Below are positions 1-64,000 of a DNA stretch of 64,000 nucleotides, piece by piece. Each line of letters begins with the position of its first letter. Positions within the stretch are counted from its first letter, which is position 1. Source of the stretch: Eubacteriales bacterium (GTDB taxonomy: Bacteria; Bacillota; Clostridia; Oscillospirales; JAAYXM01); assembly GCA_045580305.1 (NCBI GenBank), contig JAZNNQ010000027.1, positions 5,772 to 69,771 on the forward strand. The letters are read 5' to 3'. Made by a program: the position numbers and the translations under genes. The notes under the pieces are model-generated. The model was not told where the DNA came from. It made no database searches and saw nothing but the letters and a program-made list of their open reading frames with translations.

Positions 1-308
1 TCGAGGTAGAGGATGAAGTAATCGAGAAGCGTATGAGCGGTCGCCGCGTTTGTGAGGGTTGTGGTGCTTCCTATCACATCCAGCACAAGCAACCCAAGGT
101 TGAGGGTGTTTGCGACTCTTGTGGCGGAAAGCTCATCTGCCGTAAGGACGACGCTCCCGAGACCGTTCGTGACAGACTTAATGTTTATCACGAGCAGACC
201 GAGCCCCTTAAGGATTACTACGAGAAACAGGGTAAGCTTACTAAGGTTAACGGTCAGGACGGGCTTGAGGACACAACGCGCTTAGTGTTCGCAGCTCTTG
301 GGATTTAG
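1..308 (+). CDS. adk: adenylate kinase, C-terminal part (5' end outside window; reading frame 3)
   Basis: Zn-lid CxxC...CxxC (CEGCG...CDSCGG). The DRLNVYHEQTEPL..YY tail is typical of Adk. Sits before map as in spc clusters. Confidence 0.9.
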   Translation, partial: EVEDEVIEKRMSGRRVCEGCGASYHIQHKQPKVEGVCDSCGGKLICRKDDAPETVRDRLNVYHEQTEPLKDYYEKQGKLTKVNGQDGLEDTTRLVFAALGI

Positions 309-398
309 TGAAATGTATTTTATCCGTATATGTCGGATGCGCAAGTTATTTGCGTATCCGGCCTAACCCGGACAAAGAGTTTGGGAGGAAATTAGTGC

Positions 399-1157
399 AT
401 GATAGAAATTAAATCCGCAAAACAACTTGAAAAAATGCGAATTGCAGGCGCGATTGCCGCATCGGCACTTGCCGCCGCAGGTCGCAAAGTAGCGCAAGGT
501 GTTACCACCAAGGAGCTTGATGACTTTATCAAAAAATACATCATATCCCGTGGTGCTACCCCTACATTTTTAGGATATGGCGGTTTTCCGGGTGCCGCGT
601 GCATCTCGGTAAACGATGAAGTGATCCACGGAATACCGGGATCGAAAAAACTTCAAAACGGTGATATCGTAAAAATCGATGTAGGTGCCACCTATGAAGG
701 ATATGTAGGCGACTGTGCAAACACATTTGCGGTCGGCGAAATTTCAGATGAGGCAAAACGGCTCATTCAGGTAACACAGCAGAGCTTCTATGAGGGTATG
801 AAGTACGCTCGTGTCGGGAATCGGGTTTCCGACATCTCCCACGCGATTGGCACCTATGTCGAGTCGCAGGGATTTTCGGTAGTTCGTGATTTCGTTGGAC
901 ACGGCGTGGGTTCTAAGCTACACGAGGAGCCTGAGGTTCCAAATTTCGGAATTCCCGGAAAAGGAGCCAGACTTTGCGCCGGAATGACCCTTGCAGTTGA
1001 GCCTATGGTCAACGCAGGAACATTCCCGGTAAAAATCTTAAGTGATGGCTGGACAGTTAAAACCCGCGATGGTAAGCTGTCTGCACATTACGAAAATTCA
1101 ATTGCTATCACAGACGGTGATCCGATAATCTTAACGGCCGCAGATGAGGAAATATAA
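399..1157 (+). CDS. map: type I methionine aminopeptidase
   Basis: 252 aa. MetAP signatures VIHGIP, DIVKIDVG, VGHGVG and LAVEPM. Conserved position after adk. Confidence 0.95.
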   Translation: MIEIKSAKQLEKMRIAGAIAASALAAAGRKVAQGVTTKELDDFIKKYIISRGATPTFLGYGGFPGAACISVNDEVIHGIPGSKKLQNGDIVKIDVGATYEGYVGDCANTFAVGEISDEAKRLIQVTQQSFYEGMKYARVGNRVSDISHAIGTYVESQGFSVVRDFVGHGVGSKLHEEPEVPNFGIPGKGARLCAGMTLAVEPMVNAGTFPVKILSDGWTVKTRDGKLSAHYENSIAITDGDPIILTAADEEI

Positions 1158-1158
1158 G

Positions 1159-1446
1159 ATGGATGTTAGTAATAACCAGATCGTTTTTTCTCTCGCCGGC
1201 AGAGATAAAGGTCATTTGTTCATTGTGATGGAAACTGAACCAGACTTCGTGTACCTTGTCGATGGAAAGCTTCGAAAGGTGGACTCGCCGAAGAAAAAGC
1301 GCAGAAAGCATGTTGCTTATGCGGGTAGCCTCGGTGAGCAGCTCCTTACAAAGCTTAATTCCGGCGAGAAGGTATTAAACAGCGAGATACGCAGGGCGCT
1401 TGCCGAATTTTCTAATAAAAACGGCAAAGAGTCGCTTCAAGCATAG
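1159..1446 (+). CDS. KOW-domain RNA-binding protein (small conserved gene between map and infA in Clostridia)
   Basis: Start refined to the ATG at 1159, 1 nt after the map stop. AGRDKG..FIV motif resembles the KOW/L14e type. The product call is position-based. Confidence 0.6.
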   Translation: MDVSNNQIVFSLAGRDKGHLFIVMETEPDFVYLVDGKLRKVDSPKKKRRKHVAYAGSLGEQLLTKLNSGEKVLNSEIRRALAEFSNKNGKESLQA

Positions 1447-1458
1447 GAGGTAATTTGC

Positions 1459-1831
<373 letters not shown>

Positions 1832-1862
1832 AACAAAGTTTATAATTGGAGGTGCAAGTTAA

Positions 1863-2231
1863 ATGGCACGTATAGCCGGAACTGACCTGCCGAAGGAGAA
1901 AAGACTTGAAATCGGTCTCACATACATCTTCGGTATCGGCAGAACTCGCGCAAAAGAAATCCTTGCAGCAACCGGTTTAAACCCGGACACTCGTGTTAAG
2001 GATTTAACAGAGGACGATGTTGCAAAGCTGCGTGAATTTATCGACAACAACTATAGCGTCGAGGGTGACCTCCGCCGTGATATCGCACTCGACATCAAGC
2101 GCTTAATCGAAATTGGCGCATACCGTGGCATTCGCCACAGAAGAGGTCTTCCTGTTCGCGGACAGCGCACAAAGACCAATGCAAGAACACGCAAGGGTCC
2201 GGCAAAGACCATTGCAAACAAGAAGAAGTAA
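1863..2231 (+). CDS. rpsM: 30S ribosomal protein S13
   Basis: MARIAG.DLP..KR.EIGLTYI.GIG; 122 aa. Confidence 0.97.
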
Positions 2232-2246
2232 GGAGGGTTATGAGAA

Positions 2247-2651
2247 ATGGCTAGTCCTAAAACAGCTAGAAAAGGCGCAACAAGAAAGCGCCGCGAGCGT
2301 AAGAATATCGCAGAAGGCGCGGCTCATATCCGTTCCTCTTTCAACAACACCATGGTAACCCTTACCGACAAGAACGGTAATGCTCTTTCCTGGGCATCTT
2401 CCGGTGGTATGGGCTTCCGTGGTTCAAAGAAGTCCACTCCGTTCGCAGCACAGGTAGCAGCAGAAACCGCTGCAAAGGCTGCTATGGAGCACGGTCTTAA
2501 GACTGTTGAAGTTTACGTTAAGGGTCCGGGCGCAGGCCGTGAGGCTGCTATCCGCGCACTCCAGGCTGCAGGTCTTGAGGTTAGCATGATTAAAGATGTT
2601 ACCCCGATCCCGCACAATGGTTGCCGTCCGCCCAAGAGACGTCGCGTATAA
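2247..2651 (+). CDS. rpsK: 30S ribosomal protein S11
   Basis: 134 aa, ...AHI.SSFNNT.VT.TD..GN...[15 protein letters not shown]... Confidence 0.97.
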
Positions 2652-2668
2652 TTTGGAGGTGTATTGAT

Positions 2669-3298
2669 ATGGCAAGATATACAGGCGCCGTATGCCGTCA
2701 GTGCCGTCGTGAGGGACAGAAATTATTCCTCAAGGGCGACCGCTGCTACACCGGCAAGTGCGCACTTGACCGCCGTCCCGGCCAGACTCCTGGTCAGCAT
2801 GGCAAGGGTCGTAAGAAATTATCCGAGTATGCTATGCAGCATCGTGAGAAGCAGAAAACCCGTCGTTACTACGGCGTTCTTGAGAGCCAGTTTGCTAAGT
2901 ACTTCGAGATGGCAGCATCCAAGCAGGGTGTTACTGGTGAGAACTTACTCCGCATTCTTGAGAGCCGTTTAGACAATGTTGTTTACCGTTTAGGTCTCGC
3001 AATGAGCCGCCCGGAAGCACGCCAGCTCGTTTCACACAACCATTTCTCCGTAAATGGTAAGAAGGTTAACATTCCGTCTTACTTAGTTAAGGCCGGCGAT
3101 GTTATTGCCCTCAACGAGAAGAGCCGCGGAAGTGATAAGTTCAAATCAATTATCGAGGCTAATGCATCTCGTGCTGTACCTGCATGGCTTGATATGGATA
3201 AGAACAAATTAGAGGCTAAGGTCGTAAATCTTCCCGCTCGTGAAGAGATCGATCTTCCGGTTGAGGAACACCTCATCGTCGAGTTGTACTCCAAGTAA
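2669..3298 (+). CDS. rpsD: 30S ribosomal protein S4
   Basis: Start refined to [16 protein letters not shown] (ATG 2669, GGAGG upstream). S4 domain at the C-terminus. Confidence 0.95.
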
Positions 3299-3410
3299 GA
3301 TTGAGGCGACTTTGCGATACAGTGTGGTATCGCAACCCCTCGAGGCTACTGTAAGTTGCAAAGAAACAGCAGTATTTATATATGCTGCCTAACAAGGAGG
3401 GTAACTATTG

Positions 3411-4358
3411 ATGATCGAAATCGAGAAACCACATATTGACTGCCTTGACTTAGCAGAGGACGGATCCTACGGCAAGTTCGTTGTTGAGCCGCTTGAGCGT
3501 GGCTACGGTACAACTCTTGGCAACTCACTCCGCCGTGTGCTCCTTTCTTCATTACCCGGTACGGCAGTTACCGACATAAAAATCGCAGGTGTTTCCCACG
3601 AATTCTCCACCATCCCCGGTGTTACCGAGGATGTAACCGAGATTATCCTTAATGTAAAGGGTATTGTAGCTAAGCTTCACGGCAATGAGCCGAAGACCGT
3701 TTACATCGAGGCTGTGGGCGAAGGCGAGGTTTGCGCCGGCGACATTAAGTGCGACAGCGAGGTTGAGATCTTAAATCCCGATCTTCATATCGCAACTCTT
3801 GGCGCAGATGCAACTCTCAGCATGGAGCTTACCATTAACCACGGTCGTGGTTATGTTCCGTCTGACCGCAACAAGCCGGCTCAGTCGGTAATCGGACTTC
3901 TTCCGGTTGACTCCATCTACACCCCGGTTCATAAAGTCAATTACAATATCGAGAATACTCGTGTAGGTAATATGACAGACTTTGACAAGTTAACACTTGA
4001 AGTTTGGACAAACAAGACCATCAGCGCTCGTGATGCTGTATCATACGGCGCTAAGATCTTAGCTGACCACTTAGCTCTGTTTATCGACCTTTCCGAGGAT
4101 ATCGGTAATACATCAATCGTTATTGAAAAACCTGAATCACAGCGCGACAAGGTTTTAGACATGACAATTGAAGAGCTTGACCTTTCCGTTCGTTCCTTCA
4201 ACTGCTTAAAGCGCGCAGGTATTGACACTGTTTCAGACTTAATAGGCAAGACACAGGAAGATATGATGAAGGTCAGAAATTTGGGTAACAAGTCACTTGA
4301 AGAGGTTGTTAACAAGCTCGACGCTATGGGACTTGCACTCAAAAGCGAAGACAACTAA
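3411..4358 (+). CDS. rpoA: DNA-directed RNA polymerase subunit alpha
   Basis: ATG at 3411 lies 10 nt after AAGGAGG. N-terminal assembly domain, and a C-terminal domain with [13 protein letters not shown]. Confidence 0.97.
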
Positions 4359-4458
4359 AAGATATTTACGGCAATAGCCTGCTTTACCATACGCCAAGCG
4401 TATGGTAAAGAGGGCCTTGCAACACTTATTATTACCACTTATAAAGGAGGTATTTTCG

Positions 4459-4800
4459 ATGCCAGGAACACGCAAACTCGGCAGAGCAACCGATGCACGC
4501 CGCGCAATGCTCCGCGCTATGGTTACCTATCTGCTTGAGAATGGCAAAATTGAGACCACTCTTATGCGTGCGAAGGAAGTTCGCCCGTTAGTGGAGAAGA
4601 TGATCACACTTGGCAAGACCAACACTCTGCACAGCAGAAGACAGGCACTTGCATTTATTACCAAGAAGGATGTAGTCAAGAAGCTTTTTGACGAGATCGC
4701 ACCCAAGTATGCTGACCGTAACGGTGGTTACAGCCGTATCACCAAGCTCGGCCCGCGTCGTGGCGACTGCGCTGAAATGGCTATCATCGAGCTGCTCTAA
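4459..4800 (+). CDS. rplQ: 50S ribosomal protein L17
   Basis: Start refined to MPGTRKLGR (ATG 4459 after AAGGAGG). Ends ...[20 protein letters not shown]. Confidence 0.95.
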
Positions 4801-4810
4801 TTAAAAACTT

Positions 4811-4860
4811 AAAGAGGTTTATCTCGAAAGCTGTGTTCGAGATAAACCTCTTTTTCTTTT
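4811..4860 (+). terminator. intrinsic terminator of the alpha operon
   Basis: 18-bp stem aaagaggtttatctcgaa/ttcgagataaacctcttt followed by a T-run. Confidence 0.85.
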
Positions 4861-4964
4861 TCAAAATAAAAAGGAATCGGCTGCGTTTAATACGCCCAGA
4901 TTCACGGGAAAGCCGCTTTCTGTTACCGATCCTAAGGTCAGTATAACAGAACGGGCGTGATGTG

Positions 4965-5429
4965 TCAATTCATCATAAAAACTGCAAAATTAAGATATGC
5001 GGCAAAGGTAAGCCATAAAATATAGGGAATTTGTAGATATGCAGCGAGAGGTTTTGCCTTATAAAACTGCCATATCATAAGGGCGACAAGCACCCAAAGC
5101 AGAAGGAGCCATATAAAGGCGATAAAATACACCTGCATATTGAAGAACAACAGCGGCCAGATAAAATTAACCGCAAGCTGTACCCCGTAGAGAGCGAGCG
5201 CTTCCCTCTTATTTAAGGAATTGCTCGTGTACACAAGGTAGCAGGAAACGCCCATAAGAAGGAAGAGAATGGTCCACACAATTGGAAAAACGATAGAAGG
5301 CGGCGCCAGGGGTGGTTGGTTTAAATTTCCGTATAACTCCATAGAGTCCCGGGTAAGATAAGCGCTCAGCGCGCCGACACCTAATGGAATAATCAGGGAA
5401 ATGATTAACTCTTTCCATTTAATTTTCAT
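4965..5429 (-). CDS. tspO: TspO/MBR family tryptophan-rich sensory protein
   Basis: 154 aa, 5 TM helices, W/Y-rich with PP..FP.VW and LN..W motifs of TspO. Confidence 0.8.
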   Translation of the reverse strand: MKIKWKELIISLIIPLGVGALSAYLTRDSMELYGNLNQPPLAPPSIVFPIVWTILFLLMGVSCYLVYTSNSLNKREALALYGVQLAVNFIWPLLFFNMQVYFIAFIWLLLLWVLVALMIWQFYKAKPLAAYLQIPYILWLTFAAYLNFAVFMMN

Positions 5430-5621
5430 AAAAAATCACCTCTCTAAAGGTTATGCATTTTTAAGTAAAATATACAAGTAAGAATGACGAGAAATACAAG
5501 CTTTCGCAAATATATACAGGGTAAATGGGCACAAAACCCGTAAAAAACACATTCTTTAGTGCCTAAATTACGATTGCACCCTAGATGCTTTGTGCAGTTT
5601 ATGTATAAATATACTATTTTA

Positions 5622-5713
5622 TGCATAAATGAATGGAGATATTGATGAATTATGCAAAAAATTCCGAAAAATTCAAAAAAACTCTTGCATAAAAATTCAA
5701 CCTCTGCTATAAT
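5622..5713 (+). promoter_or_regulatory. argG promoter with three ARG-box-like sites
   Basis: -35 TTGCAT (5685-5690), 17-nt spacer, -10 TATAAT (5708-5713). TGCATAAAAATTCA (5686-5699) overlaps the -35 and has one mismatch to the TGAATwwwwATTCA core. Related TGCATAAATGAAT (5622-5634) and inverted TGAATTATGCA (5646-5656) lie upstream. Confidence 0.55.
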
Positions 5714-5752
5714 CATTATACTGAAAAAATTATCTTTAAGGAGAGATATATT

Positions 5753-6973
5753 ATGAGTAAAATTAAAAAGGCCGTTCTGGCATATTCCGGCGGACTTGAT
5801 ACATCAATTATTATTCCGTGGCTTAAGGAAAACTACGGCTGCGAGGTTATCGCTGTTGCTGCTGATGTTGGTCAGGGCAAGGAGCTTGACGGCCTTATTG
5901 ACAAGGCTATCAAGACCGGCGCAAGCAAGTGCTATATCGAAGATTTAAGAGAAGAATTCGTTGACGAGTATGTTATCCCCACCATGAAGGCAGGCGCTGT
6001 TTATGAAGGCAGCTATCTCCTCGGTACTTCCTTTGCTCGTCCGATTATTGCAAAGAGAATTGTTGAGATTGCAAAGAAAGAGGGCGCAGATGCAATTTGC
6101 CACGGTTGTACCGGTAAGGGTAACGACCAGGTTCGTTTCGAGCTTGCTATCAAGGCATTTGCTCCCGAGCTTAAGATTATCGCTCCCTGGCGTGAGTGGG
6201 AACTCAAGAGCCGCGAGGAAGAGATCGCTTACGCTGAGGCTCGCAACATTCCCCTTACTATTACTCGTGAGACCAACTATTCCAAGGATATGAACCTCTG
6301 GCACTTATCCCACGAGGGCTTGGATCTTGAAGATCCGGGCAACGAGCCGAATTACGACAAGATCTTAGAGCTTGGTGTTACTCCCGAAAAGGCACCCGAT
6401 ACTCCTACCTACATCGACATCGCGTTTGAGAAGGGTGTTCCGGTTGCACTTAACGGCAAGAAGATGAAAGCGCTTGACATTATCTATGAGCTTAACAAGG
6501 TTGGCGGCGCTAACGGTATCGGTATCGTTGACTTAGTTGAGAACCGTCTTGTCGGTATGAAGAGCCGTGGCGTTTATGAGACTCCCGGCGGCACCATCCT
6601 CTACAAGGCACACGAGTTCTTAGAGACCCTCTGTCTTGACCGCGATACACACCACTACAAGGCACAGGCTGCTATCCGTTTTGCAGAGCTTGTTTACTTT
6701 GGCCAGTGGTATACTCCCCTTCGTGAGGCGCTTTCCGCATTTGTTGACAGCACTCAGGAAAGAGTCACCGGTCATGTTAAGTTAAAACTCTACAAGGGCA
6801 ACATCGTAAATGCCGGTATGTGGAGTGAGTACTCACTTTACGACGAAGAAATCGCTACTTTTGATGAGGACGAGGTTTATGATCAGAAGGACAGCGCAGG
6901 ATTTATTAACCTGTTCGGTCTTCCCATCAAGGTTCGCGCAATGCTCGATAACAAGAGAAACGAAAAGAAATAA
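5753..6973 (+). CDS. argG: argininosuccinate synthase
   Basis: 406 aa, [10 protein letters not shown]-loop, ...[13 protein letters not shown]... Confidence 0.97.
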
Positions 6974-7039
6974 TATTGATGCTCAATGGGGGTTGCATTG
7001 TGCAATCCCCATATCACTTTAAGAAGGAGAATAGCGGAA

Positions 7040-8419
7040 ATGAAACTTTGGTCAGGACGCTTTCAAAAAGATATAGATGGATTGGTAAACGACTTTAACT
7101 CATCAATCCAATTTGATGCAAGAATGTACCGTGAGGACATCGAGGGCAGCATGGCGCACGCTATGATGCTCGGCAAGCAGGGGATCATTATGCAGGAGGA
7201 AGCAGATAAGATTGTGACTACTCTTGGCGAGATTCTTGCTGATATTGAGGCAGGTAAGGTAGAATTTTCTCTTGATAACGAGGATATTCATATGAATATC
7301 GAGCGTATACTCACCGAGCGTATCGGTGACACCGGAAAACGCCTTCATACTGCCCGTAGCCGTAACGATCAGGTAGCTCTCGACTTGCGAATGAATTTAA
7401 AGAAGGAAGTTGTCCGCATTAAGGGCCTTGTTTTAAAGCTTATGGCGGCTCTTGCCAATAAGGCTGAGGCTAATTTAGATGCCATTCTCCCGGGCTATAC
7501 CCATCTTCAGCGTGCACAACCTTCCACCGCAGGCCATCATTTTATGGCATACGGTGAGATGTTAAAGCGCGATGTTACACGCCTCGAGGACTGTTTAAAG
7601 AGAATGGACACAATGCCACTTGGCAGTTGCGCGCTCGCCGGCACAACCTATCCCATTGACAGATATTTCGTTGCTGAAAAATTAGGCTTTGCAAATATCA
7701 CTAACAACTCACTTGACGGCGTTTCCGACCGTGACTTTGTAATTGAGTTTGCATCCTGTCTTTCAATGATTATGATGCATCTTTCCCGTTTTTCCGAGGA
7801 AATAATCCTCTGGTGCTCATGGGAGTTCTCATATATTGAATTAGACGATGCTTATTCAACCGGTTCCTCCATTATGCCACAGAAGAAGAACCCGGATGTA
7901 GCAGAACTTGTAAGAGGTAAAACCGGCCGTGTTTATGGCTCTCTTATGGGCCTTCTCACTATGATGAAGGGCCTGCCCCTTGCATACAACAAGGATATGC
8001 AGGAGGATAAAGAGGCGATCTTTGACGCGGTTGACACCGTGGCTCAGTGCCTTGAGGTCTTCACTCCGATGTTCGAGACTATGACCATTAAAAAAGACAA
8101 TATGAAGAATGCAGCAAAGGGTGGCTTTATTAACGCTACCGACGCGGCAGACTATCTTGTTAAAAAGGGCCTTCCCTTCCGTGATGCCTATATGATCGTA
8201 GGTAAGCTTGTTACCTACTGTATTACCGAGAAAAAGACCCTTGATACACTTACTATGGACGATTATCATACATTATCCCCGGTTTTCGAGGAGGATGTTT
8301 ACGAGGCGCTTGATCTTGCAACCTGTGTTAACGGACGCAAGGTGCCCGGCGGCCCCGCCGAGGAAGAGGTCGCTCGTCAGATTGCTGAGCTTAAGAAATT
8401 TGTCGAGGAGAGGAAGTAA
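7040..8419 (+). CDS. argH: argininosuccinate lyase
   Basis: Start refined to MKLWSGRF (ATG 7040 after AAGGAG). Fumarate-lyase signature GSSIMPQKKNPD. Confidence 0.97.
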   Translation: MKLWSGRFQKDIDGLVNDFNSSIQFDARMYREDIEGSMAHAMMLGKQGIIMQEEADKIVTTLGEILADIEAGKVEFSLDNEDIHMNIERILTERIGDTGKRLHTARSRNDQVALDLRMNLKKEVVRIKGLVLKLMAALANKAEANLDAILPGYTHLQRAQPSTAGHHFMAYGEMLKRDVTRLEDCLKRMDTMPLGSCALAGTTYPIDRYFVAEKLGFANITNNSLDGVSDRDFVIEFASCLSMIMMHLSRFSEEIILWCSWEFSYIELDDAYSTGSSIMPQKKNPDVAELVRGKTGRVYGSLMGLLTMMKGLPLAYNKDMQEDKEAIFDAVDTVAQCLEVFTPMFETMTIKKDNMKNAAKGGFINATDAADYLVKKGLPFRDAYMIVGKLVTYCITEKKTLDTLTMDDYHTLSPVFEEDVYEALDLATCVNGRKVPGGPAEEEVARQIAELKKFVEERK

Positions 8420-8422
8420 ACT

Positions 8423-9457
8423 ATGATAAATGTAGGAATTGTAGGCGCAACCGGCTACGGCGGCGTTGAGCTTGTGCGACTTCTTCTCGCCCGCGACGAT
8501 GTAAATTTATGCTCTCTTAGCTCTGTTTCCTTTGAGGGTAAGAAAATTTCCGAAATTTACCCAATGCTTTACGGTATTTGCGACGATACCTTGGATACTC
8601 AGGACAAGGTAGTCGCAAAGTGCGATGTTATTTTCGCGGCACTTCCTCATGGCCTTTCCCAGAGCCTTGCAAAAGAGTGCATCGACAAAGGTAAGATTTT
8701 CATCGACCTTGGCGCGGATTTCCGCTTAGAGGATGAGGAAACTTATAAAAAGTGGTACGGTGGCAATTTTGAGGACAAAGAGCTTCAGGACAGCGCGGTT
8801 TATGGCCTTTGCGAATTAAATCGCGACAAATTACGCGGCGCGCGCCTTGTTGCAAACCCGGGTTGTTACCCCACCTCTATTGCGTTGGGTCTTTACCCTG
8901 CACTAAAGGGCGGTTTTTGTTCCACAAAGGGAATTATTATTGACTCCAAGTCCGGAGCGACGGGTGCCGGTCGCGGTCTTACCCAGACTACTCATTTCAC
9001 CGAATTAAACGAAGGTTTTGCTGCATACAAGGTAGGCAGTCACCGCCACACACCGGAAATTGAGCAGACCTTATCCAAAATGGCGGGCGAGGATGTGAAG
9101 GTTACCTTTGTTCCCCATCTTCTCCCAATCAATCGCGGAATTGAATCCACAATTTACGCGGAAATGAATCAGGAATACACTTTACTCCAGATCCACGACG
9201 CTTATGTGGATTTCTACAAAAATGAGAAATTCGTTACCGTTATGCCTTTAGGCAGTGCGGCAAATGTAAAAAATGTGCGAATGACAAATCAGTGTCAGAT
9301 TTCCCTGCACGAGGACAAGCACACCGGCCGTATTATTATCTCATCGGTAATTGATAATATGGTGAAAGGTGCGGCAGGTCAGGCTATTCAAAATATGAAT
9401 TTAGCACTCGGCTTACCGGAGGACAGAGGTCTTCCCATCTTAGCACCTGCATTTTAG
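8423..9457 (+). CDS. argC: N-acetyl-gamma-glutamyl-phosphate reductase
   Basis: 344 aa, GATGYGG NAD motif, active-site PGCYPT. Confidence 0.95.
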   Translation: MINVGIVGATGYGGVELVRLLLARDDVNLCSLSSVSFEGKKISEIYPMLYGICDDTLDTQDKVVAKCDVIFAALPHGLSQSLAKECIDKGKIFIDLGADFRLEDEETYKKWYGGNFEDKELQDSAVYGLCELNRDKLRGARLVANPGCYPTSIALGLYPALKGGFCSTKGIIIDSKSGATGAGRGLTQTTHFTELNEGFAAYKVGSHRHTPEIEQTLSKMAGEDVKVTFVPHLLPINRGIESTIYAEMNQEYTLLQIHDAYVDFYKNEKFVTVMPLGSAANVKNVRMTNQCQISLHEDKHTGRIIISSVIDNMVKGAAGQAIQNMNLALGLPEDRGLPILAPAF

Positions 9458-9467
9458 GAGAATGATT

Positions 9468-10682
9468 ATGAAAGAGATTTTAGGCGGTGTTTGTGCACCA
9501 CTCGGTTTTACAGCAGCGGGTATCCACTCGGGAATCCGCAAAAATAAAGACAGATTAGACCTTGCCCTTATCTCCTGCGAGCGTGAATGCAACGCGGCGG
9601 CAACCTTTACCACAAATCGTGTTAAGGCGGCGCCAGTGCAGCTTGATATGAAGAATATCAAAAGCGGCAAGATGCAGGCGGTAATCGTAAACAGCGGTAA
9701 CGCCAACGCCTGTGCACCCAACGGTATGGAGAATGCTGAAAAAATGTGCAAGATAGCGGCGGAGGCCCTCAATATCGCGCCCGAGCGCGTTTTCGTCTGC
9801 TCTACCGGCGTTATCGGCGTAGAGCTTGACACCACTCCGGTTGAAAAGGGTATGCCGAGCCTCGTGTCAGCTCTTTCCAAAGAAGGCGCTGAAAATGCGG
9901 CGCAGGCGATACTTACGACCGATCTTGTTAAAAAGGAGATCGCTTTAGAGGCAGAGATTGGCGGCAAGACCGTTAAAATCGGTGCGATCGCAAAGGGCTC
10001 GGGTATGATTCATCCCAATATGGGTACTATGCTCTGCTTTATCACAACGGATGCGGCTATAAGTTCTGAGCTTCTTCACGATGCACTCCTTGCAACGGTT
10101 AAAAGAACATTTAACCGCGTGAGCGTCGACGGTGATACCTCAACTAACGACACCGCGGTAGTAATGGCATCCGGCCTTGCGGGAAATGCTGAAATTACCG
10201 ATAAAAACGAGGATTATAACACCTTCTGCGCACTTCTCTATAAGGTTTGTGAGCATCTTGCCCGCGAGATGGCTCGTGACGGTGAGGGCGCGACACATCT
10301 TATCACCTGTGTGGTAAGTGGTGCAAAAGATGAAAAGAGCGCTGAAAAAATGGCGAAATCCGTTATTGGCTCGTCTCTTACAAAGGCGGCAATGTTCGGC
10401 GCAGATGCCAACTGGGGCCGCGTAATTTGTGCTATGGGCTACTCGGGCGAGGATTTCGATCCGGAAAAGGTTAAAATTTCTTTTAAGTCATCAGTCGGCG
10501 AGATTTTAGTTTGTGAAAACGGACGCGGTCTTGTTTTTGATGAAGATTTAGCTAAAAAGATCCTCACACAAGAGGAAGTTATCATTTGCGCCGAGCTTTG
10601 CGAGGGTCAGGCGTCAGCCACCGTTTGGGGTTGTGACCTTACCTACGATTATGTCAAAATTAACGGCGATTACAGAAGTTAG
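9468..10682 (+). CDS. argJ: bifunctional ornithine acetyltransferase / N-acetylglutamate synthase
   Basis: ATG 9468 has the better AGGAG spacing (7 nt). Autoprocessing site ...MLCFITTDA..., 404 aa. Confidence 0.93.
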   Translation: MKEILGGVCAPLGFTAAGIHSGIRKNKDRLDLALISCERECNAAATFTTNRVKAAPVQLDMKNIKSGKMQAVIVNSGNANACAPNGMENAEKMCKIAAEALNIAPERVFVCSTGVIGVELDTTPVEKGMPSLVSALSKEGAENAAQAILTTDLVKKEIALEAEIGGKTVKIGAIAKGSGMIHPNMGTMLCFITTDAAISSELLHDALLATVKRTFNRVSVDGDTSTNDTAVVMASGLAGNAEITDKNEDYNTFCALLYKVCEHLAREMARDGEGATHLITCVVSGAKDEKSAEKMAKSVIGSSLTKAAMFGADANWGRVICAMGYSGEDFDPEKVKISFKSSVGEILVCENGRGLVFDEDLAKKILTQEEVIICAELCEGQASATVWGCDLTYDYVKINGDYRS

Positions 10683-10694
10683 GAGGCTATTCCT

Positions 10695-11564
10695 ATGAAC
10701 AGTCATATCGAGCGCGCTAAAATACTTGTAGAGGCGCTTCCCTATATCCAGAAATACTATAACAAGACCGTTGTTATAAAATACGGCGGCAACGCTATGA
10801 TAAACGAGGAGTTAAAAGAGGCGGTAATCAACGATATTGTGCTTCTTTCCCTTGTCGGCGTTAAGGTTGTTGTCGTACACGGCGGTGGCCCCGAGATTAA
10901 CGCTATGTTCGAGCGCGTTGGTAAGGAGAGCAAGTTTGTAAACGGTCTCCGCTATACCGATGATGACTCTATGGACTTAGTCCAGATGGTACTCGCCGGC
11001 AAATTAAATAAGGAAATCGTTTCCATCATCAATAAGGCGGGCGGTCGCGCAATCGGCCTCTGCGGTATTGATGGCGGACTTTTCAAGGCTGAAAAGTTAA
11101 CTGAGGACGGCTTTGACTATGGTCGTGTAGGTGAGATCACCCAGGTTGACACCTCTGTTGTAAACGATGCCCTTAATTGCGGCTTTATCCCGGTTATCTC
11201 CACCGTTGCACAGGGCGAGGACGGAAGCTATAACATCAACGCTGACACTGCGGCTGCAAAGCTTGCGGCGGCGCTTGGTGCTGAAAAGGTTATGCTCCTT
11301 ACCGATATTGCAGGTCTTATGATGGATCCCAAGGATCCCACGACCCTTATCCGCGATATCAATGTTTCCGAGATTCCCCGTCTCCAGCGCGACGGCGTTA
11401 TCTCCGGCGGTATGATTCCCAAGATCGACTGCTGTGTTGAGGCGGTTCGTCAGGGCGTTGCCCAGGCGAATATTTTAGACGGAAGAGTTCCCCACTCCAT
11501 CCTTATGGAGATGCTGTCCGATGAGGGTATCGGCACTATGATCTACGGCGAAAGGTGTGTGTAA
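10695..11564 (+). CDS. argB: acetylglutamate kinase
   Basis: 289 aa, VIKYGGNAM...VVVHGGGP...NINAD.AA. Confidence 0.95.
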   Translation: MNSHIERAKILVEALPYIQKYYNKTVVIKYGGNAMINEELKEAVINDIVLLSLVGVKVVVVHGGGPEINAMFERVGKESKFVNGLRYTDDDSMDLVQMVLAGKLNKEIVSIINKAGGRAIGLCGIDGGLFKAEKLTEDGFDYGRVGEITQVDTSVVNDALNCGFIPVISTVAQGEDGSYNINADTAAAKLAAALGAEKVMLLTDIAGLMMDPKDPTTLIRDINVSEIPRLQRDGVISGGMIPKIDCCVEAVRQGVAQANILDGRVPHSILMEMLSDEGIGTMIYGERCV

Positions 11565-11570
11565 TTTTCG

Positions 11571-12758
11571 ATGAACACACAGGAAATAAAATGTAAAGAT
11601 TCCGCATTTATAATGCAGACCTACGGCCGCTTCCCCGTTGCGATAACACGCGGCGAGGGTGCTAAGGTCTACAGCCCGGAGGGCAAGGAATATATCGACT
11701 TTACAAGCGGTATCGGCGTTTGTAGCGTAGGCTATGGCAATAAAGAATGGGCAGACGCTATATACGCGCAGGCTTTAAAGCTCGGTCACATCTCAAACCT
11801 CTATTACACCGAACCGTCGGTAATTCTTGCGGAGCGTCTGTGTACTATTTCCGGTATGAGCAATGTGTTTTTCTCAAACTCCGGTGCTGAGAGTAACGAA
11901 GGCGCAATCAAACTTGCAAGAAAGTACAGCCGTGATAAATACGGTGATGGCAGAAGTAAGATTATCACTCTTTACCAGTCCTTCCACGGCAGAACGGTTA
12001 CCACTCTTGCCGCAACCGGCCAGGATGTGTTCCACACAAACTTTTTCCCTTTTACCGAGGGATTTGTCCATGTTCCGGCAAACGATTTTGAGGCACTTCT
12101 AAACGAGGTTGACGACACCACTTGCGCTATTATGATGGAGCTTGTTCAGGGCGAGGGCGGCGTATTACCGCTTGATCGTGAATTTGTAAATAAAGTTCGC
12201 ACACTTTGCGACGAAAAAGACATTCTCCTTATAATCGACGAGGTGCAGACCGGTATCGGTCGTACGGGCAAACTTTTCGCCTTTATGGAATACGGCATCC
12301 TGCCCGATGTTGCAACTACCGCAAAGGGTATTGCAGGCGGTCTTCCGATGGGTGCTGTATTTGCAAGTGAGAAGACAAAAAATGTACTTACTGCAGGTAC
12401 ACACGCTACCACATTTGGCGCAAACCCGATATGCGCTGCTGCGGCAAACAAAGTTCTCGATATTTTAGAGAGCGGAGTGCTTGCTGAAGTATCAAAAAAA
12501 GGTGCATACATCCGCGAGAAAATCGAGGCTATGAACCTTGATATTGTAAAGGGCACCCGTGGTTTGGGTATGATGATCGGCGTCATTGTCCCGGAGGGTG
12601 AGCATAAGGCGCTTGCCGCAAAATTAATTGATGCAGGACTTCTGTGTATCACAGCAGGTAAGGATGCAATTCGATTCTTACCACCCCTTACAATAACATA
12701 TGAAGAAATAGATCTTGGTCTTAAAATATTTGAAACCGTTATGAAGGAGGCGAAGTAG
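11571..12758 (+). CDS. argD: acetylornithine aminotransferase
   Basis: 395 aa class-III PLP aminotransferase (SGAESNEGA..., IDEVQTG.GRTG, TFGANP). Confidence 0.93.
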   Translation: MNTQEIKCKDSAFIMQTYGRFPVAITRGEGAKVYSPEGKEYIDFTSGIGVCSVGYGNKEWADAIYAQALKLGHISNLYYTEPSVILAERLCTISGMSNVFFSNSGAESNEGAIKLARKYSRDKYGDGRSKIITLYQSFHGRTVTTLAATGQDVFHTNFFPFTEGFVHVPANDFEALLNEVDDTTCAIMMELVQGEGGVLPLDREFVNKVRTLCDEKDILLIIDEVQTGIGRTGKLFAFMEYGILPDVATTAKGIAGGLPMGAVFASEKTKNVLTAGTHATTFGANPICAAAANKVLDILESGVLAEVSKKGAYIREKIEAMNLDIVKGTRGLGMMIGVIVPEGEHKALAAKLIDAGLLCITAGKDAIRFLPPLTITYEEIDLGLKIFETVMKEAK

Positions 12759-12761
12759 CCA

Positions 12762-13673
12762 ATGAAACACCTTTTAAAAATTACCGATTTATCCCGCGAG
12801 GACATCACCCACATTTTAGATGTGGCAGATCAGCTTAAATATAACCAGAAGCACGGAATTCCCCACAGACTTCTCGAGGGCAAGACCCTTGCTATGATTT
12901 TCCAGAAATCGTCCACCCGTACCCGTGTTTCCTTCGATGTTGGTATGTTCCAGCTTGGCGGCCACGCGATGTTCCTCTCTACTGCTGATATTCAGATGGG
13001 CAGAGGTGAGTCCATTCGTGACACCGCCCGCGTTCTTTCCCGCTATTGCGACGGTATTATGATCCGTACCTACGGTCAGGACGAGGTTGAGGAACTTGCT
13101 GAATATGCAACTATTCCGGTTATAAACGGCCTTACCGACTACTCTCATCCCTGCCAGGTTTTAGCTGACTTAATGACAATTCGTGAGCATCTTAAGACCT
13201 TAGAGGGACTCCATATGTGCTATATCGGCGACGGTAATAATATGGCAAACTCTCTTGTTGCCGGCGGTCTTATCACCGGTATGAAGGTAACCTGCGCTAC
13301 TCCCAAGGGCTATGAGCCGGACCCCCAGATACTTGATTTTGCAAAGCAGTACAATGATAAGTTTACCTGGTATGAGGATGTTATGGAAGCGGCAAAGGGC
13401 GCTGACATTCTTGTTACCGATGTTTGGGCAAGTATGGGTCAGGAGTCAGAGCGTGAAGAGCGCGCAAGAATTTTCAAAGGCTATCAGATAAATGATGCTG
13501 TAATGCAGGTGGCAAATAAGGGCGCAATCGTCCTCCACTGCTTACCCGCACATAAGGGCGAAGAGATCACCGAAGAGGTATTTGAAAAGTATGCAGACAG
13601 CATCTTCGATGAGGCTGAGAACAGACTCCATGCACAGAAAGCGGTTATGGCGATCTGCATGGGCGATAAGTAA
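12762..13673 (+). CDS. argF: ornithine carbamoyltransferase
   Basis: 303 aa, STRTR carbamoyl-phosphate motif, HPCQ.LAD, HCLP. Confidence 0.95.
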   Translation: MKHLLKITDLSREDITHILDVADQLKYNQKHGIPHRLLEGKTLAMIFQKSSTRTRVSFDVGMFQLGGHAMFLSTADIQMGRGESIRDTARVLSRYCDGIMIRTYGQDEVEELAEYATIPVINGLTDYSHPCQVLADLMTIREHLKTLEGLHMCYIGDGNNMANSLVAGGLITGMKVTCATPKGYEPDPQILDFAKQYNDKFTWYEDVMEAAKGADILVTDVWASMGQESEREERARIFKGYQINDAVMQVANKGAIVLHCLPAHKGEEITEEVFEKYADSIFDEAENRLHAQKAVMAICMGDK

Positions 13674-13680
13674 AATAAAT

Positions 13681-13716
13681 AAAATAAGAGCATCGGCTTA
13701 CCGATGCTCTTATTTT
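13681..13716. terminator. bidirectional intrinsic terminator (argF / XRE gene)
   Basis: Perfect 16-bp stem aaaataagagcatcgg/ccgatgctcttatttt with loop ctta. A-run on one side and T-run on the other. Confidence 0.85.
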
Positions 13717-13952
13717 ATTTCCTGTTCTAAATTGTTGAAAACTTCTGTAGAAAAGAATTCCCCCAAAGGTATTTCCAACCCATCGCAAAACTTTTTAATT
13801 GTGCGAATGGACACATCGCGGCGATTTTTATCCATCATACTGTATGCTGTTGAGGGCGTGACACCGGATATATTGGCAAGTTCATTAATGGTAATATTGC
13901 GCTCCTTGCACAACTCATAAAATCTATTTACAATTACATCCTTAAGATCCAT
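13710..13952 (-). CDS. XRE-family helix-turn-helix transcriptional regulator
   Basis: 80 aa, ...ITINELANISGVTPSTAYSMM...TIKKFCDGLEIPLGEFF is a classic HTH_3/XRE layout. GAGGTG RBS. Confidence 0.85.
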   Translation of the reverse strand: MDLKDVIVNRFYELCKERNITINELANISGVTPSTAYSMMDKNRRDVSIRTIKKFCDGLEIPLGEFFSTEVFNNLEQEIK

Positions 13953-13995
13953 TTTAAAACACCTCGTAAGGACATTTTAAAATAATTTACGATTA

Positions 13996-14007
13996 TGCGT
14001 ATACGCA
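13996..14007. promoter_or_regulatory. perfect 12-bp palindrome TGCGTATACGCA in the divergent XRE/Zn-ribbon intergenic region (candidate operator)
   Basis: Self-complementary, flanked by TTACG...CGTAA. A TATAAT (14035-14040) lies downstream on the + strand. Confidence 0.4.
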
Positions 14008-14078
14008 CTTGCGTAAACTGCCGAAAGATGTTAGTATAATTGTGAGGACTAAAAAATTCAAACGAAAGGTTGATAAAA

Positions 14079-14258
14079 ATGAAAAACGAAAAAGTAGTGT
14101 TGCCTAAAGGTAAGCTTTGCGCGATGTATTATTGCGGTGATTGTCGTCATTTAGATCGTAGTGACAGATCAAAAGATGGCGAGGCCGCTTACTGCAGACT
14201 TCACAGAACATACAGATGCTTAGATAAAGACTATGGTTGTTCAGACTGGTCAAGATAA
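14079..14258 (+). CDS. 59-aa Cys-rich, Zn-ribbon-like small protein (unknown family)
   Basis: ATG 14079 lies 9 nt after GAAAGG. Cys14/19/22/39/47/54 plus His24/42, giving C-x4-C-x2-C...C-x2-H-x4-C-x6-C. Confidence 0.55.
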   Translation: MKNEKVVLPKGKLCAMYYCGDCRHLDRSDRSKDGEAAYCRLHRTYRCLDKDYGCSDWSR

Positions 14259-14655
14259 GAAAATACATATAAAAGAAGAAATATTTGGTAAAATCTGCGC
14301 GTCAATAAGTAAAAACCGATATGAAACCGGCGGTATTATAGGAATCAACTCACGAGGGATAGTGTGTGCCTTTCAGTTGGATCATATAACAACGGCATAT
14401 CCATACGAATATCGGACAAATACACGGTTTTTAAATGATGTGATTGAAAGGTGGGCAAAAGTAGGTATAACCTTTGCCGGCATCGTCCATTCACATATGC
14501 ATAATAACTGTATATCTCGCGAGGATATAGAATATGCCCGAGAGATATTAAAGGCAAATGAATTTATGAAGGATATCATAATGGGCATTATAGACTTGTC
14601 CGGCGAGGCTGAATATATTGAGTGGTACTTAATCAATGCCGAAACGGTTATGTAG
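14233..14655 (+). CDS. JAB/MPN(JAMM)-like metalloprotease-domain protein
   Basis: 140 aa. E31 lies in YETGGIIG, then 55 aa later H86-S-H88-x6-S95-x2-D98 (IVHSHMHNNCISRED). Canonical JAMM is HxHx7Sx2D, so the spacer is one residue short. Overlaps the upstream ORF by 26 nt. Confidence 0.6.
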   Translation: MVVQTGQDKKIHIKEEIFGKICASISKNRYETGGIIGINSRGIVCAFQLDHITTAYPYEYRTNTRFLNDVIERWAKVGITFAGIVHSHMHNNCISREDIEYAREILKANEFMKDIIMGIIDLSGEAEYIEWYLINAETVM

Positions 14656-14754
14656 TAATAAAAATTAGGGCTAATCTGATAGCCATCCGCACAGAGAGTG
14701 GTGCATATGAAGAGATAATGGGCCAACGAAAGGAAGATAAGGATATGAAAAACA
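14650..14754 (+). repeat. 105-bp direct repeat, copy 1 (leader + RBS + first codons of the downstream gene)
   Basis: The first 62 nt are identical to 15290-15351. The remaining 43 nt have 4 mismatches. Confidence 0.95.
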
Positions 14755-15281
14755 CAGTTGGTGGTTATTGCGCAGGCATAGGAATTGTTTTATTTTTAGC
14801 GATTTGCGGTGTAGGTGAAAGTTGGACGGACACGGCTACAAGGGCTTTAGCGGCAATTGTAATTATTGTATCTACAATAATAGGAATCGCGATGGATATA
14901 AGTGAAGCAAAAACAAATGCGGTAGACAAAAAAGACTCTGCTGCCATAGCTGTTGCAGTTATGTTTATAGAACAGGGATACAAAATCGCGCAACGATACC
15001 GGATTTATGACCCATGCCTTTTAACCGTGCATAAACGAGAGGTTGGGTTCGAAGTTGTATTATACACATTGAGTCCATACTCATATATAGCTAATTTACG
15101 AACAAATGATTTATTTATTCCTCGCAACGATGATGGCGATGGTTGCTTAGTGAAGGTGTGCAATATGGATATTGAGTGCAGTTGGAGTAAGTTTGAGAAG
15201 GAAGTGTGGAATGAAGTCAAGTGTGAACATCCATCTTGGAATGTTCAGTATAACAATGGGCATGGCATAATAAAATTTTAG
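14745..15281 (+). CDS. membrane protein (2-3 N-terminal TM helices plus ~100-aa soluble C-terminal domain), unknown family
   Basis: Start refined to the ATG at 14745 behind GGAAGATAAGG. Hydrophobic runs GIGIVLFLAICGV, ALAAIVIIVSTIIGIA, AAIAVAVMFI. Confidence 0.6.
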   Translation: MKNTVGGYCAGIGIVLFLAICGVGESWTDTATRALAAIVIIVSTIIGIAMDISEAKTNAVDKKDSAAIAVAVMFIEQGYKIAQRYRIYDPCLLTVHKREVGFEVVLYTLSPYSYIANLRTNDLFIPRNDDGDGCLVKVCNMDIECSWSKFEKEVWNEVKCEHPSWNVQYNNGHGIIKF

Positions 15282-15289
15282 TCGATAAT

Positions 15290-15394
15290 ATGTAGTAATA
15301 AAAATTAGGGCTAATCTGATAGCCATCCGCACAGAGAGTGGTGCATATGAATAGATAACGTGCCAACGAAAGGAAGATAAGGGTATGAAAAACA
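15290..15394 (+). repeat. 105-bp direct repeat, copy 2
   Basis: See copy 1. Ends with the same ATGAAAAACA start context. Confidence 0.95.
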
Positions 15395-15498
15395 ATAAAG
15401 AAAGTCGCAGCAATGATCGCGCAATAAATGAGGCATGTGATGTAATAGACGAAGCAATAGAGATTGTAGAAAAACACGCAAATAGTGCTCACAAATAG
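15385..15498 (+). CDS. 37-codon ORF behind repeat copy 2 (MKNNKESRSNDRAINEACDVIDEAIEIVEKHANSAHK)
   Basis: Shares the RBS, ATG and MKN start with the gene at 14745. Not in the ORF track (<60 aa). Coding status uncertain. Confidence 0.3.
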   Translation: MKNNKESRSNDRAINEACDVIDEAIEIVEKHANSAHK

Positions 15499-15500
15499 GT

Positions 15501-15626
15501 ATGATTTCAAGAAGAATAGGTGAGTATTCAAGCTTCTGCATTTACATTGGTGTGGATGATATAGCACAAGCGAAGCAAATAGGAAGTCAAAAACGGAAAG
15601 AACTTCTGTTGGAAAATGCACCGTGA
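15501..15626 (+). pseudogene. 41-codon ORF, possibly the frameshifted N-terminal remnant of the following gene
   Basis: MISRRIGEYSSFCIYIGVDDIAQAKQIGSQKRKELLLENAP. Overlaps the ATG at 15616 by 11 nt in another frame. Confidence 0.2.
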
Positions 15627-16200
15627 TGGATATTTGAATTATGTGAAAAAACCTTGCCTTATATACGAGTCTGTGACAGATGTCGGAAACTTTAAAGAGC
15701 ATGACAAATGGGTGTGGGATGTCATTGTAGGATTTTATGAACCAGAGTGGAATCCATTTTATGACAAGAATGGATTTACCTACATTGTTCAAAGTAATCA
15801 ATATATATCTGCATCGGCTACGAAACAAGCAGAGAAAAAATATTATCCTAATTTAACATGCGAACCAGTAGATACGGTGGTAAAACAAATAGAAAAGGCA
15901 TACAAGATGGTTAAGAAATATAAAAGTTTGTTTGGACCAATAGCTATTGTTATGGGGAAGACTGATAAAAAAGAAACCTACACACTTAGTTTCTCTTCTT
16001 TATTTTTAAGTGAAAAAGATGTTAATTATATAGTCAAAAATGAAGGTTCTCGTGGATTTCGTATAGAGAAAAAGGGAGATTCCGAGTGGCTTTTTCATAC
16101 TGAACTTAGAGGAAATGAAAATCTTCAATCCGGCACATGGGAAAAAGTCGAAAAATTGCATCCAGATTGGGATATTATTGATTATGTTGTATTTTGTTAA
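15616..16200 (+). CDS. hypothetical 194-aa soluble protein, no recognisable motif
   Basis: Long ORF in an AT-rich context, followed by a strong terminator. The C-terminal W-EK-E..HP-W..Y string weakly resembles the C-terminus of the 14745 gene. Confidence 0.55.
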   Translation: MHRDGYLNYVKKPCLIYESVTDVGNFKEHDKWVWDVIVGFYEPEWNPFYDKNGFTYIVQSNQYISASATKQAEKKYYPNLTCEPVDTVVKQIEKAYKMVKKYKSLFGPIAIVMGKTDKKETYTLSFSSLFLSEKDVNYIVKNEGSRGFRIEKKGDSEWLFHTELRGNENLQSGTWEKVEKLHPDWDIIDYVVFC

Positions 16201-16218
16201 TAATATTATGATAGTTAA

Positions 16219-16258
16219 AGGAGCGACCAAAAATAATGGTCGCTCCTAAATTTTATTT
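16219..16258 (+). terminator. intrinsic terminator closing the islet
   Basis: aggagcgacc/ggtcgctcct 10-bp stem with a 9-nt loop, then a T-rich tail. Confidence 0.8.
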
Positions 16259-16390
16259 AAAACAAGAAAAACAAGCTATTATCAACAGAGACGATACCTA
16301 GCAAAAGTGAAACTTTTATATGTTTTGTAGTAGGATTAAAAGATAGATCTACAAATTGATAACTTTTCAAACAAGCATAGCTTGTAATCC

Positions 16391-19336
16391 TTATTCAAAT
16401 GTATACTTGTAAGTGTTTGTGCCGTGTACGCCGTAGAGGTTTCCGTAGTTGTCCTCAACATGGTACAGACCGGAATCGCGGATGAGAAGCTGTACATCCT
16501 TGGTCTTAATATCGATACTGTAAATGTTTGCGGTCTGACGGAAGTCGCTGGGAATAATACCGACATTATAAAGGTCAGATACATAAATCTTGGTACCGTC
16601 GTTTGAAAGGGTCATCTTATCGCCGTACCAGGTAGCACCGAAGTTATTGATGGAAACATTCTTCTCATAAATTACCTTGTTTGCCTTCGGATCGAAGATG
16701 AAGAGGCGGGTGCTGGTGGTTTCCTCGCAGTTTGCAAGACCCCAGACATTTCCGTCGGATGCGGTTGTCATAGCGGTAATTGCGGTAGCGCCCGGAATGA
16801 TTACACCATACTTCTCAAACTCCTTGGTAGCGAAGTTGTAGGAGAAGAGTTCGCACTCGGTAGCTCTTGCATCGGTGTTACTGCCCGGACGGATGGATGT
16901 ACCGAAGAATACCTTACGGTTTGCGTAAGCAATACCGGTAATGGTAAGGTCCGGTACGACAGAGTGAGTTGACCAGAAGGTATCGTCGTTCTTTTCCATA
17001 TCATAGAATGCGATTGCGCTGCCGTAGAAGCCCTGCTTAGGAATGGTAGCCACTACCATGGTCTTCTCCTCGGGGATACCGAGAAGGTTATAGGGACGGT
17101 CCTGTTTGGGATAGGTATCGTCATCTGCCTTAGAGCCCATATTCATTGCCAGATACGGGTTGCTTGCCGCTGTATCCCAAGGCTTTGTAGTGTCGTATTT
17201 AGAAATGTAGGAGTTGGGGTAACGGCCGAAGAAAACATAATCGCCGTAAACGCCCATACCCTCGACCTGACGGAGACCGTAGAGGTCCTCAAACTCGTCT
17301 GTGGTGGGGTTATAGCGACCGGTAGAAGCACCGATGTAGCCACCAATGTAGATGTTACCGTCATTTGCCTTGATTGTACAGTTACCGGTGGTGGGGTTAC
17401 CTTCGATAACAAGCTGAATGAAGCTTAACTTATTGGTTTCTAAGTTATAGCGCAGGAATGAGCCTAAATGGCTGTTAAGAGTAACAAATGACCAGCCGGG
17501 GAATTCCGGATCATCAAGCTCTAAGAAAATGAAGTTAAGAGGAGCGGTGCCCCATGCATCCGGCACACCCTCTGCAATGTAGGATATTTCGTCGGTGTCC
17601 ACATTGTATTTATAGAACTGAACATCGTCGAAGAAATATACAAAGTTTCCGACAGGAGAGAGAGCAGAAACTGCACGACCGTTCATATGAGTCTCGGTTA
17701 ATTTCTCGCCTGTTTCAAGATGTGTAAAGGTGATTTCCTCACCGGTTTTCGCATCGAGTACGAATAAGTTACTGCCAACCTCGCTGCGGCAGAAGAGCTT
17801 GCCGTTAACCAAGCGCATATCATAAACAACACCGATAGAGTCAACATATTTCTGGGGGAGAATGTTTACCTTCTCACCGGTCTTGGGGTTGAAACGATAT
17901 ACATATGCCTTGCCTTCACTGCTACGAGCAGCAACGAAAACAACATCGCTGTCCGGATCAGCAATGGAATAATACTGACCGTAGTCCTTGTCGCCTAATT
18001 TATATTCAGTGAACTTGTCGGTCTTGGGGTCTAAGCTGTAAATGGAATTTGAGGTAGCTTGCGCGCCCCAGATGATACCGTTTTCATCCTCGGTCATAAC
18101 AAGGGGAAGGGTTGAACCACCGGCAGGCGGGCCGATAAGCTCAAGTGTTTCGGTATCGACATTCCAACGATAAATAAGCGCCTCGCCATATGCGGCAACA
18201 TAGCAATCGCCGGAGGAGTGCACGAAGACGCCCCAGGCACCGTTTGATTTGCGTGTGTTACCCTTTTCATCAACAAGTTCAAGGGGAATACAAAATACCT
18301 GCTCACCGGTTTCCGGACGAATACCGATAAAGGAAGCGGGAGTACCGTCGTTTACCATATAAACGATGTTCTTGCCGTCCTTGTCCTTGCCACCGTCGCA
18401 GTACTTATTGTATACAACCTCGTTGGTGACGCCAAGATCGCGAGTGGTATAACCGCCACCGTTACGGCTTAAGTCATTCTTGACGAATTTACCTAAAAGT
18501 TCGGTTTTATCGTCTTTGTAAACGGTCTTTTCGGTACAGTTGCGGAGTACGATATTACCCTCGACCTTAACATTCTCAAGGTGAATTAAAGACCAAGCGT
18601 CAACCGCCTCAGAGAGGATAAGGTCGCCCTTGACGGTCATATTCTTTAAAGTTGTATCCTTTGCGGTAACGAGAAGGTTACCATCAACATCCTTGTCATA
18701 TGTACCGGACGCGGTGTCGGTAATCATACGGTCGAGAAGAGTAACAAATTCAGCGCGAGTAACATTTCCCTTTGGGGAAAGCTTTCCGTTTGCGCCTTTT
18801 GCATAGCCTAAATTGATCATAGCCGCGGTAGCGTCCTTTGCCCAGGAGCTAACCAGACCCTTGTCGGTAAAGCCATCGATAGAAGCGGTCTTGTCATATT
18901 GGATACAGAAAAGACGAGAGAGCACGGTGAAGGTTTCTTCACGGGTGATGCTGTCCTGAGGACGCATCTTCATATTGGCACCAAAGATAACCTGCATACG
19001 GCGAGCCGCAGCAATGTCTTCAGCATACCAAGCATCAGCAGGAACATCGGTGTATCCGGTTAAATCCTCAACTAATGTTGCGCCGAAGATGCGGCGAACA
19101 ATGGCGGAAAGCTGTGCTCTTGTGAGCCAAGCATCCGGATTAAGACAGTCACCGTTACCGTTGATCCAGCCGCTGTCTGCAGCACGGGTAAGGGAAGCCT
19201 CAGCCCAGTGGTCATCAATGTCGGCCCAGCTTTTCTCGGGTGCGGGGGAGATAACCATATCGTTTGCAAATGCAACAACGGAGCAGGAGCAAAGAATGGA
19301 TACGGTTAAGAGAAACGCTAAAAATCTGTTTTTCAT
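16391..19336 (-). CDS. SLH-domain surface protein with a large repeat (beta-propeller-like) C-terminal region
   Basis: 981 aa. Signal peptide MKNRFLAFLLTVSILCSCSVVAFA, then three N-terminal SLH repeats (W..A......G...G........TRA....L.R). About 12-14 short repeats of type hYhh....G.hY.h(D/N)..T.E follow. Confidence 0.8.
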   Translation of the reverse strand: MKNRFLAFLLTVSILCSCSVVAFANDMVISPAPEKSWADIDDHWAEASLTRAADSGWINGNGDCLNPDAWLTRAQLSAIVRRIFGATLVEDLTGYTDVPADAWYAEDIAAARRMQVIFGANMKMRPQDSITREETFTVLSRLFCIQYDKTASIDGFTDKGLVSSWAKDATAAMINLGYAKGANGKLSPKGNVTRAEFVTLLDRMITDTASGTYDKDVDGNLLVTAKDTTLKNMTVKGDLILSEAVDAWSLIHLENVKVEGNIVLRNCTEKTVYKDDKTELLGKFVKNDLSRNGGGYTTRDLGVTNEVVYNKYCDGGKDKDGKNIVYMVNDGTPASFIGIRPETGEQVFCIPLELVDEKGNTRKSNGAWGVFVHSSGDCYVAAYGEALIYRWNVDTETLELIGPPAGGSTLPLVMTEDENGIIWGAQATSNSIYSLDPKTDKFTEYKLGDKDYGQYYSIADPDSDVVFVAARSSEGKAYVYRFNPKTGEKVNILPQKYVDSIGVVYDMRLVNGKLFCRSEVGSNLFVLDAKTGEEITFTHLETGEKLTETHMNGRAVSALSPVGNFVYFFDDVQFYKYNVDTDEISYIAEGVPDAWGTAPLNFIFLELDDPEFPGWSFVTLNSHLGSFLRYNLETNKLSFIQLVIEGNPTTGNCTIKANDGNIYIGGYIGASTGRYNPTTDEFEDLYGLRQVEGMGVYGDYVFFGRYPNSYISKYDTTKPWDTAASNPYLAMNMGSKADDDTYPKQDRPYNLLGIPEEKTMVVATIPKQGFYGSAIAFYDMEKNDDTFWSTHSVVPDLTITGIAYANRKVFFGTSIRPGSNTDARATECELFSYNFATKEFEKYGVIIPGATAITAMTTASDGNVWGLANCEETTSTRLFIFDPKANKVIYEKNVSINNFGATWYGDKMTLSNDGTKIYVSDLYNVGIIPSDFRQTANIYSIDIKTKDVQLLIRDSGLYHVEDNYGNLYGVHGTNTYKYTFE

Positions 19337-19357
19337 ATTGTTACCCTTCCTTATAAT

Positions 19358-20509
19358 TTATTTTTGAAGCAGACGGTCTAAAATTACAGCGACCTCTGCG
19401 CGGGTTGCATTGTTTTTCGGGTTGATCTTACCGTTTGTGCCGGTAATAATCTCAGCCTGAGTGAGAAGGTTAACCGCATCGACGGCATAAGCGGAAACCG
19501 CACTGATATCGGAAAATGCAGGGTAGGAGGTAGAGGTGAGATTGATGCCCGCCTTCTCGGTAGCGCGCTTAATGATTACCATAATGTCCTGACGGGTAAT
19601 GGGAGCGGTGGGGTTAAACCTATCCTTGCTCACACCGGTAGCGATACCAAGCTCTTTTGCGATACCAACAGCATTGTAGTAATATGCGTTTGTGGGTACA
19701 TCCGCAAAGTTTTCACTAAAGTCAACCTTGAAACCAAACGCGCGAACGATAAGAGTAATAAAGTCAGCGCGGGTGATGTTCTTGCCGGGCGCATAGGTGG
19801 TAGCGCTTGTACCGTTGATTATACCCTGATAGAAAAGGTTGTATATTGCATCCTTTGCCCAGGGGTAACCGCCAAGATCGGTAAAGGTCTGTGCCTGGGA
19901 AGCGGGGATCCACTGTGCATACAGGGTCATAGAGCCGTAAATTTTAGATGTAAAATCAAAGGGCTGTTTTCCGAATGGATCGGTTGTCCACCCGGTGAAA
20001 ACATAGCCGTCACAAGTGGGGGGAGTGGGCGCATTTGCGGTCTCGCCCTCAACAACGGTGATCTTTTCCACATAGCTTCCACCCTGAGTGTCAAAGTCGA
20101 TTATATAGGTGGTAGCGCCGGCGGGGATGTCACTATAATCGCTACCGGCCGCGCTGCCTGAATTGCCGCCGGTAATACCGCCGAGAAGCGGGTTGATTGT
20201 AAAGTTAGCGGTGATGCTTACATTCTGTGCCGGCATAACAAAGGTTGTTACATAGTTTATTTCGCTGTCCAAAACAATGGGGTCATCGGTTGTCCAGTTG
20301 TAGAACACATAGCCGGTCTGAGGACTTGCCATAATTCTAATGGTAGTGCCGGGGGTGGCCCAACTCTGTGACGCCTCAACAACGCCGCCACCCAGAGTCA
20401 AAAGGGTGATGGAATATTCCGTAGGCTCGGCACTATCGGTCGCAAGAGCTACTGTAGATGTAAATACCAATAAAAGGGAAAGTAATAACGAGATGGATTT
20501 TTTAAGCAT
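19358..20509 (-). CDS. surface protein with InlB-B / Listeria-Bacteroides repeats and three C-terminal SLH domains
   Basis: Start refined to MLKKSISLLL (ATG 20509 behind GGAGAG). Contains FDTQGG....GY.FTGW......F.F.....MTLYAQW. SLH repeats at the C-terminus. Sits 21 nt upstream of the 981-aa gene. Confidence 0.8.
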   Translation of the reverse strand: MLKKSISLLLSLLLVFTSTVALATDSAEPTEYSITLLTLGGGVVEASQSWATPGTTIRIMASPQTGYVFYNWTTDDPIVLDSEINYVTTFVMPAQNVSITANFTINPLLGGITGGNSGSAAGSDYSDIPAGATTYIIDFDTQGGSYVEKITVVEGETANAPTPPTCDGYVFTGWTTDPFGKQPFDFTSKIYGSMTLYAQWIPASQAQTFTDLGGYPWAKDAIYNLFYQGIINGTSATTYAPGKNITRADFITLIVRAFGFKVDFSENFADVPTNAYYYNAVGIAKELGIATGVSKDRFNPTAPITRQDIMVIIKRATEKAGINLTSTSYPAFSDISAVSAYAVDAVNLLTQAEIITGTNGKINPKNNATRAEVAVILDRLLQK

Positions 20510-20574
20510 AAAAAACTCTCCTTTCAAAGCTTATTTATAGTATAACATTTATTAAATCCGCGCGCAACTGCCAT

Positions 20575-22221
20575 TCAAAGTTTTTCTACCTTAAATCTTC
20601 CTGTAACGGGACATTTGTCTTTTCGCGAGAATATGTAGCGATTTGTGCCGCACGGTAAGTGAGCACAACACATATCATAGGGAAATTCCTTGACCGCAAC
20701 AGTCTTTGCAGCCACTTTCACCGGCAGATGAGCGAGGGACGGTACCTTACTATCTTCCACCAGATGGAACACATCTTTCGGCTCTTCTAAAAAGACCGGC
20801 AAGTATCGACTTTTAAAGGAACCCATATAGTCAAAGGAAAGTGCGGCATATAGGCGGCTTGTATCTATGCAGTCCTGCTCCTTGCCAAAGTCTGTAAGAA
20901 GCAAAAACAGATTATCCGGCGAGAAGGAGGGTTTCACCCGGAGTTTCTCCGCAAGCAGAGAAAAAAGCTTAAAGGGCGAAAAAAGGGTAGCAAGATAGTT
21001 TATAGTTACCACAAAACGACCCGAGTTGTAAAAAAGCTCCACCGCGTTTTCAAAATCCTGCAAAAAGAACAGTTCATTTGGGGACAAGGCATCACTTTCC
21101 AGCACCTGATAGGGTGCAAATGGTGAAAAACGACCTTTGAAATCTGCCCTCAGCGCACTGCCGTGCAAAAGTTTTAAAAATCCTACTTGCAAAGCGTGTG
21201 GCCGCGTGTCAAAAAGTTCATTGAAGGAATTTTCAATGCTCGAAAGGGCTTCATTCGGCAGACCGCAAATAAGGTCAGCGTGCACATGCACATTACCCCA
21301 AGAGGAAATTTCTTTTAACAAGGAAAGGGCGCGCTTTGTATCGGTGGCGCGACAAACGGATTTAAGAGTTAACTCGTTTGTTGATTGTATGCCCGCCTCG
21401 ATTTGGAATTTGCCGGGCGGCGCTGATCTCAACAGCGAAATAAGCTCGTCATCAAACAAATCCGCACCCACTTCAAAGTGGAAGGTGGTGTCACAACTTA
21501 ATGTCAGCAGGAACTTTATAATTTCCTTGGCTCGACTTTTATCTGCATTAAAGGTGCGATCCACAAATTTAACGGTTTGGACATCTGCCAAAACAAGCGT
21601 TTTCAGATCCTCTTTGACCCGAGGCATAGAGAAGTACCGCACACCCTTTGTGGCGGAGGACAGACAGTAGGCACAGGAGAAAGGACAACCGCGGGAAGCC
21701 TCAAAATAAGCAAGCTTGCCTTTAAGAGTATCAAGCATCTCGGGGGTATATGGCGAGGGAATGGCGTCCAAATCGGGAACACACTGATACCCGCCTTTTT
21801 GCACTATAGTGTCATCCACGCGATAGGTGATGCCGTCGGGGATCTCGCCTCTTAAATAGGCGGGAAGGGAGATCTCTCCCTCACCGGAAAATACCGCGTC
21901 TATGCAAGGATGACTTTCTAAAATCTCTCTTGAGTTAAAGCTTACTTCGGTGCCGCCTAATAGGATTTTCAAATCGGGTAAAATAAGCTTTATTTCATCG
22001 CACAGTCTGAGTACGGTGTCTATATTCCATATGTAACAGCACACGGCAAGGACATCAGGGGCACTCTCAAAGACCGATTGTAAAATTTTGCCACTCGGTT
22101 CATTTATACTGTGCTCAAGGGGCGTGATTTCGCCATAGCCCGTGCAGGCGGCGGTTAAGTACCACAAAGCAAGGGATGAGTGGATATATTTTGAATTTAT
22201 GGAAAGAAGTGTAATTTTCAT
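20575..22221 (-). CDS. B12-binding-domain radical SAM protein (probably the DUF4080-tail subgroup)
   Basis: 548 aa. N-terminal cobalamin-binding-like domain, radical SAM cluster motif CPFSCAYC, and a long C-terminal extension containing YNSGRF. Confidence 0.8.
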   Translation of the reverse strand: MKITLLSINSKYIHSSLALWYLTAACTGYGEITPLEHSINEPSGKILQSVFESAPDVLAVCCYIWNIDTVLRLCDEIKLILPDLKILLGGTEVSFNSREILESHPCIDAVFSGEGEISLPAYLRGEIPDGITYRVDDTIVQKGGYQCVPDLDAIPSPYTPEMLDTLKGKLAYFEASRGCPFSCAYCLSSATKGVRYFSMPRVKEDLKTLVLADVQTVKFVDRTFNADKSRAKEIIKFLLTLSCDTTFHFEVGADLFDDELISLLRSAPPGKFQIEAGIQSTNELTLKSVCRATDTKRALSLLKEISSWGNVHVHADLICGLPNEALSSIENSFNELFDTRPHALQVGFLKLLHGSALRADFKGRFSPFAPYQVLESDALSPNELFFLQDFENAVELFYNSGRFVVTINYLATLFSPFKLFSLLAEKLRVKPSFSPDNLFLLLTDFGKEQDCIDTSRLYAALSFDYMGSFKSRYLPVFLEEPKDVFHLVEDSKVPSLAHLPVKVAAKTVAVKEFPYDMCCAHLPCGTNRYIFSRKDKCPVTGRFKVEKL

Positions 22222-22285
22222 CGGTTCACCTCGCTGATTCTATAAAAATATTGTAGCACAAAATGACGAAAATGTGGTAGAGTAA

Positions 22286-22314
22286 TTGACTTTTTTTGCG
22301 ATATAAAATATTAT
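22286..22314 (+). promoter_or_regulatory. sigma-A type promoter of the 1098-aa surface protein gene
   Basis: -35 TTGACT (22286-22291), 17-nt spacer, -10 TATTAT (22309-22314). GGGAG RBS before the ATG at 22350. Confidence 0.55.
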
Positions 22315-22349
22315 ATAAGTAGAATGTTTTATAGTAAGGGAGATGCGAA

Positions 22350-25300
22350 ATGAAAAGGAAATTTATGAGAAAAACCATCAGCTTAATTCTCGCGCTGGCT
22401 ATTATGGCATCATTTGCCGTGCCGGTGGGTGCATATGCACCTCGTATCGGCAATATATCACTCAATCAGGCGCGTACAACCATTACCTTAGATCTGGCTG
22501 AAAATGTTAAGCTTAATGAGGGCGTGGACTTAGCATCTCAGATAACCATTAAGAAAGACTCATCCACGGCCACAGCGCTTCCCTTTGGCAGTACTGCTGT
22601 TTACGAGGGTGCAACTATTAAAATAAATCTGACAAGCGCTCTCAACTCAAAGAGCACCATAGTTACGATCAAGAGCGGCACCTTCGTGGGCCAGACCTCG
22701 GATATGGTGTCATCTTCTTTCGACACAAAGGGACCGGATGCAATTTCAAGTGTTGCCGTTGACAGCACAAAAAAGGTAGTCACCCTTAAACTGGACGGCG
22801 CAATTACAAGTGCGCTGAGCACCAATGTGCTTTATGACGGCGATATCACCTTGGCGCGCAACGGAAGCAACTTCAATGAGGAGATAGCGGGCAGCCAGAT
22901 AGAACTTGACGGCTCTGCAGGAACCATCAAGATTACATTATCAACCGCTCTCACCGGCACAAGCAACCGCTTTAAAATCTGTGCGGGTGCGGTCGCATAT
23001 GCTGCCAGTGGAAACATTAACCTTGAAGATCTTGTGTCACCGGCGATTTCCGCGGCAAAGATACTCCCGAAATTTGACCCGAACACCGGTTTTGAGATGG
23101 ACAGCGACTTTGCCACCATCACAATGACCTTTGATAAGAACATTTATTTCGCATCCGATACAATAGAGAAGAGAATTGACGAGTACATATTAATTAATCG
23201 CAACAATACAAACTATGTACCTCTTAATCTAAACGACCGCGTGACTATTTCCGGAAATGTGCTTACAATTAAGCTCCGCAATCCGGTAGAAAGCGACTAT
23301 AACAGAATAAAGATCCGCGAAAATGTACTTATGGGCGAAAACGGCGATGTTATCGAGCAGGAGATCACAACCAACAATTTCGGCCTTTCCGATATTCAGT
23401 ATACTGCGCCTATGTACAAGAGCGTAAGCTACGACAAGGCGAAAAAACAGGTGTCCATTAAGTTCAGCGAAACCATTTACCCGGTATCGGTCAGCGGACT
23501 TAAGGCGATGATCCAGATCTCCCGCAATAAGGGCGGATTCCAGGATCTTGGCGCATACGACACCGCTGAGGTCTACGGCAAAGACACAATTTTAATTACC
23601 CTTGACCAGGAACTTACCGGCGAAGGTAACCGCTTCCGCGTTCTCGGAAATGCCATCAAGGGTGCCCAAAATAATGTACAGACCGTGTTGCAACTTACCG
23701 GTTATATCGACACCAGTGCTGACAGTTATGAAGAATTTGAGGCTGACTTTAAGATCAGCGAGGATATGAAGACGGTTGACATTGTATTTGACCGTTACAT
23801 TGAGAGCAATTTCCCCTATGATACGAGTCTTGACTATTTAAAGACCGAGATTTCCGTTCAGCGCAATGTGGGCTATGATAATCTTACCGCATACGATTAC
23901 ATTTCGATTAACGGAAGAACCCTCCGCATCATTTTCCAGCGCGCAATTTCTTATACCGATGTTATCCGTATCGGAAAATTCGCCCTTAAGGACACCTACG
24001 GTACGATTATGGCAAATGATCTAAGGGTTGGACCGTCTATCAGCGGTTCCGATGAAGTGCTCGATTTAGACGACGGTGTAACGATTTCTGCGGATAAAAA
24101 GACGGTTACAATAAGCTTTGAACAGCGCGTGTACAACAATATGTCATCGGTATCCAGCTTAAAACAGATGATTCGCGTTGCATACAACGGTGTTGATTTT
24201 GAAGAGCTTGATGACGAAGTAAAATTTGAATTTGAGAGCACAGGTCTTATCTCCATCACATTCCCCCAGACACTAAGTAATCCGGAAGCGCGCATAAAAA
24301 TCCTTCCGGGTGCGCTGCAGAACTCCAAGGGTGAGACCATAACCGAGGAGATTGTGACCAATCCTCTGGGTCGCACCGCGGAGAGCACCAAGGTGACCAT
24401 CGGCGGTGACAGAGTTTACATCGGCACCGAGGACGAGAGCACCGATATAAGCGGCAACAAGATTTTTGCAATGGATATCAGCGCAACCAAGGCATCTGCG
24501 GCTATTGGCACAATGAGCTATGGCGACACTCTCAAAGCTGAGTTCCCAAGTCATGCATACGGTGCAAAGCTGATAATCAACTGTTCAACCTTAAAGCAGC
24601 TTATCACCAAGGACGCTACCATTATTATGGAAGCGGCGGGTGTTTCCCACATATTCAAGGCAAATGAGCTTCAACTTGACGAGGCGCTTGAAAACCTTGG
24701 AATCGAGGACTCTCTTGCACAGAATGCAGAGGTAGCCCTCGGTATCTCCCGCGTGAGCACGCCCTATAGTTCGGATTTTGAGCAGAAAGCTGATGCGAAG
24801 AGTTTTGCCATCCTTACCCCTGCAACCGAGCTTACACTTGTATATACCGGTATAAATTCCACCTATGCGGTTACAAAGTATCCGGAATATATGGAAAAAC
24901 GCTTTACTGTTGCGGCAACCGCGGCTCAGAGCGGTGACCTTACCGTAGTTCGCATCGAAACCTCGGGCAAGGTAAATCCGGTTCCCACCGTAAGAAAAGT
25001 AACAACCAGCGGTTTTTACCTCTCCGCAAGTGTCAAGAGCAACGGCGTTTACGGCGTTATCAGCGCAAAGCGTTCATTTACCGACACTCCCACCTGGGCG
25101 GAAAGCGCGGTTAATACCCTCGCGTCCCGTATGATTTTACAGAATGCAAGCAACGGTCCTTTCCGCGCACAGGATGCGGTAAGCCGTGCCGAGGTAGCCG
25201 AGATGGTCACCCGCGCGTTAGGTCTTCTTACCGACAAGAGCGGAGCATCTAAGTTCCTGGATGTGGCACTTAGCGACTGGTACTTCCCGTCTACAACCAT

Positions 25301-25646
25301 CGCGGTTGAAAACGACCTTATCCGCGGATACGGCGACGGCACCTTCGGACCCGAGCGCAAGATCACACGCCAGGAGGTTATGACCATTATGGCGCGTGTT
25401 ATCGAGTATCTCGGCAATACCGAGAATGAGAATATGACCATGGATGAGGCAGAGGATATCCTCTCTAAGTTCAAGGATGCCGACACGGTTGCCGACTGGG
25501 CAAAGATAAACATGGCAAAATGCGTTGCGGCAGATGTTGTCCGCGGTGACGACAAGCTGTGCTTAAATCCCAATGCAAACCTCACAAGAGCCGAAATGTC
25601 ACAGCTTATCTACAACTTTATGACAAATTACGGCTTGATCGGCTAA
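22350..25646 (+). CDS. S-layer-type surface protein: six tandem ~110-aa modules, a middle region and three C-terminal SLH domains
   Basis: 1098 aa. Signal peptide ...FAVPVGAYA. Six modules share T-h-T-h-x-F/L..., I.h.R/K.n..., N-R-h-K/R-I...GA-h. SLH repeats begin at about nt 25060. Confidence 0.8.
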   Translation: MKRKFMRKTISLILALAIMASFAVPVGAYAPRIGNISLNQARTTITLDLAENVKLNEGVDLASQITIKKDSSTATALPFGSTAVYEGATIKINLTSALNSKSTIVTIKSGTFVGQTSDMVSSSFDTKGPDAISSVAVDSTKKVVTLKLDGAITSALSTNVLYDGDITLARNGSNFNEEIAGSQIELDGSAGTIKITLSTALTGTSNRFKICAGAVAYAASGNINLEDLVSPAISAAKILPKFDPNTGFEMDSDFATITMTFDKNIYFASDTIEKRIDEYILINRNNTNYVPLNLNDRVTISGNVLTIKLRNPVESDYNRIKIRENVLMGENGDVIEQEITTNNFGLSDIQYTAPMYKSVSYDKAKKQVSIKFSETIYPVSVSGLKAMIQISRNKGGFQDLGAYDTAEVYGKDTILITLDQELTGEGNRFRVLGNAIKGAQNNVQTVLQLTGYIDTSADSYEEFEADFKISEDMKTVDIVFDRYIESNFPYDTSLDYLKTEISVQRNVGYDNLTAYDYISINGRTLRIIFQRAISYTDVIRIGKFALKDTYGTIMANDLRVGPSISGSDEVLDLDDGVTISADKKTVTISFEQRVYNNMSSVSSLKQMIRVAYNGVDFEELDDEVKFEFESTGLISITFPQTLSNPEARIKILPGALQNSKGETITEEIVTNPLGRTAESTKVTIGGDRVYIGTEDESTDISGNKIFAMDISATKASAAIGTMSYGDTLKAEFPSHAYGAKLIINCSTLKQLITKDATIIMEAAGVSHIFKANELQLDEALENLGIEDSLAQNAEVALGISRVSTPYSSDFEQKADAKSFAILTPATELTLVYTGINSTYAVTKYPEYMEKRFTVAATAAQSGDLTVVRIETSGKVNPVPTVRKVTTSGFYLSASVKSNGVYGVISAKRSFTDTPTWAESAVNTLASRMILQNASNGPFRAQDAVSRAEVAEMVTRALGLLTDKSGASKFLDVALSDWYFPSTTIAVENDLIRGYGDGTFGPERKITRQEVMTIMARVIEYLGNTENENMTMDEAEDILSKFKDADTVADWAKINMAKCVAADVVRGDDKLCLNPNANLTRAEMSQLIYNFMTNYGLIG

Positions 25647-25660
25647 AATTAAAAGAAAAT

Positions 25661-25700
25661 AATGAGGAAAACTTGTAATACCAAGTTTTCCTCATTATAT
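25661..25700 (+). terminator. intrinsic terminator
   Basis: 15-bp stem aatgaggaaaacttg/caagttttcctcatt. Confidence 0.8.
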
Positions 25701-25722
25701 TTGCAAAACCGAGGTGTTTTAA

Positions 25723-26157
25723 ATGTATTTTGAAGAATTTGAGGTAGGCTCTGAAACAAAAGTGGGGCCTGCCGTTATAAATAAAGAGGATATGCTCTCC
25801 TTTGCGGAAAAATATGACAATATTCCGCTACATACCGACGAGGAGTATGCGCGCAAAACATTTTTCGGACAGCTTATCGCACCGGGAGTTATGTCTTTTA
25901 TGGCGGTGTGGGCGAAATATCTGGAGAATGACCTTGCGGGAGATGAACTGATCGCCGGAAAATCCACCAAAATCGAGTGGCTGAAGCCGGTTTTTGCCGA
26001 GGACATTTTAAGCGGCATCTGTAGGGTGTCGAAGCTCACCAAAAGAAATGCGAAAAACGGAATTGTGGAGCTTACATTTGAGGTGTTTAACCAAAAGAAT
26101 GAACTGGTGCTCACCGATGTTACCGAAATGATCGTAAAATGCAAGCCGATTAAATAA
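25723..26157 (+). CDS. MaoC-like (R)-hydratase / hotdog-fold protein
   Basis: 144 aa. FA..YDN.P.HTD.EYA....F...IA.G....S is typical of MaoC dehydratase domains. Confidence 0.75.
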   Translation: MYFEEFEVGSETKVGPAVINKEDMLSFAEKYDNIPLHTDEEYARKTFFGQLIAPGVMSFMAVWAKYLENDLAGDELIAGKSTKIEWLKPVFAEDILSGICRVSKLTKRNAKNGIVELTFEVFNQKNELVLTDVTEMIVKCKPIK

Positions 26158-26238
26158 AAAAGAACCCGCAAGCAGTGTGTTGCTTCTCATAGGTACAAAT
26201 TGTGACCCATGGGCATAACGCTGGTACGGAAAAAACAG

Positions 26239-26285
26239 AACATCCACGAATTATCAAACGCAGATAACTCGTGGATGTTTTTTTG
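26239..26285 (+). terminator. hairpin + T-run about 80 nt downstream of the MaoC-like gene
   Basis: 11-bp stem aacatccacga/tcgtggatgtt with a 19-nt loop, then TTTTTT. Confidence 0.5.
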
Positions 26286-26481
26286 TGATTGCAGACGAGC
26301 ATGAGAGAAAACCAATGCGGGAAAGAGACATTAAAACTGTACGCTATGATAGGTGGCAAAATAGTAGGGTAGAGAATAACCTATGCCCGGCTATTTCTGT
26401 GTACTACGGAATATCTGCGTCACATACTTCAAATTAGTAGAAGCCAAGATAACAGAGCACTAAGAACATCAGTGCGGATTT

Positions 26482-27243
26482 TTAGAGAAACAGGATTTCA
26501 TCATCTGAGTTGATCTCGTTGCCGTTTTCGTTATCATGCCTCAAAGATGCTTTCCTCTTCTCAGCAGCCCGTCGTTGAGCTTTCATTTTTTCCCAACTTT
26601 TACTCTTTGTTGGATCATAAGATTTTGCTTCTTCCAAATCAACGAGCTCCTGCTGTTCTCGTAGATTATTCAACAACTGTGTATACAGAGAAATTCGCTT
26701 TTTGCTTTTACAATACTTTGTCCATAAAAGCAGGTACGGAATGGCAACCAGGATACAGCCTGCAAGGCGCAAACCCTTGTATCGAAGAACGCTATATATC
26801 GGAGTGGTAAGCCAGACATGTAATGGTTCAATGTTTTCAACCAAAATCCAGATAATGCCGCAGGGCAGACAAATAGCGATAGCTGTTCCCAAGAAACTGA
26901 CAACATTTACAATCAGCCAGTCAGTGTCCATATAGAATTCCAGCGCACGCATCTGCTTATCATAAAGAAATGAAAACAGTGAAATAGCGATTCCGATAAA
27001 AACGACCGCAGCCATGGCGCAACCAATCGATGCCACACAATCGATAAGACCAAAGACCGATAGCTTTGATTGGTTCCAAAGGATACAGCAACCAAGGATA
27101 AGGACCGTATAAACAACAATCCAAATAATCGAGTTTCTCTTTTTGCGTTTTGCTTCGTTGAGCTCCAGTTCGACAGAAAAAATGTCTGTTAGGAGGCGAT
27201 CATTTCTCTTTGTTTTTTTCACTGCAATACCTCTTTTGCGCAC
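26482..27243 (-). CDS. orphan multi-TM membrane protein with a highly charged C-terminal tail
   Basis: 253 aa. GTG start 5 nt after AGGTG. About 5 hydrophobic helices. Tail is KMKAQRRAAEKRKASLRHDNENGNEINSDDEILFL. AT-richer than its neighbours. Confidence 0.55.
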   Translation of the reverse strand: MRKRGIAVKKTKRNDRLLTDIFSVELELNEAKRKKRNSIIWIVVYTVLILGCCILWNQSKLSVFGLIDCVASIGCAMAAVVFIGIAISLFSFLYDKQMRALEFYMDTDWLIVNVVSFLGTAIAICLPCGIIWILVENIEPLHVWLTTPIYSVLRYKGLRLAGCILVAIPYLLLWTKYCKSKKRISLYTQLLNNLREQQELVDLEEAKSYDPTKSKSWEKMKAQRRAAEKRKASLRHDNENGNEINSDDEILFL

Positions 27244-27256
27244 AAATGCACCTAAT

Positions 27257-30200
27257 TTAGGAAATCTGGTGGATATCGTAGAGCGCTACGGTCTCTTCGC
27301 TGAAGTTACTTGCGAGAGCGTCTGCAACCGCGTTTGCGGTATCCAGTGCGGTAAGACAGGGGATACGGCGTGCGCTTGCGCGGCGGCGGATCTTAACATC
27401 GTCCATCGCCGGGTCGCGGCCGGTAGCAGAGGTGGAGATTACATAGTGCACAAGACCGCTGTCAAGCAGTGTTTTTGTGTTGTTCTCCGGGTTCTGGTGG
27501 ATTTTATCCACAACAGAAACCTCAAGGCCTGCATCCTGAAGTAATTTCGCGGTACCCGAGGTCGCATAAAGCTTGAAACCAAGATCAGAGTACTTCTTTG
27601 CAATGGGTGCGATCTCAGGCTTATCCTGATCGCGTACGGTGATGAATACACCACCGGAAACATCCATTGTGTAGCCGGCAGCGACAAGACCCTTGAAGAT
27701 CGCCTCGCGTACGGTCTCGCCAACGCCCAAAACCTCACCGGTGGATTTCATTTCCGGGCCGAGCTGAGTATCAACATTTGTAAGTTTTTCAAAGGAGAAT
27801 ACCGGAACCTTAACCGCAACGGTGTTTGCGGAGGGATGTAAGCCGTAATTATAGCCTAAATCGGAAAGCTTTTCGCCAAGGCTTGCGCGAACCGCAAGCT
27901 CGCACATGGGGATACCGGTAACCTTACTGATATACGGAACGGTACGGGAAGCTCTCGGGTTAACCTCGATAACATAAACCTCGCCATCCATAATGATGTA
28001 CTGGATATTAACCAAGCCGCGTGCCTTAAGGCCGATACTTAAGAGGCGGGTAATTTCAATTACACGCTCGGTAAGTGCGGGACTGAGGCTCTGTGCCGGA
28101 TAAATTGCAATACTGTCACCGGAATGTACGCCGGTACGCTCGACATGCTCCATAATACCCGGAATTAATATGTCGACACCGTCGCAGATAGCGTCAACCT
28201 CGATCTCGGTGCCGCTTAAGTACTTGTCGATAAGTACCGGGTTGTCGTTCTTTGTTGCAAGAATGATGGACATATACTCGCGAATATCATTGTCGGAGTA
28301 CGCGATAATCATATTCTGGCCGCCAAGAACATATGACGGGCGCATAAGCACCGGATAGCCGAGAGTTTTTGCCGCGGTAAGAGCGCCGTCGCAGTCAAGA
28401 ACGGTTCTGCCCTTCGGACGCTTGATATCAAGGCTTTCAAGGAGTGCGTCAAAACGCTCTCTGTCCTCTGCCATATCGATACTGTCAGCGGAGGAGCCGA
28501 TAATCTTAACACCGTTCTTATCAAGGAACGAGGTTAATTTAATTGCGGTCTGGCCGCCAAATGCAACGATAACGCCTTCGGGCTTCTCCTGTTTGATTAT
28601 GTTGAGAACATCCTCGGGGGTAAGCGGCTCGAAATAAAGTCTGTCCGCAGTGTCAAAGTCGGTAGAAACGGTTTCCGGGTTATTGTTGATAATAATAACC
28701 TCATAGCCCATACGCTGAAGCGACCATACACAGTGTACGCTTGCGTAGTCAAACTCAATACCCTGACCGATACGGATCGGGCCGGAGCCAAGAACCAGCA
28801 TACGAGGCTTCTTCATCTCGTCGGTAAAGGGAGCGGCCTCGTTGTCACCGTCATCATAGGTAGCGTAGAAATACGGGGTTTCCGCAGAAAATTCTGCCGC
28901 GCAGGTGTCAACCATCTTATAGGTGGGCGCGCGGAAATAGCGGATGGGGTTTTCGGAAAGCTGATAGAGGGAAGCGTCGGTATAGCCTAAGCGCTTACCA
29001 AGAACATATTCCTCTTCGGTGAGCATCTTGCCGGAGATGGAGCGCTCATAATTAATAAGATTTAAAAGTCTTGCAAGGAACCACTCATCGATCATTGTGA
29101 TGTTGTGCACTTCCTCAATGGAAATACCGCGATACAGTGCCTCATATACAACAAATAAACGCTCGTCGGTGCAAGCGGAAAGCTTTGCGCGGATATCCTC
29201 GGTGGATAAATACTCAAGCTTGGGCATACGGAGAGTTGAGAGGGAAATCTCAGCGCCTCTTACCGCCTTCATAATAGCCATTTCAAAGGAGTCGGCGATG
29301 GTCATAACCTCACCGGTAGCCTTCATCTGAGTACCGAGCTCACGCTTAGCGTAAACGAACTTCTCAAAGGGCCACTTGGGGAACTTAACAGCTACATAGT
29401 CGATTGTAGGCTCAAATGCAGCAAAGGTTTTGCCGGTAACCGCATTGGGAATTTCATCAAGTGTGTAGCCGATAGCAACCTTGGTTGCGACCTTTGCAAT
29501 GGGGTAACCGGTAGCCTTACTTGCAAGAGCACTGGAGCGGGAAACACGGGGATTAACCTCGATTACCGCATATTCAAAAGACTCGGGATTTAACGCGAAC
29601 TGGCAGTTACAGCCACCCTCAACACCGAGAGCCTCAACGATATTGAGAGCCGCGCGGCGGAGCATCTGGAACTCCTTGTCGGAAAGGGTAACTGCAGGCG
29701 CGATAACGATACTGTCACCGGTGTGAACGCCAACCGGATCGAGGTTTTCCATAGAACAAATGGTGATTGCGTTGCCTTTTCGGTCACGCATTGCCTCAAA
29801 CTCAATTTCCTTCCAACCGGAAATACACTTTTCAACGAGAATCTGGCGAATGGGGGATGCGTCCAAACCTTCGCGGGAAATTTCATAGAGCTCCTCGCGG
29901 GTGTATGCAATACCGCCGCCGCTACCGCCTAATGTAAATGCGGGACGAATAATCACGGGAAGACCGATCTCATCCGCAAACTCAAGAGCAGAATCGATAT
30001 CCTCAACAACCTTTGAGGGGATACAGGGCTGGCCAATGGACTCCATTGTATCCTTAAAGGACTGTCTGTCCTCAGCCTTGTCAATTGTTTCGGGAGATGC
30101 ACCAAGTAAGCGCACGCCCATCTTTTCAAGATAACCCTCTTTTGCAAGCTGCATACAGAGGTTAAGACCTGTCTGACCGCCGAGACCGGATAAAATACTG

Positions 30201-30451
30201 TCCGGCTTCTCAATCTCAATAATGCGGCGAACGGTAGTAAGAGTGAGCGGCTCGATATAAATCTTATCAGCCATAGCCTGATCGGTCATAATAGTAGCCG
30301 GGTTGGAGTTAACAAGAACGACCTCAAGACCGTCCTCACGAAGAGCGCGGAGCGCCTGAGTGCCCGCGTAGTCGAATTCGGCAGCCTGGCCGATAACAAT
30401 AGGACCGGAGCCGATAACCATTACTTTTTTAACAGATTCGTATTTAGGCAT
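27257..30451 (-). CDS. carB: carbamoyl-phosphate synthase large subunit
   Basis: Two ATP-grasp halves plus an MGS-like C-terminus. Start refined to MPKYESVKKVMVIGSGPI (ATG 30451, GGAGG 9 nt upstream). Confidence 0.97.
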   Translation of the reverse strand: MPKYESVKKVMVIGSGPIVIGQAAEFDYAGTQALRALREDGLEVVLVNSNPATIMTDQAMADKIYIEPLTLTTVRRIIEIEKPDSILSGLGGQTGLNLCMQLAKEGYLEKMGVRLLGASPETIDKAEDRQSFKDTMESIGQPCIPSKVVEDIDSALEFADEIGLPVIIRPAFTLGGSGGGIAYTREELYEISREGLDASPIRQILVEKCISGWKEIEFEAMRDRKGNAITICSMENLDPVGVHTGDSIVIAPAVTLSDKEFQMLRRAALNIVEALGVEGGCNCQFALNPESFEYAVIEVNPRVSRSSALASKATGYPIAKVATKVAIGYTLDEIPNAVTGKTFAAFEPTIDYVAVKFPKWPFEKFVYAKRELGTQMKATGEVMTIADSFEMAIMKAVRGAEISLSTLRMPKLEYLSTEDIRAKLSACTDERLFVVYEALYRGISIEEVHNITMIDEWFLARLLNLINYERSISGKMLTEEEYVLGKRLGYTDASLYQLSENPIRYFRAPTYKMVDTCAAEFSAETPYFYATYDDGDNEAAPFTDEMKKPRMLVLGSGPIRIGQGIEFDYASVHCVWSLQRMGYEVIIINNNPETVSTDFDTADRLYFEPLTPEDVLNIIKQEKPEGVIVAFGGQTAIKLTSFLDKNGVKIIGSSADSIDMAEDRERFDALLESLDIKRPKGRTVLDCDGALTAAKTLGYPVLMRPSYVLGGQNMIIAYSDNDIREYMSIILATKNDNPVLIDKYLSGTEIEVDAICDGVDILIPGIMEHVERTGVHSGDSIAIYPAQSLSPALTERVIEITRLLSIGLKARGLVNIQYIIMDGEVYVIEVNPRASRTVPYISKVTGIPMCELAVRASLGEKLSDLGYNYGLHPSANTVAVKVPVFSFEKLTNVDTQLGPEMKSTGEVLGVGETVREAIFKGLVAAGYTMDVSGGVFITVRDQDKPEIAPIAKKYSDLGFKLYATSGTAKLLQDAGLEVSVVDKIHQNPENNTKTLLDSGLVHYVISTSATGRDPAMDDVKIRRRASARRIPCLTALDTANAVADALASNFSEETVALYDIHQIS

Positions 30452-31526
30452 TTTTTGCACCCTCCATCATGCTGATAAAGCGCTCGTAGAGCGGATTTTT
30501 GTTGTTGGCGCCCTGACAAGCGTCCGGCTCGAACTGAAGTGAAAATGCGGGGGTATCAAGATAATCAATACCTTCGCAAGTGCCGTCGTTTGTGTTGACG
30601 AAGGATACGCGAGCAACGCTTCCGTCGAGAGAAGAGGGATCAACCGCAAAACCGTGGTTCTGGCTACTGATGTAAACACGACCGGTTTCGGTGTTCTTGA
30701 CCGGATGATTGCCACCGCGGTGGCCGTGGGGTAATTTCTTGCACACACCGCCATTAGCAAGTGCTAAAAGCTGGTGTCCGAGACGGAGACCGAAGGTAGG
30801 AATGTTCTTCGGTTTTAATGAGCGGAGTGTCTGTACGACATCGGGGTTATCGGTAGGCTCACCCGGGCCGCCGGCTAAAACGATACCGTCGGGGTTGACC
30901 GCCAGTATTTCGTGAGCGGGGCTTGATGCGGGGAACACATGGACTTCGCAGCCGTAGCCGATAAGAGTGTTTATAAGTGCCTGTCTTACGCCAAGGTCAA
31001 TAAGTGCGATACGGTACTTTGCATCCTTGCAGGGCGCTACATACTTAACACGGGTGGTAACGCTCTTTACCGCATCCCTGACACGGTACTCGGCAATTGC
31101 CTTGTGATCCACCTTGCTCAAGTCGGTGGTTATCATACCGTTCATTGTACCTTGGTCACGAAGAGTCTTAATAAGTGTTCGTGTGTCGATCTCACAAAGA
31201 CCCACTATATTTTTTGCCTTAAAAAAGGTGTCGATATTCTCTTCACAGCGGAAATTGGAAGGAGTATCACACCAATGCTTAACAATATAAGCGGAGGGAA
31301 TAAGCTTCTCACCCGCTAAATCCTCGGGAATAACGCCGTAGTTACCGATCAAAGGGAAGGAATGAACCGGAGTCTGGCCAAAATAGCTCTTATCGGTCAA
31401 CGCTTCAACATAACCGGTCATAGCGGTATTAAAAACGATTTCGGAAATAACGGTGCCCTCAGCACCGAAGGATTTACCCTCGAACACATCACCGTTTTGC
31501 AAAATTAAATATGCCTTTTTGCTCAT
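30444..31526 (-). CDS. carA: carbamoyl-phosphate synthase small (glutaminase) subunit
   Basis: Start refined to MSKKAYLILQNG (ATG 31526 behind AAGGAGG). GATase motifs with H..GGNHPV. Overlaps carB by 8 nt. Confidence 0.95.
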   Translation of the reverse strand: MSKKAYLILQNGDVFEGKSFGAEGTVISEIVFNTAMTGYVEALTDKSYFGQTPVHSFPLIGNYGVIPEDLAGEKLIPSAYIVKHWCDTPSNFRCEENIDTFFKAKNIVGLCEIDTRTLIKTLRDQGTMNGMITTDLSKVDHKAIAEYRVRDAVKSVTTRVKYVAPCKDAKYRIALIDLGVRQALINTLIGYGCEVHVFPASSPAHEILAVNPDGIVLAGGPGEPTDNPDVVQTLRSLKPKNIPTFGLRLGHQLLALANGGVCKKLPHGHRGGNHPVKNTETGRVYISSQNHGFAVDPSSLDGSVARVSFVNTNDGTCEGIDYLDTPAFSLQFEPDACQGANNKNPLYERFISMMEGAKNA

Positions 31527-31656
31527 AACATATCCTCCTTGCGGAAAAGTTCGGAACCAGACGCTCATACCGCGCCGATTTTACACATATTTTCTTTAAT
31601 TATTATAGTGGTGTATGCCCGAAATGTCAATATTTTTGGGGAAATTTCGACAAAAT

Positions 31657-31690
31657 TGAATAATAATAAAACATTATGCAAAACTATTCA
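31657..31690 (-). promoter_or_regulatory. ARG-box-like pair upstream of carA
   Basis: TGAATAATAATAAA (31657-31670) and TGCAAAACTATTCA (31677-31690). Same TGCAwAAwwATTCA flavour as upstream of argG. Confidence 0.45.
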
Positions 31691-31790
31691 AATAGAAACA
31701 TTGAAAAATAAAGAAAAAGCGTAAAAAAAGAAAAATAGTATTCAAAAAATATGCACAGATAAAACTGCACAGAAAAGAAAAGAGGGGGAA

Positions 31791-33983
31791 TTAATTATGC
31801 ATAAAACACGGTATATCGTTGCATAATATGCATTTTATTCCTTTGGAAACATCGCCGTTTAAGCTTTTTTCGGCGATTTTGGTCAAAATTTCCTCCTCAA
31901 GCATACGACGCAGAGGGCGTGCGCCCTGATTTTTTTCTGCTGCGCGGCGGGCAAGGGACAAGATGACCGCATCTTCCACTTGTATATTTATACCGTTTTC
32001 TTCCGCGCGAAGAATTATTTTATCAACCATGGCGCGGGCGACCTTTTCAAGAGAGGAAATATCGAGGGGTGAAAACTGTATGACCTGATCTATTCTGTTT
32101 AAAAGCTCGGGTGAGAGCGTTTTTTTGATCTGTGTCATAGCCTTTGCCTTGGCGGTGTCAGCATCCTTGAGAAACCCGATTTGGGAGGAGGCGTCCAGCG
32201 CGGCGGCACCGATATTTGTGGTCATAATTATATAGGCGTTTTTAAAACTGCAAAAAATGCCTTTAGAGTCGCGAAGCTGACCGTCCTCTAAAATCTGCAG
32301 AAGAAGGTTCAGCACATCCGGATGTGCCTTTTCTATTTCATCGAGCAGAATTACCGAATAAGGTGTGCGGCGCACTCTGTCGGTAAGATACCCGCCCTCG
32401 CCATAGCCTACATAGCCCGGAGGCGAGCCGATAAGCTTGCTGACCGTGTGCTTTTCCATATACTCTGACATATCAAGGCGGATAAAGGCATCTCTATTGC
32501 CGAAAAGTTCATAGGATAGCGCCTTTGCAAGCTCGGTCTTACCCACACCGCTTTGCCCTGCAAAAAGAAATGAACCGTTGGGGCGGTTGGGGTCGCAAAG
32601 TCCGGCTTGCGCCCGTAAAACCGCATTGCAAAGGCAGGAAATTGCCGCATCCTGCCCGAAAACTTTTTTCGCAAGGCGGGCGGACAGAGGCGTTTCCTCC
32701 TTCTCGGTGACGGTGGGGATGCCGGTGCGGTCAAAAATAACCTGCCGTAAGTGCATCTCGGTCAGAGGAACGCCGCTGAATGCGGCACGGCTGGAGGCCT
32801 CATCAAGCAGATCTATCGCTTTGTCGGGCAGGTATCTGTCACACAGATAACGGTTGGACAGTGAAACCGCTAAAGCGATAATATCATCGGAAATTTTTAA
32901 GCGGTGGTGCGCCTCATAAAATGGAGCGATGCCCCGAAGAATTTCAAGAGTCTTTGCAGGAGACGGCTCGTCCACCTTTACCGGCTGAAAGCGGCGCTCC
33001 AGTGCCTGGTCTTTTTCGATATAGCGGCGATATTCCGCATTTGTGGTAGCACCGATAAGTTTGATTTCACCTCTTGCAAGGGAGGGTTTTAAAATATTTG
33101 CAGCATCAATAGCACCCTCCGCCGCACCCGCACCGACTATTATGTGGATCTCATCGATGAATAAAATGATATTCCCCGCAACTTTTACCTCCCGGAGCAG
33201 GTTTTTAACCCGATCTTCGAATTCGCCCCTGTATTTTGTGCCTGCAATAATTGAGGGGATGTCAAGAGATATAATGCGATATTTTTTAAGGCTGTCGGGT
33301 ACCACGCCCAATGCTATCTGTCGGGCAAGACCTTCTACCACTGCGGTTTTACCCACGCCCGGCTCACCGATAAGCAGAGGATTATTCTTACCACGGCGAG
33401 TTAAAATATACATCATACGGGAAATTTCCGCCTCTCTGCCGATCACAGGGTCGGTACCGCCAAGCCGTGCCTGAGCGGTAAGGTCCCGTCCGAATTGGCG
33501 AATGAGTTTTTCGGAACTTGACCGCTCCTTCTGTGCGCGCTCCGTGTGACCGTTTTGGGCGATTATATCACTGTGAAGACGGGCAGGGTCTACACCAAAA
33601 GCGGCAAGTATTTTTGACGCGGTACTGTCGCCTGTGCTCAATACGCCTAAAAGAAGGTGCTCGGTGCTGATATATGAAGAGCCGGCCTTTTCCGCCTCGG
33701 AAAAGGCGGCGGTAATAATGTTCTGTGCGCGAGGTGTGAGCCCTTGGAGCGTGCCGCCCGATGCATCGCCCACGCCAACGGTGGCTTTGATTTTCAGATA
33801 CAGCCTTTCGCGACAAACTCCTCTTTTTATGAGGGAAGACGCCGCCTCACCGTCACCAAGAGATAGAATACCGTAGAGAAGATGTTCGCTTCCCACATAG
33901 GAATGGCCAAGGGACAGCGCGCATTTGTGTGCCAGGCGCAATGCCTCTTCACTTTTGGCGCTGAATTTGCTTTCACTGAACAT
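31791..33983 (-). CDS. Clp/Hsp100 ATPase with ClpA-like architecture (Clp_N x2, two AAA+ modules, no M-domain)
   Basis: 730 aa. Walker A GEPGVGKTA and Walker B FIDEIH in module 1. GQSGVGKTE and LLDEIEKA in module 2. Putative ClpP-docking QIGF loop. Confidence 0.85.
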   Translation of the reverse strand: MFSESKFSAKSEEALRLAHKCALSLGHSYVGSEHLLYGILSLGDGEAASSLIKRGVCRERLYLKIKATVGVGDASGGTLQGLTPRAQNIITAAFSEAEKAGSSYISTEHLLLGVLSTGDSTASKILAAFGVDPARLHSDIIAQNGHTERAQKERSSSEKLIRQFGRDLTAQARLGGTDPVIGREAEISRMMYILTRRGKNNPLLIGEPGVGKTAVVEGLARQIALGVVPDSLKKYRIISLDIPSIIAGTKYRGEFEDRVKNLLREVKVAGNIILFIDEIHIIVGAGAAEGAIDAANILKPSLARGEIKLIGATTNAEYRRYIEKDQALERRFQPVKVDEPSPAKTLEILRGIAPFYEAHHRLKISDDIIALAVSLSNRYLCDRYLPDKAIDLLDEASSRAAFSGVPLTEMHLRQVIFDRTGIPTVTEKEETPLSARLAKKVFGQDAAISCLCNAVLRAQAGLCDPNRPNGSFLFAGQSGVGKTELAKALSYELFGNRDAFIRLDMSEYMEKHTVSKLIGSPPGYVGYGEGGYLTDRVRRTPYSVILLDEIEKAHPDVLNLLLQILEDGQLRDSKGIFCSFKNAYIIMTTNIGAAALDASSQIGFLKDADTAKAKAMTQIKKTLSPELLNRIDQVIQFSPLDISSLEKVARAMVDKIILRAEENGINIQVEDAVILSLARRAAEKNQGARPLRRMLEEEILTKIAEKSLNGDVSKGIKCILCNDIPCFMHN

Positions 33984-34089
33984 AGAAAAATCACCTCCTG
34001 CATATTATCGCCAAAAATGCCTGGAATTTATAAAAAAATTTTTGCAAATGTACTTGATTTTTTAAAAAGCCGTGGTACAATTAAAGTAA

Positions 34090-34284
<195 letters not shown>

Positions 34285-34300
34285 TCTACAGATTAAATAA

Positions 34301-34336
34301 AAAAGCGCCGTGCTTTATGCAACGGCGCTTTTTTGT
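34301..34336 (+). terminator. intrinsic terminator after the ferredoxin gene
   Basis: aaaagcgccgt/acggcgctttt stem followed by a T-run. Confidence 0.7.
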
Positions 34337-34347
34337 CAGGAGTTGTT

Positions 34348-35067
34348 ATGATGCTAGACGAGTTAGGCATCGGCGGCTTTAAGCTAAAGCAAAGTGAGGA
34401 CTTCTTAAAGCTTGGTACCGATGCGATGCTTCTTTCACATTTTGCCAATATAAAAAAGCGCGACAATGTCTGTGACCTCGGTTGCGGCAACGGCGCGATT
34501 TCCGTACTGCTCTGTGCCAGGCATCCGGAGATAACCGTCACCGGCATTGAAATTCTCGACGGCGCGGCGCGGCTTGCACGGGAAAATGTAGAACTTAACG
34601 GGATAGATGATCGCATGACCGTAATACACGGCGATGTGGTAAAAATAAAAGAGCTTCTTCCGGCGGAGAGCTTTACCCATGTGGTGTCAAATCCGCCTTA
34701 TATGAAGCTTGACGGCGGCCTGCATACGGAAAATGAAAATTTGCTTTCCGCCCGGATGGAGATGAATTCCACTATTGACGATATGTGCCGTGCGGCGGAG
34801 TATCTGCTTAAATACCAAGGCAGTTTTTCCATCGTCTACCGTCCCGAACGGCTCGGCACGCTTTTTTCCTGCCTTAAAGAGCATAACTTTGCACCAAAGC
34901 GGCTGAGATTTGTGCAAAACGATGTTAATACCGAGCCGTCCTTGGTTCTGGTAGAGGCGCGCAAACACGGAAAAGACGGCCTGAAGGTACTTCCTACCCT
35001 ATTTATCCGCGACGAGAAGGGAAATGAAACCGAAGAAGTTTCAAAAATTTATCAAAGAAATACTTGA
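34348..35067 (+). CDS. SAM-dependent methyltransferase, tRNA1(Val) m6A37 (YfiC/TrmN6)-like
   Basis: DLGCGNGA SAM motif and the NPPY motif (SNPPYMK) of N6-adenine methyltransferases. ATG at 34348 or 34351 after CAGGAG. Confidence 0.7.
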   Translation: MMLDELGIGGFKLKQSEDFLKLGTDAMLLSHFANIKKRDNVCDLGCGNGAISVLLCARHPEITVTGIEILDGAARLARENVELNGIDDRMTVIHGDVVKIKELLPAESFTHVVSNPPYMKLDGGLHTENENLLSARMEMNSTIDDMCRAAEYLLKYQGSFSIVYRPERLGTLFSCLKEHNFAPKRLRFVQNDVNTEPSLVLVEARKHGKDGLKVLPTLFIRDEKGNETEEVSKIYQRNT

Positions 35068-35092
35068 ACTTATGTTCGTGAGGTGATATAAT
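35064..35092 (+). promoter_or_regulatory. lexA promoter with overlapping SOS (Cheo) box
   Basis: GAACTTATGTTC (35066-35077) is GAAC-N4-GTTC. -35 TTGAAC (35064-35069), 17-nt spacer, -10 TATAAT (35087-35092). Confidence 0.75.
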
Positions 35093-35112
35093 CAAGTCAA
35101 GGAGATGGTTAT

Positions 35113-35715
35113 ATGAAAAAGCTTAGCGAACGACAGGAGCAGATTTTAAAATTCATCCGCGACTATACAAGGGATAACGGCTTTCCCCCTGCGGTGCGAG
35201 ACATTTGCAAGGGTGTGGGATTAAGCTCTCCCGCGTCGGTGCATGCACAGCTTAAAAATCTCCGTGAGATGGGGTATTTAAAGCGCCATTCGGGTAAGAC
35301 CCGAGGGCTTTCCATAACCACACATGGCAACAATTTCTGCCAGCTGCCCATGGTGCCGATCCTTGGCAGAGTTGCCGCAGGTGCACCGGTGCTTGCCACC
35401 GAGGATATCGAGGGGTATGTGCCCTTTGATGACGGCGGCTCCGGCTTTGAGCATTTCGCTCTGAGGGTGCGCGGCTACTCTATGAAAAATGCGGGAATTA
35501 TGCCCGAGGATGTTATCGTTGTCCGCCGTCAGATGGTGGTCAATAACGGCGACATTGTAGTTGCGCTTATCGAAGATGAGGCAACGGTTAAAACCTATTC
35601 AGTTAAAAATGGCCAGGTGTGGCTCCTTCCTGAAAATGAGGAATATTCGCCCATCGACGGAAGTAATGCTATGATTTTAGGCAAGGTCGTAGCCACAATG
35701 AGATATTATCAATAA
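35113..35715 (+). CDS. lexA: LexA repressor
   Basis: 200 aa. Winged-helix N-terminus (LS.RQ..IL.FI), cleavage site AAG, and S24 peptidase Ser/Lys (GYSM...VKT). Confidence 0.95.
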   Translation: MKKLSERQEQILKFIRDYTRDNGFPPAVRDICKGVGLSSPASVHAQLKNLREMGYLKRHSGKTRGLSITTHGNNFCQLPMVPILGRVAAGAPVLATEDIEGYVPFDDGGSGFEHFALRVRGYSMKNAGIMPEDVIVVRRQMVVNNGDIVVALIEDEATVKTYSVKNGQVWLLPENEEYSPIDGSNAMILGKVVATMRYYQ

Positions 35716-35722
35716 AATAAAT

Positions 35723-35748
35723 ACGCTGACCGATTAATCGGTCAGCGT
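35723..35748. terminator. bidirectional hairpin between lexA and the SGNH-like gene
   Basis: Palindrome acgctgaccgatt/aatcggtcagcgt. T-rich on the + side. Confidence 0.7.
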
Positions 35749-36726
35749 TCCTTTTATTTTGGGGATAAAGTGTTCTGCAAATTTAGCACAGCCGTCACGG
35801 TTTAAATGTCCTTGATCTGCAAAGTCGGTATCATTTAATATATCACAAGAAGAGATCGCAAAGTCGATAAAGGGAACATTAAACAGTTCTGCGATATCCG
35901 TGGTTTCTTCAAGCACTTTATCATAATAGGAAACACGGGAGAAAATCGTAGGTGGCAGGGGTGCGCTTGTTAAAATAACTTCAATTCCGTTTTCCTGTGC
36001 CAAATTAATAAGCTTTTTAAGATATTTCACCTGGCGCTCATTAAAGCCGCTGTACTCATAATCAAAGGGGTGAGCACTCTCCTCTAAAAGGGCGGGGTCC
36101 ACAACACCTGTTGAGGAGTAAAAACCGCGGCCTAAATATGCCTCGGGAACTTCGACGGGCGTTGGATTTTCCATAACGCTCTGGATCTTGCCGAAGGGAT
36201 TGAGCCAGTTGTTGTAATATGAAACCTTGCCGTCTAAATTCAGATTGCGCCAGAAATGTGCAATCGCGTTTTCCGACGGGCGAAGCTCCTTTAAAACGGT
36301 AAGTGCCTGCTCATTTGAGTATTCATCAAGCATTACCTTAAAGTACACATCGTAAATCAGATACTTGGGTGTCTGTGTTTTAAGCACCTCTTTTAAAAGG
36401 TAATAGGCGGTGTCCGGCTGCTGCAGAGCAGTGCCTAAATTAAAAGCGTTTAAACCAAGACTTTCCTCAATCTTATAGGGATCATAGGAGCACATAGCGT
36501 GGGAGGAGCCTAAAATAAGAAGGTCAAGGCTATCTTCGGGCAACGCGTAAAAATCCGACAGCTGACAAGCGACCACCTTTTGCGTTCCGTTGCGGGTATC
36601 AAAATGTGTGTCCAGTGCATATGCGGTAACGGATGCAGCGCCGTAAAGAGCCATAAGGGAGAGCACAAAAGCAATTATGCGCTTTAGGTAAATATTAAAA
36701 TTGGAAGTAGATGAAAGCTGTTTCAT
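35734..36726 (-). CDS. membrane-anchored SGNH/DltD-like O-acyl-transfer partner protein
   Basis: 330 aa. N-terminal TM anchor, LILGSSH (nucleophile Ser block), C-terminal DQGHLN (Asp/His block). Overlaps the MBOAT gene by 32 nt. Confidence 0.65.
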   Translation of the reverse strand: MKQLSSTSNFNIYLKRIIAFVLSLMALYGAASVTAYALDTHFDTRNGTQKVVACQLSDFYALPEDSLDLLILGSSHAMCSYDPYKIEESLGLNAFNLGTALQQPDTAYYLLKEVLKTQTPKYLIYDVYFKVMLDEYSNEQALTVLKELRPSENAIAHFWRNLNLDGKVSYYNNWLNPFGKIQSVMENPTPVEVPEAYLGRGFYSSTGVVDPALLEESAHPFDYEYSGFNERQVKYLKKLINLAQENGIEVILTSAPLPPTIFSRVSYYDKVLEETTDIAELFNVPFIDFAISSCDILNDTDFADQGHLNRDGCAKFAEHFIPKIKGTLTD

Positions 36727-38146
36727 TCACGGTCACTCCAAACATCATAATAAGGGCGAAAAGCGTTAAGTAACAAATGTAGCGGAAGCTACGGTGTGCA
36801 TAGAAAAAGCGGGAAATGGGGTTTGAATTTCGCGAAAAATACGAAATACCGGCAAAAAGAAGCGCGAGGAAAGAACAGGAAATAAGCTGGTATGTGGTAA
36901 AGGCAGAAGAAAGTCCCGCGAAATTAAGGGGAAATATGTGGGTTATAATATAAATCGCATCGGAAAGCGAATTTGCGCGGAAGAATATCCAGGAAAAGCA
37001 TATTAAAGTAAAGGTAACAGCCACTTTAAACAGCGTGTGCAACAGGGTCGGCAACTTTCCGAAAACCTTACCCGAAATCTTAGCGCGGAAATTCTTTGTA
37101 AGACGGCTTAAGCTGACATAAAGGCCGTTGACAGCACCCCATATTACAAATGTCCACTCAGCGCCGTGCCATAGACCGCTAAGGGTAAAGGTTATCATAT
37201 TATTTAAGAAGTATCGCGCTTTGCTGCAACGACTGCCGCCAAGGGGGATATACACATAGTCGCGGAACCAGGAAGAAAGGGAGATGTGCCATCTGCGCCA
37301 GAATTCGCCGGTTGTTTTTGAAAAATACGGGCGGTCAAAGTTTTTCATAAGGTCAAAGCCCATAATATTTGCGCTGCCTATTGCGATATCCGAATAGCCG
37401 GAGAAATCGCCGTAGATCTGAAGGGCGAATGCAACGGTAGCGACAATAAATGAAACACCTGAATGGTCCTGGGCGTTGTTGTAAACCGAATTGACAAGAA
37501 GTGCAAGGCGGTCGGCAATAACGATCTTCTTGAAAAGTCCCCATAAAATCATACGAAGGCCATACACCGCACGGGGCATATCGAAACGGTTTATTTTATG
37601 GAACTGATGCAGTAGATTTCCGGAGCGCTCGATAGGGCCTGCCACAAGTTGCGGGAAGAAGGAAACGAAAAGCGCGAAAATGCCAAAATGACGCTCTACC
37701 GGAGTGGCACCGCGATATACATCTATGGTGTAACTTAAGGTCTGGAAGGTAAAGAAGGAAATACCGACCGGCAGTAAAATTTCAAAATTCGGCAGATTTA
37801 TCGATGCATTGAATAAATCAAGGGTAGCGTTTATATTCTCGGTCAAAAAGCCTAAATATTTATAAAAGAACAGCACGCCGAAGCTTAAAATAAGATCGAT
37901 TGTGAGAATTAGCTTTCTTTTCTTCTTGTTCTGCTCTTTATCGATCAAAATCGCCGCAAAATAGTTGATAGCGGTGCAAAAAAGGATGAGCAGAGCATAT
38001 TCTGCTTTCCAGGACATATAAAAATAATAACTGGCGCCCAGAAGCAGAATCCAACGGTACTTTGGTGCAAGTAAAAAATATATAACCGCCACAAGTGGTA
38101 GGAAAATCAAATATTCAAATGAATTAAAAAGCAAATTCATCACCAT
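36695..38146 (-). CDS. MBOAT-family membrane O-acyltransferase (AlgI/DltB/PatA-like)
   Basis: About 480 aa and multi-TM. Has the conserved ...WRRWHISLS.WFRDY.YIPLGG... and ...GLWHG block with the catalytic His. An alternative ATG is at 38140. Confidence 0.9.
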   Translation of the reverse strand: MVMNLLFNSFEYLIFLPLVAVIYFLLAPKYRWILLLGASYYFYMSWKAEYALLILFCTAINYFAAILIDKEQNKKKRKLILTIDLILSFGVLFFYKYLGFLTENINATLDLFNASINLPNFEILLPVGISFFTFQTLSYTIDVYRGATPVERHFGIFALFVSFFPQLVAGPIERSGNLLHQFHKINRFDMPRAVYGLRMILWGLFKKIVIADRLALLVNSVYNNAQDHSGVSFIVATVAFALQIYGDFSGYSDIAIGSANIMGFDLMKNFDRPYFSKTTGEFWRRWHISLSSWFRDYVYIPLGGSRCSKARYFLNNMITFTLSGLWHGAEWTFVIWGAVNGLYVSLSRLTKNFRAKISGKVFGKLPTLLHTLFKVAVTFTLICFSWIFFRANSLSDAIYIITHIFPLNFAGLSSAFTTYQLISCSFLALLFAGISYFSRNSNPISRFFYAHRSFRYICYLTLFALIMMFGVTVNETAFIYFQF

Positions 38147-38455
38147 CCTATCAACTATATAAAAGTATACAATTATAAAAAATTTATGTCAATGGAATGG
38201 TTTGCAAAAGATATTAATTTATGATATGCTTGTGCTACAATAGGGACAAATAATTATTTATCCTTGCCTTTTTCATCAAATTTATAAGGCAAGGCAGGAA
38301 TAACTGTAATACCATACTATAGTGTATCCCTTGTAAAATAAGGAAAAGTATGGTATGATTTCTTATATAAAAGTATGACTTTTGTCATACATGGATATTT
38401 TTATAATTTAAAGGTTGAAATTTATTTTTTAATAAACACAAGGAGGTTATTAGAA

Positions 38456-39022
38456 ATGTTGACGCACAAAGGTACTAAAACATTATATACTAATAGATTG
38501 ATTTTGCGTAGGTTTACTGTCGATGATGCCGAAGATATGTTTTATAACTGGGCAAACGATGAAAAAGTCACTCGTTTCTTAACTTGGCAACCACATGAAT
38601 CTGTAGAGGTTACAAGACAAATGTTAGAAGGCTGGGTAGGAGCTTATGATAACATTAAAACATATAATTGGGTTATATCATTTGATAAAAAAGCTATTGG
38701 TAGCATAAGTGTGGTTAGATTGAGCGATAAATGCGAATATGCAGAACTTGGGTACTGTCTGGGTTATGAATATTGGAATAATGGTTTTATGTCAGAGGCT
38801 GCCAATGCCGTTATTGAATATTTGTTTTCTGAAATAGGTGTTAATCGTGTAGGCATATCTCATGCTACAGAGAATCCAGGTTCGGGAAAAGTAGCTCAAA
38901 AATGCGGTATGATTTATGAGGGGACTAAGCGTGAATACTTTAAAACCTCAACAGGTAAATTTGTTGATATAGCGGACTACGGTATTTTAAGAAGTGAGTG
39001 GAAAAACAATAAATTGAAATGA
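38456..39022 (+). CDS. GNAT-family N-acetyltransferase (RimJ/RimL-like)
   Basis: Start refined to MLTHKGTKTLYTNRLILRRF (AGGAGG upstream). Acetyl-CoA pocket region ...GVNRVGISHATENPGSGKVAQKCGM. AT-rich. Confidence 0.8.
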   Translation: MLTHKGTKTLYTNRLILRRFTVDDAEDMFYNWANDEKVTRFLTWQPHESVEVTRQMLEGWVGAYDNIKTYNWVISFDKKAIGSISVVRLSDKCEYAELGYCLGYEYWNNGFMSEAANAVIEYLFSEIGVNRVGISHATENPGSGKVAQKCGMIYEGTKREYFKTSTGKFVDIADYGILRSEWKNNKLK

Positions 39023-39075
39023 TTTGTCCCTGATTTAACACAAGCATAAAATTGCAATAAGAGGTGAGATGAAAA

Positions 39076-39549
39076 ATGAGAAAAACGATTTGCATTTTAT
39101 TATCATTCCTGCTTTTTATGTCCCTTGCGGCTTGCGGGGAAAATGAGGTTGCTCCGCCGGAAGAAGAGAGCAATGAGCCAATATATTACGAGGGCCACGG
39201 GATAAAAATGGAGATCCCGGCCATATGGGAGGACACTTTCGTATCATATTATAAGGAATTCGGCGAGGGTAGTACAGCATATACAAGCCTTGAATTCTAT
39301 ACGATAATAAACGGTGACGAGGCGGGCGTTTTGACCATCGCTTCTTTTAATGAGGAGTCCTGGGAATTAGCGCGCCGGACAATGCCCGAGGCCGAGGATA
39401 TGAAGATTGGCACATCAAGTGACGGAAAAACCCACTACACCATACGCTTTGCGGATACTAAGTTTGAGAACAGTGCGGATCAGGAAAAGTTTGACCGTTT
39501 AGTTGAAAAGGCGAAGGAAAAGAAGGACACGATACAAATTTTAAATTAA
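39076..39549 (+). CDS. lipoprotein of unknown function
   Basis: Lipobox LSLAAC|G after a hydrophobic signal. 157 aa. Confidence 0.6.
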   Translation: MRKTICILLSFLLFMSLAACGENEVAPPEEESNEPIYYEGHGIKMEIPAIWEDTFVSYYKEFGEGSTAYTSLEFYTIINGDEAGVLTIASFNEESWELARRTMPEAEDMKIGTSSDGKTHYTIRFADTKFENSADQEKFDRLVEKAKEKKDTIQILN

Positions 39550-39552
39550 ATA

Positions 39553-39600
39553 AAAAGGCACGGCTTTGGATATCCAAAGCCGTGCCTTTTTTATTTTTTT
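39553..39600 (+). terminator. intrinsic terminator
   Basis: Long perfect stem aaaaggcacggctttgga/tccaaagccgtgcctttt plus a T-run. Confidence 0.9.
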
Positions 39601-39674
39601 GCCACATAAGGAATAGTGCGGGCATAAAACGGTGAAAATGTATTAGAACACTTAAATTAAAAAGGAGAAGGATT

Positions 39675-40757
39675 ATGAAAAAATATTTAGCATTATGTAT
39701 GTGTATTTTTCTTGTTTTATCCCTTTGTGCTTGCGGAGGTGGCGACGCAACGGGTGATCCCGACGCTAAATTTGTCGGCGTTGCAATGCCTAACAAGGCG
39801 TTTCAGCGCTGGAATCAGGACGGTGCCAATATGAAGCGCGCCCTTGAGGAAAAAGGATATCGTGTAGAGCTTCAGTATGCGGAAAACGATGTGAACACTC
39901 AGGTATCGCAGATCGAGAATATGATAACCAAGCAGGTGGATATCCTTGTTATCGCCGCGATTGATGGCTCGGCACTCAGCGATGTATTAAAGCAGGCAAA
40001 GGCCAATGACATCAAGGTAATCGCTTATGACCGCCTTATAATGAATTCCGAAAATGTAGATTATTACGCCACCTTTGACAACGAAAAGGTGGGCAAGCTC
40101 CAGGGCGAATTTTTAATTGAAAAGTTAAAGTTAAACGAGGATGTAGGGCCGTATAATATCGAATTTTTCGCAGGTTCACCGGATGATAACAACGCGGTTT
40201 ATTTCTACAAGGGTGCAATTGAGACCCTTCGCCCCTATATCGACGCGGGGAAATTAAAAGTGCCCAGCGGCCAGACGGATTTTGCGAAGGTAGCGATAAA
40301 TTCCTGGAAATCCGAGCAGGCACAGGCACGAATGGACAATCTGCTCACCGCACATTATGCATCCGGCAATAAATTGGATGCCATTCTCGCATCTAATGAT
40401 ACTCTTGCAATCGGTATTCTTGCATCCCTTAAAAATATCGGCTATAACGGTAAGGATAAGCCCTTCCCCATAATCACCGGTCAGGATTGTGACCGCCCCA
40501 ATGTGGTTGCGATCAAAAACGGCGAGCAGGCGATGAGCGTATTCAAGGACACCCGCACCTTAGCGGATAAGGTCGTAGGAATGGTGGACGCCCTGCTTTC
40601 CGGCAAAGAGGCAGAGGTAAATGACACCCAGACCTATGACAACGGCGCAAAGATCGTGCCTACCTATCTTTGCTCACCGGTAATCGTAATCGTTGACAAT
40701 TATAAGGAAACACTTGTTGACTCGGGATATTACAGCGAAGCGGAAATTTCAAAATAA
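39675..40757 (+). CDS. sugar ABC transporter substrate-binding lipoprotein, ChvE/multiple-monosaccharide family
   Basis: Lipobox LSLCAC|G. Long stretches recalled as near-identical to A. tumefaciens ChvE (IENM.TK.V..LVIA.IDG..LSDVLKQA...IKVIAYDRLI, YYATFDN, SPDDNNA, ARMDNLL). Similarity is recalled, not computed. Confidence 0.85.
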   Translation: MKKYLALCMCIFLVLSLCACGGGDATGDPDAKFVGVAMPNKAFQRWNQDGANMKRALEEKGYRVELQYAENDVNTQVSQIENMITKQVDILVIAAIDGSALSDVLKQAKANDIKVIAYDRLIMNSENVDYYATFDNEKVGKLQGEFLIEKLKLNEDVGPYNIEFFAGSPDDNNAVYFYKGAIETLRPYIDAGKLKVPSGQTDFAKVAINSWKSEQAQARMDNLLTAHYASGNKLDAILASNDTLAIGILASLKNIGYNGKDKPFPIITGQDCDRPNVVAIKNGEQAMSVFKDTRTLADKVVGMVDALLSGKEAEVNDTQTYDNGAKIVPTYLCSPVIVIVDNYKETLVDSGYYSEAEISK

Positions 40758-40805
40758 AAATTTGACGGCGCCATAGGGCGCCGGGGACATAGGAGGTCGA
40801 AGGAT

Positions 40806-42341
40806 TTGGAAAAATATATTCTGGAAATGCGGAATATTGTAAAGGAATTTCCCGGTGTACGCGCCTTGAACAAGGTGAATTTAAAGGTGAAAAGGGGCAC
40901 TATCCACGCGTTATGCGGCGAAAATGGCGCGGGTAAGTCCACACTTATGAAGGTGCTCAGCGGAATTCATCCTGCAGGCTCATATGAAGGCGAGATTATT
41001 TTTGACGGAAAGCTCTGTAAATTCAACGGTGTCCGCGACAGTGAGGAGCAGGGAATTGCCATAATTCACCAGGAACTTGCAACCATTCCCGACCTATCCA
41101 TTGCCGAGAATATATTTTTAGGTAACGAGCGAGAGGTAAGAGGTGTAATCGACTGGGAAAAAACCGGAAGAGATGCACGGGAAATAATGCAAAAGGTGGG
41201 ACTAAAAGAGGAGCCCACCAAGAAAATTTCTTCCCTTTCCGTTGGTAAGCAGCAGCTTTGCGAAATAGCAAAAGCACTTGCAAAGGACGCGCAACTTTTA
41301 ATTTTAGACGAGCCTACCGCCTCGCTCAACGAAGATGACTCGGAAAATTTGCTGAAACTTCTTTGTGAGCTGAGAGCGCGCGGTATAACCTCGATTATTA
41401 TTTCCCACAAGCTAAATGAAATCGAAAAGGTAGCGGATGAAATAACGGTTATCCGTGACGGCACGACAATTGAGACGCTCAGCCACGAAAAGGGAGAAAT
41501 AAAGGAGGAGCGCATAATCCGCGGTATGGTGGGTCGTGAGATAAACGACCGATTTCCAAAACGCGAGCATAATATAGGTGCAGTATCTTTTGAAATTAAA
41601 AACTGGACGGTGGAAGACCCTGAAATCCCGGGTAGAAAACGCCTTGACAACATAAACTTAAAGGTGCATCGCGGCGAGGTCATAGGTATTGCGGGCCTTA
41701 TGGGTGCGGGAAGAACCGAACTTGCAATGAGCGTTTTCGGCCGCCTTTACGGAACGAAAATAAGCGGCGAGATAATAAAGGACAGGAAGTCGATTACCCT
41801 TACCAATGTAAAGGATGCCATAAAAAACGGTATTGCATATGTGACCGAGGACAGAAAAAGTTCGGGCCTTATTTTAGAGGAGGATATCCGCCGCAACATA
41901 ACTCTTGCAAATATGAAAAAGGTCAGTAAGAGCGGAGTTATAGATGCGGATATGGAAAACGCTGTGGGCGAGGAATATAAAGAAAAGCTGGGAATAAAAT
42001 GCTCCAGCATATTCCAGCTTGCAGGTAATTTATCCGGCGGTAATCAGCAGAAGGTGGTGCTCAGTAAATGGATACTTACCGAGCCGGATGTGCTCATATT
42101 GGATGAGCCCACCCGCGGCATTGATGTAGGTGCGAAATACGAGATATACACGGTGATAAACAAGCTGGTAGCAGATGGAAAGAGCGTTATAATAATCTCC
42201 TCGGAGTTACCCGAGGTACTTGGTATCAGCGATCGGGTGTATGTAATGAACGAGGGGAAGATCGTGGGGCATTTAATTGGTAAGGATGCTACGCCCGAGC
42301 GGGTAATGAGCGCCATTATGGCAAATCAACGGGTAGACTAA
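40806..42341 (+). CDS. sugar ABC transporter ATP-binding protein (two fused ABC domains, GguA/XylG-like)
   Basis: TTG start 9 nt after [15 protein letters not shown] Walker A, LSVGKQQ signature, a second domain with [14 protein letters not shown] x2. Confidence 0.92.
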
Positions 42342-42357
42342 AAGGAGTTTTAAGGTT

Positions 42358-43512
42358 ATGGATAAACTAAAAGGAAAAATAAAGGTAGGCACCAATATTC
42401 GCCAGTTCAGCATGCTTATTGCCCTTATCGTAATTATGGTGTTCTTCCAATGGCTTACCGACGGTATACTTTTAACGCCGCAAAATGTGACAAATCTGAT
42501 CATGCAGAACGGATATGTAATAATCCTTACCATTGGTATGCTGCTCTGTATTTTAAGTAGCGGCAGCATCGATTTGTCCGTAGGCTCGGTGGTAGCGTTT
42601 ATCGGCGCGGTTTTAGGTGAGCTTATAGTTGAAATGGGATTTAGCACATATATTGCAATCCCCATCGCCCTCATTGTGGGCGGTCTTATCGGTGCTTGGC
42701 AGGGCTTTTGGATCGCGTATATGCGCATCCCGGCGTTTATTGTTACCCTTGCGGGTATGCTCGTGTTCCGCGGACTTACCCAGCTTGTGCTTCAGGGTCA
42801 TACGGTATCCCCCTTCCCGGAGGAGTTCAACTTCATCTCCTCGGGATTTGTAGCAACACCGATAACCGCCATTATCCTCGGCGCGGCGGCGATACTGATC
42901 TATGTGTTTATGAGTATCCGCCGCAGAATTAAGAAGCGAAAAAACGGGTTTGCTGTGTCAGGCCTTCCGTTTTTTGTCCTATCACTTATTGCAGTGTCCA
43001 CCGCAATTGCGCTGTTTGCGATTTGGCTGTCACTTTATAAGGGCGTGCCCATTGTTTTGGTGCTTATGCTGGCGCTAATCATCGCATATTCCTTTTTTAC
43101 CAGCAAAACCGTGCCGGGCAGATATTTATACGCTATGGGTGGCAACGAAAAGGCGGCGATACTTTCGGGTATCAAGACAAAAAAAGTGCTGTTTTACACC
43201 TTTGTGAATATGTCGGTACTGGCATCTGTGGCGGGTATCGTTTACACCTCGCGCCTGCAGGCGGCAACACCTACAGCGGGCCTTAACTTCGAGTTGGACG
43301 CCATCGCCGCCTGCTTTATCGGCGGAGCGTCAAGCTCAGGCGGTGTGGGTACGATAATCGGTGCAATAATCGGTGCTCTGGTTATGGGTGTTTTAAACAA
43401 CGGACTTTCCATTATGGGTGTCGGATCGGATCTGGTACAGACCATAAAAGGCTTGGTACTCCTCGCGGCAGTAGTGTTTGATATCGTGTCAAAAAACCGG
43501 GCAAAAGCATAA
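42358..43512 (+). CDS. sugar ABC transporter permease (GguB/XylH-like)
   Basis: 384 aa, about 10 TM, branched-chain/monosaccharide permease family pattern (IDLSVGS..., GG.G...G). Confidence 0.9.
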   Translation: MDKLKGKIKVGTNIRQFSMLIALIVIMVFFQWLTDGILLTPQNVTNLIMQNGYVIILTIGMLLCILSSGSIDLSVGSVVAFIGAVLGELIVEMGFSTYIAIPIALIVGGLIGAWQGFWIAYMRIPAFIVTLAGMLVFRGLTQLVLQGHTVSPFPEEFNFISSGFVATPITAIILGAAAILIYVFMSIRRRIKKRKNGFAVSGLPFFVLSLIAVSTAIALFAIWLSLYKGVPIVLVLMLALIIAYSFFTSKTVPGRYLYAMGGNEKAAILSGIKTKKVLFYTFVNMSVLASVAGIVYTSRLQAATPTAGLNFELDAIAACFIGGASSSGGVGTIIGAIIGALVMGVLNNGLSIMGVGSDLVQTIKGLVLLAAVVFDIVSKNRAKA

Positions 43513-43541
43513 AAAAGAACCGCCGTAAGGCGGTTCTTTTG
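43511..43541. terminator. bidirectional intrinsic terminator (ABC operon / argS)
   Basis: gaaccgcc-gtaa-ggcggttc flanked by an A-run and a T-run. Confidence 0.85.
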
Positions 43542-43544
43542 ATT

Positions 43545-45314
43545 TTACATATGATCGGGAATGTCGATTGCAAGAATGTCCAGAAGAGCGCTCATCATCT
43601 TGTGAGTAAGCTCTAAAAGTGAGAGCCAGGACGCACGGCGCGCGGCATCCTCTTCTGTGAGGATCTTATTTTCGTGGTAGAAGCGGTTGAATGCGCCTGC
43701 AATATCAAAAAGCACCTCACAAATTCCGGTGGGAGCCTTCTCGTCAAATGCGCGGAGAAGAACATCGCCAACGCTTGCAAGCTTTAAAATGAGCGCACGC
43801 TCAGCAGCACCGGAGGGCGGTAAAAGCTCACCGCTTACAATGCCCTGCTCCTTTGCCTTGCTTAAAACAGAGGAAATACGGACAACACAGTACTGGAGAT
43901 AGGGGCCGGTTTTACCCTCACTTGCGAGGAAACGGTCCATATCGAAGACATAGTCCTTTGCGGGCTGGTTGATAAGATCACCGAACTTAAGCGCCGCAAT
44001 ACCTACCTTCTCAGCCTCAAGCTTCTTTTCCTCGTCGGAAATATCGCGCATAACCTCGGACTCGTTCATTTTTGCAAGTGCGGCCGCACTTACGGTTTCA
44101 ATGAGGTCGGAAAGCCTCATAACGCCGCCGTCGCGGGTCTTGTAGGGCTTGCCGTCCTTGCCGTTCATAGTACCGAAGCCGATGTGATGTAATTTAACAT
44201 TCTCACCGACGAATTTAGCGCGGCGGGTCGCGCGGAATACCTGCTTGAAATGGAGCGCCTGACGCTGGTCGACAACATACCAGATCTCATCCGGATCAAA
44301 GTCGCGAACACGCTGGATAATGGTTGCAATATCGGTTGTGCCGTAAAGCTGACTGCCGTCGGACTTGCTGATAATGATCGGGGGGATTTCCTCCTTATCA
44401 TCCTCAAGTGCCACATCCACAATAAGTGCACCGTCACTTAAATATGCAAGACCCTGTTCCTTTAAGGAATTAATCATATCATCAACATATGGAGCGGAAT
44501 CGCTTTCACCGAGCCATTTGTCAAACTCCACATTGAGCTTTGCATAGCTCTTTTTAAGGTCAGAAACCGAGATTTCAAGGAATTTTTTCCAAAGGGCAAC
44601 ATAGCCGCGACGACCGTTTTGCAGGTCGTAGGTAGCTTTCTGTGCAACCTTCTTAAACTCCTCATCCTCTTTAGAACGGGCACTTGCGGCAGGATATAGG
44701 GTGTTTAACTCGTCAATTGTAACCGGTGCTTCCTCGGGATACTCACCGGTATAGTTTTCATCAAAATAGCAAAGCTCGGGGTGCTTATCCTCGAGTCCTG
44801 CAATGATAAGACCCATCTGAAGACCCCAGTCGCCAAGATGCACATCGCCGATTACCTCGTGACCAAGGAACTTCGCAAGGCGCTTGAGTGCCTCACCGAT
44901 AATCGCGGTACGAAGGTGTCCGATATGAAGCGGCTTTGCAACATTGGGGCCACCGTAGTCGATAACGATGGTTGAGGGTTTATCGGCAAGGGGCAGACAA
45001 AGACGACCGTCCCCCAGCATCTCGCTTGAATACTGTGCAAGATAGGTGTCGGAAACATCCATATTGATAAATCCGGGAGGTGCGTAATTTACCTTGCCGA
45101 AAATTTCTTCATTTTCAAGAAGTGCGCAAACCTCACCTGCGATAGCAATGGGATTTTTGCGGTATTTTTTAGCAGCTGCAAGTGCGCCGTTACACTGGAA
45201 CTGGCACAGATCCTCGCGGTTTGACACGGTAACCGTGCCAAGAGCTGCGTCGTATCCGCATTTTTCAAAGGCTGCACTGACAATTTCGCTTAAGTGCTGT
45301 TTAAGTGTTAACAT
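43545..45314 (-). CDS. argS: arginine--tRNA ligase
   Basis: Class I HIGH (PLHIGHLR) and a degenerate KMSK region. Start refined to the ATG at 45314 (MLTLKQHL). Confidence 0.95.
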   Translation of the reverse strand: MLTLKQHLSEIVSAAFEKCGYDAALGTVTVSNREDLCQFQCNGALAAAKKYRKNPIAIAGEVCALLENEEIFGKVNYAPPGFINMDVSDTYLAQYSSEMLGDGRLCLPLADKPSTIVIDYGGPNVAKPLHIGHLRTAIIGEALKRLAKFLGHEVIGDVHLGDWGLQMGLIIAGLEDKHPELCYFDENYTGEYPEEAPVTIDELNTLYPAASARSKEDEEFKKVAQKATYDLQNGRRGYVALWKKFLEISVSDLKKSYAKLNVEFDKWLGESDSAPYVDDMINSLKEQGLAYLSDGALIVDVALEDDKEEIPPIIISKSDGSQLYGTTDIATIIQRVRDFDPDEIWYVVDQRQALHFKQVFRATRRAKFVGENVKLHHIGFGTMNGKDGKPYKTRDGGVMRLSDLIETVSAAALAKMNESEVMRDISDEEKKLEAEKVGIAALKFGDLINQPAKDYVFDMDRFLASEGKTGPYLQYCVVRISSVLSKAKEQGIVSGELLPPSGAAERALILKLASVGDVLLRAFDEKAPTGICEVLFDIAGAFNRFYHENKILTEEDAARRASWLSLLELTHKMMSALLDILAIDIPDHM

Positions 45315-45346
45315 TAAAAATTCCCGTCCTTTGGTTGACAATTAGT

Positions 45347-46549
45347 TTAAATGATAAATTTGCTCATCAGATCGTGGCCAAACTCAATGGAAATGCCGGT
45401 TGTAGCGGCGTTTTTCTCGCTGTATTCAAGACCTGACTTTTCTTTTTCCTCGCTGCTGTATATAACATAAGGAATTTTATCTATAGTGTGTGTGCGCTTA
45501 ACGATGGGGGTCGCGTGGTCGGGCATAAGCAGAATACGGTAAGGCTCATTCATACTGTCAAGCTTTGCCTTGACCGGCGTTAAAATCTCCTCATCAATTC
45601 GCTCAATAGCCTTTATTTTAAGCTCTGTATCACCGTCGTGACCGCACTCATCCGGTGCCTCCACATGGATAAATACAAAATCATCATCATTAAGGGCATT
45701 GATGGCAGCTGTTGCCTTGCCGGCATAGTTGGTATAGTAGTCGCCGGTTGCACCATCTACCGGAATGTAGCGAAGGCCCATACCGTTTGCCAGACCTGCA
45801 ATAAGGGGCACCGCGGTAACCACCGAGCCGGAGATACCGTATTTGCTCTCAAAAAGATCGATCTGCGGGCGGGTGCCTTCACCCCAAAGCCACATACAGT
45901 TAGCCGGCTTTAAGCCCTTTGCCATTCTTGCAATATTTACCGGATGGTTCATAAGGATATCGTAGCTGCGCTTCATCATCGAAAGCACTTGCTCGCCGTA
46001 TTTGCCACCGGGGAGATAATTTGTAATCTTCTGATCCAGAATATCGTGGGGCGGCATCATAGTGTAGCCGTAGTCGATACCCTTCCAGATCAAAACATGG
46101 CGATAGCTTACGCCGCGGTGGAAATGGAGCTTATCACTTCCGAATTCAGCCTTCAGAGCATCAAGAAGCTCGTAAGCTTCCTCGTTTGTAATTTTGTCGG
46201 AGCTGTGGTCGAGCATAACCTTTTCTTCAAAGGCACCGTCGGTTGAAATGCTTACTAAGTTAAGGCGAAAAACGGTATCATCATCGCAAAGCTTAATGCC
46301 GAGCCCTAACGCCTCAATGGGGGAGCGGCCGGTATAATACTTTTTCGGGTCATAGCCTAAAACCGAAAGGTTGGCAATATCACTGCCGGTGGGCAGGCCT
46401 TCATAAAGGGTGCGCACCAAGCCTAACTCTCCGTTTTGACAGAGATAATTCATAGTGGGCTTTTTTGCGACCTCAAGCGGTGTTTTGTCATCAAGGGCGG
46501 CGATGGGGTAATCCGCCATGCCGTCACCTAGCATAACAACATATTTCAT
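45347..46549 (-). CDS. apgM: cofactor-independent phosphoglycerate mutase, archaeal-type (ApgM family)
   Basis: 400 aa. MKYVVMLGDGMAD...KTPLE.A..P.M and the C-terminal ...HVEAPDECGH.G. are typical of this metalloenzyme family. Confidence 0.8.
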   Translation of the reverse strand: MKYVVMLGDGMADYPIAALDDKTPLEVAKKPTMNYLCQNGELGLVRTLYEGLPTGSDIANLSVLGYDPKKYYTGRSPIEALGLGIKLCDDDTVFRLNLVSISTDGAFEEKVMLDHSSDKITNEEAYELLDALKAEFGSDKLHFHRGVSYRHVLIWKGIDYGYTMMPPHDILDQKITNYLPGGKYGEQVLSMMKRSYDILMNHPVNIARMAKGLKPANCMWLWGEGTRPQIDLFESKYGISGSVVTAVPLIAGLANGMGLRYIPVDGATGDYYTNYAGKATAAINALNDDDFVFIHVEAPDECGHDGDTELKIKAIERIDEEILTPVKAKLDSMNEPYRILLMPDHATPIVKRTHTIDKIPYVIYSSEEKEKSGLEYSEKNAATTGISIEFGHDLMSKFII

Positions 46550-46576
46550 ATAAAAAACTCCTTTGCGGGAAGTGCC

Positions 46577-47293
46577 CTATTCCTCCCAGTTGTGATATAC
46601 ATTCTGTACATCATCATTGTCCTCAAGGGCATCCAGTAATTTCTGCATATTTTTAAGGTCATCCTCAGCAGTAAGGGTGATGTAATTCTGGGGTACCATT
46701 TCAACATTGGCGTCTAAAATCTTATACTCAGCTGTCTCAAGTGCCTCACGAACTGCGGAGAAGTCATCGGGAGCGGTAAACACCTCGAAAACCTCGCCTT
46801 CTAAGTCAACGTCGTCAGCACCGGCATCAAGGAACGCCATCATAGCCTCGTCCTCGTCAAGACCATCTTTTTCGATTACGATAACGCCCTTCTTATCAAA
46901 CTGCCACGAAACACAGCCGGAAGCACCTAAATTACCGCCGAATTTATCAAAATAGTGGCGCATTTCACCTGCGGTACGGTTTCTGTTATCGGTCATTGTG
47001 TCAACGATAACCGCAACGCCGGAGGGACCGTAGCCCTCGTAGGTGATGGTCTCGTAGGTAGCGCCGTCGCCGCTTGCGCGCTCGATAATGCGCTTGATGT
47101 TATCATTGGGCACATTGTTTGCGCGAGCCTTTGCAATACAGTCGCGAAGCTTTGAGTTGGAAGCGGGGTCAGCACCGCCCTCACGAACAGCTACCGCCAT
47201 TTCACGACCGATCTTAGTGAAAATTTTAGCGCGCTGAGCATCGGTTTTCTCTTTTTTGTGTAAAATATTTTTCCATTTGGAATGACCTGACAT
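46577..47293 (-). CDS. yebC: YebC/PmpR-family transcriptional regulator
   Basis: [13 protein letters not shown]...D..RAK.F.K is the diagnostic N-terminus. 238 aa. Confidence 0.93.
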
Positions 47294-47439
47294 AAAAATT
47301 CTCCTTAAATAACATTTTAATTAAATTTTATTTTATCATACATTATATAAGTATTTCAAGTATGAATAATAGGAAAGTTTCTGTGCACAATATATTTTGC
47401 AAGGTAAGTCCTGCAATAAAATTTAAGGAGAAAAAGAAA

Positions 47440-47577
47440 ATGGATAAGAATAATTACCAGAATAAGAACAACAATAACTTCCAGAACAAGAAGGAGCAGA
47501 ACAAAAAAGACAGCAACAGCCAGAACAAGAACAACAACAATTTCCAGAATAAGAAGGACCAGGACAACAAGTTCTAA
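47440..47577 (+). CDS. 45-aa Asn/Gln/Lys-rich peptide with an internal 15-residue duplication
   Basis: ATG 47440 behind AAGGAGAAAAAG. MDKNNYQNKNNNNFQNKKEQNKKDSNSQNKNNNNFQNKKDQDNKF. DNA repeats at 47458-47502 and 47521-47565. Confidence 0.45.
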   Translation: MDKNNYQNKNNNNFQNKKEQNKKDSNSQNKNNNNFQNKKDQDNKF

Positions 47578-47585
47578 AGTAAAAA

Positions 47586-47604
47586 CGGTCGCCGGAGGCG
47601 ACCG
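47586..47604 (-). terminator. intrinsic terminator of mrnC (minus strand)
   Basis: cggtcgcc-gga-ggcgaccg stem. The T-run is present only on the minus strand. Confidence 0.7.
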
Positions 47605-47612
47605 CTACATAT

Positions 47613-48011
47613 TCATTCCACGATAATTGCAAAAAGCTCGTTTAATCGGGCGTAATTGCCGGTGAGATACAAGTATCCGAAAAGACATTCCAGCGCGGTT
47701 GCCTTGTGATATGTTTCGTGGCTCGCGCCTTTGGGAATTTTGTGCACCTTCGCATTTCTGCCGCGGCGGAAGACATCATTCTCCCGCTCGGTCAAATGGG
47801 GCAGGATTTTATCCACGGCCGCAGACTGCGCATTTGCGGAGACCTGACTTACCGTGTTTTTGTGCAGAGTTTTGGCGGTGGCGGCACCATGGGCACATTC
47901 ACGGGTGCGAATAAGCAGATCAAAAACCGCGTCCCCCACATGGGCAAGCGCCAGCATACTCATTCCGAAAACCTCGTCGTCAGAAAGGGTTGTATGTAAA
48001 TAATCAAGCAT
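47613..48011 (-). CDS. mrnC: mini-ribonuclease III
   Basis: 132 aa. LALAHVGDAVFDL..R (RNase III signature-like) and the small size are typical of Mini-III. Confidence 0.85.
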   Translation of the reverse strand: MLDYLHTTLSDDEVFGMSMLALAHVGDAVFDLLIRTRECAHGAATAKTLHKNTVSQVSANAQSAAVDKILPHLTERENDVFRRGRNAKVHKIPKGASHETYHKATALECLFGYLYLTGNYARLNELFAIIVE

Positions 48012-48171
48012 TTATTTTTCACCTCTGACAATAGTCTACCACAGTTTTTTAAATTCAGCAATAAAGTGCGAAGATTGTTATAAAATAAACAGGTAAAACC
48101 CCTTTACGGCGGTGGTAAATTATGTTAAAATGTATAGAGTTATAGTCTTGTTTAAAGGCGGTGTTGTAAAA

Positions 48172-48486
48172 ATGGCACAAGACGCAATCTTAAAAATTAC
48201 AGAATGTGAGGCAAAAGCCGAGGCAAAAATTGCAGAGGCGCAGCTTGAAGCGCGAAAAATTATCGCAGACGCGGAAAAACGCGGCGAGGAAGCTGTGGAC
48301 AATGCAATAGCCGAGGCAAACCGAAAGGTTGATGAGCTGATGGCTCGGGCAGAGGATGCTGCAGCGGGCGCATCGCTGGAGATCACCTCGGGCGCTGAAC
48401 GGGAGTGTGAAAAACTTCGTGTTCTGGCTAAAGGCCGTATGAATGAAGCGGCATTATTTATTGCAGAAAAGGTTGTGAAGGGCTAA
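48172..48486 (+). CDS. V-type ATPase small coiled-coil stator subunit (G/H-like)
   Basis: Start refined to MAQDAILKI. Ala/Glu/Lys-rich helix. First gene of the V-ATPase operon, abutting subunit I. Confidence 0.55.
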   Translation: MAQDAILKITECEAKAEAKIAEAQLEARKIIADAEKRGEEAVDNAIAEANRKVDELMARAEDAAAGASLEITSGAERECEKLRVLAKGRMNEAALFIAEKVVKG

Positions 48487-50402
48487 TGGCAATTGTACCT
48501 ATGAAGCACCTTAGCCTGATTGCACTTCAAAAGGATCAGGACGCGTTGCTTTCCGATCTGTCGAAACTTGGCGCGGTACAGATATCCGCGACCGAGCAGG
48601 AAGGTCTTAAACAAACCGAATCTGACAGCGGTGAACTTAAAAACAAGCGTTCTGACATTACCGGTGCACTTGAGGTTATAGGGAAATATGTTAAGGTGAA
48701 AAGCGGCCTGTTCCCGCAACGACCGCAAGTGGCGGCGCAGGAGTTTTTTACAGACAAAACCATAACCGATGCTCTTGAAATTGCCGAAAAGGCAAACTCC
48801 ATCTCCCGTGAGATAGCCGCTTGCTTTTCCAATGAATCGCGGCTGACAAATAAGAAGGACTCGCTTTTGCCATGGCGCGCCATCGATATTCCGTTGGACA
48901 GCGACTCGGGAAAACGACACTTTTTGAGTTTCGGCACAATACCGATTAAATTCTCCCTCGAGGAGATCAAAAGCCGCCTTGCGGAATGTGAGAGCGCGCA
49001 TATTGAATGTGCCTCCTCCGACAAGGAACAGCATTATCTGCTGATTATGTGTCATATGAGCGAGAGGGACGCGCTTAATGAAGCGCTCCGCGAGGTGAGT
49101 TTCTCCAAGGTTTCATTTAAGGATACCGCGGGCACGGCGGCTGAGAATATCAAAAGCATAGAGTCAGAGATAGCAGCTTCTGTAAAGAAAAGGGAAGAAC
49201 TTGCGGAAAGCCTTTGCAATATGGGAGATGCGGTTCCGAAGCTTAAGCTTGCATATGATGCAATCTCTGTCCGTATTGAAAAGGCTGAGGCTAAAGAAAA
49301 ACTGCTGAGCACGGCGAAAACCGTAATACTCACCGGTTGGTTCCCCAAAAGGGAAGAGGCAAGGCTAACAAAACTTTTTGAAAGCTACGGTGCGGCGTAT
49401 GAAATAAGAGATCCGTCAGATGATGAAGAACCGCCCACGCTTACCTACAACTCGAAAATGGTAGAGCCGTACTCTATGATAACCAATATGTATTCCGCTC
49501 CCGCATATAGGGGAATTGACCCGAACCCGTTTATGGCACCGTTTTTCGCCATATTCTTCGGCATAATGTTCTCCGACGCAGCTTACGGAATACTGCTTAC
49601 CTTGGTGGGTGCTATCGTACTGTTGAAGTTCAAACCCCGCGGCGGTGTGCGACAGATGATGTCGATGGCGGTAATGTGCGGTATAACCACATTTATCTGG
49701 GGTGTGCTGTTCGGCGGATTTTTCGGCGACGCTATTCCTACCATTTACAAAATGATAACCGGCAACGAATTTGCCTGGGAAATGGCGTTGTGGTTTAACC
49801 CGATGGAAGATCCCATGTCGATGCTTGTGTTCTCCTTCGCCTTTGGTGGAATACACATTTTCGCGGGTATGGCGATACAAGCGTATATGATGATAAGAGA
49901 CGGAAACATTCTGGGTGCTGTTTTCGATATAGGCTCTTGGTGGGTGCTTTTTGGCGGAATAATCTTCGCCCTTGTCGGACTTACCGATATCGGTCTTATC
50001 TTAATAGGCGTGGGTGCTCTTGCACTTCTTCTTACCCAGGGCAGACACGAAAAGAAATTCTTAAAGAAAATCACCAAAGGCTTATCCAGCCTTTACGATA
50101 TTACCTCGTACTTGGGCGATATTCTTTCATATTCGCGACTCCTGGCGCTAAGCCTTGCAACCGCGGTTATTGCGAGCGTAATTAATACAATGGGTGCCAT
50201 GACCGGCCCGATAGGATTTGTGATTGTGTTCCTTATCGGACACACCTTCAACATCGCGGTCAACTTAATCGGTACCTATGTTCACACCTCGCGCTTACAG
50301 TATGTAGAGTTTTTTGGTAAATTCTATCAGGGCGGCGGCGAAATATTCTCCCCCCTGGATACCAAAACAAAATATGTAGACATTGTTAAGGAGGAAAAAT
50401 AA
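48486..50402 (+). CDS. ntpI: V-type ATP synthase subunit I (a-subunit homologue)
   Basis: 638 aa. Soluble N-terminal half plus about 7 TM. Conserved Arg region ...SY.RL.AL.LA.... Confidence 0.9.
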   Translation: MAIVPMKHLSLIALQKDQDALLSDLSKLGAVQISATEQEGLKQTESDSGELKNKRSDITGALEVIGKYVKVKSGLFPQRPQVAAQEFFTDKTITDALEIAEKANSISREIAACFSNESRLTNKKDSLLPWRAIDIPLDSDSGKRHFLSFGTIPIKFSLEEIKSRLAECESAHIECASSDKEQHYLLIMCHMSERDALNEALREVSFSKVSFKDTAGTAAENIKSIESEIAASVKKREELAESLCNMGDAVPKLKLAYDAISVRIEKAEAKEKLLSTAKTVILTGWFPKREEARLTKLFESYGAAYEIRDPSDDEEPPTLTYNSKMVEPYSMITNMYSAPAYRGIDPNPFMAPFFAIFFGIMFSDAAYGILLTLVGAIVLLKFKPRGGVRQMMSMAVMCGITTFIWGVLFGGFFGDAIPTIYKMITGNEFAWEMALWFNPMEDPMSMLVFSFAFGGIHIFAGMAIQAYMMIRDGNILGAVFDIGSWWVLFGGIIFALVGLTDIGLILIGVGALALLLTQGRHEKKFLKKITKGLSSLYDITSYLGDILSYSRLLALSLATAVIASVINTMGAMTGPIGFVIVFLIGHTFNIAVNLIGTYVHTSRLQYVEFFGKFYQGGGEIFSPLDTKTKYVDIVKEEK

Positions 50403-50403
50403 A

Positions 50404-50895
50404 ATGTTAGAATTCATGACAAATTACGGTGGCACTATCTTTGCTCTTTTAGGTGCGGTACTTGCTGCAGGTCTTGCAGGTATGGGCTCCGCAAAAGCGG
50501 TTGGCGCGGTTGGTGAGAGCGCTGCAGGCGTTGTTACCGAGGACCCCAACAAGTTCGGTCAGACCCTTCTTTTGCAGGTACTTCCTGGTACTCAGGGTCT
50601 TTACGGTCTTCTTATCGCGTTCCTTGTTCTTGTTAAAATCGGTCTTTTAGGCGAGGCTGTTGATGTTTCCCTTGCTCAGGGCTTTAACATTTTCCTTGCT
50701 TGTCTTCCCATCGCTGTTGTAGGTTATTTCTCCGCAATCGCGCAGGGCAGAGCGGCATCTGCAGGTGTAAGCATTATCGCAAAAAGACCGGAAGAGTTAT
50801 CAAAGGGTATGATCTTTGCTGCAATGGTTGAGACCTATGCGGTTCTTGCTCTTCTCATTTCCTTCCTGATGCTCAACGGAATTCAAATTGGTTAA
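50404..50895 (+). CDS. ntpK: V-type ATP synthase subunit K (16-kDa proteolipid, 4 TM)
   Basis: Start refined to MLEFMTNYGG. Close to the recalled E. hirae NtpK sequence (LPGTQGLYG, IAQG, AAMVETYA). Confidence 0.9.
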   Translation: MLEFMTNYGGTIFALLGAVLAAGLAGMGSAKAVGAVGESAAGVVTEDPNKFGQTLLLQVLPGTQGLYGLLIAFLVLVKIGLLGEAVDVSLAQGFNIFLACLPIAVVGYFSAIAQGRAASAGVSIIAKRPEELSKGMIFAAMVETYAVLALLISFLMLNGIQIG

Positions 50896-50911
50896 TAAGG
50901 ATGTGCCCCAT

Positions 50912-51550
50912 ATGAACGGCATTGAAAACATTATCGCGCGTATTGAAAACGATGCGCAAAACGAAGCTAATGAAATAATTGCCCGCGCAAAGGCGGAGGC
51001 TGAGGCGATTTCCGCAAAATATGCGGAGAATGCAAAAAACAGCAGCGATGCTATTCTGGAAAAGGGCAAAAAGAGCGCCGATGACCGCGTGGTACGCCTT
51101 CAGGGCGTTGCAGGTCTGGACGCTCGTAAAATGCTCCTTCGCACAAAGCAGGATATGATCGACCTTGCATTCCGCGAAGCCGAGGATAAGCTTTTAGCCC
51201 TTGAGGGTGAGGATTATGTCGAGACCCTTGCCCGCCTTGGGTTATCCGCTACACAGAGCGGCAATGAGGAAATCATTTTATCCCCCGCTGATCGCGAAAA
51301 ATACGGCAAGGATGTGGTTGCTCGCTTAAACTCACTCTTAAATGAGGACGAGGGTATCGCCCGTATTCTTACCGCGGCAGGCAAAATGCTCCGAGGCGAG
51401 GGCGTAAAACTCTCTGAGGAGACCCGCGAAATTGGCGGCGGCTTAATTTTAAAGGACGGTGACCTTGAGGTGGATGCGTCCTTTAAGACAATTGTAAACC
51501 AACTGCGCGACTCACTTGCAGGTGAGGTGGCAGAAATATTATTCGGTTAA
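50912..51550 (+). CDS. ntpE: V-type ATP synthase subunit E
   Basis: Start refined to MNGIENIIARIE. Long N-terminal helix rich in A/E/K, about 212 aa, correct operon position. Confidence 0.8.
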   Translation: MNGIENIIARIENDAQNEANEIIARAKAEAEAISAKYAENAKNSSDAILEKGKKSADDRVVRLQGVAGLDARKMLLRTKQDMIDLAFREAEDKLLALEGEDYVETLARLGLSATQSGNEEIILSPADREKYGKDVVARLNSLLNEDEGIARILTAAGKMLRGEGVKLSEETREIGGGLILKDGDLEVDASFKTIVNQLRDSLAGEVAEILFG

Positions 51551-51561
51551 GAGGTGGTTAT

Positions 51562-52548
51562 ATGAAAACCCGTGATACCGAGTATTTATACGCGACTACC
51601 CGTATCCGCTCACTTGAAAACGGGCTTCTTGACCAGAGCACAACAGACCGTCTGGTAGAATCCCCCGATATTTCGGATATGGCGAAAATTATGTCGGAAC
51701 TGGGTTATACTCAGCTTCAGAACACAAGTGAGAGAGATATTGAAAATTCTCTTTTCTATGCTCGGCAGGACACCTTTAATTTAGTGGCTGAGATCTCACC
51801 GAAAAGTGAGATAGCGGATATTTTCCGCCTCCGCTACGACTATCACAATATAAAGGCAATTTTAAAGAGCGAGGCTGTGGGCGAAAGTGCTGACGGACTT
51901 TTAATCGATGCAGGCAGGTTTGCACCTGAGTTTTTAACATCGATAATGCGCCAGATGGACTATAAAGAGTTACCAACGCTTCTTAAGGAAGCGATTGAGG
52001 AAGCTCGCGAAACACTTGCCCGCACAAATGACCCTCAGCTTTTTGACTTTATTTTAGACCGCGCTTACTTTAAGGAGATGGAAGGCTATGCGGCCTCATC
52101 CGGCAGTAAATATCTTTGCGGCTATGTAAAGTGCCTTATTGATACCGCAAATCTTCGTGCTACCCTTCGGGCAATGCGAAGGAAAAAGGATGCGGATTTC
52201 CTGAAGAACGCTCTGCAGGACGGCGGCGATATCCCGAAGGATAAGTTTATTTCAGCACTTTCCGGCGAAGCGGGATTAAGCGACGCGGTGAGCGGCACAT
52301 TCCTTGAGGGCGCGGCAGAGACGGCAAATCTTACGGGAAGTCTTGTCTCCTTTGAGTGTGAGTGCGATAACGCGGTTATGTCATACCTGCGCTCGGCACG
52401 CTATGTGGCATTCGGCGAGGAGCCGATTATTGCATATGTAGCGGCGCGGGAGGCGGATATTATGACCATCCGCATTATCCTTGCAGGCAAACTGCAGGAG
52501 TTACCTGTTGATGAAATTCGAGAAAGGTTGAGGGCAAGCTATGTATAA
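51562..52548 (+). CDS. ntpC: V-type ATP synthase subunit C (V0 d homologue)
   Basis: 328 aa. YLYATTRIR..E..LL N-terminus typical of NtpC/AtpC. Confidence 0.85.
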   Translation: MKTRDTEYLYATTRIRSLENGLLDQSTTDRLVESPDISDMAKIMSELGYTQLQNTSERDIENSLFYARQDTFNLVAEISPKSEIADIFRLRYDYHNIKAILKSEAVGESADGLLIDAGRFAPEFLTSIMRQMDYKELPTLLKEAIEEARETLARTNDPQLFDFILDRAYFKEMEGYAASSGSKYLCGYVKCLIDTANLRATLRAMRRKKDADFLKNALQDGGDIPKDKFISALSGEAGLSDAVSGTFLEGAAETANLTGSLVSFECECDNAVMSYLRSARYVAFGEEPIIAYVAAREADIMTIRIILAGKLQELPVDEIRERLRASYV

Positions 52549-52855
52549 GGTTTCTGTTTTAGGCGACCGCGAAAGCGTCCTCGGCTTTAAGGCTCTCGGC
52601 TTTAATACGGTTGCGGTGGATGATCCGGAGACGGCGCGGCAAAATCTGCACCGCCTTGCGGAGGAGGATACCGCGATAATCTACATTACCGAACAGCTTG
52701 CGGTAGAAATTAAAGAGGATATTGACAAATACAAGGACGATGTCCGTCCCGCTATCATTTTGATCCCGGGCAAGGACGGAACTCTTGGCGTCGGTATGCG
52801 TGCGGTTCACGAAACCGTTGAGCGTGCTGTCGGCGCAGATATTTTAAATAATTAA
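52541..52855 (+). CDS. ntpF: V-type ATP synthase subunit F
   Basis: 104 aa. ...GD.....FK.LG............I..ITE pattern. Overlaps ntpC by 8 nt. Confidence 0.85.
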   Translation: MYKVSVLGDRESVLGFKALGFNTVAVDDPETARQNLHRLAEEDTAIIYITEQLAVEIKEDIDKYKDDVRPAIILIPGKDGTLGVGMRAVHETVERAVGADILNN

Positions 52856-52897
52856 AACAATCCAAGCCACTGAAAATGGCGGAACGGAGCGTAAATT

Positions 52898-54664
52898 ATG
52901 AGTAATGGCAAAATTATTAAGGTTTCAGGCCCGCTTATTGTAGCGGAGGGCTTGTCTCACGCTAATATGTTCGATGTGGTTCGCGTAGGACAGGATAAGC
53001 TTATCGGCGAGATCATCGAGATGCGTGGCGACAAGGCGTCAATTCAGGTTTATGAGGAAACCGCAGGTATCGGCTTCGGCGACGAGGTTGTTACCACCGG
53101 TAATCCCTTATCGGTTGAGCTTGCCCCGGGTCTTATTGAGAATATTTATGACGGTATCCAGCGCCCACTTGAAAAGATCCGCGCGATTTCCGGCAGCAAT
53201 ATTTCCCGCGGTATCGATGTCCCCGCGGTTGACCGTGAGCGCGAGTGGGACTTTACTCCTACAGCGAAGGTCGGTGACAAGGTATCAGGCGGAGACATTT
53301 TAGGAACCGTACCCGAGACGATTATTGTTGAGCATCGTGTTATGGTGCCATTTGGTATTTCGGGTGAGATCGTTGAAATATTAAGCGGCAAAAAGAAGGT
53401 TGAAGACACCATCGCCAAGATCCGTAAGGAAAACGGCGAGATTGTCGAGGTTTCTATGCTTCAGAGATGGCCGGTACGACAGGGCCGTCCCATTAAGGAA
53501 AAACTTCCGCCCGATGTTCCCATGATGACCGGTCAGCGCATTATTGACACCATCTTCCCAATTGCAAAGGGTGGTACCGCGGCTGTTCCAGGCCCCTTCG
53601 GAAGCGGCAAGACCGTGGTTCAGCACCAGCTTGCAAAGTGGTCCGATGTTGATATCGTTGTTTACATCGGCTGTGGTGAGCGCGGAAACGAGATGACCGA
53701 TGTTCTTCGCGAGTTCCCGGAACTTCGTGACCCCAAAACCGGCGAGTCACTTATGAAGCGTACAATTCTTATTGCAAATACCTCCGATATGCCGGTTGCG
53801 GCTCGTGAGGCTTCCATTTATACCGGTATTACCATTGCTGAGTACTACCGTGATATGGGTTATGATGTAGCGGTTATTGCGGACTCCACCTCCCGTTGGG
53901 CTGAGGCGCTTCGTGAGATGTCCGGCCGACTTGAGGAAATGCCCGGTGAAGAGGGCTATCCCGCATACCTTTCTTCCCGCCTTGCTCAGTTCTATGAGCG
54001 CGCAGGACGAATTATCTGTACATCAAGTGATGACCGTGCAGGCTCCCTTACTGCTATCGGCGCGGTATCACCTCCCGGCGGCGACATTTCCGAGCCGGTT
54101 GCTCAGGCTACCCTTCGTATCGTTAAGGTATTCTGGGGTCTGGACAGTTCTCTTGCATATCGCCGTCACTTCCCGGCTATTAACTGGCTCAACTCCTATT
54201 CGCTTTATCTTGACAGATTATCCCCTTGGTTCAATGCAAATGTGGATAAGAACTTTGCGCAGAACAGAACCGATGCTATGCAAATTCTCCAGCTTGAGAG
54301 TGAACTTCAGGAAATCGTCAGCCTTGTTGGTATCGACGCGCTTTCCGCAAGCGACCGCTTGACACTTGAGACCGCGCAAATTCTCCGCGAGGACTTCTTA
54401 CAGCAAAATGCTTTCTCGGATACAGACTCCTACACATCCCTTTCAAAGCAGGCAAAACTTTTAAGCCTTATCTTAACCTTCAATAAGTTGGGTAAGAAGG
54501 CACTTGATGCGGGTGCTGATATGAAGGCGCTATTTGCGATCTCCGCCCGTGAGAGAATTGGCCGTGCAAAGGATGTTTCCGAGGAAGAGTATGCAAGCAC
54601 ATATTCCGCTATTGAAGAGCTTATGCGCAACGAAATCGACGCGCTGACAAAGGAGGTACAGTAA
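52898..54664 (+). CDS. ntpA: V-type ATP synthase catalytic subunit A
   Basis: 588 aa. Walker A GPFGSGKT, non-homologous insert region, ...[10 protein letters not shown]... Confidence 0.97.
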
Positions 54665-54665
54665 T

Positions 54666-56042
54666 ATGTTAAGAGAATATCGTACCATCCAGGAGGTCGC
54701 AGGCCCTCTTATGCTTGTAAAAAATGTAATCGATGTTGCTTATGACGAGCTTGGCGAGGTTCAGCTTCCCAACGGTGATATCCGCCGTTGCAAGGTTCTC
54801 GAGGTAAACGGAAACGATGTACTTGTTCAGCTTTTTGAAAGCAGTGCGGGAATTAACCTGGCACAGAGCAAGGTAAGATTTTTAGGCCACGGTATCGAGC
54901 TTGCGGTTTCGGAAGATATGCTCGGCCGCGTATTCGACGGTATGGGCAGACCTAAAGATGGTGGCCCCGAAATCTTAGCTGACGAGCGCCGTAATATAAA
55001 CGGTATGCCGATGAACCCCGCATCCAGAAACTATCCGGATGAGTTTATCCAGACCGGCGTGTCCACCATTGACGGACTTAACACCTTGGTGCGCGGACAG
55101 AAACTTCCTATCTTCTCCGGATCGGGTCTTCCCCATGCACAGCTTGCAGCGCAGATCGCCCGTCAGGCAAAGGTTTTAAACAATGATGCACAGTTCGCGG
55201 TTGTTTTCGCGGCTATCGGTATTACATTTGAAGAGGCTGACTTCTTTATCAGCGACTTTAAGAAGACCGGTGCGATCGACCGTACCGTTATGTTTGTAAA
55301 CTTAGCGTCCGACCCGGCTATCGAGCGTATTTCAACACCTCGTATGGCGCTTACCGCTGCTGAATATCTGGCGTTCAAGAAGAATATGCATGTTCTTGTT
55401 ATTATGACCGATATTACAAACTATGCAGAGGCACTCCGTGAGGTATCCGCCGCTCGTAAAGAGGTTCCCGGTCGTCGTGGTTACCCGGGCTATCTCTATA
55501 CCGACTTAGCGTCTATGTATGAGAGAGCGGGCAGAACCTTGGAGTCTGAGGGCTCTATTACAATGATCCCGATCCTTTCAATGCCTGAGGATGACAAGAC
55601 TCATCCGATCCCAGACCTTACCGGATATATTACCGAAGGACAGATCATTCTCTCCCGTGAGCTGTACCGCAAGGGTATGCAGCCGCCGGTAGATGTTTTA
55701 CCGTCCCTTTCCCGTCTTAAAGACAAGGGTATTGGTGCCGGTAAGACAAGAGAAGATCATGCGGGCACAATGAACCAGCTTTTTGCCGCATATGCACGCG
55801 GTAAGGAAGCAAAAGAGCTTATGACCATCTTAGGTGAGGCGGCTCTTTCCGATATCGATAAGCTGTATGCAAAGTTTGCCGATGAATTTGAGGCAAAGTA
55901 TGTAAATCAGGGTTACAATGAAAATCGCGGTATCGAGGAGACTCTTAACCTCGGTTGGGAATTACTTTCCATTCTACCCAAGAGCGAGCTTAAGCGTATT
56001 AAGCCCGAGCATATTGAAAAATATCTCCCTGAGAGCAAATAA
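54666..56042 (+). CDS. ntpB: V-type ATP synthase subunit B
   Basis: 458 aa. ...[21 protein letters not shown]...GSIT... Confidence 0.97.
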
Positions 56043-56054
56043 GGAGGGGTTTAA

Positions 56055-56711
56055 ATGGCAAGACTTAATGTTAACCCCACCCGTATGGAGCTCAAACGGC
56101 TTAAAGAGCGTCTGAAGACCGCTCGCCGCGGCCATAAACTGCTTAAGGATAAGCGAGACGAGCTTATGAAACAGTTTTTGGATATTGTCCGCATTAACCG
56201 TGAGCTTCGCACAAGCGTGGAGAAATCACTTATTACTGCGCAAAAGGGGTTTGCGGTTGCATCTGCCGTTATGTCACCGGAAATGCTTACCCAGGCACTT
56301 CTTCTGCCAAAGCAGAGCGTTTCCGTTGAAATGAAGTTTAAAAACATTATGAGCGTTGATGTACCCAAGTACACCTTCCATATGAAAAACGAGGATGCAA
56401 GCGAGATATTCCCCTATAGCTTCCTGCATACTTCGGGCGAGTTGGATGATGCGGTACAAGGCCTTTCCGATATTACCGACGAGCTTTTAAAGCTTGCTGA
56501 GGTGGAAAAATCCGCACAGCTCCTGTCTCAGGAGATTGAGAAAACCCGTCGTCGTGTAAATGCCCTTGAGCATTTTATGATCCCACAGCTTGAGGAAACC
56601 ATCAAGTACATCACAATGAAGCTTGACGAAAATGAGCGCGGAAATCTCTCCCGTCTTATGAAGGTCAAGGATATGATGATCGAAGCGCAATTTGCAGGGA
56701 AAAATGAATAA
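56055..56711 (+). CDS. ntpD: V-type ATP synthase subunit D
   Basis: 218 aa. NPTRMEL.RLK.RL..A.RGHKLLKDKRDEL is the diagnostic N-terminus. Confidence 0.95.
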   Translation: MARLNVNPTRMELKRLKERLKTARRGHKLLKDKRDELMKQFLDIVRINRELRTSVEKSLITAQKGFAVASAVMSPEMLTQALLLPKQSVSVEMKFKNIMSVDVPKYTFHMKNEDASEIFPYSFLHTSGELDDAVQGLSDITDELLKLAEVEKSAQLLSQEIEKTRRRVNALEHFMIPQLEETIKYITMKLDENERGNLSRLMKVKDMMIEAQFAGKNE

Positions 56712-56716
56712 AAGAG

Positions 56717-56751
56717 GAGCACGAAAAAATTTATTTTTCGTGCTCTTTTTT
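56717..56751 (+). terminator. intrinsic terminator of the V-ATPase operon
   Basis: gagcacgaaaaa/tttttcgtgctc 12-bp stem plus a T-run. Confidence 0.85.
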
Positions 56752-56827
56752 CGTTAAAAGCCTTGACATCAAAAACCAGAATGGTAAAATTAAGATAAAT
56801 AAATGCAAATGAAAGGGGAGCTTTATT

Positions 56828-57658
56828 TTGCAGCATATTAAAGATCAACTGAAGCTGTTTTATGACAATCCTGTTATAAACTGGCATGAACATGTTTGGA
56901 CCACAGATATGTGGAACAATGCAGACCCGGGCACACTCGATACCAAGAGATGCGACGGTCTTGTTGAATTCGCAAAAACTTGCGGTATCGACAAACTTCT
57001 CTGCTCGGTAGTAAGTGTTAATCCTCACTGTACTCCCAAGGAACAGGAAATTCGCAATAATGCAACGATTGAAGCTATGGAGCGCCATCCAGATACCATC
57101 ATGGGTATGGCCTTCGTAAATCCGGGCAATGGTAAGCACACCTTAAAAGAGGTCGAGCGTTGCGTTAAGGAATACGGCTTTGTAGGTATTAAGATGTACC
57201 ACCAGTATTTTATGGACGATCCGGTTCAGTATGACCTTGTTGAAAAGTGTATCGAACTTGATATTCCGATACTTATGCATGCAGGAAAGCTTGTTGTTGG
57301 CCCCAACACCCAGCCGAGACTTTCCGGCGGTGAGCATTTCGCAAATATTGCCCGCCGTTATCCCGAGGCGAACTTCATTATGGCACATGTTACCGGTGGC
57401 GGTGACTGGTCTTGGCAGCTTAAGGGTATTGTTGACTGTCCCAATGTTGTTACCGACATAAGCGGTAGTGTCTGTGACACCCGCGCGGTTGAGGAAAGTG
57501 TTCGTTTACTCGGTGCTGATCGTGTACTCTGGGGTACTGATGGTTCTGCATCTGCAGGTGTAGGCAAGCTTCTTTCTGCAAACCTTACCGACGAGGAGAA
57601 GAAGATTATCCTTGCAGGTCCGAGATATGAGAGATTCTTAAAGAAGGGGGCTAAGTAA
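56828..57658 (+). CDS. amidohydrolase-fold (TIM-barrel metal hydrolase, amidohydrolase_2-like) protein
   Basis: TTG start after GGGGAG. N-terminal metal motif INWHEHVW (HxH). 276 aa. Confidence 0.7.
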   Translation: MQHIKDQLKLFYDNPVINWHEHVWTTDMWNNADPGTLDTKRCDGLVEFAKTCGIDKLLCSVVSVNPHCTPKEQEIRNNATIEAMERHPDTIMGMAFVNPGNGKHTLKEVERCVKEYGFVGIKMYHQYFMDDPVQYDLVEKCIELDIPILMHAGKLVVGPNTQPRLSGGEHFANIARRYPEANFIMAHVTGGGDWSWQLKGIVDCPNVVTDISGSVCDTRAVEESVRLLGADRVLWGTDGSASAGVGKLLSANLTDEEKKIILAGPRYERFLKKGAK

Positions 57659-57659
57659 G

Positions 57660-58463
57660 ATGCTTATTGATGTTAGTACATATGTAGGCCACTGGCCCTT
57701 CAGAAAGGTTGACGGTGCGACCTTAAACGAAATGGCACCGGTTCTTGCAAAGCACAAAATTACCCACGCTATCGTTTCCAATGTAAACGGTATCTTCTAC
57801 AAAGATGCTATGGAAGGCAACTTAGAGCTTGTTGAAGAACTCAAAAACTACAAAGGTGAGGTTGAGTTTATCCCCTTTGCAGTAATCAATCCCTCTTACA
57901 TTAGTTGGCGTGAGGATATGGAAAAGTGCGTAAAAGAGCTTGGTTTTAAAGGCTTTGACTTTACCCCGGCTTATCACAAGCATGTTTTAGGCAATATTTG
58001 CACCCTTTCCGATCCCTGCTACAAAGAAGCGTTTAAGTTCGCGGGTGAGCTTGGCGTTCCGGTAAGAATTGAGAATGAGTACGAGAACTTCCGTCAGCAT
58101 CACTGGATGGAGAGCAATCTTTCTCCCACAGGTGATCAGATCGCAGATATGCTCGCTGCAAGTGATAAGACAACACTTATCCTTGGTGGTTACTTTGCAG
58201 ATAGAATGGGCGCTCGCATGGCGGAGATTGTGAAGAACCGCAAAAATGTGTTCTTTAACACTCGCCGACTTGATCCCTTCTATGATGCTTGCTACTGGCA
58301 GGCTGCAGTTAATGCGGTAGGTTGTGAACACCTTGTTTTCGGCACAAATTATCCCTTTACACATATTGGCCCGGCACAGGTTGCGCTTACCTTCGCTCCC
58401 CAGACCGAGGAAGAGAAGCAGGCAATTATGTCCGAGAATATCCGCAAATACTTAGGTTTATAA
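57660..58463 (+). CDS. amidohydrolase-fold paralogue lacking the N-terminal HxH motif
   Basis: 267 aa. LIDVSTYVGHWPF sits where this family normally has (I/V)D.H.H.G.WP. Starts 1 nt after the upstream stop. Confidence 0.6.
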   Translation: MLIDVSTYVGHWPFRKVDGATLNEMAPVLAKHKITHAIVSNVNGIFYKDAMEGNLELVEELKNYKGEVEFIPFAVINPSYISWREDMEKCVKELGFKGFDFTPAYHKHVLGNICTLSDPCYKEAFKFAGELGVPVRIENEYENFRQHHWMESNLSPTGDQIADMLAASDKTTLILGGYFADRMGARMAEIVKNRKNVFFNTRRLDPFYDACYWQAAVNAVGCEHLVFGTNYPFTHIGPAQVALTFAPQTEEEKQAIMSENIRKYLGL

Positions 58464-58467
58464 AATG

Positions 58468-58501
58468 AAAAAGAGGAGTGAAAATTCACTCCTCTTTTTT
58501 A
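58468..58501. terminator. bidirectional intrinsic terminator
   Basis: agaggagtga/tcactcctct stem between an A-run and a T-run. Confidence 0.85.
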
Positions 58502-58503
58502 TT

Positions 58504-58971
58504 TTATGCAATGCCTGCTTTTTTGATTTCTGATCTCAGTTTTAAAAATTTATATAGTCCGATATAAAATCCGATGGAGATAGCTATTGCAAATGCCACA
58601 AGCCAGCTGATTCCGGTTACCTTTGCGGAGCGGCGACCTCCGAGCAAATAGGACACGGCAATTGAACCGCCAACAACAGCACCCGTATCTGCTGCGCCTA
58701 TTCCCAATTTAGCAAACCAGGATTTTACCGTTAAAAAGCCATAGAACCAAATGTAGCCCATCCAATAATATGTTATGGGTGCCACGGCCACAATCAAGAT
58801 GATAAGTAAAATTGCCACAAGCTTTTGTTTAACAACAGAAAGTAGTACAATGCTGAGGATTATAGTAACTATCCAGCCAAAAACTTTAAAAATATTCCCC
58901 AATTTCTTTGCGCCTTGGTCTAATAATTCATAGCTTTCCCGCTTTTCTTCTAAGGTTTCGCCAAAATACAT
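58504..58971 (-). CDS. 4-TM membrane protein of unknown function
   Basis: 155 aa. Charged N-terminus then four hydrophobic helices. Divergent from an XRE gene. Confidence 0.6.
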   Translation of the reverse strand: MYFGETLEEKRESYELLDQGAKKLGNIFKVFGWIVTIILSIVLLSVVKQKLVAILLIILIVAVAPITYYWMGYIWFYGFLTVKSWFAKLGIGAADTGAVVGGSIAVSYLLGGRRSAKVTGISWLVAFAIAISIGFYIGLYKFLKLRSEIKKAGIA

Positions 58972-59007
58972 TTTTATTCCTCCATTTAATGAGCATTACC
59001 TCAAGGT

Positions 59008-59025
59008 TGCACCTATATAGGTGCA
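59008..59025. promoter_or_regulatory. perfect 18-bp palindrome TGCACCTATATAGGTGCA (candidate XRE operator) plus a half-site TAGGTGCA at 59076-59083
   Basis: Self-complementary sequence centred in the 123-bp divergent intergenic region. The half-site repeats just before the XRE RBS. Confidence 0.5.
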
Positions 59026-59094
59026 TAAAAATCATAACATTAGTTTATAGTATTGTCAAGAGTTTTGTTCTGATTTAGGTGCAAAGGTGATGCT

Positions 59095-59340
59095 ATGAAC
59101 AAAGGTGTAGAGAAGAAAATTGGCGCTAATATACGGGAAATAAGAGAAGGCATTAAAATGACACAGGATGTACTATCTGCAAAATTGCAGCTAAGAGGTT
59201 GTGACATTACCAGAAGCGCAGTAGCAAAAATCGAGGTAGGACAAAGGCATCTTTACCCCGATGAGATTATTGCAATCAAGGAAATATTAAAGACTGATTT
59301 TGAATCAATTTTCTATGGAATAAAAAAAGAGGAGCAGTAG
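59095..59340 (+). CDS. XRE-family HTH transcriptional regulator
   Basis: 81 aa. IREIREG.KMTQD.LSAKLQ..G.DITRSAVAKIE.G.R... Confidence 0.85.
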   Translation: MNKGVEKKIGANIREIREGIKMTQDVLSAKLQLRGCDITRSAVAKIEVGQRHLYPDEIIAIKEILKTDFESIFYGIKKEEQ

Positions 59341-59352
59341 CTCCTCTTTTTT
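59323..59352 (+). terminator. intrinsic terminator overlapping the XRE stop codon
   Basis: aaaaaagaggagc-agta-gctcctctttttt. Confidence 0.8.
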
Positions 59353-59358
59353 ATATAG

Positions 59359-59478
59359 GCTTCCCCTTGAGGGGAAGCTGTCGAGCAGTATGCGAGACTG
59401 ATGAGGTGGCATATAGTAAAACACCTCATCCGAGTTTGCTGTGCACCCCCACCTTCTCCTCAAGGAGAAGGTTTTTTT
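59359..59478 (+). other. structured intergenic segment: three further hairpins, the last a + strand intrinsic terminator (candidate small RNA or stacked terminators)
   Basis: gcttcccc-ttga-ggggaagc (59359-59378). gatgaggtg-N13-cacctcatc (59400-59430). accttctcc-tcaa-ggagaaggt plus T7 (59451-59478). Confidence 0.25.
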
Positions 59479-59483
59479 AGCTT

Positions 59484-60239
59484 TTATATATTTATTTCAA
59501 GTTCAACCGGGCAGTGGTCGCTACCGAGAATATCCGAGTGGATTTTAGCATCAACTAAATTTTTCTCTAAATCATTTGATGCTAAAAAATAGTCGATGCG
59601 CCAACCTGCGTTCTTCTCTCTTGCCTTAAACATATATGACCACCAGGAATAAGCACCCTCTAAATCCGGATAGAAATGGCGGAAGGTGTCGATAAACCCG
59701 GCAGAGAGCATATTGGTCATCTGCGCCCTCTCCTGCGGGGAGAAACCCGCGTTATTTACATTGGTTTTGGGATTTTTAAGGTCAATTTCCTTGTGTGCGA
59801 CATTCATATCGCCGCAGATAATCGTCGGTTTAACCTTGGAAAGCGCCGCACAGTATGCGCGGAAGTCATCCTCCCACTTCATACGGTAGTCAATTCGCGC
59901 AAGCTCGCGCTGAGCATTGGGCGTGTACACATTAACGAGATAGAACTTCTTAAACTCCGCAGTAATAACGCGGCCCTCGTGGTCGTGCTCGTCGATGCCA
60001 ATGCCGTAGGTAACAGAGATCGGTTTTTCCTTACAAAACACCGCGGTGCCCGAGTAGCCTTTTTTATCCGCGCTGTTCCAGAATTGATGATAATCGGGAA
60101 GCTCAAGAGAAATCTGGTCGGGCTGGAGCTTTGTTTCCTGCAGGCAGAAAACATCCGCATCAATATCGTTGAAAAAGTCCATAAACCCCTTGCCTATACA
60201 GGCGCGGAGTCCGTTTACATTCCAGGAAATCAGTTTCAT
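59484..60239 (-). CDS. xth: exodeoxyribonuclease III
   Basis: 251 aa. MKLISWNVNG.R, LQETK, ...DHCPV.LE. Overlaps the upstream gene by 4 nt (ATGA). Confidence 0.95.
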   Translation of the reverse strand: MKLISWNVNGLRACIGKGFMDFFNDIDADVFCLQETKLQPDQISLELPDYHQFWNSADKKGYSGTAVFCKEKPISVTYGIGIDEHDHEGRVITAEFKKFYLVNVYTPNAQRELARIDYRMKWEDDFRAYCAALSKVKPTIICGDMNVAHKEIDLKNPKTNVNNAGFSPQERAQMTNMLSAGFIDTFRHFYPDLEGAYSWWSYMFKAREKNAGWRIDYFLASNDLEKNLVDAKIHSDILGSDHCPVELEINI

Positions 60240-61930
60240 TCGTATAAGTCTCCTTGTCTGCCAAATTGGTCAAATACCATATTGTATTGTACCATTTTAT
60301 AGCCGAGTAAATTCTCCCCATCGCCATTTTCCCAAATGGGCATTTTGGAGGTCAGATCCAACAGATAATTCTGATGCTCGGTCATTGAAACACCCGCCGC
60401 ATCAAGAAGTAAGGGGGATAAGAAACTTGCGCTTACTTCGAGATCGTGCTTTTCTTCGATGGGATAATTTGCCCAGATAAAGAAGGGCACGGTGTGCTTT
60501 TTAATTTCCATTTCTTCGTCGGTTAGTCCCGCGCGCGCTTTAAGAATATCATAGTATTCTCCCTCAAAGGAAGGTAAATGGTCGCCAAAAAACAGAAGAA
60601 TTGTCGGGCGCTCTCTGGTTTCCAAATAACCAATAAAATCGCGCAGCGCGTTATCTGTAAGGGAAATAAGGGAAAAATATCGCTTCGCCTGCGGGAAATT
60701 ATCCATCTCGGGGAAAGATGCGGTCTCAACCAGATTATCAAAGGCGCGGTCGTAGCCAAAATGATTTTGCATTGTCACATTAAAAATAAATGCAGGAGAG
60801 CTATCCTCTTCCAAAAGCTCGATTATTTTATCAAAGGAAGCCTTGTCGGAGATATATTCTCTGACCATCTCGGGAGTTTCAAAGTCATGATTACACAAAA
60901 ACTTATCAAAGCCAAGACGGGGATATGAGGTATCGCGACTCCAGCCGTCGGGATAGAAGGAGTGCAGACCGATGGTGCGATAGCCCTGCGCCTTAAGGCT
61001 TGAGGCGATGGATGGTGTACTGTCGCCAATAAATTGTACCATAGGATAACTGCCCGGGCGGAGAAGGGGAGTTGCATTACCGGTTAAAAAATCGTACTCG
61101 GTATTACAGGTGCCGCCGCCGAAAACAGATACGCGGGCACTACCCGTTATAGCATTGTCAGAAATCGAATGGAAAAAGGGGATATAGTCGCTCTCCGACT
61201 GTAAATCCGCGATTTGTGACAAGTCCGCAAAGCTCTCATTCATAATGACGACTATATCCGGTGTCATTGTGCCCTCGGTTTCATTATCGCCTATTATTTC
61301 ACGGATGCGCTCGGTGGAATATCCCTCGGGCGGCGGATTTATAAGAGCCTTCATATTGTGAACTATGTTTACCGCCATACCGTTCTGTCGCGATGCATCC
61401 ACCGTATACCAGGGATCGGAGGAAATTGATGACGGGGCGGACCAAAGAATACCCCAAAGAGCGGCAAGCATTATAAGTCCTGCAAAAAATGTTGCATATC
61501 GCGCCTTTTTAAAAAGCGTGGTTTTCCGCAAAAGAAATGCAACAACACAAACCAATACCGTAAGTATAAGGGTAGCGATGAAGGTAAAATCAAGGGTTAT
61601 TATTGAATTGTGCGCCACATTCTGCGCGGTGGTAAGGGCAAAAAGCTCCCAGGGGAGCAGGGCTTTAGTGCGGATAAGTATCATATAATGATTTACAGCA
61701 CCCAAAAGCCACAGAAGCGCACCGGGTACAAGAATGGCAACAAAAAGACTGTTTGAGATACCGTGTATTACAAGGGAAATGCCGAAATACAAAAGCATAT
61801 TCAGCCAGAAGTTAATGCCAAAGGGCGACTGATATGAACCCTGCAGCCACTCGACGATAGAATATATAACAATGGGCATCAAAATAAAAAACAAAATCCG
61901 TGCCCAACGGGGAATTTTTTGACACAACAT
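60236..61930 (-). CDS. LTA synthase (LtaS)/sulfatase-family membrane protein
   Basis: Start refined to the ATG at 61930 (MLCQKIPRW). 5 N-terminal TM helices plus an extracellular alkaline-phosphatase-superfamily domain (..VVIMNESF.., ..FFGDHLP). Confidence 0.8.
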   Translation of the reverse strand: MLCQKIPRWARILFFILMPIVIYSIVEWLQGSYQSPFGINFWLNMLLYFGISLVIHGISNSLFVAILVPGALLWLLGAVNHYMILIRTKALLPWELFALTTAQNVAHNSIITLDFTFIATLILTVLVCVVAFLLRKTTLFKKARYATFFAGLIMLAALWGILWSAPSSISSDPWYTVDASRQNGMAVNIVHNMKALINPPPEGYSTERIREIIGDNETEGTMTPDIVVIMNESFADLSQIADLQSESDYIPFFHSISDNAITGSARVSVFGGGTCNTEYDFLTGNATPLLRPGSYPMVQFIGDSTPSIASSLKAQGYRTIGLHSFYPDGWSRDTSYPRLGFDKFLCNHDFETPEMVREYISDKASFDKIIELLEEDSSPAFIFNVTMQNHFGYDRAFDNLVETASFPEMDNFPQAKRYFSLISLTDNALRDFIGYLETRERPTILLFFGDHLPSFEGEYYDILKARAGLTDEEMEIKKHTVPFFIWANYPIEEKHDLEVSASFLSPLLLDAAGVSMTEHQNYLLDLTSKMPIWENGDGENLLGYKMVQYNMVFDQFGRQGDLYE

Positions 61931-62066
61931 TTTAAAATCACACCTTTTCTTACATATACTACTATAATTCGAGGCAAAGCACAAGGGAAATTATTTTTAT
62001 AAAACAATTGTATTTTATGATCTGTTGTGCTATACTGCAAGAAGAATTTAAGGAGGTGCATACCCT

Positions 62067-63323
62067 TTGTATTCTTTTATCACGACTTTTAACTTGATTA
62101 TATTTTTGATTTTTACTGTTTTCTACTTTTATCAGATTATTTATGCGGTTGTCGGCCTTTTCGGCAAGAGCAAAACCTTTACCGCGGTAAAAAATCACAA
62201 ATTCGGTGTTATCATTTCTGCGCGAAATGAAAGCTTGGTTATTGGGCAACTTATCGAAAGTATTAAGCGCCAGAACTACCCCGGTGAGCTTGTGGATGTT
62301 TTTGTAATTGCCGATAACTGTACAGATAACACAGCCGAGGTCGCTGAAAAGGCGGGGGCTACCGTGTTCGTGCGAGATGATACCGAGCTTATCGGCAAAG
62401 GTTATGCGCTGGACTATGCGTTTGGCATTTTGCATACCGAATATAAGGACCGCGGCTATGAGGGATGGTTTGTATTCGATGCAGATAATCTGCTTGACGA
62501 AAACTATATCCGCGAGATGAACTCGGTCTTTGATGCGGGCTATAAAATGGTTACAAGCTACCGCAACTCAAAAAATTACGACACAAACTGGATTTCAGCG
62601 GGCTCTGCCCTCTGGTTTTTGCGCGAGGCAAAGTATCTTAATAATCCGCGAATGATGCTGGGCACAAGCTGCGCGGTATCCGGCACCGGTTTTTTAATTC
62701 ACGATGAGATTATTCTTAAAAACGGCGGTTGGAAATACCATCTACTTACCGAGGATATTGAGTTTTCGGTTGCAAGCGTAATCGACGGCGGTATGATCGC
62801 ATATTGTGATACGGCGCATCTCTACGACGAGCAGCCGGAAAAACTAAAGCAGGCTTGGCGTCAGCGAGAGCGTTGGGCAAAAGGCTTCTATCAGGTATTC
62901 GGAAAGTACGGTGGAAAACTTTTCAAAACCGCTATTTACGAAAAAAGTTTCTCCTGCTTTGATATGCTTATGACCGTGTCGCCTGCCATGCTCATTACAC
63001 TGCTCAGCATTGTTGTAAACGCGGTGTTCGCCTGTATCGGAATATTCAGTGCGGAAACCCTGCCCCGTCTGGTAAATCATACGCTTATATCTCTGTTTAC
63101 CACCATATTTAACTTCTATTTGATTTTATTCTTTTTCGGTACAATTACAACTATTACCGAGTGGAAGCACATCAGGGGAAAAAGTTGGAAAAAGGTTTTA
63201 TACATCTTCACCTTCCCGTTGTTCCTGTTCCTCTATGTTCCCATCTCCGTTGTAGCTCTGTTTAAAAAGGTCGAATGGAAACCGATCCATCACAGCGTTA
63301 CAAAAACAATCGACGATATATAA
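62067..63323 (+). CDS. family-2 glycosyltransferase, membrane-embedded processive-synthase type
   Basis: TTG start 10 nt after AGGAGG. Has an N-terminal TM, DADN, TEDIEFS, QRERW (the QxxRW motif) and 4 C-terminal TM helices. Confidence 0.8.
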   Translation: MYSFITTFNLIIFLIFTVFYFYQIIYAVVGLFGKSKTFTAVKNHKFGVIISARNESLVIGQLIESIKRQNYPGELVDVFVIADNCTDNTAEVAEKAGATVFVRDDTELIGKGYALDYAFGILHTEYKDRGYEGWFVFDADNLLDENYIREMNSVFDAGYKMVTSYRNSKNYDTNWISAGSALWFLREAKYLNNPRMMLGTSCAVSGTGFLIHDEIILKNGGWKYHLLTEDIEFSVASVIDGGMIAYCDTAHLYDEQPEKLKQAWRQRERWAKGFYQVFGKYGGKLFKTAIYEKSFSCFDMLMTVSPAMLITLLSIVVNAVFACIGIFSAETLPRLVNHTLISLFTTIFNFYLILFFFGTITTITEWKHIRGKSWKKVLYIFTFPLFLFLYVPISVVALFKKVEWKPIHHSVTKTIDDI

Positions 63324-63364
63324 AAAAGCGGTCAATGCTCCTTGAGCATTGACCGCCTTTTTTA
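63322..63364. terminator. bidirectional intrinsic terminator
   Basis: gcggtcaatgctc-ctt-gagcattgaccgc between A- and T-runs. Confidence 0.85.
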
Positions 63365-64000
63365 TCTTCTTCTGCGGCTTCCGCGATATCTGCGGGAATT
63401 GCGTCGTCTGCTGTTAAAGCGGACAATATAGAACAAATAGAAAACGATAAACGCGCCAAGCAGGATGAGAACTATTTTTGCAACCGTGGTACCTAAAAGG
63501 CCGGTAAGAAGATCCCACAGGTAAAGGATAATGGAGCGGTCAACATCGTCTATTGCCACGATATCGGTCTTGCCTAACTCCACACCGTCGTAAATTAGTT
63601 TCACAGTACCTAATTTATCGCCTTTTGCAATGGGAGCATCCATAGTTTCGGGAACATCTTTTATAAGCTCGAACTTGTCTTCTTTAAAATCCTTGGGCAC
63701 AAGACAGGCAAAATCATTCATCGGTGCTGCGATAATGTGGTCTCTGTCCCAGGCAAGGCGAACTCTGATTTCGGCAACCGGTGTGGTTTTTGCCAAAATC
63801 GTCTTTCGCTCGTAATTTTCAAAGCCCCACTTGAAAAGCTTGGTGGACTCTATAAAGTGGCCCTTTTCCTTGTTTTCACCGTACTGAGCACCAAGCACAA
63901 CGGAGATAAGTGATAAATCGCCCTTTGTTGCGCTTGCCGCAAGGCAAAGGCCTGCAGGCGTGGTGTGACCGGTTTTAATGCCGGTGGTGTACTTGTAAAG
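63362..64000 (-). CDS. D-alanyl-D-alanine carboxypeptidase (PBP5-like), C-terminal part; 5' end outside window
   Basis: The frame stays open to the window edge. Contains the KTG box (GIKTGHT), a PBP5 C-terminal beta-domain, a TM anchor and an Arg-rich tail. Confidence 0.85.
   Translation of the reverse strand, partial: LYKYTTGIKTGHTTPAGLCLAASATKGDLSLISVVLGAQYGENKEKGHFIESTKLFKWGFENYERKTILAKTTPVAEIRVRLAWDRDHIIAAPMNDFACLVPKDFKEDKFELIKDVPETMDAPIAKGDKLGTVKLIYDGVELGKTDIVAIDDVDRSIILYLWDLLTGLLGTTVAKIVLILLGAFIVFYLFYIVRFNSRRRNSRRYRGSRRRR

Follow-up and report, generated by a model that had tools for sequence, protein, structure and literature searches.

An AT-rich islet of uncultured gut Clostridia with a predicted JAB protease, a small Cys-rich protein and exchangeable variable proteins

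To our knowledge, the JAB proteases of bacterial immunity have so far been understood solely as parts of E1/E2 conjugation machines, namely CBASS Cap3 and Bil. The archaeal enzyme JAMM1 works with SAMP modifiers and the E1 enzyme UbaA. In RosmerTA, an XRE-family HTH regulator is fused to a Zn-metallopeptidase, and the lysogeny modules of Gram-positive hosts (Sie2009, Ltp, ImmA) join an XRE repressor and a metalloprotease to a variable, N-terminally anchored protein of 150-200 aa. The toxin-antitoxin systems hicAB, higBA and mqsRA have a toxin-first gene order. Cap3 trims or deconjugates the C-terminus of a partner protein (PMC10097602, PMC11153139). In the T6SS immunity arrays of Vibrio cholerae, each cassette is preceded by a duplicate of the upstream gene's end, and displaced cassettes decay (PMC5361080). 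Here we describe an islet in which a JAB, predicted to be related, appears locked to a tiny, probably zinc-binding protein without conjugation enzymes, and is joined to fast-swapping membrane-tethered proteins of an unnamed domain family.

Place, composition and borders of the islet

The window, that is, the whole 64-kb stretch of DNA analysed, carries the islet between argF and a cluster of SLH surface-protein genes (Table 1). Its 2679 nt have a GC content of 0.361, the minimum among all 2.68-kb windows in the 64 kb, where the other windows average 0.466 (sd 0.025; islet z = -4.3); GC is 0.30-0.40 over 13600-16400 vs 0.45-0.52 in the flanks. The AT-rich turn after argF, which a sequence-only reading of this DNA had judged by eye, is thus borne out. 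The same reading took the stretch for an accessory islet and asked whether argF abuts the SLH gene in relatives. Indeed, seven metagenome contigs of close relatives show argF nearly abutting the SLH gene, with exact junctions; therefore, the site can be empty, and the SLH cluster is intact in these relatives. Some 270 nt, including a 48-aa TM gene, lie between the two genes there, and the islet replaces them. The comparison moves the borders from the 13700 and 16390 first proposed to 13715 and 16393, and the left junction, at 13714/13715, falls within the argF terminator hairpin. The strong terminator assigned to the end of the islet is present, as are all seven short genes listed in that reading.

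None of the seven islet proteins matches an integrase or transposase family, neither a tRNA nor a further copy of the argF end occurs in the 64-kb window, and the signs of a site-specific island (an integrase, att-like target repeats at both ends) are absent in the window; in this respect the earlier account holds. Locus L001 is flanked by a repeat of the argF end; a 9-nt microhomology joint (GCRGTTATG) to a fragment of a membrane-protein gene accounts for it. From its sequence, this joint is best read as the product of homology-facilitated illegitimate recombination and not of att recombination.

Table 1. Features of the islet, in window coordinates
Feature	Position	Strand	Description
Whole inserted islet	13715..16393	none	2679 nt, GC 0.361; borders set by comparison with empty-site relatives
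argF terminator hairpin	13677..13720	none	20-bp stem, bidirectional, ends the XRE gene too
XRE/Cro-C1-type HTH regulator, 80 aa	13710..13952	-	Pfam HTH_26, E = 1.8e-9
Divergent control region (probable operator and promoter)	13953..14078	none	palindromes TTTACG..GCGTATACGC..CGTAAA at 13986-14017; TATAAT at 14035-14040
Cys-rich protein, 59 aa	14079..14258	+	most conserved component
Predicted minimal JAB/JAMM metalloprotease, 140 aa	14233..14655	+	start codon 26 nt inside the Cys-rich ORF
Leader copy 1	14648..14755	+	last two JAB codons, intergenic region, RBS and first codons (ATGAAAAAC) of the membrane-protein gene
Resident cassette, 178-aa protein	14745..15281	+	two N-terminal TM helices, then variable ~120-aa domain
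Leader copy 2	15288..15395	+	96% identity with copy 1; in front of the displaced cassette 2
Cassette 2, pseudogenised soluble two-domain paralog of the variable domain	15385..16200	+	ORFs of 37 aa (15385-15498), 41 aa (15501-15626) and 194 aa (15616-16200)
Intrinsic terminator closing the operon	16219..16247	+	11-bp stem, 7 G-C pairs, T-run

A conserved Cys-rich/JAB pair and its regulator

The 59-aa protein probably binds Zn; C19, C22 and C39 are invariant and C47 and C54 nearly so. Weak, sub-threshold similarity to DUF7140 is seen in 10 of its 16 members. Its structure model consists of three beta strands at low confidence; the structure models, with pLDDT of 49 and 58, are too low for any fold assignment. 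The protein ends in a conserved C-terminal tail, GCSDW-x-R/K, whose conservation is in part forced by the overlapping start of the JAB gene. The Cys-rich and JAB genes are adjacent in all 18 loci found, and the 26-nt overlap of their ORFs recurs in 17 of them.

The 140-aa protein is predicted to belong to the JAB/JAMM (MPN+) superfamily with its active site intact. The catalytic residues E31, H86, H88, S95 and D98 are invariant in three close and 40 wider relatives; according to the sequence and the alignment, the motif reads HxH-x6-S-x2-D, whereas the canonical form has one residue more (x7). Against Pfam Prok-JAB, the protein reaches 16.8 bits (E = 0.0066; cut-off 25). With the profile of its family, however, 1085 proteins are retrieved, Prok-JAB-positive JAB-ThiF fusions among them, and the best PDB match is the archaeal desampylase JAMM1 (E = 1.5e-4), with the catalytic core covered. 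The invariant residues and the JAMM1 match support the JAB-like call of the sequence-only reading.

The JAB is 31-36% identical to the JAB domains of JAB-ThiF (E1) fusions. The PADLOC model of the CBASS JAB is matched by the window protein at only E = 0.03, below threshold, and by its close relatives at 1e-5 to 1e-7; JAB relatives also give weak PADLOC matches to the CBASS JAB (Cap3), Cap2 (E1-E2) and 6A-MBL cap2_3 models. The partners that CBASS and Bil require had been called absent, and they are: tblastn of the 64-kb window with six JAB-E1 fusion proteins matches the JAB gene alone, no islet protein matches E1 or E2 models in Pfam or PADLOC, and none matches a CD-NTase or a ubiquitin-like (beta-grasp) protein in Pfam, NCBIfam or PADLOC. 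RadC and ImmA/IrrE were likewise rightly set aside, since the window JAB matches no RadC profile in Pfam at E <= 1 and no islet protein matches an M78/COG2856 peptidase in Pfam, PADLOC or NCBIfam.

The XRE gene is divergent from the operon. The region between them, a probable operator and promoter, is 94% identical to that of L001 vs ~85% for the coding flanks. In PADLOC, the XRE protein gives generic HTH matches, and its weak RmrA matches cover the HTH only; it is also the sole islet protein with a PHROGs match, namely to phage repressors. Between loci, the XRE genes are not orthologous; thus, a specific protease-substrate pair of JAB and XRE is unlikely. The XRE, Cys-rich and JAB genes are all under purifying selection, with dN/dS of 0.026, 0.044 and 0.245 against L001.

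Occurrence of the module and turnover of its cassettes

The module is rare and has been met only in uncultured gut Clostridia, where it occupies at least 10 unrelated chromosomal contexts in MAGs, with tRNA-Asn, GH20, HAD hydrolase and other genes as unrelated neighbours. It recurs as a discrete unit of 0.6-3.5 kb (core 0.6 kb, full operon 1.5-2.7 kb) and in 11 of 13 loci has a higher AT content than the DNA on either side. Co-occurrence of a trio of Zn-ribbon, JAB and TM protein across genomes had been suggested as a check. The trio is not obligate: the first two co-occur in 18 of 18 loci, but the variable or membrane protein accompanies them in 13 of the 18, 4-90 nt after the JAB gene and on the same strand (within ~20 nt in most; in L017 the two genes overlap by 4 nt). 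The pair stands without the variable protein in L008 and L009 and has other downstream neighbours in L010, L015 and L016, and variable proteins without the pair are found in L025 and L026. Since each is found without the other, the pair and the variable proteins may be separable units that merely travel together.

Downstream of the JAB, there are usually one to four variable-domain proteins, mostly anchored by one or two N-terminal helices; L006 and L025 have arrays of three to six paralogs. The L025 array adjoins a gene of the YcaO family, which is used in peptide natural-product pathways. The ~120-aa variable domain forms a real and new family: its HMM finds matches in 13 loci, tandem repeats of it occur within single proteins, and as many as six of its genes stand in one array. 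It is predicted, from the positive-inside rule, to face the cytoplasm. The homology of the 178-aa gene with L001 breaks at 14904/14905, just past the TM helices.

The sequence-only reading overlooked a 106-nt direct repeat of the leader (14649-14754 and 15289-15394), 96% identical within the window; the orthologous leader of L001 is only ~70% identical. It also counted the two tiny ORFs and the 194-aa protein as separate genes, and these are fragments of one decayed paralog of the variable domain. Three lesions disable this second cassette: a frame change at ~15486-15500, an in-frame TGA at 15624-15626 and a further frame change at ~15639-15645. At the DNA level it is 78% identical to loci from genomes of 33% GC. 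We propose that the tail of the operon changes by cassette replacement, in which a newcomer would bring a JAB 3' end and a leader, and the older cassette would be pushed downstream and decay there. In the window, the 178-aa gene would be the resident cassette and the 37-, 41- and 194-aa ORFs the displaced, broken one. We hold the anatomy, insertion and cassette dynamics described here to be very probably correct.

The profile-HMM check suggested earlier agrees that the islet matches no known system: apart from the HTH of the XRE, nothing significant emerges from PADLOC, and no PADLOC or PHROGs family matches the module or its variable domain. Searches of IMG/VR, INPHARED phages and plasmids brought up no relative of the JAB, the Zn-protein or the variable domain, and no integrase or phage gene lies beside the module in any locus examined. 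The resemblance to a prophage-immunity module that had been noted is thus not sustained, since nothing in PHROGs, IMG/VR, INPHARED or plasmids links the islet to prophages.

Proposed function and comparison with known systems

We read the islet as a horizontally acquired, dispensable operon of a type not described before. A conflict module, serving phage defence, abortive infection or a toxin-antitoxin-like function, is in our judgement its likeliest identity, at about even odds. An anti-phage role is suggested by the distribution, the variability and the relatives of the JAB. In the scheme that we propose, the XRE would keep the operon low, and the Zn-protein/JAB pair would be the constant sensing and processing unit, in which the fixed ORF overlap would couple the Zn-protein translationally to the JAB. 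The target of the JAB would be the conserved C-terminal tail of the Zn-protein or else the tethered proteins; the variable membrane-tethered proteins would give specificity or effector activity. This particular proteolytic mechanism is tentative and rather unlikely to hold in detail. It is possible, though distinctly doubtful, that the Zn-protein and a Cap3-like JAB form a minimal tag-and-protease switch without E1/E2, in which the JAB processes the tail of the Zn-protein or frees it from a partner and controls hypervariable tethered sensors or effectors. If so, the islet would represent a new anti-phage or abortive-infection family in gut Clostridia, whose specificity cassettes are swapped between species by homology-anchored illegitimate recombination.

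The Cys-rich and JAB genes could instead make up an addiction module on their own, as a two-gene system of the toxin-antitoxin type, with the variable proteins as unrelated cargo in the same spot; for example, the small Zn-protein could be a toxin and the protease the antitoxin that neutralises it, in toxin-first order. The loci where the pair stands alone or precedes unrelated genes agree with this, as do the small overlapping ORFs, the AT-rich DNA, the patchy occurrence without mobility genes, and the persistence of the variable-domain array in L025 after apparent loss of the pair. Conservation is also much stronger in the small protein (78% identity to L004) than in the larger one (46%), as would suit a component that acts on a conserved target in the cell. 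We nevertheless consider such a module unlikely, as the pair has no similarity to known toxin or antitoxin families in Pfam, PADLOC or NCBIfam, autoregulated type II pairs do not usually come with a separate XRE regulator, and the tight placement of the variable gene behind the JAB in 13 of 18 loci suggests functional coupling. The variable, mostly membrane-tethered proteins could also be an immunity array against interbacterial toxins or bacteriocins, grown by sequential displacement, with the Cys-rich/JAB pair beside it in a regulatory or processing role. The multi-gene arrays of L006 and L025, the exchange of cassettes between distant genomes, the YcaO neighbour, and the duplicated 3' end and leader ahead of each cassette with the displaced one decaying, as in PMC5361080, all suit it; yet no toxin or secretion-system gene adjoins any locus examined, no Pfam immunity family is similar, and the strict Cys-JAB core is left unexplained, so that we find it quite improbable.

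A remnant of a degraded prophage or integrative-element lysogeny module, with repressor, anti-repressor protease of ImmR/ImmA-like logic and superinfection exclusion, would account for gene types that resemble those of Gram-positive lysogeny modules and for the phage-repressor matches of the XRE. It is very improbable in view of the missing phage relatives and phage neighbours, the recurrence of the module as a discrete unit, an XRE that is alone and divergent instead of co-transcribed with the protease, and a JAB fold that differs from ImmA/IrrE. Almost no weight is given to a lineage-specific housekeeping or envelope function tied to the SLH surface proteins, such as regulated membrane-protein proteolysis. 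The islet does adjoin the SLH cluster, and the dS of the XRE and Cys-rich genes between the window and L001 (0.93 and 0.97) is comparable in magnitude to the 0.68-0.77 of the flanking arg/SLH genes, so co-divergence over some time is possible; but the empty site with its SLH cluster intact, the unrelated neighbours in other genomes and the deviant composition contradict it.

Should the islet serve in defence or addiction, the known range of JAB proteins would gain a new architecture, and the rewiring of a deconjugating enzyme a compact, testable case; cassette turnover, by sequential displacement and microhomology joints, would be documented for uncultured gut Clostridia, a group with few described systems of this kind. 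If it is a plain toxin-antitoxin pair with cargo, the family is still new and of modest interest.

Compared with toxin-first type II systems (hicAB, higBA, mqsRA), the islet shares two small overlapping genes of ~60 and then ~140 aa and solitary, patchy, AT-rich insertions without mobility genes; it differs in having no sequence or predicted-fold similarity to them and in that its larger protein is an enzyme with an intact predicted active site, not a DNA-binding antitoxin. Like ImmR/ImmA and RosmerTA, it is a small mobile module of HTH regulator, Zn-metalloprotease and variable third part, but its protease has a predicted JAB fold, not M78/COG2856, is encoded separately and on the opposite strand to the XRE, and has an obligate Cys-rich partner, and its XREs are non-orthologous between loci. 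JAMM1 (Pyrococcus furiosus, PDB 5lda/5ld9; HvJAMM1) is likewise stand-alone, has ~130-140 aa and gives the best match among solved structures; the two are only weakly similar, over the first ~100 residues, and the islet lacks SAMP and UbaA. With CBASS Cap3 and the JAB-E1 fusions, the islet has in common a minimal JAB/JAMM domain in which E, HxH, S and D do not vary; unlike CBASS and 6A-MBL, it has no E1, E2, CD-NTase or ubiquitin-like gene, and, unlike in CBASS and Bil, the partner of its JAB is the Cys-rich protein, not a nucleotidyltransferase or a beta-grasp protein. The target of Cap3 is the C-terminal tail of a protein dedicated to it, which suggests an analogous relation between the islet JAB and its partner. 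Finally, the displacement arrays (V. cholerae T6SS and the orphan cassettes of polymorphic toxins; PMC5361080, PMC3240628) differ from the islet, which has no secretion system or toxin, a Zn-protein/JAB constant part and a new cassette domain; in common are the duplicated gene end and leader before each cassette, the newest cassette beside the constant part with the displaced one decaying, and a break just past the conserved N-terminal part, with one junction homology-anchored and joined by microhomology.

An accessory islet between argF and the SLH gene

The GC content falls from 0.45-0.52 to 0.30-0.40 across about 13600 to 16400, and the islet at 13715-16393, between argF and the SLH gene, has a GC content of 0.361, the lowest of all 2.68-kb segments in the 64 kb (z = -4.3 against the rest). 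This bears out the AT-rich stretch of the sequence-only reading, whose ORF positions and strong terminator are confirmed as well. Its statement that integrase, transposase and tRNA genes are missing also holds: no tRNA gene lies in the window, and no islet protein matches an integrase or transposase family. An Rfam traJ-II match at 13623-13727 was rejected, as it is the argF terminator hairpin and scores 33 bits, below the gathering score of 40. Further AT-rich patches (1-kb GC 0.32-0.40) at 37500-39250, about 4750-6000 and 58500-59750 have no similarity to the islet; the patch at 37500-39250 contains genes for an MBOAT/AlgI-like membrane protein (5' part only), a GNAT-like acetyltransferase and a small lipoprotein (start only).

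Features of the islet in the window, and copies of the ~27-nt motif (CATCTAAACCATTCGGCTCTTCCAAAA) at loci from other genomes
Feature	Sequence	Coordinates	Strand
XRE gene	window	13710-13952	-
Cys-rich protein (Zn-protein), 59 aa	window	14079-14258	
JAB-like protein, 140 aa	window	14233-14655	
178-aa protein, two N-terminal hydrophobic helices	window	14745-15281	
ORFs of 37, 41 and 194 aa	window	15385-16200	
Strong terminator	window	16219-16247	
~27-nt motif	L004	1266-1290	
~27-nt motif	L011	2145-2169	
~27-nt motif, two copies, both downstream of module	L013	2221-2245, 2445-2469	
~27-nt motif	L014	1789-1813	
~27-nt motif, one copy each side of module	L015	3040-3064, 4806-4830	

The operon is mobile and dispensable. 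The window ArgF clusters at 90% identity with proteins of JGI, ENA and Logan assemblies, and in seven contigs with a clustered ArgF (L018-L024) argF is followed by 50 nt, a 48-aa membrane ORF and a 982-aa SLH gene. By blastn, window 8001-13714 corresponds to L018 2242-7952 (84%) on the left flank and window 16394-20089 to L018 8222-11919 (83%) on the right; the window thus has 2679 nt where the empty site has about 270 nt. The check for an empty site in close relatives, which the sequence-only reading had proposed, thus found seven contigs without the islet and favours an accessory element. The 48-aa ORF between argF and the SLH gene, present in L018-L024 and L001, is absent from the window (16248-16393 against L018 7966-8112); it was deleted on acquisition of the right-hand part of the islet. 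A metagenome scan returned no relatives of the SLH C-terminus, and exact copies of the window JAB and ArgF proteins are not on record.

Three loci from other assemblies, L001-L003, have a third arrangement: argF is followed by the XRE, Cys-rich and JAB genes and a 203-aa membrane protein gene, and after these the argF 3' end and its terminator recur, ahead of an additional HTH-TM gene, the 48-aa ORF and the SLH gene; in the window the argF end occurs only once. The window and L001 are homologous as far as 14904/14905, directly past the TM helices, and again for 36 nt (window 14928-14963, L001 4693-4728), and this segment is joined in L001 to the argF 3' end via the 9-nt microhomology GCRGTTATG. 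Site-specific integration, prompted for L001 by a 68-nt flanking repeat, was rejected in view of the microhomology joint, which, together with the homologous anchor in argF, is the signature of homology-facilitated illegitimate recombination (concept in PMC3240628), the mechanism that we prefer.

Compared with the empty site, L001-L003 contain another small insertion at this spot (L001 4787-5301), where a minus-strand gene at 4771-5166 encodes a 131-aa HTH_3/HTH_19 protein with a hydrophobic segment at its C-terminus; insertions thus seem to land repeatedly in the argF-SLH intergenic spot. At two other loci the whole XRE-Cys-JAB-variable module lies between direct repeats, at 224-251 and 1817-1844 in L014 (28 nt, 100%) and at 430-453 and 2477-2500 in L013 (24 nt, 96%). 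The bracketing repeat is in each case a terminator hairpin located after a tRNA gene, with no sequence relationship between the L013 and L014 hairpins; the repeats could have arisen by illegitimate recombination at hairpins, comparable to the L001 microhomology joint.

The Cys-JAB core and its control region

Close relatives of the window JAB are three in 5.8 billion proteins, and the Cys-rich protein has 13. GTDB genomes contributed seven more loci, all in 'Clostridia bacterium' MAGs and several of animal or human gut, and one additional locus came from a metagenome. The JAB gene lies directly 3' of the Cys-rich gene in 18 of 18 loci, the window included, and its conserved start codon is exactly 26 nt inside the Cys-rich ORF in 17 of them; this layout indicates that the pair is obligate and translationally coupled.

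Of all components the Cys-rich protein is the best conserved (63-92% identity within the family), with C19, C22 and C39 invariant and C47 and C54 nearly so, and it has a sub-threshold but consistent resemblance to Pfam DUF7140 (10 of 16 members); its profile had no match in the PDB. The JAB-like assignment of the sequence-only reading stands on the residues E31, G33, G34, H86, H88, S95 and D98, invariant in a 40-sequence alignment, and on the best solved-structure relative, the desampylase JAMM1, but the window protein scores under the Pfam cut-off. A profile of three family members retrieved 1085 proteins out of 1.84 billion representatives. This wider family includes JAB-ThiF (E1) fusions, which match Cap2 and 6A-MBL models and whose JAB part is 31-36% identical to the window JAB, and small members with weak matches to the PADLOC CBASS JAB (Cap3) models.

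The operon is under a conserved divergent control region beside the XRE gene. A divergent XRE gene precedes the Cys-JAB pair in the window, L001, L005, L011-L015 and L017, and the XREs of different loci belong to different HTH subfamilies. In the window the control region comprises 126 nt with palindromes and a TATAAT box, and it shares 94% identity with the L001 region, against about 85% for neighbouring coding DNA. Between these two loci, dN/dS is 0.026 for XRE, 0.044 for the Cys-rich gene, 0.245 for JAB and 0.49 for the membrane-protein N-terminus, at dS values of the same order as those of argB, argF and the SLH gene; selection thus preserves these genes.

Cassette turnover and the variable domain

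The fixed Zn-protein/JAB core is followed by a hypervariable tail that exchanges cassettes. A 106-nt segment at 14649-14754, which the sequence-only reading had not reported, is repeated at 15289-15394 with 96% identity; this leader comprises the last two JAB codons, the RBS and the first codons of the following gene. The orthologous L001 leader is only about 70% identical, so the second window copy is recent. The leader was rejected as a structured RNA or riboswitch, since shuffled sequences fold equally well (z = 0.42), no relevant Rfam match was obtained and a candidate -10 hexamer differs between the two copies. Each copy contains on the minus strand a 5-bp hairpin (GGCTA/TAGCC; 14669-14684 and 15309-15324) followed by a T-run and scored as terminator-like; at neither position is there a minus-strand gene for it to terminate.

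The two tiny ORFs and the 194-aa ORF had been read as separate genes, but they align in three frames to 254-aa two-domain paralogs and are best read as one broken gene, a displaced, decaying cassette, with frame changes near 15486-15500 and near 15640 and an in-frame TGA at 15624-15626 (LENAP*WIFE against LDGKPDWIFE). At the DNA level its intact second domain is 78% identical to L006 and L007 and 74% to L025, in genomes of about 33% GC in which the JAB protein is only about 48% identical; cassettes are thus exchanged among distant hosts, uncoupled from the core.

The 178-aa protein weakly resembles the 194-aa ORF in its C-terminal part, and both belong to a family with members downstream of JAB in 13 of 18 loci. 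The variable domain, about 120 aa, has an N-terminal helix (..IE.AYK..) and ends in W..vw.e....HP[EDS]W, usually with one or two TM helices and a K/E/Q-rich linker in front. K and R occur after the TM segment and none before it, which predicts a cytoplasmic domain. It also occurs in tandem without an anchor (254 aa, 409 aa) and in arrays of three to six genes (L006, L025); only eight such proteins were found in a large protein database, and no match was obtained in Pfam, PADLOC, PHROGs or PDB. The proposed co-occurrence of zinc ribbon, JAB and TM protein holds for the first two in 18 of 18 loci but not for the third: the pair stands alone in L008 and L009 and precedes other genes in L010, L015 and L016, and the variable domain occurs without it in L025 and L026. 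The association is frequent, not obligate.

In L025 (1-6444), six consecutive variable-domain genes (409, 161, 177, 198, 180 and 177 aa) lie directly after a YcaO-family gene and a gene whose 301-aa product has a CxxxCxxC-like motif; the 409-aa protein resembles the L006 proteins of 254 and 174 aa joined together, as if by deletion of the intervening Cys-JAB. In one MAG (L016 10624-11394), a vWA-like gene replaces the variable-domain gene after JAB (sub-threshold VWA_CoxE, E = 7e-4; DRSGSMSG MIDAS-like motif), a hint that the core pairs with different partners. The conserved ~27-nt motif, with a variable terminator hairpin after it, lies just 3' of the variable gene; the window lacks it, and about 270 kb of loci examined contain no further copy. 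Possible explanations are a 3'-UTR element or a scar left by successive cassette insertions.

The structure modelling and Foldseek search that had been suggested gave no fold: the AF2 models of the 194-aa protein (pLDDT 49) and the Zn-protein (pLDDT 58) are too poor for annotation, nothing in the PDB matched either at E <= 0.001 (TM-scores 0.4 or less), and structure matches to histidine-kinase CA domains were disregarded.

Putative function and relation to known systems

Mobile operons that are under selection, join a fixed core to a hypervariable tail and sit under a conserved divergent control region are typical of conflict systems. Given this combination and the JAB relatives in CBASS-type defence, we rank first a conflict module acting in defence, abortive infection or addiction, a reading that we hold with about even confidence. 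In CBASS-type defence, Cap3 acts on the C-terminus of a partner (PMC10097602, PMC11153139). In the islet, JAB might process the tail of the Zn-protein or the tether of the variable proteins, a hypothesis that we consider rather doubtful.

Other readings need to be weighed against the conflict module. The Cys-JAB pair might be a stand-alone, toxin-antitoxin-like unit with the variable genes as cargo; the loci with the pair alone may be set beside the downstream association in most loci, and we regard this reading as unlikely. An immunity-gene array is less probable still; the overall cassette pattern agrees with sequential displacement as reported for T6SS immunity arrays (PMC5361080), and the Zn-protein and JAB form a constant core. 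For a remnant of prophage immunity, which we hold to be very unlikely, there is the XRE gene on one side; on the other, JAB has no match in INPHARED, PLSDB or IMG/VR and the Zn-protein none in IMG/VR, and a phage or plasmid origin was rejected on these searches. A housekeeping function is hardly credible at all: the operon is dispensable, and the site is empty in close relatives.

The earlier proposal of an anti-phage, abortive-infection or prophage-immunity module thus keeps its accessory nature, and JAB relatives add a link to CBASS-type defence, but the islet does not fit a prophage module. We rate the islet as a small JAB-containing operon of putative conflict type, in which two of the three core protein families are unnamed. 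The proposal of an undescribed system agrees with the searches: the profile libraries hold no description of the Cys-JAB pair or the variable domain, and literature searches on DUF7140, Prok-JAB and JAB with zinc ribbon and XRE found none of the module. The module is real, coherent and testable, yet rare and confined to uncultured Clostridia, with a putative function.

The sequence-only reading had set the islet apart from CBASS/Bil, RadC and ImmA/IrrE, and this separation stands. Type II CBASS and Bil-type systems have the JAB domain in common with the islet, which lacks E1, E2, cyclase and Ubl, and no E1 is encoded anywhere in the 64-kb window. ImmA/RosmerTA systems are defined by an M78 peptidase, which the islet lacks, and it likewise lacks the defining features of RadC, prophage modules and integrase-borne islands. 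The module shares a domain with the CBASS/Bil group and its logic with several other known systems.

Follow-up and report, generated by a model that had tools for sequence, protein, structure and literature searches.

Bacterial JAB peptidases are understood almost wholly through their ubiquitin-like partners, in systems such as CBASS Cap3, Bil, SAMP and the sulfur carriers. In the tail tip of phage lambda, the gene for L, a protein with a C-terminal 4-Cys Fe-S site, lies immediately upstream of that for K, which joins a JAB domain to NlpC/P60. XRE regulators, for their part, are paired with M78/COG2856 peptidases of the HEXXH type in ImmR/ImmA of ICEBs1, DdrO/IrrE and RosmerTA RmrA/RmrT, in which the peptidase typically shares a transcript, or a polypeptide, with the HTH component. 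The JAB peptidases characterised so far cut at ubiquitin-like tails (PMC3239186), and JAB domains have been predicted elsewhere to act as toxin domains, Tox-JAB-1 and Tox-JAB-2 (PMC3482391).

Here we describe a predicted JAB peptidase whose constant companion is a Cys-rich protein of 59 residues. The window, by which we mean the whole stretch of DNA analysed, is 64,000 nt long and comes from a Eubacteriales bacterium (GTDB lineage Bacteria; Bacillota; Clostridia; Oscillospirales; JAAYXM01), where it spans forward-strand positions 5,772 to 69,771 of contig JAZNNQ010000027.1 in assembly GCA_045580305.1. Its features of interest are as follows, numbered from the first letter of the window.

13677..13720, no strand assigned: perfect 20-bp inverted repeat, a bidirectional terminator in the interval between argF and the XRE gene; left boundary of the low-GC island
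13710..13952, minus strand: XRE/Cro-C1 type HTH regulator, 80 aa, transcribed divergently from the mini-JAB operon
13953..14078, no strand assigned: divergent regulatory region holding a palindrome, a TATAAT and the Shine-Dalgarno sequence of the mini ORF
13986-14017: 32-bp imperfect palindrome, candidate XRE operator
14035-14040: TATAAT, a consensus match only
14079..14258 including stop, plus strand: Cys-rich mini-protein, 59 aa, recognised by its Shine-Dalgarno sequence, conservation, dN/dS and recurrence
14233..14258, plus strand: 26-nt overlap; the JAB ATG, drawn from the TAT-GGN of Y52-G53, is in frame +1 relative to the mini ORF
14233..14655, plus strand: predicted minimal JAB/MPN+ (JAMM) metallopeptidase, 140 aa, recognised by E31, H86, H88, S95 and D98, fold and family profile
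14649..14754, plus strand: 106-nt direct repeat, copy 1, comprising the intergenic leader, Shine-Dalgarno sequence and first codons of the downstream membrane-protein gene
14745..15281, plus strand: membrane-anchored protein, 178 aa, with TM helices at its N-terminus and, at the other end, a variable domain that closes with an HPxW motif
15289..15394, plus strand: 106-nt repeat, copy 2, 96% identical, heading a 37-aa ORF
15385-15498, plus strand: the 37-aa ORF headed by repeat copy 2
15616..16200, plus strand: 194-aa ORF, paralogous to the HPxW family but without a TM segment
16219..16247, plus strand: strong intrinsic terminator (11-bp stem, 7 GC pairs) closing the operon and the low-GC island

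An accessory island in gut Clostridia

The interval from 13.7 to 16.3 kb is a horizontally acquired, low-GC accessory island consisting of a divergent XRE regulator and an operon. Its GC content is 0.31-0.40 against 0.45-0.51 in the flanks, and the genomic neighbours of the cassette vary from lineage to lineage, being different in each. A phage or plasmid origin was considered and rejected, as the cassette found no match in collections of viral contigs, INPHARED phages or PLSDB plasmids. PADLOC returned only generic JAB and HTH matches, and the cassette does not lie in a recognisable defence island; Rfam matched nothing in the cassette except the hairpin of the argF/XRE terminator, and that below threshold.

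The XRE regulator, which matches Pfam HTH_26 (E=1.8e-9) and HTH_3 (E=3.4e-6), is 96% identical to its orthologue at locus L001 with a dN/dS of 0.026, and the regulatory region between it and the operon is 94% identical to that of L001, though synonymous sites in the flanking genes are near saturation. The 178-aa membrane-anchored protein is only 45% identical to its L001 orthologue, with a dN/dS of 0.64. It belongs to a fast-evolving family encoded downstream of the mini-JAB pair in most loci of the close clade; no Pfam, PHROG, NCBIfam or PADLOC family matched it, and nothing was found in PHROGs, NCBIfam or PADLOC for the downstream proteins as a whole. The 194-aa ORF could be what is left of a second copy that has decayed.

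Mini-protein and JAB occur together in 14 loci of a close clade and in seven more distant lineages, a co-occurrence that is strict across these 21 lineages, whose members are uncultured gut Clostridia; the wide-family locus scan used an alignment of 12 sequences. The pair is the only constant part of the cassette. A divergent XRE gene is found in 9 of the 14 close-clade loci, and HTH genes adjoin most of the distant ones, but the XRE gene is absent upstream in L009 and L014, and the regulators beside the cassettes represent two or more unrelated families, with no mutual match at E<=1e-3. In all, four loci (L006, L007, L009 and L014) lack the XRE, the membrane protein or both, and two of these, L006 and L007, seem minimal, with mini-protein and JAB alone. 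A search of the literature found no description of a JAB + Zn-ribbon or JAB + XRE module.

A minimal JAB peptidase from a Cap3-like lineage

The second protein of the pair is predicted, from its residues and its modelled structure, to be a catalytically intact minimal JAB/MPN+ metallopeptidase. A sequence-only reading of this DNA had already assigned it to the JAB/MPN class on the strength of E31 within YETGG, H86-S-H88, S95 and D98; all are present at those positions, and fold, family profile and residue conservation bear the assignment out. The AF2 model is confident (pLDDT 91.6, pTM 0.85), and its top Foldseek matches in the PDB are all MPN proteins, namely PfJAMM1 (5ld9/5lda, TM 0.71-0.80), Cap3 (9ild) and Rpn11 homologues (6fno/6fnn), at TM 0.70-0.80 and probability 1.00. 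Across 61 relatives, G33, G34, H86, H88 and D98 never vary; E31, S87 and S95 are retained in 90% or more.

Family assignment takes a less direct route. Against Prok-JAB PF14464, whose gathering threshold is 25 bits, the window protein reaches 16.8 bits (E=0.0066), and PHROGs, NCBIfam and PADLOC offer only a weak generic JAB match. The family profile, in turn, matches PfJAMM1 at E=3e-5, and 30 of the 61 relatives match PF14464 at E<=0.01, the best at 1e-8. As judged from these profile comparisons, membership of Prok-JAB holds by transitive homology and not by direct match. The same reading had also remarked that the spacer from HxH to Ser is one residue shorter than canonical, and there are indeed six residues between H88 and S95. 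This is a trait of the clade, as the x6 spacer runs throughout the close clade and gives way to x7 in more distant relatives. The Pro after the second His, missing from the window protein, comes and goes even within the close clade; P0018, L005 and L009, for instance, have HSHP.

By sequence affinity, the JAB belongs to a branch that elsewhere adjoins, or is fused with, E1/E2-type enzymes of ubiquitin-like conjugation, in the manner of Cap3. Outside the paired clade it is most closely related to JAB-ThiF(E1) fusions, at 31-36% identity (E 1e-11 to 1e-14), which themselves match CBASS-like E1-E2 and JAB profiles. None of this machinery accompanies the pair. That the JAB stands alone, with no gene for a ubiquitin-like protein, E1 or E2, had been suspected at the outset, and a tblastn search of the 64-kb window with eight JAB-E1 fusion proteins recovered the JAB itself and no ThiF-like region. 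The flanks of the other paired loci that were examined likewise contained no ubiquitin-like, E1, E2 or CD-NTase genes. The co-encoded ubiquitin-like or CD-NTase substrate that, with an E1 and/or an E2, characterises CBASS Cap2/Cap3, Bil and SAMP/JAMM systems is thus not found here.

A slowly evolving cysteine-rich partner

The mini-protein is probably a metal-binding, Zn-ribbon-like partner of the JAB, to judge from the pattern and conservation of its cysteines. Six Cys (14, 19, 22, 39, 47 and 54) and two His (24 and 42) form the arrangement C-x4-C-x2-C ... C-x2-H-x4-C-x6-C that had been read from the sequence as Zn-ribbon or treble-clef-like. The pattern is there, but only part of it holds across the family: C19, C22, C39 and C54 are invariant among 16 diverse homologues, C47 and H24 are conserved in the close clade only, and C14 and H42 vary even within that clade (S14; R or K at 42). 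Of the invariant residues, C19-x2-C22 ... C39 ... C54, the first pair alone makes a CxxC knuckle, where a Zn-ribbon or treble clef would have two knuckles. Residues 8-11 form an LPxG motif that is nearly invariant in the family and follows a leader of variable length, while the C-terminus is unconserved and never ends in Gly-Gly.

Assignment of the mini-protein to a known fold or family proved less productive. Modelled alone from a shallow alignment, AF2 gave a poor structure (pLDDT 49.5) with three short strands, and a profile search of the PDB returned nothing significant: Rpb12 and L28 Zn-ribbons appeared at E ~0.2, and flavivirus prM was a Cys-biased chance match. PHROGs, NCBIfam and PADLOC gave no match to it, and it has no DNA-binding domain. 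Pfam PF23601 (DUF7140), on which the literature search yielded nothing relevant, was rejected as a candidate family, given a score of 16.4 bits (E=0.0086) against a gathering threshold of 27 bits and no match at E<=1 for any of 10 relatives.

Against the syntenic orthologue at L001 (dS about 0.5-1.0), the mini ORF has a dN/dS of 0.044 and the JAB one of 0.245, so that the former evolves some 5-6 times more slowly, at about the rate of the adjoining housekeeping genes. Mean identity is 85% for the mini core and 49% for the JAB, and the mini-protein was the more conserved of the two in 91 of 91 locus pairs.

An overlapping and probably coupled gene pair

The JAB ORF begins 26 nt inside the mini ORF, in the +1 frame and with no obvious Shine-Dalgarno sequence of its own, exactly as the initial reading had described. 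The two ORFs and the identical 26-nt overlap recur in 14 independent assemblies and loci, and this recurrence, with the low dN/dS of both ORFs relative to L001, places them beyond chance. Judged by that conservation, both are real genes in an arrangement that far exceeds coincidence. Within the overlap, variation across the 14 loci is restricted to third codon positions of the mini frame. Over the paired loci as a whole, the two genes either overlap, by 26, 20 or 8 nt, or stand 9-105 nt apart.

The signals for translation are unevenly divided between the two genes. The mini ORF has a GGAGG-type Shine-Dalgarno sequence in nearly all loci (GAAAGG at 14064-14069 in the window). JAB starts in overlapped loci have no convincing one: 15 of 16 analysed gave no match, and what weak matches there are consist of an AGGTG at the wrong spacing in L004 and, in L008 and L046, of matches only 4 nt long that directly adjoin the start codon. 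At L041, where a 74-nt gap separates the two genes, the JAB has its own GAGGT. Co-directional overlap and no independent ribosome-binding site for the downstream gene are the sequence marks of a translationally coupled pair, and overlaps of 8 and 20 nt repeat the arrangement at other loci. Overlapping co-directional pairs are typically coupled in this way and often encode subunits of complexes (PMC10666635; review PMC12548453). Translational coupling, one of three explanations proposed when the overlap was first noticed, fits the division of signals, as the mini ORF has a Shine-Dalgarno sequence while the JAB start lacks a convincing one.

The other two proposals, an accidental frameshift and a programmed frameshift or once-fused protein, fared poorly. 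An accidental or assembly indel was rejected, given the same overlap and the same frame in 14 independent assemblies. A single Zn-ribbon-JAB protein, whether made by programmed +1/-2 frameshifting or split in two by an indel, would account for the +1-frame overlap and for a second ORF with no Shine-Dalgarno sequence; it might also explain why L005 has ACG in place of the JAB ATG, and why the JAB frame is open further upstream in most loci. We nonetheless regard it as barely credible. The TAG at 14221-14223 in the JAB frame would confine any shift to 35 nt, in which no conserved slippery sequence was found and third positions are free to vary across the 14 loci; no stimulatory RNA structure was detected around the overlap (folding z = -0.28); L005 offers a TTG start 12 nt upstream; and distant pairs lie up to 105 nt apart. 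Moreover, fused homologues, which the initial reading had proposed to look for, were found among relatives of neither protein: N-terminally extended JAB homologues have no Cys-rich domain, and the mini homologues are 49-85 aa long and never fused (28 mini clusters, none above 85 aa).

A proposed role for the pair

The core of the operon is thus two separate proteins, a 59-aa Cys4 mini-protein and a minimal JAB. Our preferred reading is that they assemble into a peptidase of two subunits, around which an accessory, conflict-type cassette is built; this function is inferred only, and we put its probability at roughly 0.4. Synthesis of the JAB would depend on translation of the mini ORF, either by termination and reinitiation or by unmasking of the second start, and such coupling would tie the amounts of the two proteins together with the mini-protein in excess. 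The metal-binding mini-protein might then serve as an obligatory partner that gates or targets the JAB, and the JAB would act on a protein substrate by cutting its extended peptide tail. The module could act as the sensor or switch of a small cassette resembling a toxin-antitoxin or defence system, with the fast-evolving membrane-anchored proteins encoded downstream as its variable output and the XRE regulator holding expression down.

Several observations run counter to this reading. The physical link between the two proteins is one we infer from their genes. The XRE and the membrane protein are not universal, and since one or both are absent from L006, L007, L009 and L014, the proposed output cannot be obligatory. 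Strong conservation of the mini-protein is atypical of an antitoxin or of the specificity subunit of a conflict system. Characterised JABs act on ubiquitin-like tails (PMC3239186), and the cassette encodes no such substrate. The island, finally, lies outside recognisable defence islands and is absent from phage, plasmid and viral-contig collections.

Alternative explanations

The same gene order can be read as a two- or three-component toxin-antitoxin system, in which the JAB would be a toxic peptidase, the excess mini-protein its antitoxin or inhibitor, perhaps as a pseudo-substrate in the catalytic groove, and the XRE a separate regulator as in omega-epsilon-zeta. A small first gene with a strong Shine-Dalgarno sequence overlaps a larger enzyme gene that has none, the cassette is small, low in GC and scattered over different chromosomal sites, the minimal loci L006 and L007 seem to carry only the pair, and JAB toxin domains are predicted elsewhere (PMC3482391). 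We consider it unlikely all the same: the mini-protein evolves more slowly than the JAB (dN/dS 0.044 vs 0.245; 85% vs 49% identity), opposite to what is usual for antitoxin and toxin, and it lacks a DNA-binding domain, and the JAB is of the type that acts on ubiquitin-like tails and not of the divergent Tox-JAB or RadC type. It is distinctly unlikely, in our view, that the JAB is an anti-repressor resembling ImmA/IrrE, an idea that came with the sequence-only reading and by which the JAB, together with the mini-protein, would on a signal cleave the XRE repressor or the membrane-anchored protein and so de-repress or activate the cassette. The strongly conserved operator region and the divergent XRE (9 of 14 close-clade loci, with HTH genes beside most distant ones) speak for it, as does the precedent of ImmR/ImmA, DdrO/IrrE and RosmerTA RmrA, with the HTH part of which the window XRE has a weak match. 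Against this, the XREs of the cassettes belong to at least two families that share no match at E<=1e-3, and in L009 and L014 the upstream XRE is missing; XRE and peptidase are not co-transcribed, and those systems use M78 peptidases, to which the JAB fold bears no relation.

Two further possibilities start from the ancestry of the JAB. The mini-protein could be the substrate, either a pro-protein that is trimmed of a variable, Lys-rich leader at the N-terminus or of its C-terminal tail, or a small non-beta-grasp tag removed from targets. Its conservation far exceeds that of the peptidase, a contrast also seen between ubiquitin-type modifiers and their DUBs, and the nearly invariant LPxG behind a variable-length leader and the action of the JAB's relatives on the tails of conjugated proteins fit the idea as well. 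This is improbable, however, for a protein with an unconserved C-terminus that never ends in Gly-Gly, in cassettes none of which has a conjugating enzyme; to our knowledge, the Cys4 metal binding predicted for it is not a feature of protein tags. Alternatively, the JAB might be a deconjugase of the Cap3 kind that serves, in trans, an E1/E2/ubiquitin-like system encoded in another part of the genome, with the mini-protein as an unrelated neighbour. The closest outside relatives of the JAB, at 31-36% identity, are after all JAB-E1 fusions that match CBASS E1-E2 and JAB profiles. We hold this highly improbable, as no E1 was found in the 64 kb or in the other paired loci examined, and strict co-occurrence across 21 lineages with coupled translation argues that the mini-protein is not an incidental neighbour. 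A bolder proposal, which strikes us as unlikely, would see the pair as an unrecognised JAB signalling module that does without ubiquitin-like proteins. The JAB would either process the mini-protein, as a non-beta-grasp tag or pro-protein, or be unleashed by it, the mini-protein acting as a gate that senses metal or redox state; JAB activity would then trigger hypervariable membrane-anchored effectors. On this view the cassette would represent a new class of small switch for conflict or defence in gut Clostridia, one that arose from JABs of the Cap3/E1-associated lineage once the conjugation machinery had been lost.

Significance

The locus presents a JAB clade from a Cap3-like lineage that has no ubiquitin-like, E1 or E2 genes and is tied in every locus to a tiny Cys4 protein instead. 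If mini-protein and JAB do turn out to work as one unit, JAB enzymes would gain a wider range of substrates or regulators, and gut commensals would have supplied a compact two-gene module of about 600 bp that is easy to test. Were the pair to be an ordinary toxin-antitoxin system, the gain would be modest. The pair also offers a clean natural case of a long (26-nt) out-of-frame overlap that appears to be kept for translational coupling.

Comparison with known systems

The closest counterparts of the JAB itself are Prok-JAB PF14464, PfJAMM1 (PDB 5LD9/5LDA), Cap3 (PDB 9ILD) and the Caldiarchaeum Rpn11 homologue, with which it shares the MPN fold, the E...HxH...S..D set and a size of ~130-150 aa. 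It differs from them in having no ubiquitin-like, E1, E2 or CD-NTase gene nearby, in a spacer shorter by one residue and in its obligatory pairing with a Cys4 mini-protein; the window protein also falls below the Pfam threshold (16.8 vs 25 bits). The JAB-ThiF(E1) fusions, which are CBASS Cap2/Cap3-like (NCBIfam 6A-MBL cap2_3) and belong to bacterial operons for ubiquitin-like conjugation or defence, have the motifs GG(I/M)LG, YxP(N/D), LN..I..W and HSH in common with it; they differ in their attached adenylating E1 domain, in other conserved flanking genes, in having no mini ORF, and in coming from soil and peat where the JAB type of the window comes from gut Clostridia.

More distant systems resemble the cassette by analogy. 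Switches that combine an XRE regulator with a metallopeptidase are alike in design only, with an XRE beside a Zn-peptidase, variable and often membrane-associated partners and small accessory cassettes; here, by contrast, the peptidase is a JAB, divergent from the XRE and apparently coupled to a Cys4 mini-protein. Type II and tripartite toxin-antitoxin systems such as omega-epsilon-zeta offer a comparable layout, in which a small first gene overlaps an enzyme gene, coupling favours the first product, the regulator is separate and the chromosomal sites are scattered. Unlike theirs, the small protein here is the slower-evolving one and has no DNA-binding domain, and this JAB type is not a known toxin. 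Lambda L/K provides a parallel in which a Cys4 metal-cluster protein is encoded directly upstream of a JAB-domain protein, although sizes and architectures differ and the island has neither phage genes nor a match in phage or viral collections or PHROGs. Set beside all of these, the protease is of a known type; what is previously undescribed is its partnership with a mini-protein independently of any ubiquitin-like machinery.

Gene pair and coupling

The 59-aa Cys-rich mini-protein and the 140-aa JAB protein are encoded in a cassette with the following features. Handles such as L001, the syntenic orthologue, denote related loci in other assemblies.

13677-13720, bidirectional terminator, the argF-side boundary of the island
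13710-13952, divergent from the mini ORF, XRE gene (80 aa)
13953-14078, XRE/mini intergenic region, with a 32-bp imperfect palindrome at 13986-14017
14079-14258, plus strand, mini ORF (59 aa), GAAAGG Shine-Dalgarno (SD) 9 nt upstream
14233-14655, plus strand, JAB ORF (140 aa), ATG 26 nt inside the mini ORF in the +1 frame
14649-14754 and 15289-15394, 106-nt direct repeat (96% identical), leader of the membrane-protein gene
14745-15281, membrane-anchored protein (178 aa), downstream of JAB
15616-16200, TM-less paralogue of the membrane protein (194 aa)
16219-16247, strong terminator, the other island boundary

The overlap described in the sequence-only reading holds in both coordinates and frame. 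ATG14233 is the only plausible JAB start, because a TAG lies in the JAB frame at 14221-14223, four codons before it, and the first ordered strand of the AlphaFold2 model comprises residues 10-13. The close clade, as the term is used here, comprises 14 independent assemblies: L001 and its duplicates, L004-L014, L022 and the window. All share an identical 26-nt, +1-frame overlap, so the accidental indel that had been considered is excluded. Nucleotide changes inside the overlap are restricted to third codon positions of the mini frame, while JAB residues 2-6 vary passively; the JAB ATG itself derives from the TAT-GGN encoding mini Y52-G53. In the GC-richer L005, this Tyr codon has become TAC and the ATG is lost, leaving ACG in the JAB frame. 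The L005 JAB ORF (8155-8577) and its catalytic residues are intact despite this loss, although the gene caller missed the gene; starting at a TTG located 12 nt upstream would lengthen the overlap to 38 nt.

Other origins once proposed for the overlap fare no better. A programmed frameshift is opposed by the lack of both a conserved slippery sequence and a significant RNA structure at the overlap (z = -0.28), and a once-fused protein by the 28 clusters of mini homologues, all unfused, and by N-terminally extended JAB homologues, none of which carries a Cys-rich extension. In distant pairs, the overlap is 8 or 20 nt long or is replaced by a gap of 9-105 nt. Together with the shared overlap, these observations show that mini and JAB are two separate proteins, not a frameshift fusion.

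On sequence grounds, translational coupling is the best reading. A GGAGG-type SD precedes the mini ORF in nearly all loci. JAB was said to have no obvious SD of its own, and a scan of JAB starts in overlapped loci agrees. Of the 16 analysed, 15 gave no match, and nothing convinces elsewhere: the AGGTG of L004 is mis-spaced, and the only matches in L008 and L046 are 4 nt long and abut the start codon. In L041, where 74 nt separate the genes, JAB has its own GAGGT. The two genes have the geometry of a coupled pair; coupling is known for co-directional overlapping genes, whose products are often subunits of complexes (PMC10666635, PMC12548453).

The JAB protein

By fold, family profile and conserved residues, the 140-aa product is a JAB/MPN+ peptidase of predicted activity. 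E31, H86, H88, S95 and D98 all lie where the sequence-only reading placed them, and the spacer from H88 to S95 is six residues long. An alignment of 61 relatives shows no variation at G33, G34, H86, H88 and D98, while at least 90% of the sequences keep E31, S87 and S95. Judged by this residue set, the catalytic site is intact. As a single sequence, JAB falls below threshold against Pfam Prok-JAB (16.8 bits, E=0.0066), which 30 of the 61 relatives match (best 1e-8). HMMER, run exhaustively from three close homologues, returned 1085 relatives at E<=1e-3, and the family profile matches Pyrococcus furiosus JAMM1 in the PDB (E=3e-5). The AlphaFold2 model (pLDDT 91.6, pTM 0.85) has only MPN proteins as top Foldseek matches: PfJAMM1 (TM 0.71-0.80), CBASS Cap3, and the Caldiarchaeum and proteasomal Rpn11. 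The shortened spacer, one residue below the canonical length, is a clade trait, being six residues throughout the close clade and the canonical seven in more distant relatives. Proline after the second His is optional in the close clade, with HSHP in L005, L009 and P0018. JAB membership by itself is ordinary.

The mini-protein

The conservation of the mini ORF marks it as a real gene under strong selection. Its dN/dS against the L001 orthologue, 0.044, resembles that of argF (0.033), argD (0.037) and XRE (0.026), unlike that of JAB (0.245) or the downstream membrane protein (0.64). Over the 14 loci, mean identity is 85% for the mini core and 49% for JAB, and in all 91 locus pairs mini is better conserved than JAB.

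The six Cys and two His are arranged as originally described, but exactly four Cys (C19, C22, C39, C54) are invariant in sixteen diverse members, across which an LPxG motif is nearly invariant. C14 and H42 vary even inside the close clade, and conservation of C47 and H24 is clade-specific. Word-based searches yielded 8 clusters of homologues, then 28, of 49-85 aa, none with a Pfam domain; a weak match to DUF7140 was not repeated in ten relatives and was discarded. A PDB profile search with the family gave no informative match, and the AlphaFold2 model of the mini-protein alone is of low confidence (pLDDT 49.5). Two tandem, divergent Cys4 paralogues precede one JAB gene in L020 (1800-2354) and L032 (4325-4741). 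The only mini relative seen without a JAB, in L044 (1403-1552), is truncated to 49 aa, lacks the last two Cys and looks like a remnant.

The island and its distribution

A low-GC island at 13700-16300 (0.31-0.40 versus 0.45-0.51 in the flanks) exactly covers the cassette from XRE through mini and JAB to the TM genes. With the argCJBDF operon on one side and a gene for an SLH-domain surface protein on the other, such an island suggests horizontal acquisition. The complete arginine operon (8423-13673) directly upstream keeps its synteny in L001-L003. To the right, on the minus strand (16391-20527), lie two large SLH-domain surface proteins of 981 and 389 aa, each 94% identical to its L001 orthologue; the orthologue of the latter has Flg_new-type repeats. 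An Rfam traJ-II match (13623-13727, minus strand) is sub-threshold (33 bits; gathering score 40). It falls on the long hairpin of the argF/XRE terminator and is most likely due to chance.

The palindrome, TTTACGATTATGCGTATACGCACTTGCGTAAA, is a likely operator. The intergenic region is 94% identical to that of L001, though synonymous sites are near saturation (dS about 0.8-1.0 in the adjoining genes). The 106-nt repeat spans the intergenic leader and SD of the membrane-protein gene as well as its first four codons. The second copy of the repeat heads only a 37-aa ORF (15385-15498), followed by a 41-aa ORF and the TM-less paralogue, an arrangement resembling a tandem duplication of the downstream gene with partial decay.

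In MAGs of uncultured gut Clostridia (roe deer, buffalo, human), related cassettes have differing chromosomal neighbours; none was found in viral, phage or plasmid collections. A divergent XRE accompanies 9 of the 14 close-clade loci; these regulators come from at least two families without mutual matches. No XRE lies upstream in L009 or L014. Membrane-anchored proteins with a C-terminal HPxW motif occur in about 10 of 14 and are very divergent (17-40% identity). Only mini and JAB are constant, and their co-occurrence is strict; the cassette is an accessory island with an XRE regulator and hypervariable downstream genes.

Possible functions

We favor a model in which the mini-protein would be an obligatory metal-binding partner that gates or targets JAB, JAB would cut an extended peptide tail, and the module would serve as a switch in a small cassette of the conflict type. 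Gene order and SD asymmetry would also suit a toxin-antitoxin pair, but the relative evolutionary rates of mini and JAB disagree. An ImmA-like anti-repressor draws on the XRE adjacency and is weakened by XREs that are non-orthologous and missing from some loci. A role of the mini-protein as substrate or tag of JAB would agree with its conservation pattern, though it has no conserved terminus and the cassette no ligase. Cap3-like action in trans would fit the JAB lineage, yet leaves the strict mini pairing without explanation.

Relation to known systems

An upstream Cys4 mini ORF also accompanies JABs about 30-38% identical to that of the window (L015-L018, L019, L020/L021, L024, L028/L041-L043, L032/L046/L047 and L033). 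Their downstream genes vary, encoding LRR_5 and other LRR proteins, a lipase/Flg_new surface protein, an M23 peptidase or mobile-element functions. A few stand-alone JABs have no mini ORF (L025/L026, L029, perhaps also L027).

Next in relatedness come JAB-ThiF(E1) fusion proteins (500-740 aa) of soil and peat origin, which match CBASS E1-E2 and JAB profiles. In the soil/peat metagenome loci L030, L034, L036, L037 and L038, the fusion gene follows a conserved gene encoding about 92-99 aa (YRT.SG..YFRF...GE.RIY...QPSY; three tandem copies in L036) and precedes one encoding about 460-630 aa (FINGS..AW..L......RCIRF.DQEMPP). These loci represent a different system, one of ubiquitin-like conjugation type. 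The fusions match the window at JAB alone (31-36% identity) and, used as queries, find no E1 in the 64 kb, in keeping with the earlier remark that no E1 gene accompanies JAB; on this evidence, the mini-paired JABs are an offshoot of a conjugation-associated lineage with the conjugation genes lost.

The pairing matches no family in Pfam, NCBIfam, PADLOC or PHROG, and we found no description of it in the literature. What appears new is a conserved, coupled JAB/Cys4 mini pairing, of predicted function, without ubiquitin-like, E1 or E2 genes. The JAB-ThiF(E1) proteins carry a JAB domain akin to that of the window, but theirs is fused to an E1.

Follow-up and report, generated by a model that had tools for sequence, protein, structure and literature searches.

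The locus described here raises the question of why a noncoding leader of about one hundred nucleotides stands, nearly unchanged, in front of two consecutive genes. A near-identical noncoding piece beside divergent genes can reflect youth rather than constraint. In the window (the whole 64,000-nucleotide stretch of DNA that was analysed), a repeat search recovered direct repeats of 106 nt at positions 14649-14754 and 15289-15394, with 96% identity and a start-to-start spacing of 640. By direct count, 102 of the 106 bases are the same (96.2%) and the first 63 nt are free of any mismatch. The four differences, given as copy 1/copy 2, are G/T at 14712/15352, T/C at 14719/15359, G/T at 14721/15361, and A/G at 14743/15383. 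The search and our own count bear out the repeats and the four mismatches claimed in a preliminary description of this DNA, which had also stated that each copy starts at or just after the stop of the preceding gene. Copy 1 indeed begins inside the last codon and stop of a gene for a 140-aa JAB-like protein (ATG TAG, 14650-14655), and copy 2 begins 8 nt past the stop (15279-15281) of a 178-aa gene. Likewise as described, both copies hold a GGCTA-atctga-TAGCC hairpin, a 3-codon mini-ORF, and the Shine-Dalgarno sequence AAAGGAAG. Each ends in AAAGGAAG-N8-ATG AAA AAC, and the same ribosome binding site, ATG, and first three codons precede the bodies of two consecutive genes.

The repeat is far beyond chance. 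Across the whole 1.9-Mb genome the leader has two matches only (E = 5e-49 and 1.3e-43), adjacent to one another and in the same orientation, and the next-best matches are scraps of 14-27 nt that resemble ribosome binding sites. No further copies were found in 60 relatives, or in viral contigs, phage records, and plasmid records. BLAST searches with the leader against all fetched loci, including 11 that carry the gene system described below, returned only words of 12-17 nt, and self-comparison of ten related loci revealed no leader-like internal repeat.

The repeat resides in an islet of 2.7 kb set between an argJ-argB-argD-argF operon and a convergent gene for an SLH surface protein. At this site the genome G003, from the same genus, holds no more than 279 nt (a gene for a 48-aa TM/membrane protein) between the equivalents of 13714 and 16398. 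Because homology with G003 stops at 13714 and resumes at 16398, the islet can be bounded at 13715-16397. Its features are as follows, with L012 denoting a syntenic metagenome contig.

13715-16397, no strand: low-GC accessory islet, 28-41% GC versus 48% in the flanks, bounded by the argF terminator on one side and the SLH stop codon on the other.
13710-13952, minus strand: XRE/Cro-type HTH regulator, divergent from the operon (Pfam HTH_26, 1.8e-9).
14079-14258, plus strand: 59-aa Cys-rich (zinc-ribbon-like) protein, from alignment and a weak DUF7140 match.
14233-14655, plus strand: 140-aa JAB/MPN-like protein (a JAB-like protease), overlapping the Cys-rich gene; weak Prok-JAB match.
14649-14754, plus strand: leader copy 1, the native spacer between the JAB-like gene and the TM-X gene, with the Shine-Dalgarno sequence AAAGGAAG, ATG, and codons 2-3; collinear with the single leader of L012.
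14745-15281, plus strand: cassette 1, a 178-aa protein in which residues 3-56 form two N-terminal TM helices and domain X_a comes next, from hydropathy, domain alignment, and HMM.
15289-15394, plus strand: leader copy 2, the secondary one, sharing 102/106 bases with copy 1 and without a counterpart in L012 or the other related loci.
15385-15498, plus strand: 37-codon ORF that opens at the ATG of leader copy 2 and encodes a linker plus the first X_b helix.
15501-15626, plus strand: 41-codon ORF in a different frame, which probably encodes the central part of X_b.
15616-16200, plus strand: 194-aa ORF, the end of X_b and an intact X_c; 52% identity to the protein P0005.
16219-16247, plus strand: intrinsic terminator closing the islet operon, an 11-bp stem with 7 GC pairs and then a T-run.

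Together these genes represent a four-gene islet module, XRE / Cys-rich - JAB - TM-X, that is rare and unannotated. The Cys-rich gene is the most conserved of the system, and a literature search on DUF7140 found no papers. Homologues of the JAB-like protein number two among 5.8 billion clustered proteins, with 76% and 48% identity, and this protein used alone as a query against genome contigs yielded no related loci. An alignment of the Cys-rich protein, used in the same way, located seven genome loci, one metagenome-contig locus, and no viral contigs. Eleven loci beyond this genome were found, of which nine are distinct (L012-L014 represent one arrangement). The eight anchored by the Cys-rich gene were fetched besides L015 and L016, and all of these come from uncultured gut Clostridia. 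The XRE gene is likewise divergent in L012, L018, L020, L021, L022, and L024, and also in L019, whose contig ends shortly after the JAB gene.

The most informative comparison is with the Logan contigs L012-L014, which carry the JAB homologue of 76% identity and are syntenic with the window. Their order is argB-argD-argF, the HTH gene on the minus strand, the Cys-rich gene, the JAB gene, a gene for a 203-aa TM protein, a second argF 3' end with its terminator, two small minus-strand genes, and SLH. By BLASTN, the window and L012 are collinear over 10644-14904 at 85.5% identity, then break abruptly and resume at 16394. This pattern agrees with an earlier suggestion that a recombination junction is involved, in that the tail of the islet is mosaic. 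The collinear span includes the leader and extends across the TM-coding portion of the gene that follows. Because L012 has a single leader followed by homologous TM-coding sequence, copy 1 is the native leader and copy 2 is secondary. A second leader is absent at the orthologous position in L012, L013, and L014 alike, and G003 has no islet at this site.

Identity between the window and L012 differs along the collinear span.

argF: 87.5%.
HTH: 87.7%.
HTH-Cys control region: 89.1%.
Cys-rich gene: 85.8%.
JAB gene: 81.8%.
TM part: 90.0%.
Leader, from stop to ATG: 60.7%, or 66% over aligned columns.

The leader is thus the least conserved segment of the locus between these two lineages, and its paralogous copies are far more alike (96.2%) than the orthologous ones (61-66%). 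High identity within one genome, combined with the fastest evolution in the locus, would appear to be the signature of a recent copy or conversion rather than of purifying selection. On this evidence the likeness of the two leaders seems to stem from the young age of the copy and not from constraint on the sequence. When the four differences are polarised against L012, copy 2 carries the derived base at three and copy 1 at one, a ratio that would be as expected for a copy that has begun drifting. All four lie within the last 43 nt (P ~0.025 under random placement). This clustering would fit a conversion tract, slight constraint, or chance, and extra constraint or recent gene conversion could have acted on the first 63 nt.

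In L015, L017, L018, L020, L021, L022, L023, and L024, the JAB gene and the third gene are separated by 18-42 nt or overlap by 4 nt. The corresponding JAB-to-TM-X spacer is 89 nt in the window and 81 nt in L012. Because the other members have such short spacers or an overlap, the long spacer is peculiar to the window/L012 lineage. This extra length is an observation that counts against regarding the leader simply as a young copy.

The genes downstream of the two leaders had been described as unrelated at the DNA level. That description holds, but their products are related, since both carry the same domain of about 120 aa, here called domain X (E = 0.002 in the pairwise comparison and 1e-31 to 1e-33 with the profile). 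An N-terminal helix (..IE.aYk..) opens the domain, and the motif W-x3-h-x3-[HY]P-x-W closes it. The same domain makes up the C-terminal part of the 203-aa protein of L012 and of the third genes of L018, L020, L021, and L024. An exhaustive HMMER search found about 46 clusters among 1.84 billion representatives, with the architectures TM-X, X-X (P0005, P0010, P0036), and TM-X-X (P0013). P0005 is a protein of 254 aa with an internal tandem of domain X, and in L016 its gene lies directly upstream of the Cys-rich gene of the same system. Because X-X and TM-X-X proteins recur in P0005/P0010, P0036, and P0013, tandem X modules are a theme of the family.

The 194-aa protein is an orthologue of the C-terminal two thirds of P0005, at 52% identity. 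Its X_c domain is 68% identical to domain 2 of a distant X-X protein, and only ~22% identical to X_a. From these alignments, the two cassettes are old paralogues of one rare family that is linked functionally to the Cys-rich/JAB pair. Tandem duplication of a complete leader-plus-gene unit followed by divergence was considered and rejected, because the leader copy is young whereas the paralogous genes are old.

The second cassette appears to be partly decayed. In the frame opened by copy 2, the stretch 15385-16200 is interrupted by five stop codons, all of them between codons 38 and 66. In several family members, the linker and first X helix are matched at the expected position by the 37-codon ORF. 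The 41-codon ORF starts 2 nt past the stop of that ORF and overlaps the start of the 194-codon ORF by 11 nt. When the three frames are joined conceptually, the product covers HMM positions 4-117 of 126 (11.5 bits) and aligns with the complete X domain of P0008, a match that is weak but collinear. The two frame changes fall in regions that hold A-runs. We read this arrangement as indicating that copy 2 served, or might still serve, a gene of ~270 codons for MKN-X_b-X_c, in which X_b is now split by the two frame changes. Both the tandem junction and the frame changes are known from a single MAG assembly, and the latter are either mutations or assembly errors.

Given these results, the repeat is probably a lineage-specific and fairly recent segmental copy of a translation-initiation region within a mosaic locus of paralogues. 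The leader would comprise the spacer that separates the JAB-like gene from the membrane-anchored domain X gene, together with the translation-initiation region there. The piece of 106 nt, from the last JAB codon to codon 3 of the TM-X gene, would have been copied once by recombination, in this lineage only, and would have landed 8 nt behind the TM-X gene and before a two-domain X-X gene of the same family. The piece might have been joined illegitimately or through microhomology at ...ATGAAAAACA, or a block duplicated beforehand might have been imported from a different variant of the islet. The right edge of the copy coincides with ATGAAAAACA, and a microhomology join at a pre-existing MKN start is plausible because MKN starts are common in this genome, as in the Cys-rich gene (MKNEK) and the SLH gene (MKNRF).

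The surrounding tail is consistent with such events. The stretch 14905-16393, which holds copy 2, has no homology to L012, and the 48-aa gene kept in both G003 and L012 is lost from the window. Because the tail lacks an L012 counterpart and the small gene is gone, the tail must have been installed by replacement through recombination, with its left end at the TM/X boundary. No integrase, transposase, or attC-like structure was found in the islet or its flanks. Once in place, copy 2 would equip the X-X gene with its own Shine-Dalgarno sequence and start codon within the shared polycistronic mRNA. Expression of the 194-aa ORF would then depend on re-initiation or coupling across the 2-nt gap and 11-nt overlap; alternatively, the gene may be decaying. 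A promoter scan returned 11 sites where 11.3 were expected, none of them within the leader, and the GATAAT at 14714, which has no -35 element, is GATAAC in copy 2.

A different account would make the leader a cis-acting RNA element held by selection, either a hairpin pair for intercistronic processing or stability or a translational control device. The perfect identity of the first 63 nt, with every mismatch in the 3' 43 nt, and the unusually long spacer of this lineage would suit such an element. Evidence in its favour also comes from two small hairpins (5 and 4 bp), of which 8 of 9 pairs are kept in L012, three by double (compensatory) changes. Controls favour the drawn register of these hairpins, since only 23 of 500 shuffles reach it and slid versions pair in 15-52% of cells versus 96%. 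However, this covariation comes from one independent comparator, the hairpins are weak in L012, and the minimum-energy fold of L012 is a different structure. Folding energies of both copies and of a 131-nt context are no better than those of shuffled sequences (z = -0.36, -0.69, -0.79). The mini-ORF is absent in L012, where an in-frame ATG extends the downstream gene. Furthermore, the element is absent from that position in the eight other system members, and no segment of the locus is less similar to L012 than the leader. A selected RNA element is distinctly doubtful on this balance, and the proposal of a conserved riboregulator or 5'-UTR structure cannot be upheld.

The preliminary description had recognised no known riboswitch or attC site in the sequence and asked for a check against Rfam. 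A scan of 13500-16500 with Rfam 15 at E up to 10 gave no match inside 14640-14760 or 15280-15400. The best match, a traJ-II hit whose 33 bits fall short of the gathering score, corresponds to the hairpin of the argF terminator. The idea of an attC-like site fails as well, with no integrase and no attC-type palindrome present. The leader cannot be classed as a riboswitch or an attC site, nor is it a dispersed element. Overall, the results essentially match an outcome that the preliminary description had set against its own reading, namely that the repeat would prove to be a recent duplication in place, lacking both further copies and conserved structure, except for the three compensatory changes seen against a single comparator. 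A coding role for the leader was also rejected. An extension of the 178-aa ORF through copy 1, from a start at 14622, is stopped in copy 2 and absent in L012.

Recombination might also have a more regular part than a single copying event. The leader could be a recurrent recombination substrate, a homology 'adaptor' by which X-domain cassettes are added or swapped between islet variants, with older or extra cassettes left downstream like the orphan modules of polymorphic toxin, CDI, or Rhs loci. The mosaic tail from 14905, wholly unlike L012, would fit this idea, as would the paralogous cassettes, the partial decay of the second, and the TM protein whose C-terminal X domain differs between the window and L012 behind a conserved N-terminus. 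Yet the only observable breakpoint (14904) lies at the TM/X boundary and not in the leader, and no other locus has a leader repeat or more than one downstream cassette. A leader that diverges this fast (61-66% identity to L012) would also make a poor long-term homology anchor, and no toxin or immunity domain is recognised, so a recurrent substrate of this kind must be considered unlikely. It is improbable, too, that the leader is a portable 'expression adaptor', in which the hairpins process or stabilise RNA and the 106-nt unit plugs X cassettes into the Cys-rich/JAB operon. If true, however, the window would capture a cassette array at its very beginning, in an XRE / Zn-ribbon - JAB - TM-X system that is as yet uncharacterised. 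Finally, an assembler might have joined strain variants at a shared leader and so made the tandem or the frame changes, which must be borne in mind for a MAG of 67 contigs with 4% estimated contamination and with both frame changes in A-run regions. Such an artefact is highly improbable. The junction of cassette 1 end, 8 nt, and leader start cannot come from repeat collapse and must exist in the reads, the copies were resolved as distinct by their four differences, and the 140-kb contig is collinear with relatives on both sides.

A recent segmental copy, the preferred interpretation, has a counterpart among known systems in the 'upstream homology box' in front of Borrelia erp genes, a copied intergenic spacer before divergent paralogues. 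In both cases a near-identical upstream noncoding piece precedes far more divergent coding sequences, and recent copying or conversion is the common theme. Here, however, there are two copies, they carry a Shine-Dalgarno sequence and start codon without a recognisable promoter, and they lie inside an operon rather than in separate transcription units.

Polymorphic toxin loci offer another comparison, since the cdiA-CT/cdiI orphans of CDI systems and the tips of Rhs proteins are orphan or displaced C-terminal cassettes. The islet resembles them in having a conserved N-terminal part, a swapped C-terminal domain, and then a partly decayed module of the same family in a mosaic tail. The TM part is 90% identical up to 14904, after which DNA homology ends and X has diverged. 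The extra module is also preceded by a stretch that matches the sequence upstream of the main module. In contrast to those loci, the repeat is a noncoding leader plus three codons, and a single extra cassette is present with no array elsewhere. Copy 2 homology ends after codon 3 (MKN), with no TM-coding remnant of the type by which an orphan keeps a conserved coding fragment. No toxin domain with a cognate immunity gene was recognised, domain X being without a family in Pfam, PADLOC, PHROG, or NCBIfam. The likeness to orphan cassettes that had been pointed out earlier is therefore a loose one, which stands for the partly decayed second cassette and mosaic tail, and not for toxin or immunity domains or for a conserved coding remnant.

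Integron cassettes share with this locus the arrangement of promoterless tandem genes, each adjoining a repeated element of ~100 nt. Here the element lies upstream, includes the ribosome binding site and start codon, and has only two copies. No IntI-type tyrosine recombinase with attI was found among the ORFs of the islet and flanks, which are arg, HTH, Cys-rich, JAB, X-domain, and SLH genes. Imperfect inverted repeats of the attC type were also absent from the leader, which has only the 5-bp and 4-bp hairpins and no long inverted repeat. The cis-regulatory leaders and riboswitches of Rfam are similar in their 5' leader position and small hairpins, but they differ in that this leader has no model match, gives no thermodynamic signal, and is not conserved across the gene family.

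The duplicated leader itself is likely an ordinary by-product of recombination in a mosaic accessory locus, and as such it matters little. The repeat is of less interest than the XRE / Cys-rich - JAB - TM-X module around it and the unmatched domain X of that module. If the module is a defence or addiction system, the variable X tail and the extra cassette might be under diversifying pressure. A search with Foldseek found no fold match for domain X at E <0.001 in PDB or BFVD. Its resemblance to alpha-beta-beta-alpha-beta-beta-alpha folds such as LAGLIDADG halves is topological and not significant (TM 0.2-0.3). In an AlphaFold2 model of the 194-aa ORF, residues ~80-194 (X_c) have pLDDT >80, mostly >90, and residues 1-68 are <50. 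The predicted topology of X_c is alpha-beta-beta-alpha-beta-beta-alpha-beta. In the JAB-like protein, an alignment reveals that residues E31, H86, H88, S95, and D98 are invariant among three homologues.

The proteins encoded by the islet include a domain of about 120 residues, termed domain X, for which database comparisons yield few relatives. Two copies are considered here.
14919-15278, domain X_a, in the 178-aa transmembrane (TM) protein
15831-16197, domain X_c, in the 194-aa open reading frame

The family is rare: among 1.84 billion representatives its members form 46 clusters (50% identity), and it has no match in Pfam, PADLOC, PHROG or NCBIfam. A confident AF2 model predicts the order alpha-beta-beta-alpha-beta-beta-alpha-beta, for which Foldseek returned no match at E below 0.001; the sole resemblance, to half domains of the LAGLIDADG type, is not significant. 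In some family members, such as P0013 (305 aa) and P0043 (354 aa), a TM-X portion of the type found in the syntenic sister locus, L012, is joined through a linker to a further domain X in a single polypeptide, and therefore the split TM-X and X-X arrangement of the window has fused counterparts elsewhere.

Other loci carrying the module differ in the gene that follows the JAB-like gene, which is not TM-X in three cases.
L017:4229-4951, gene for a 240-aa multi-TM protein
L022:4264-4692, gene for a 142-aa soluble protein
L023:5624-6394, gene for a 256-aa protein
The module is therefore interchangeable in its third position, where these loci carry genes other than TM-X.

Two further features concern the JAB-like gene itself.
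14233-14258, overlap of the Cys-rich and JAB-like genes
14488-14526, JAMM-like motif (JAB residues 86-98)
In all loci (the window, L012, L015 and L017-L024), the JAB frame opens within the Cys-rich gene, at its 3' end, with an overlap of about 23-26 nt; in several loci, whose called products are 148-181 aa long, it is open far upstream. This overlap is retained although the proteins are just 42-50% identical, a conservation suggestive of either translational coupling or a programmed frameshift that would fuse both products. The motif reads H-S-H-x6-S-x2-D, one residue short of the canonical H-x-H-x7-S-x2-D; residues E31, H86, H88, S95 and D98 are invariant in an alignment (n=3 homologues).

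The remaining features lie at the islet boundaries.
L012:2997-3030 and 4720-4753, argF 3'-end repeat (window equivalent 13641-13711)
13677-13720, perfect hairpin with 20-bp arms between argF and the HTH gene, a bidirectional terminator
L035:827-973 (genome G003) and L012:5302-5448, gene for a 48-aa hydrophobic protein, in the interval from argF to the SLH gene

In L012, this 34-nt direct repeat (copies 91% identical) flanks the islet, and a terminator hairpin follows each copy; the window has the left copy only. The repeats look like an attL/attR scar of insertion into the end of argF, despite which the islet encodes no integrase gene. The inner stem of the window hairpin carries compensatory changes relative to the proximal L012 terminator and is similar to the distal one. 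A sub-threshold Rfam match of this hairpin to traJ-II (33 bits) is likely due to chance. The window lacks the 48-aa gene carried by G003 and L012, which was apparently deleted during replacement of the islet tail.
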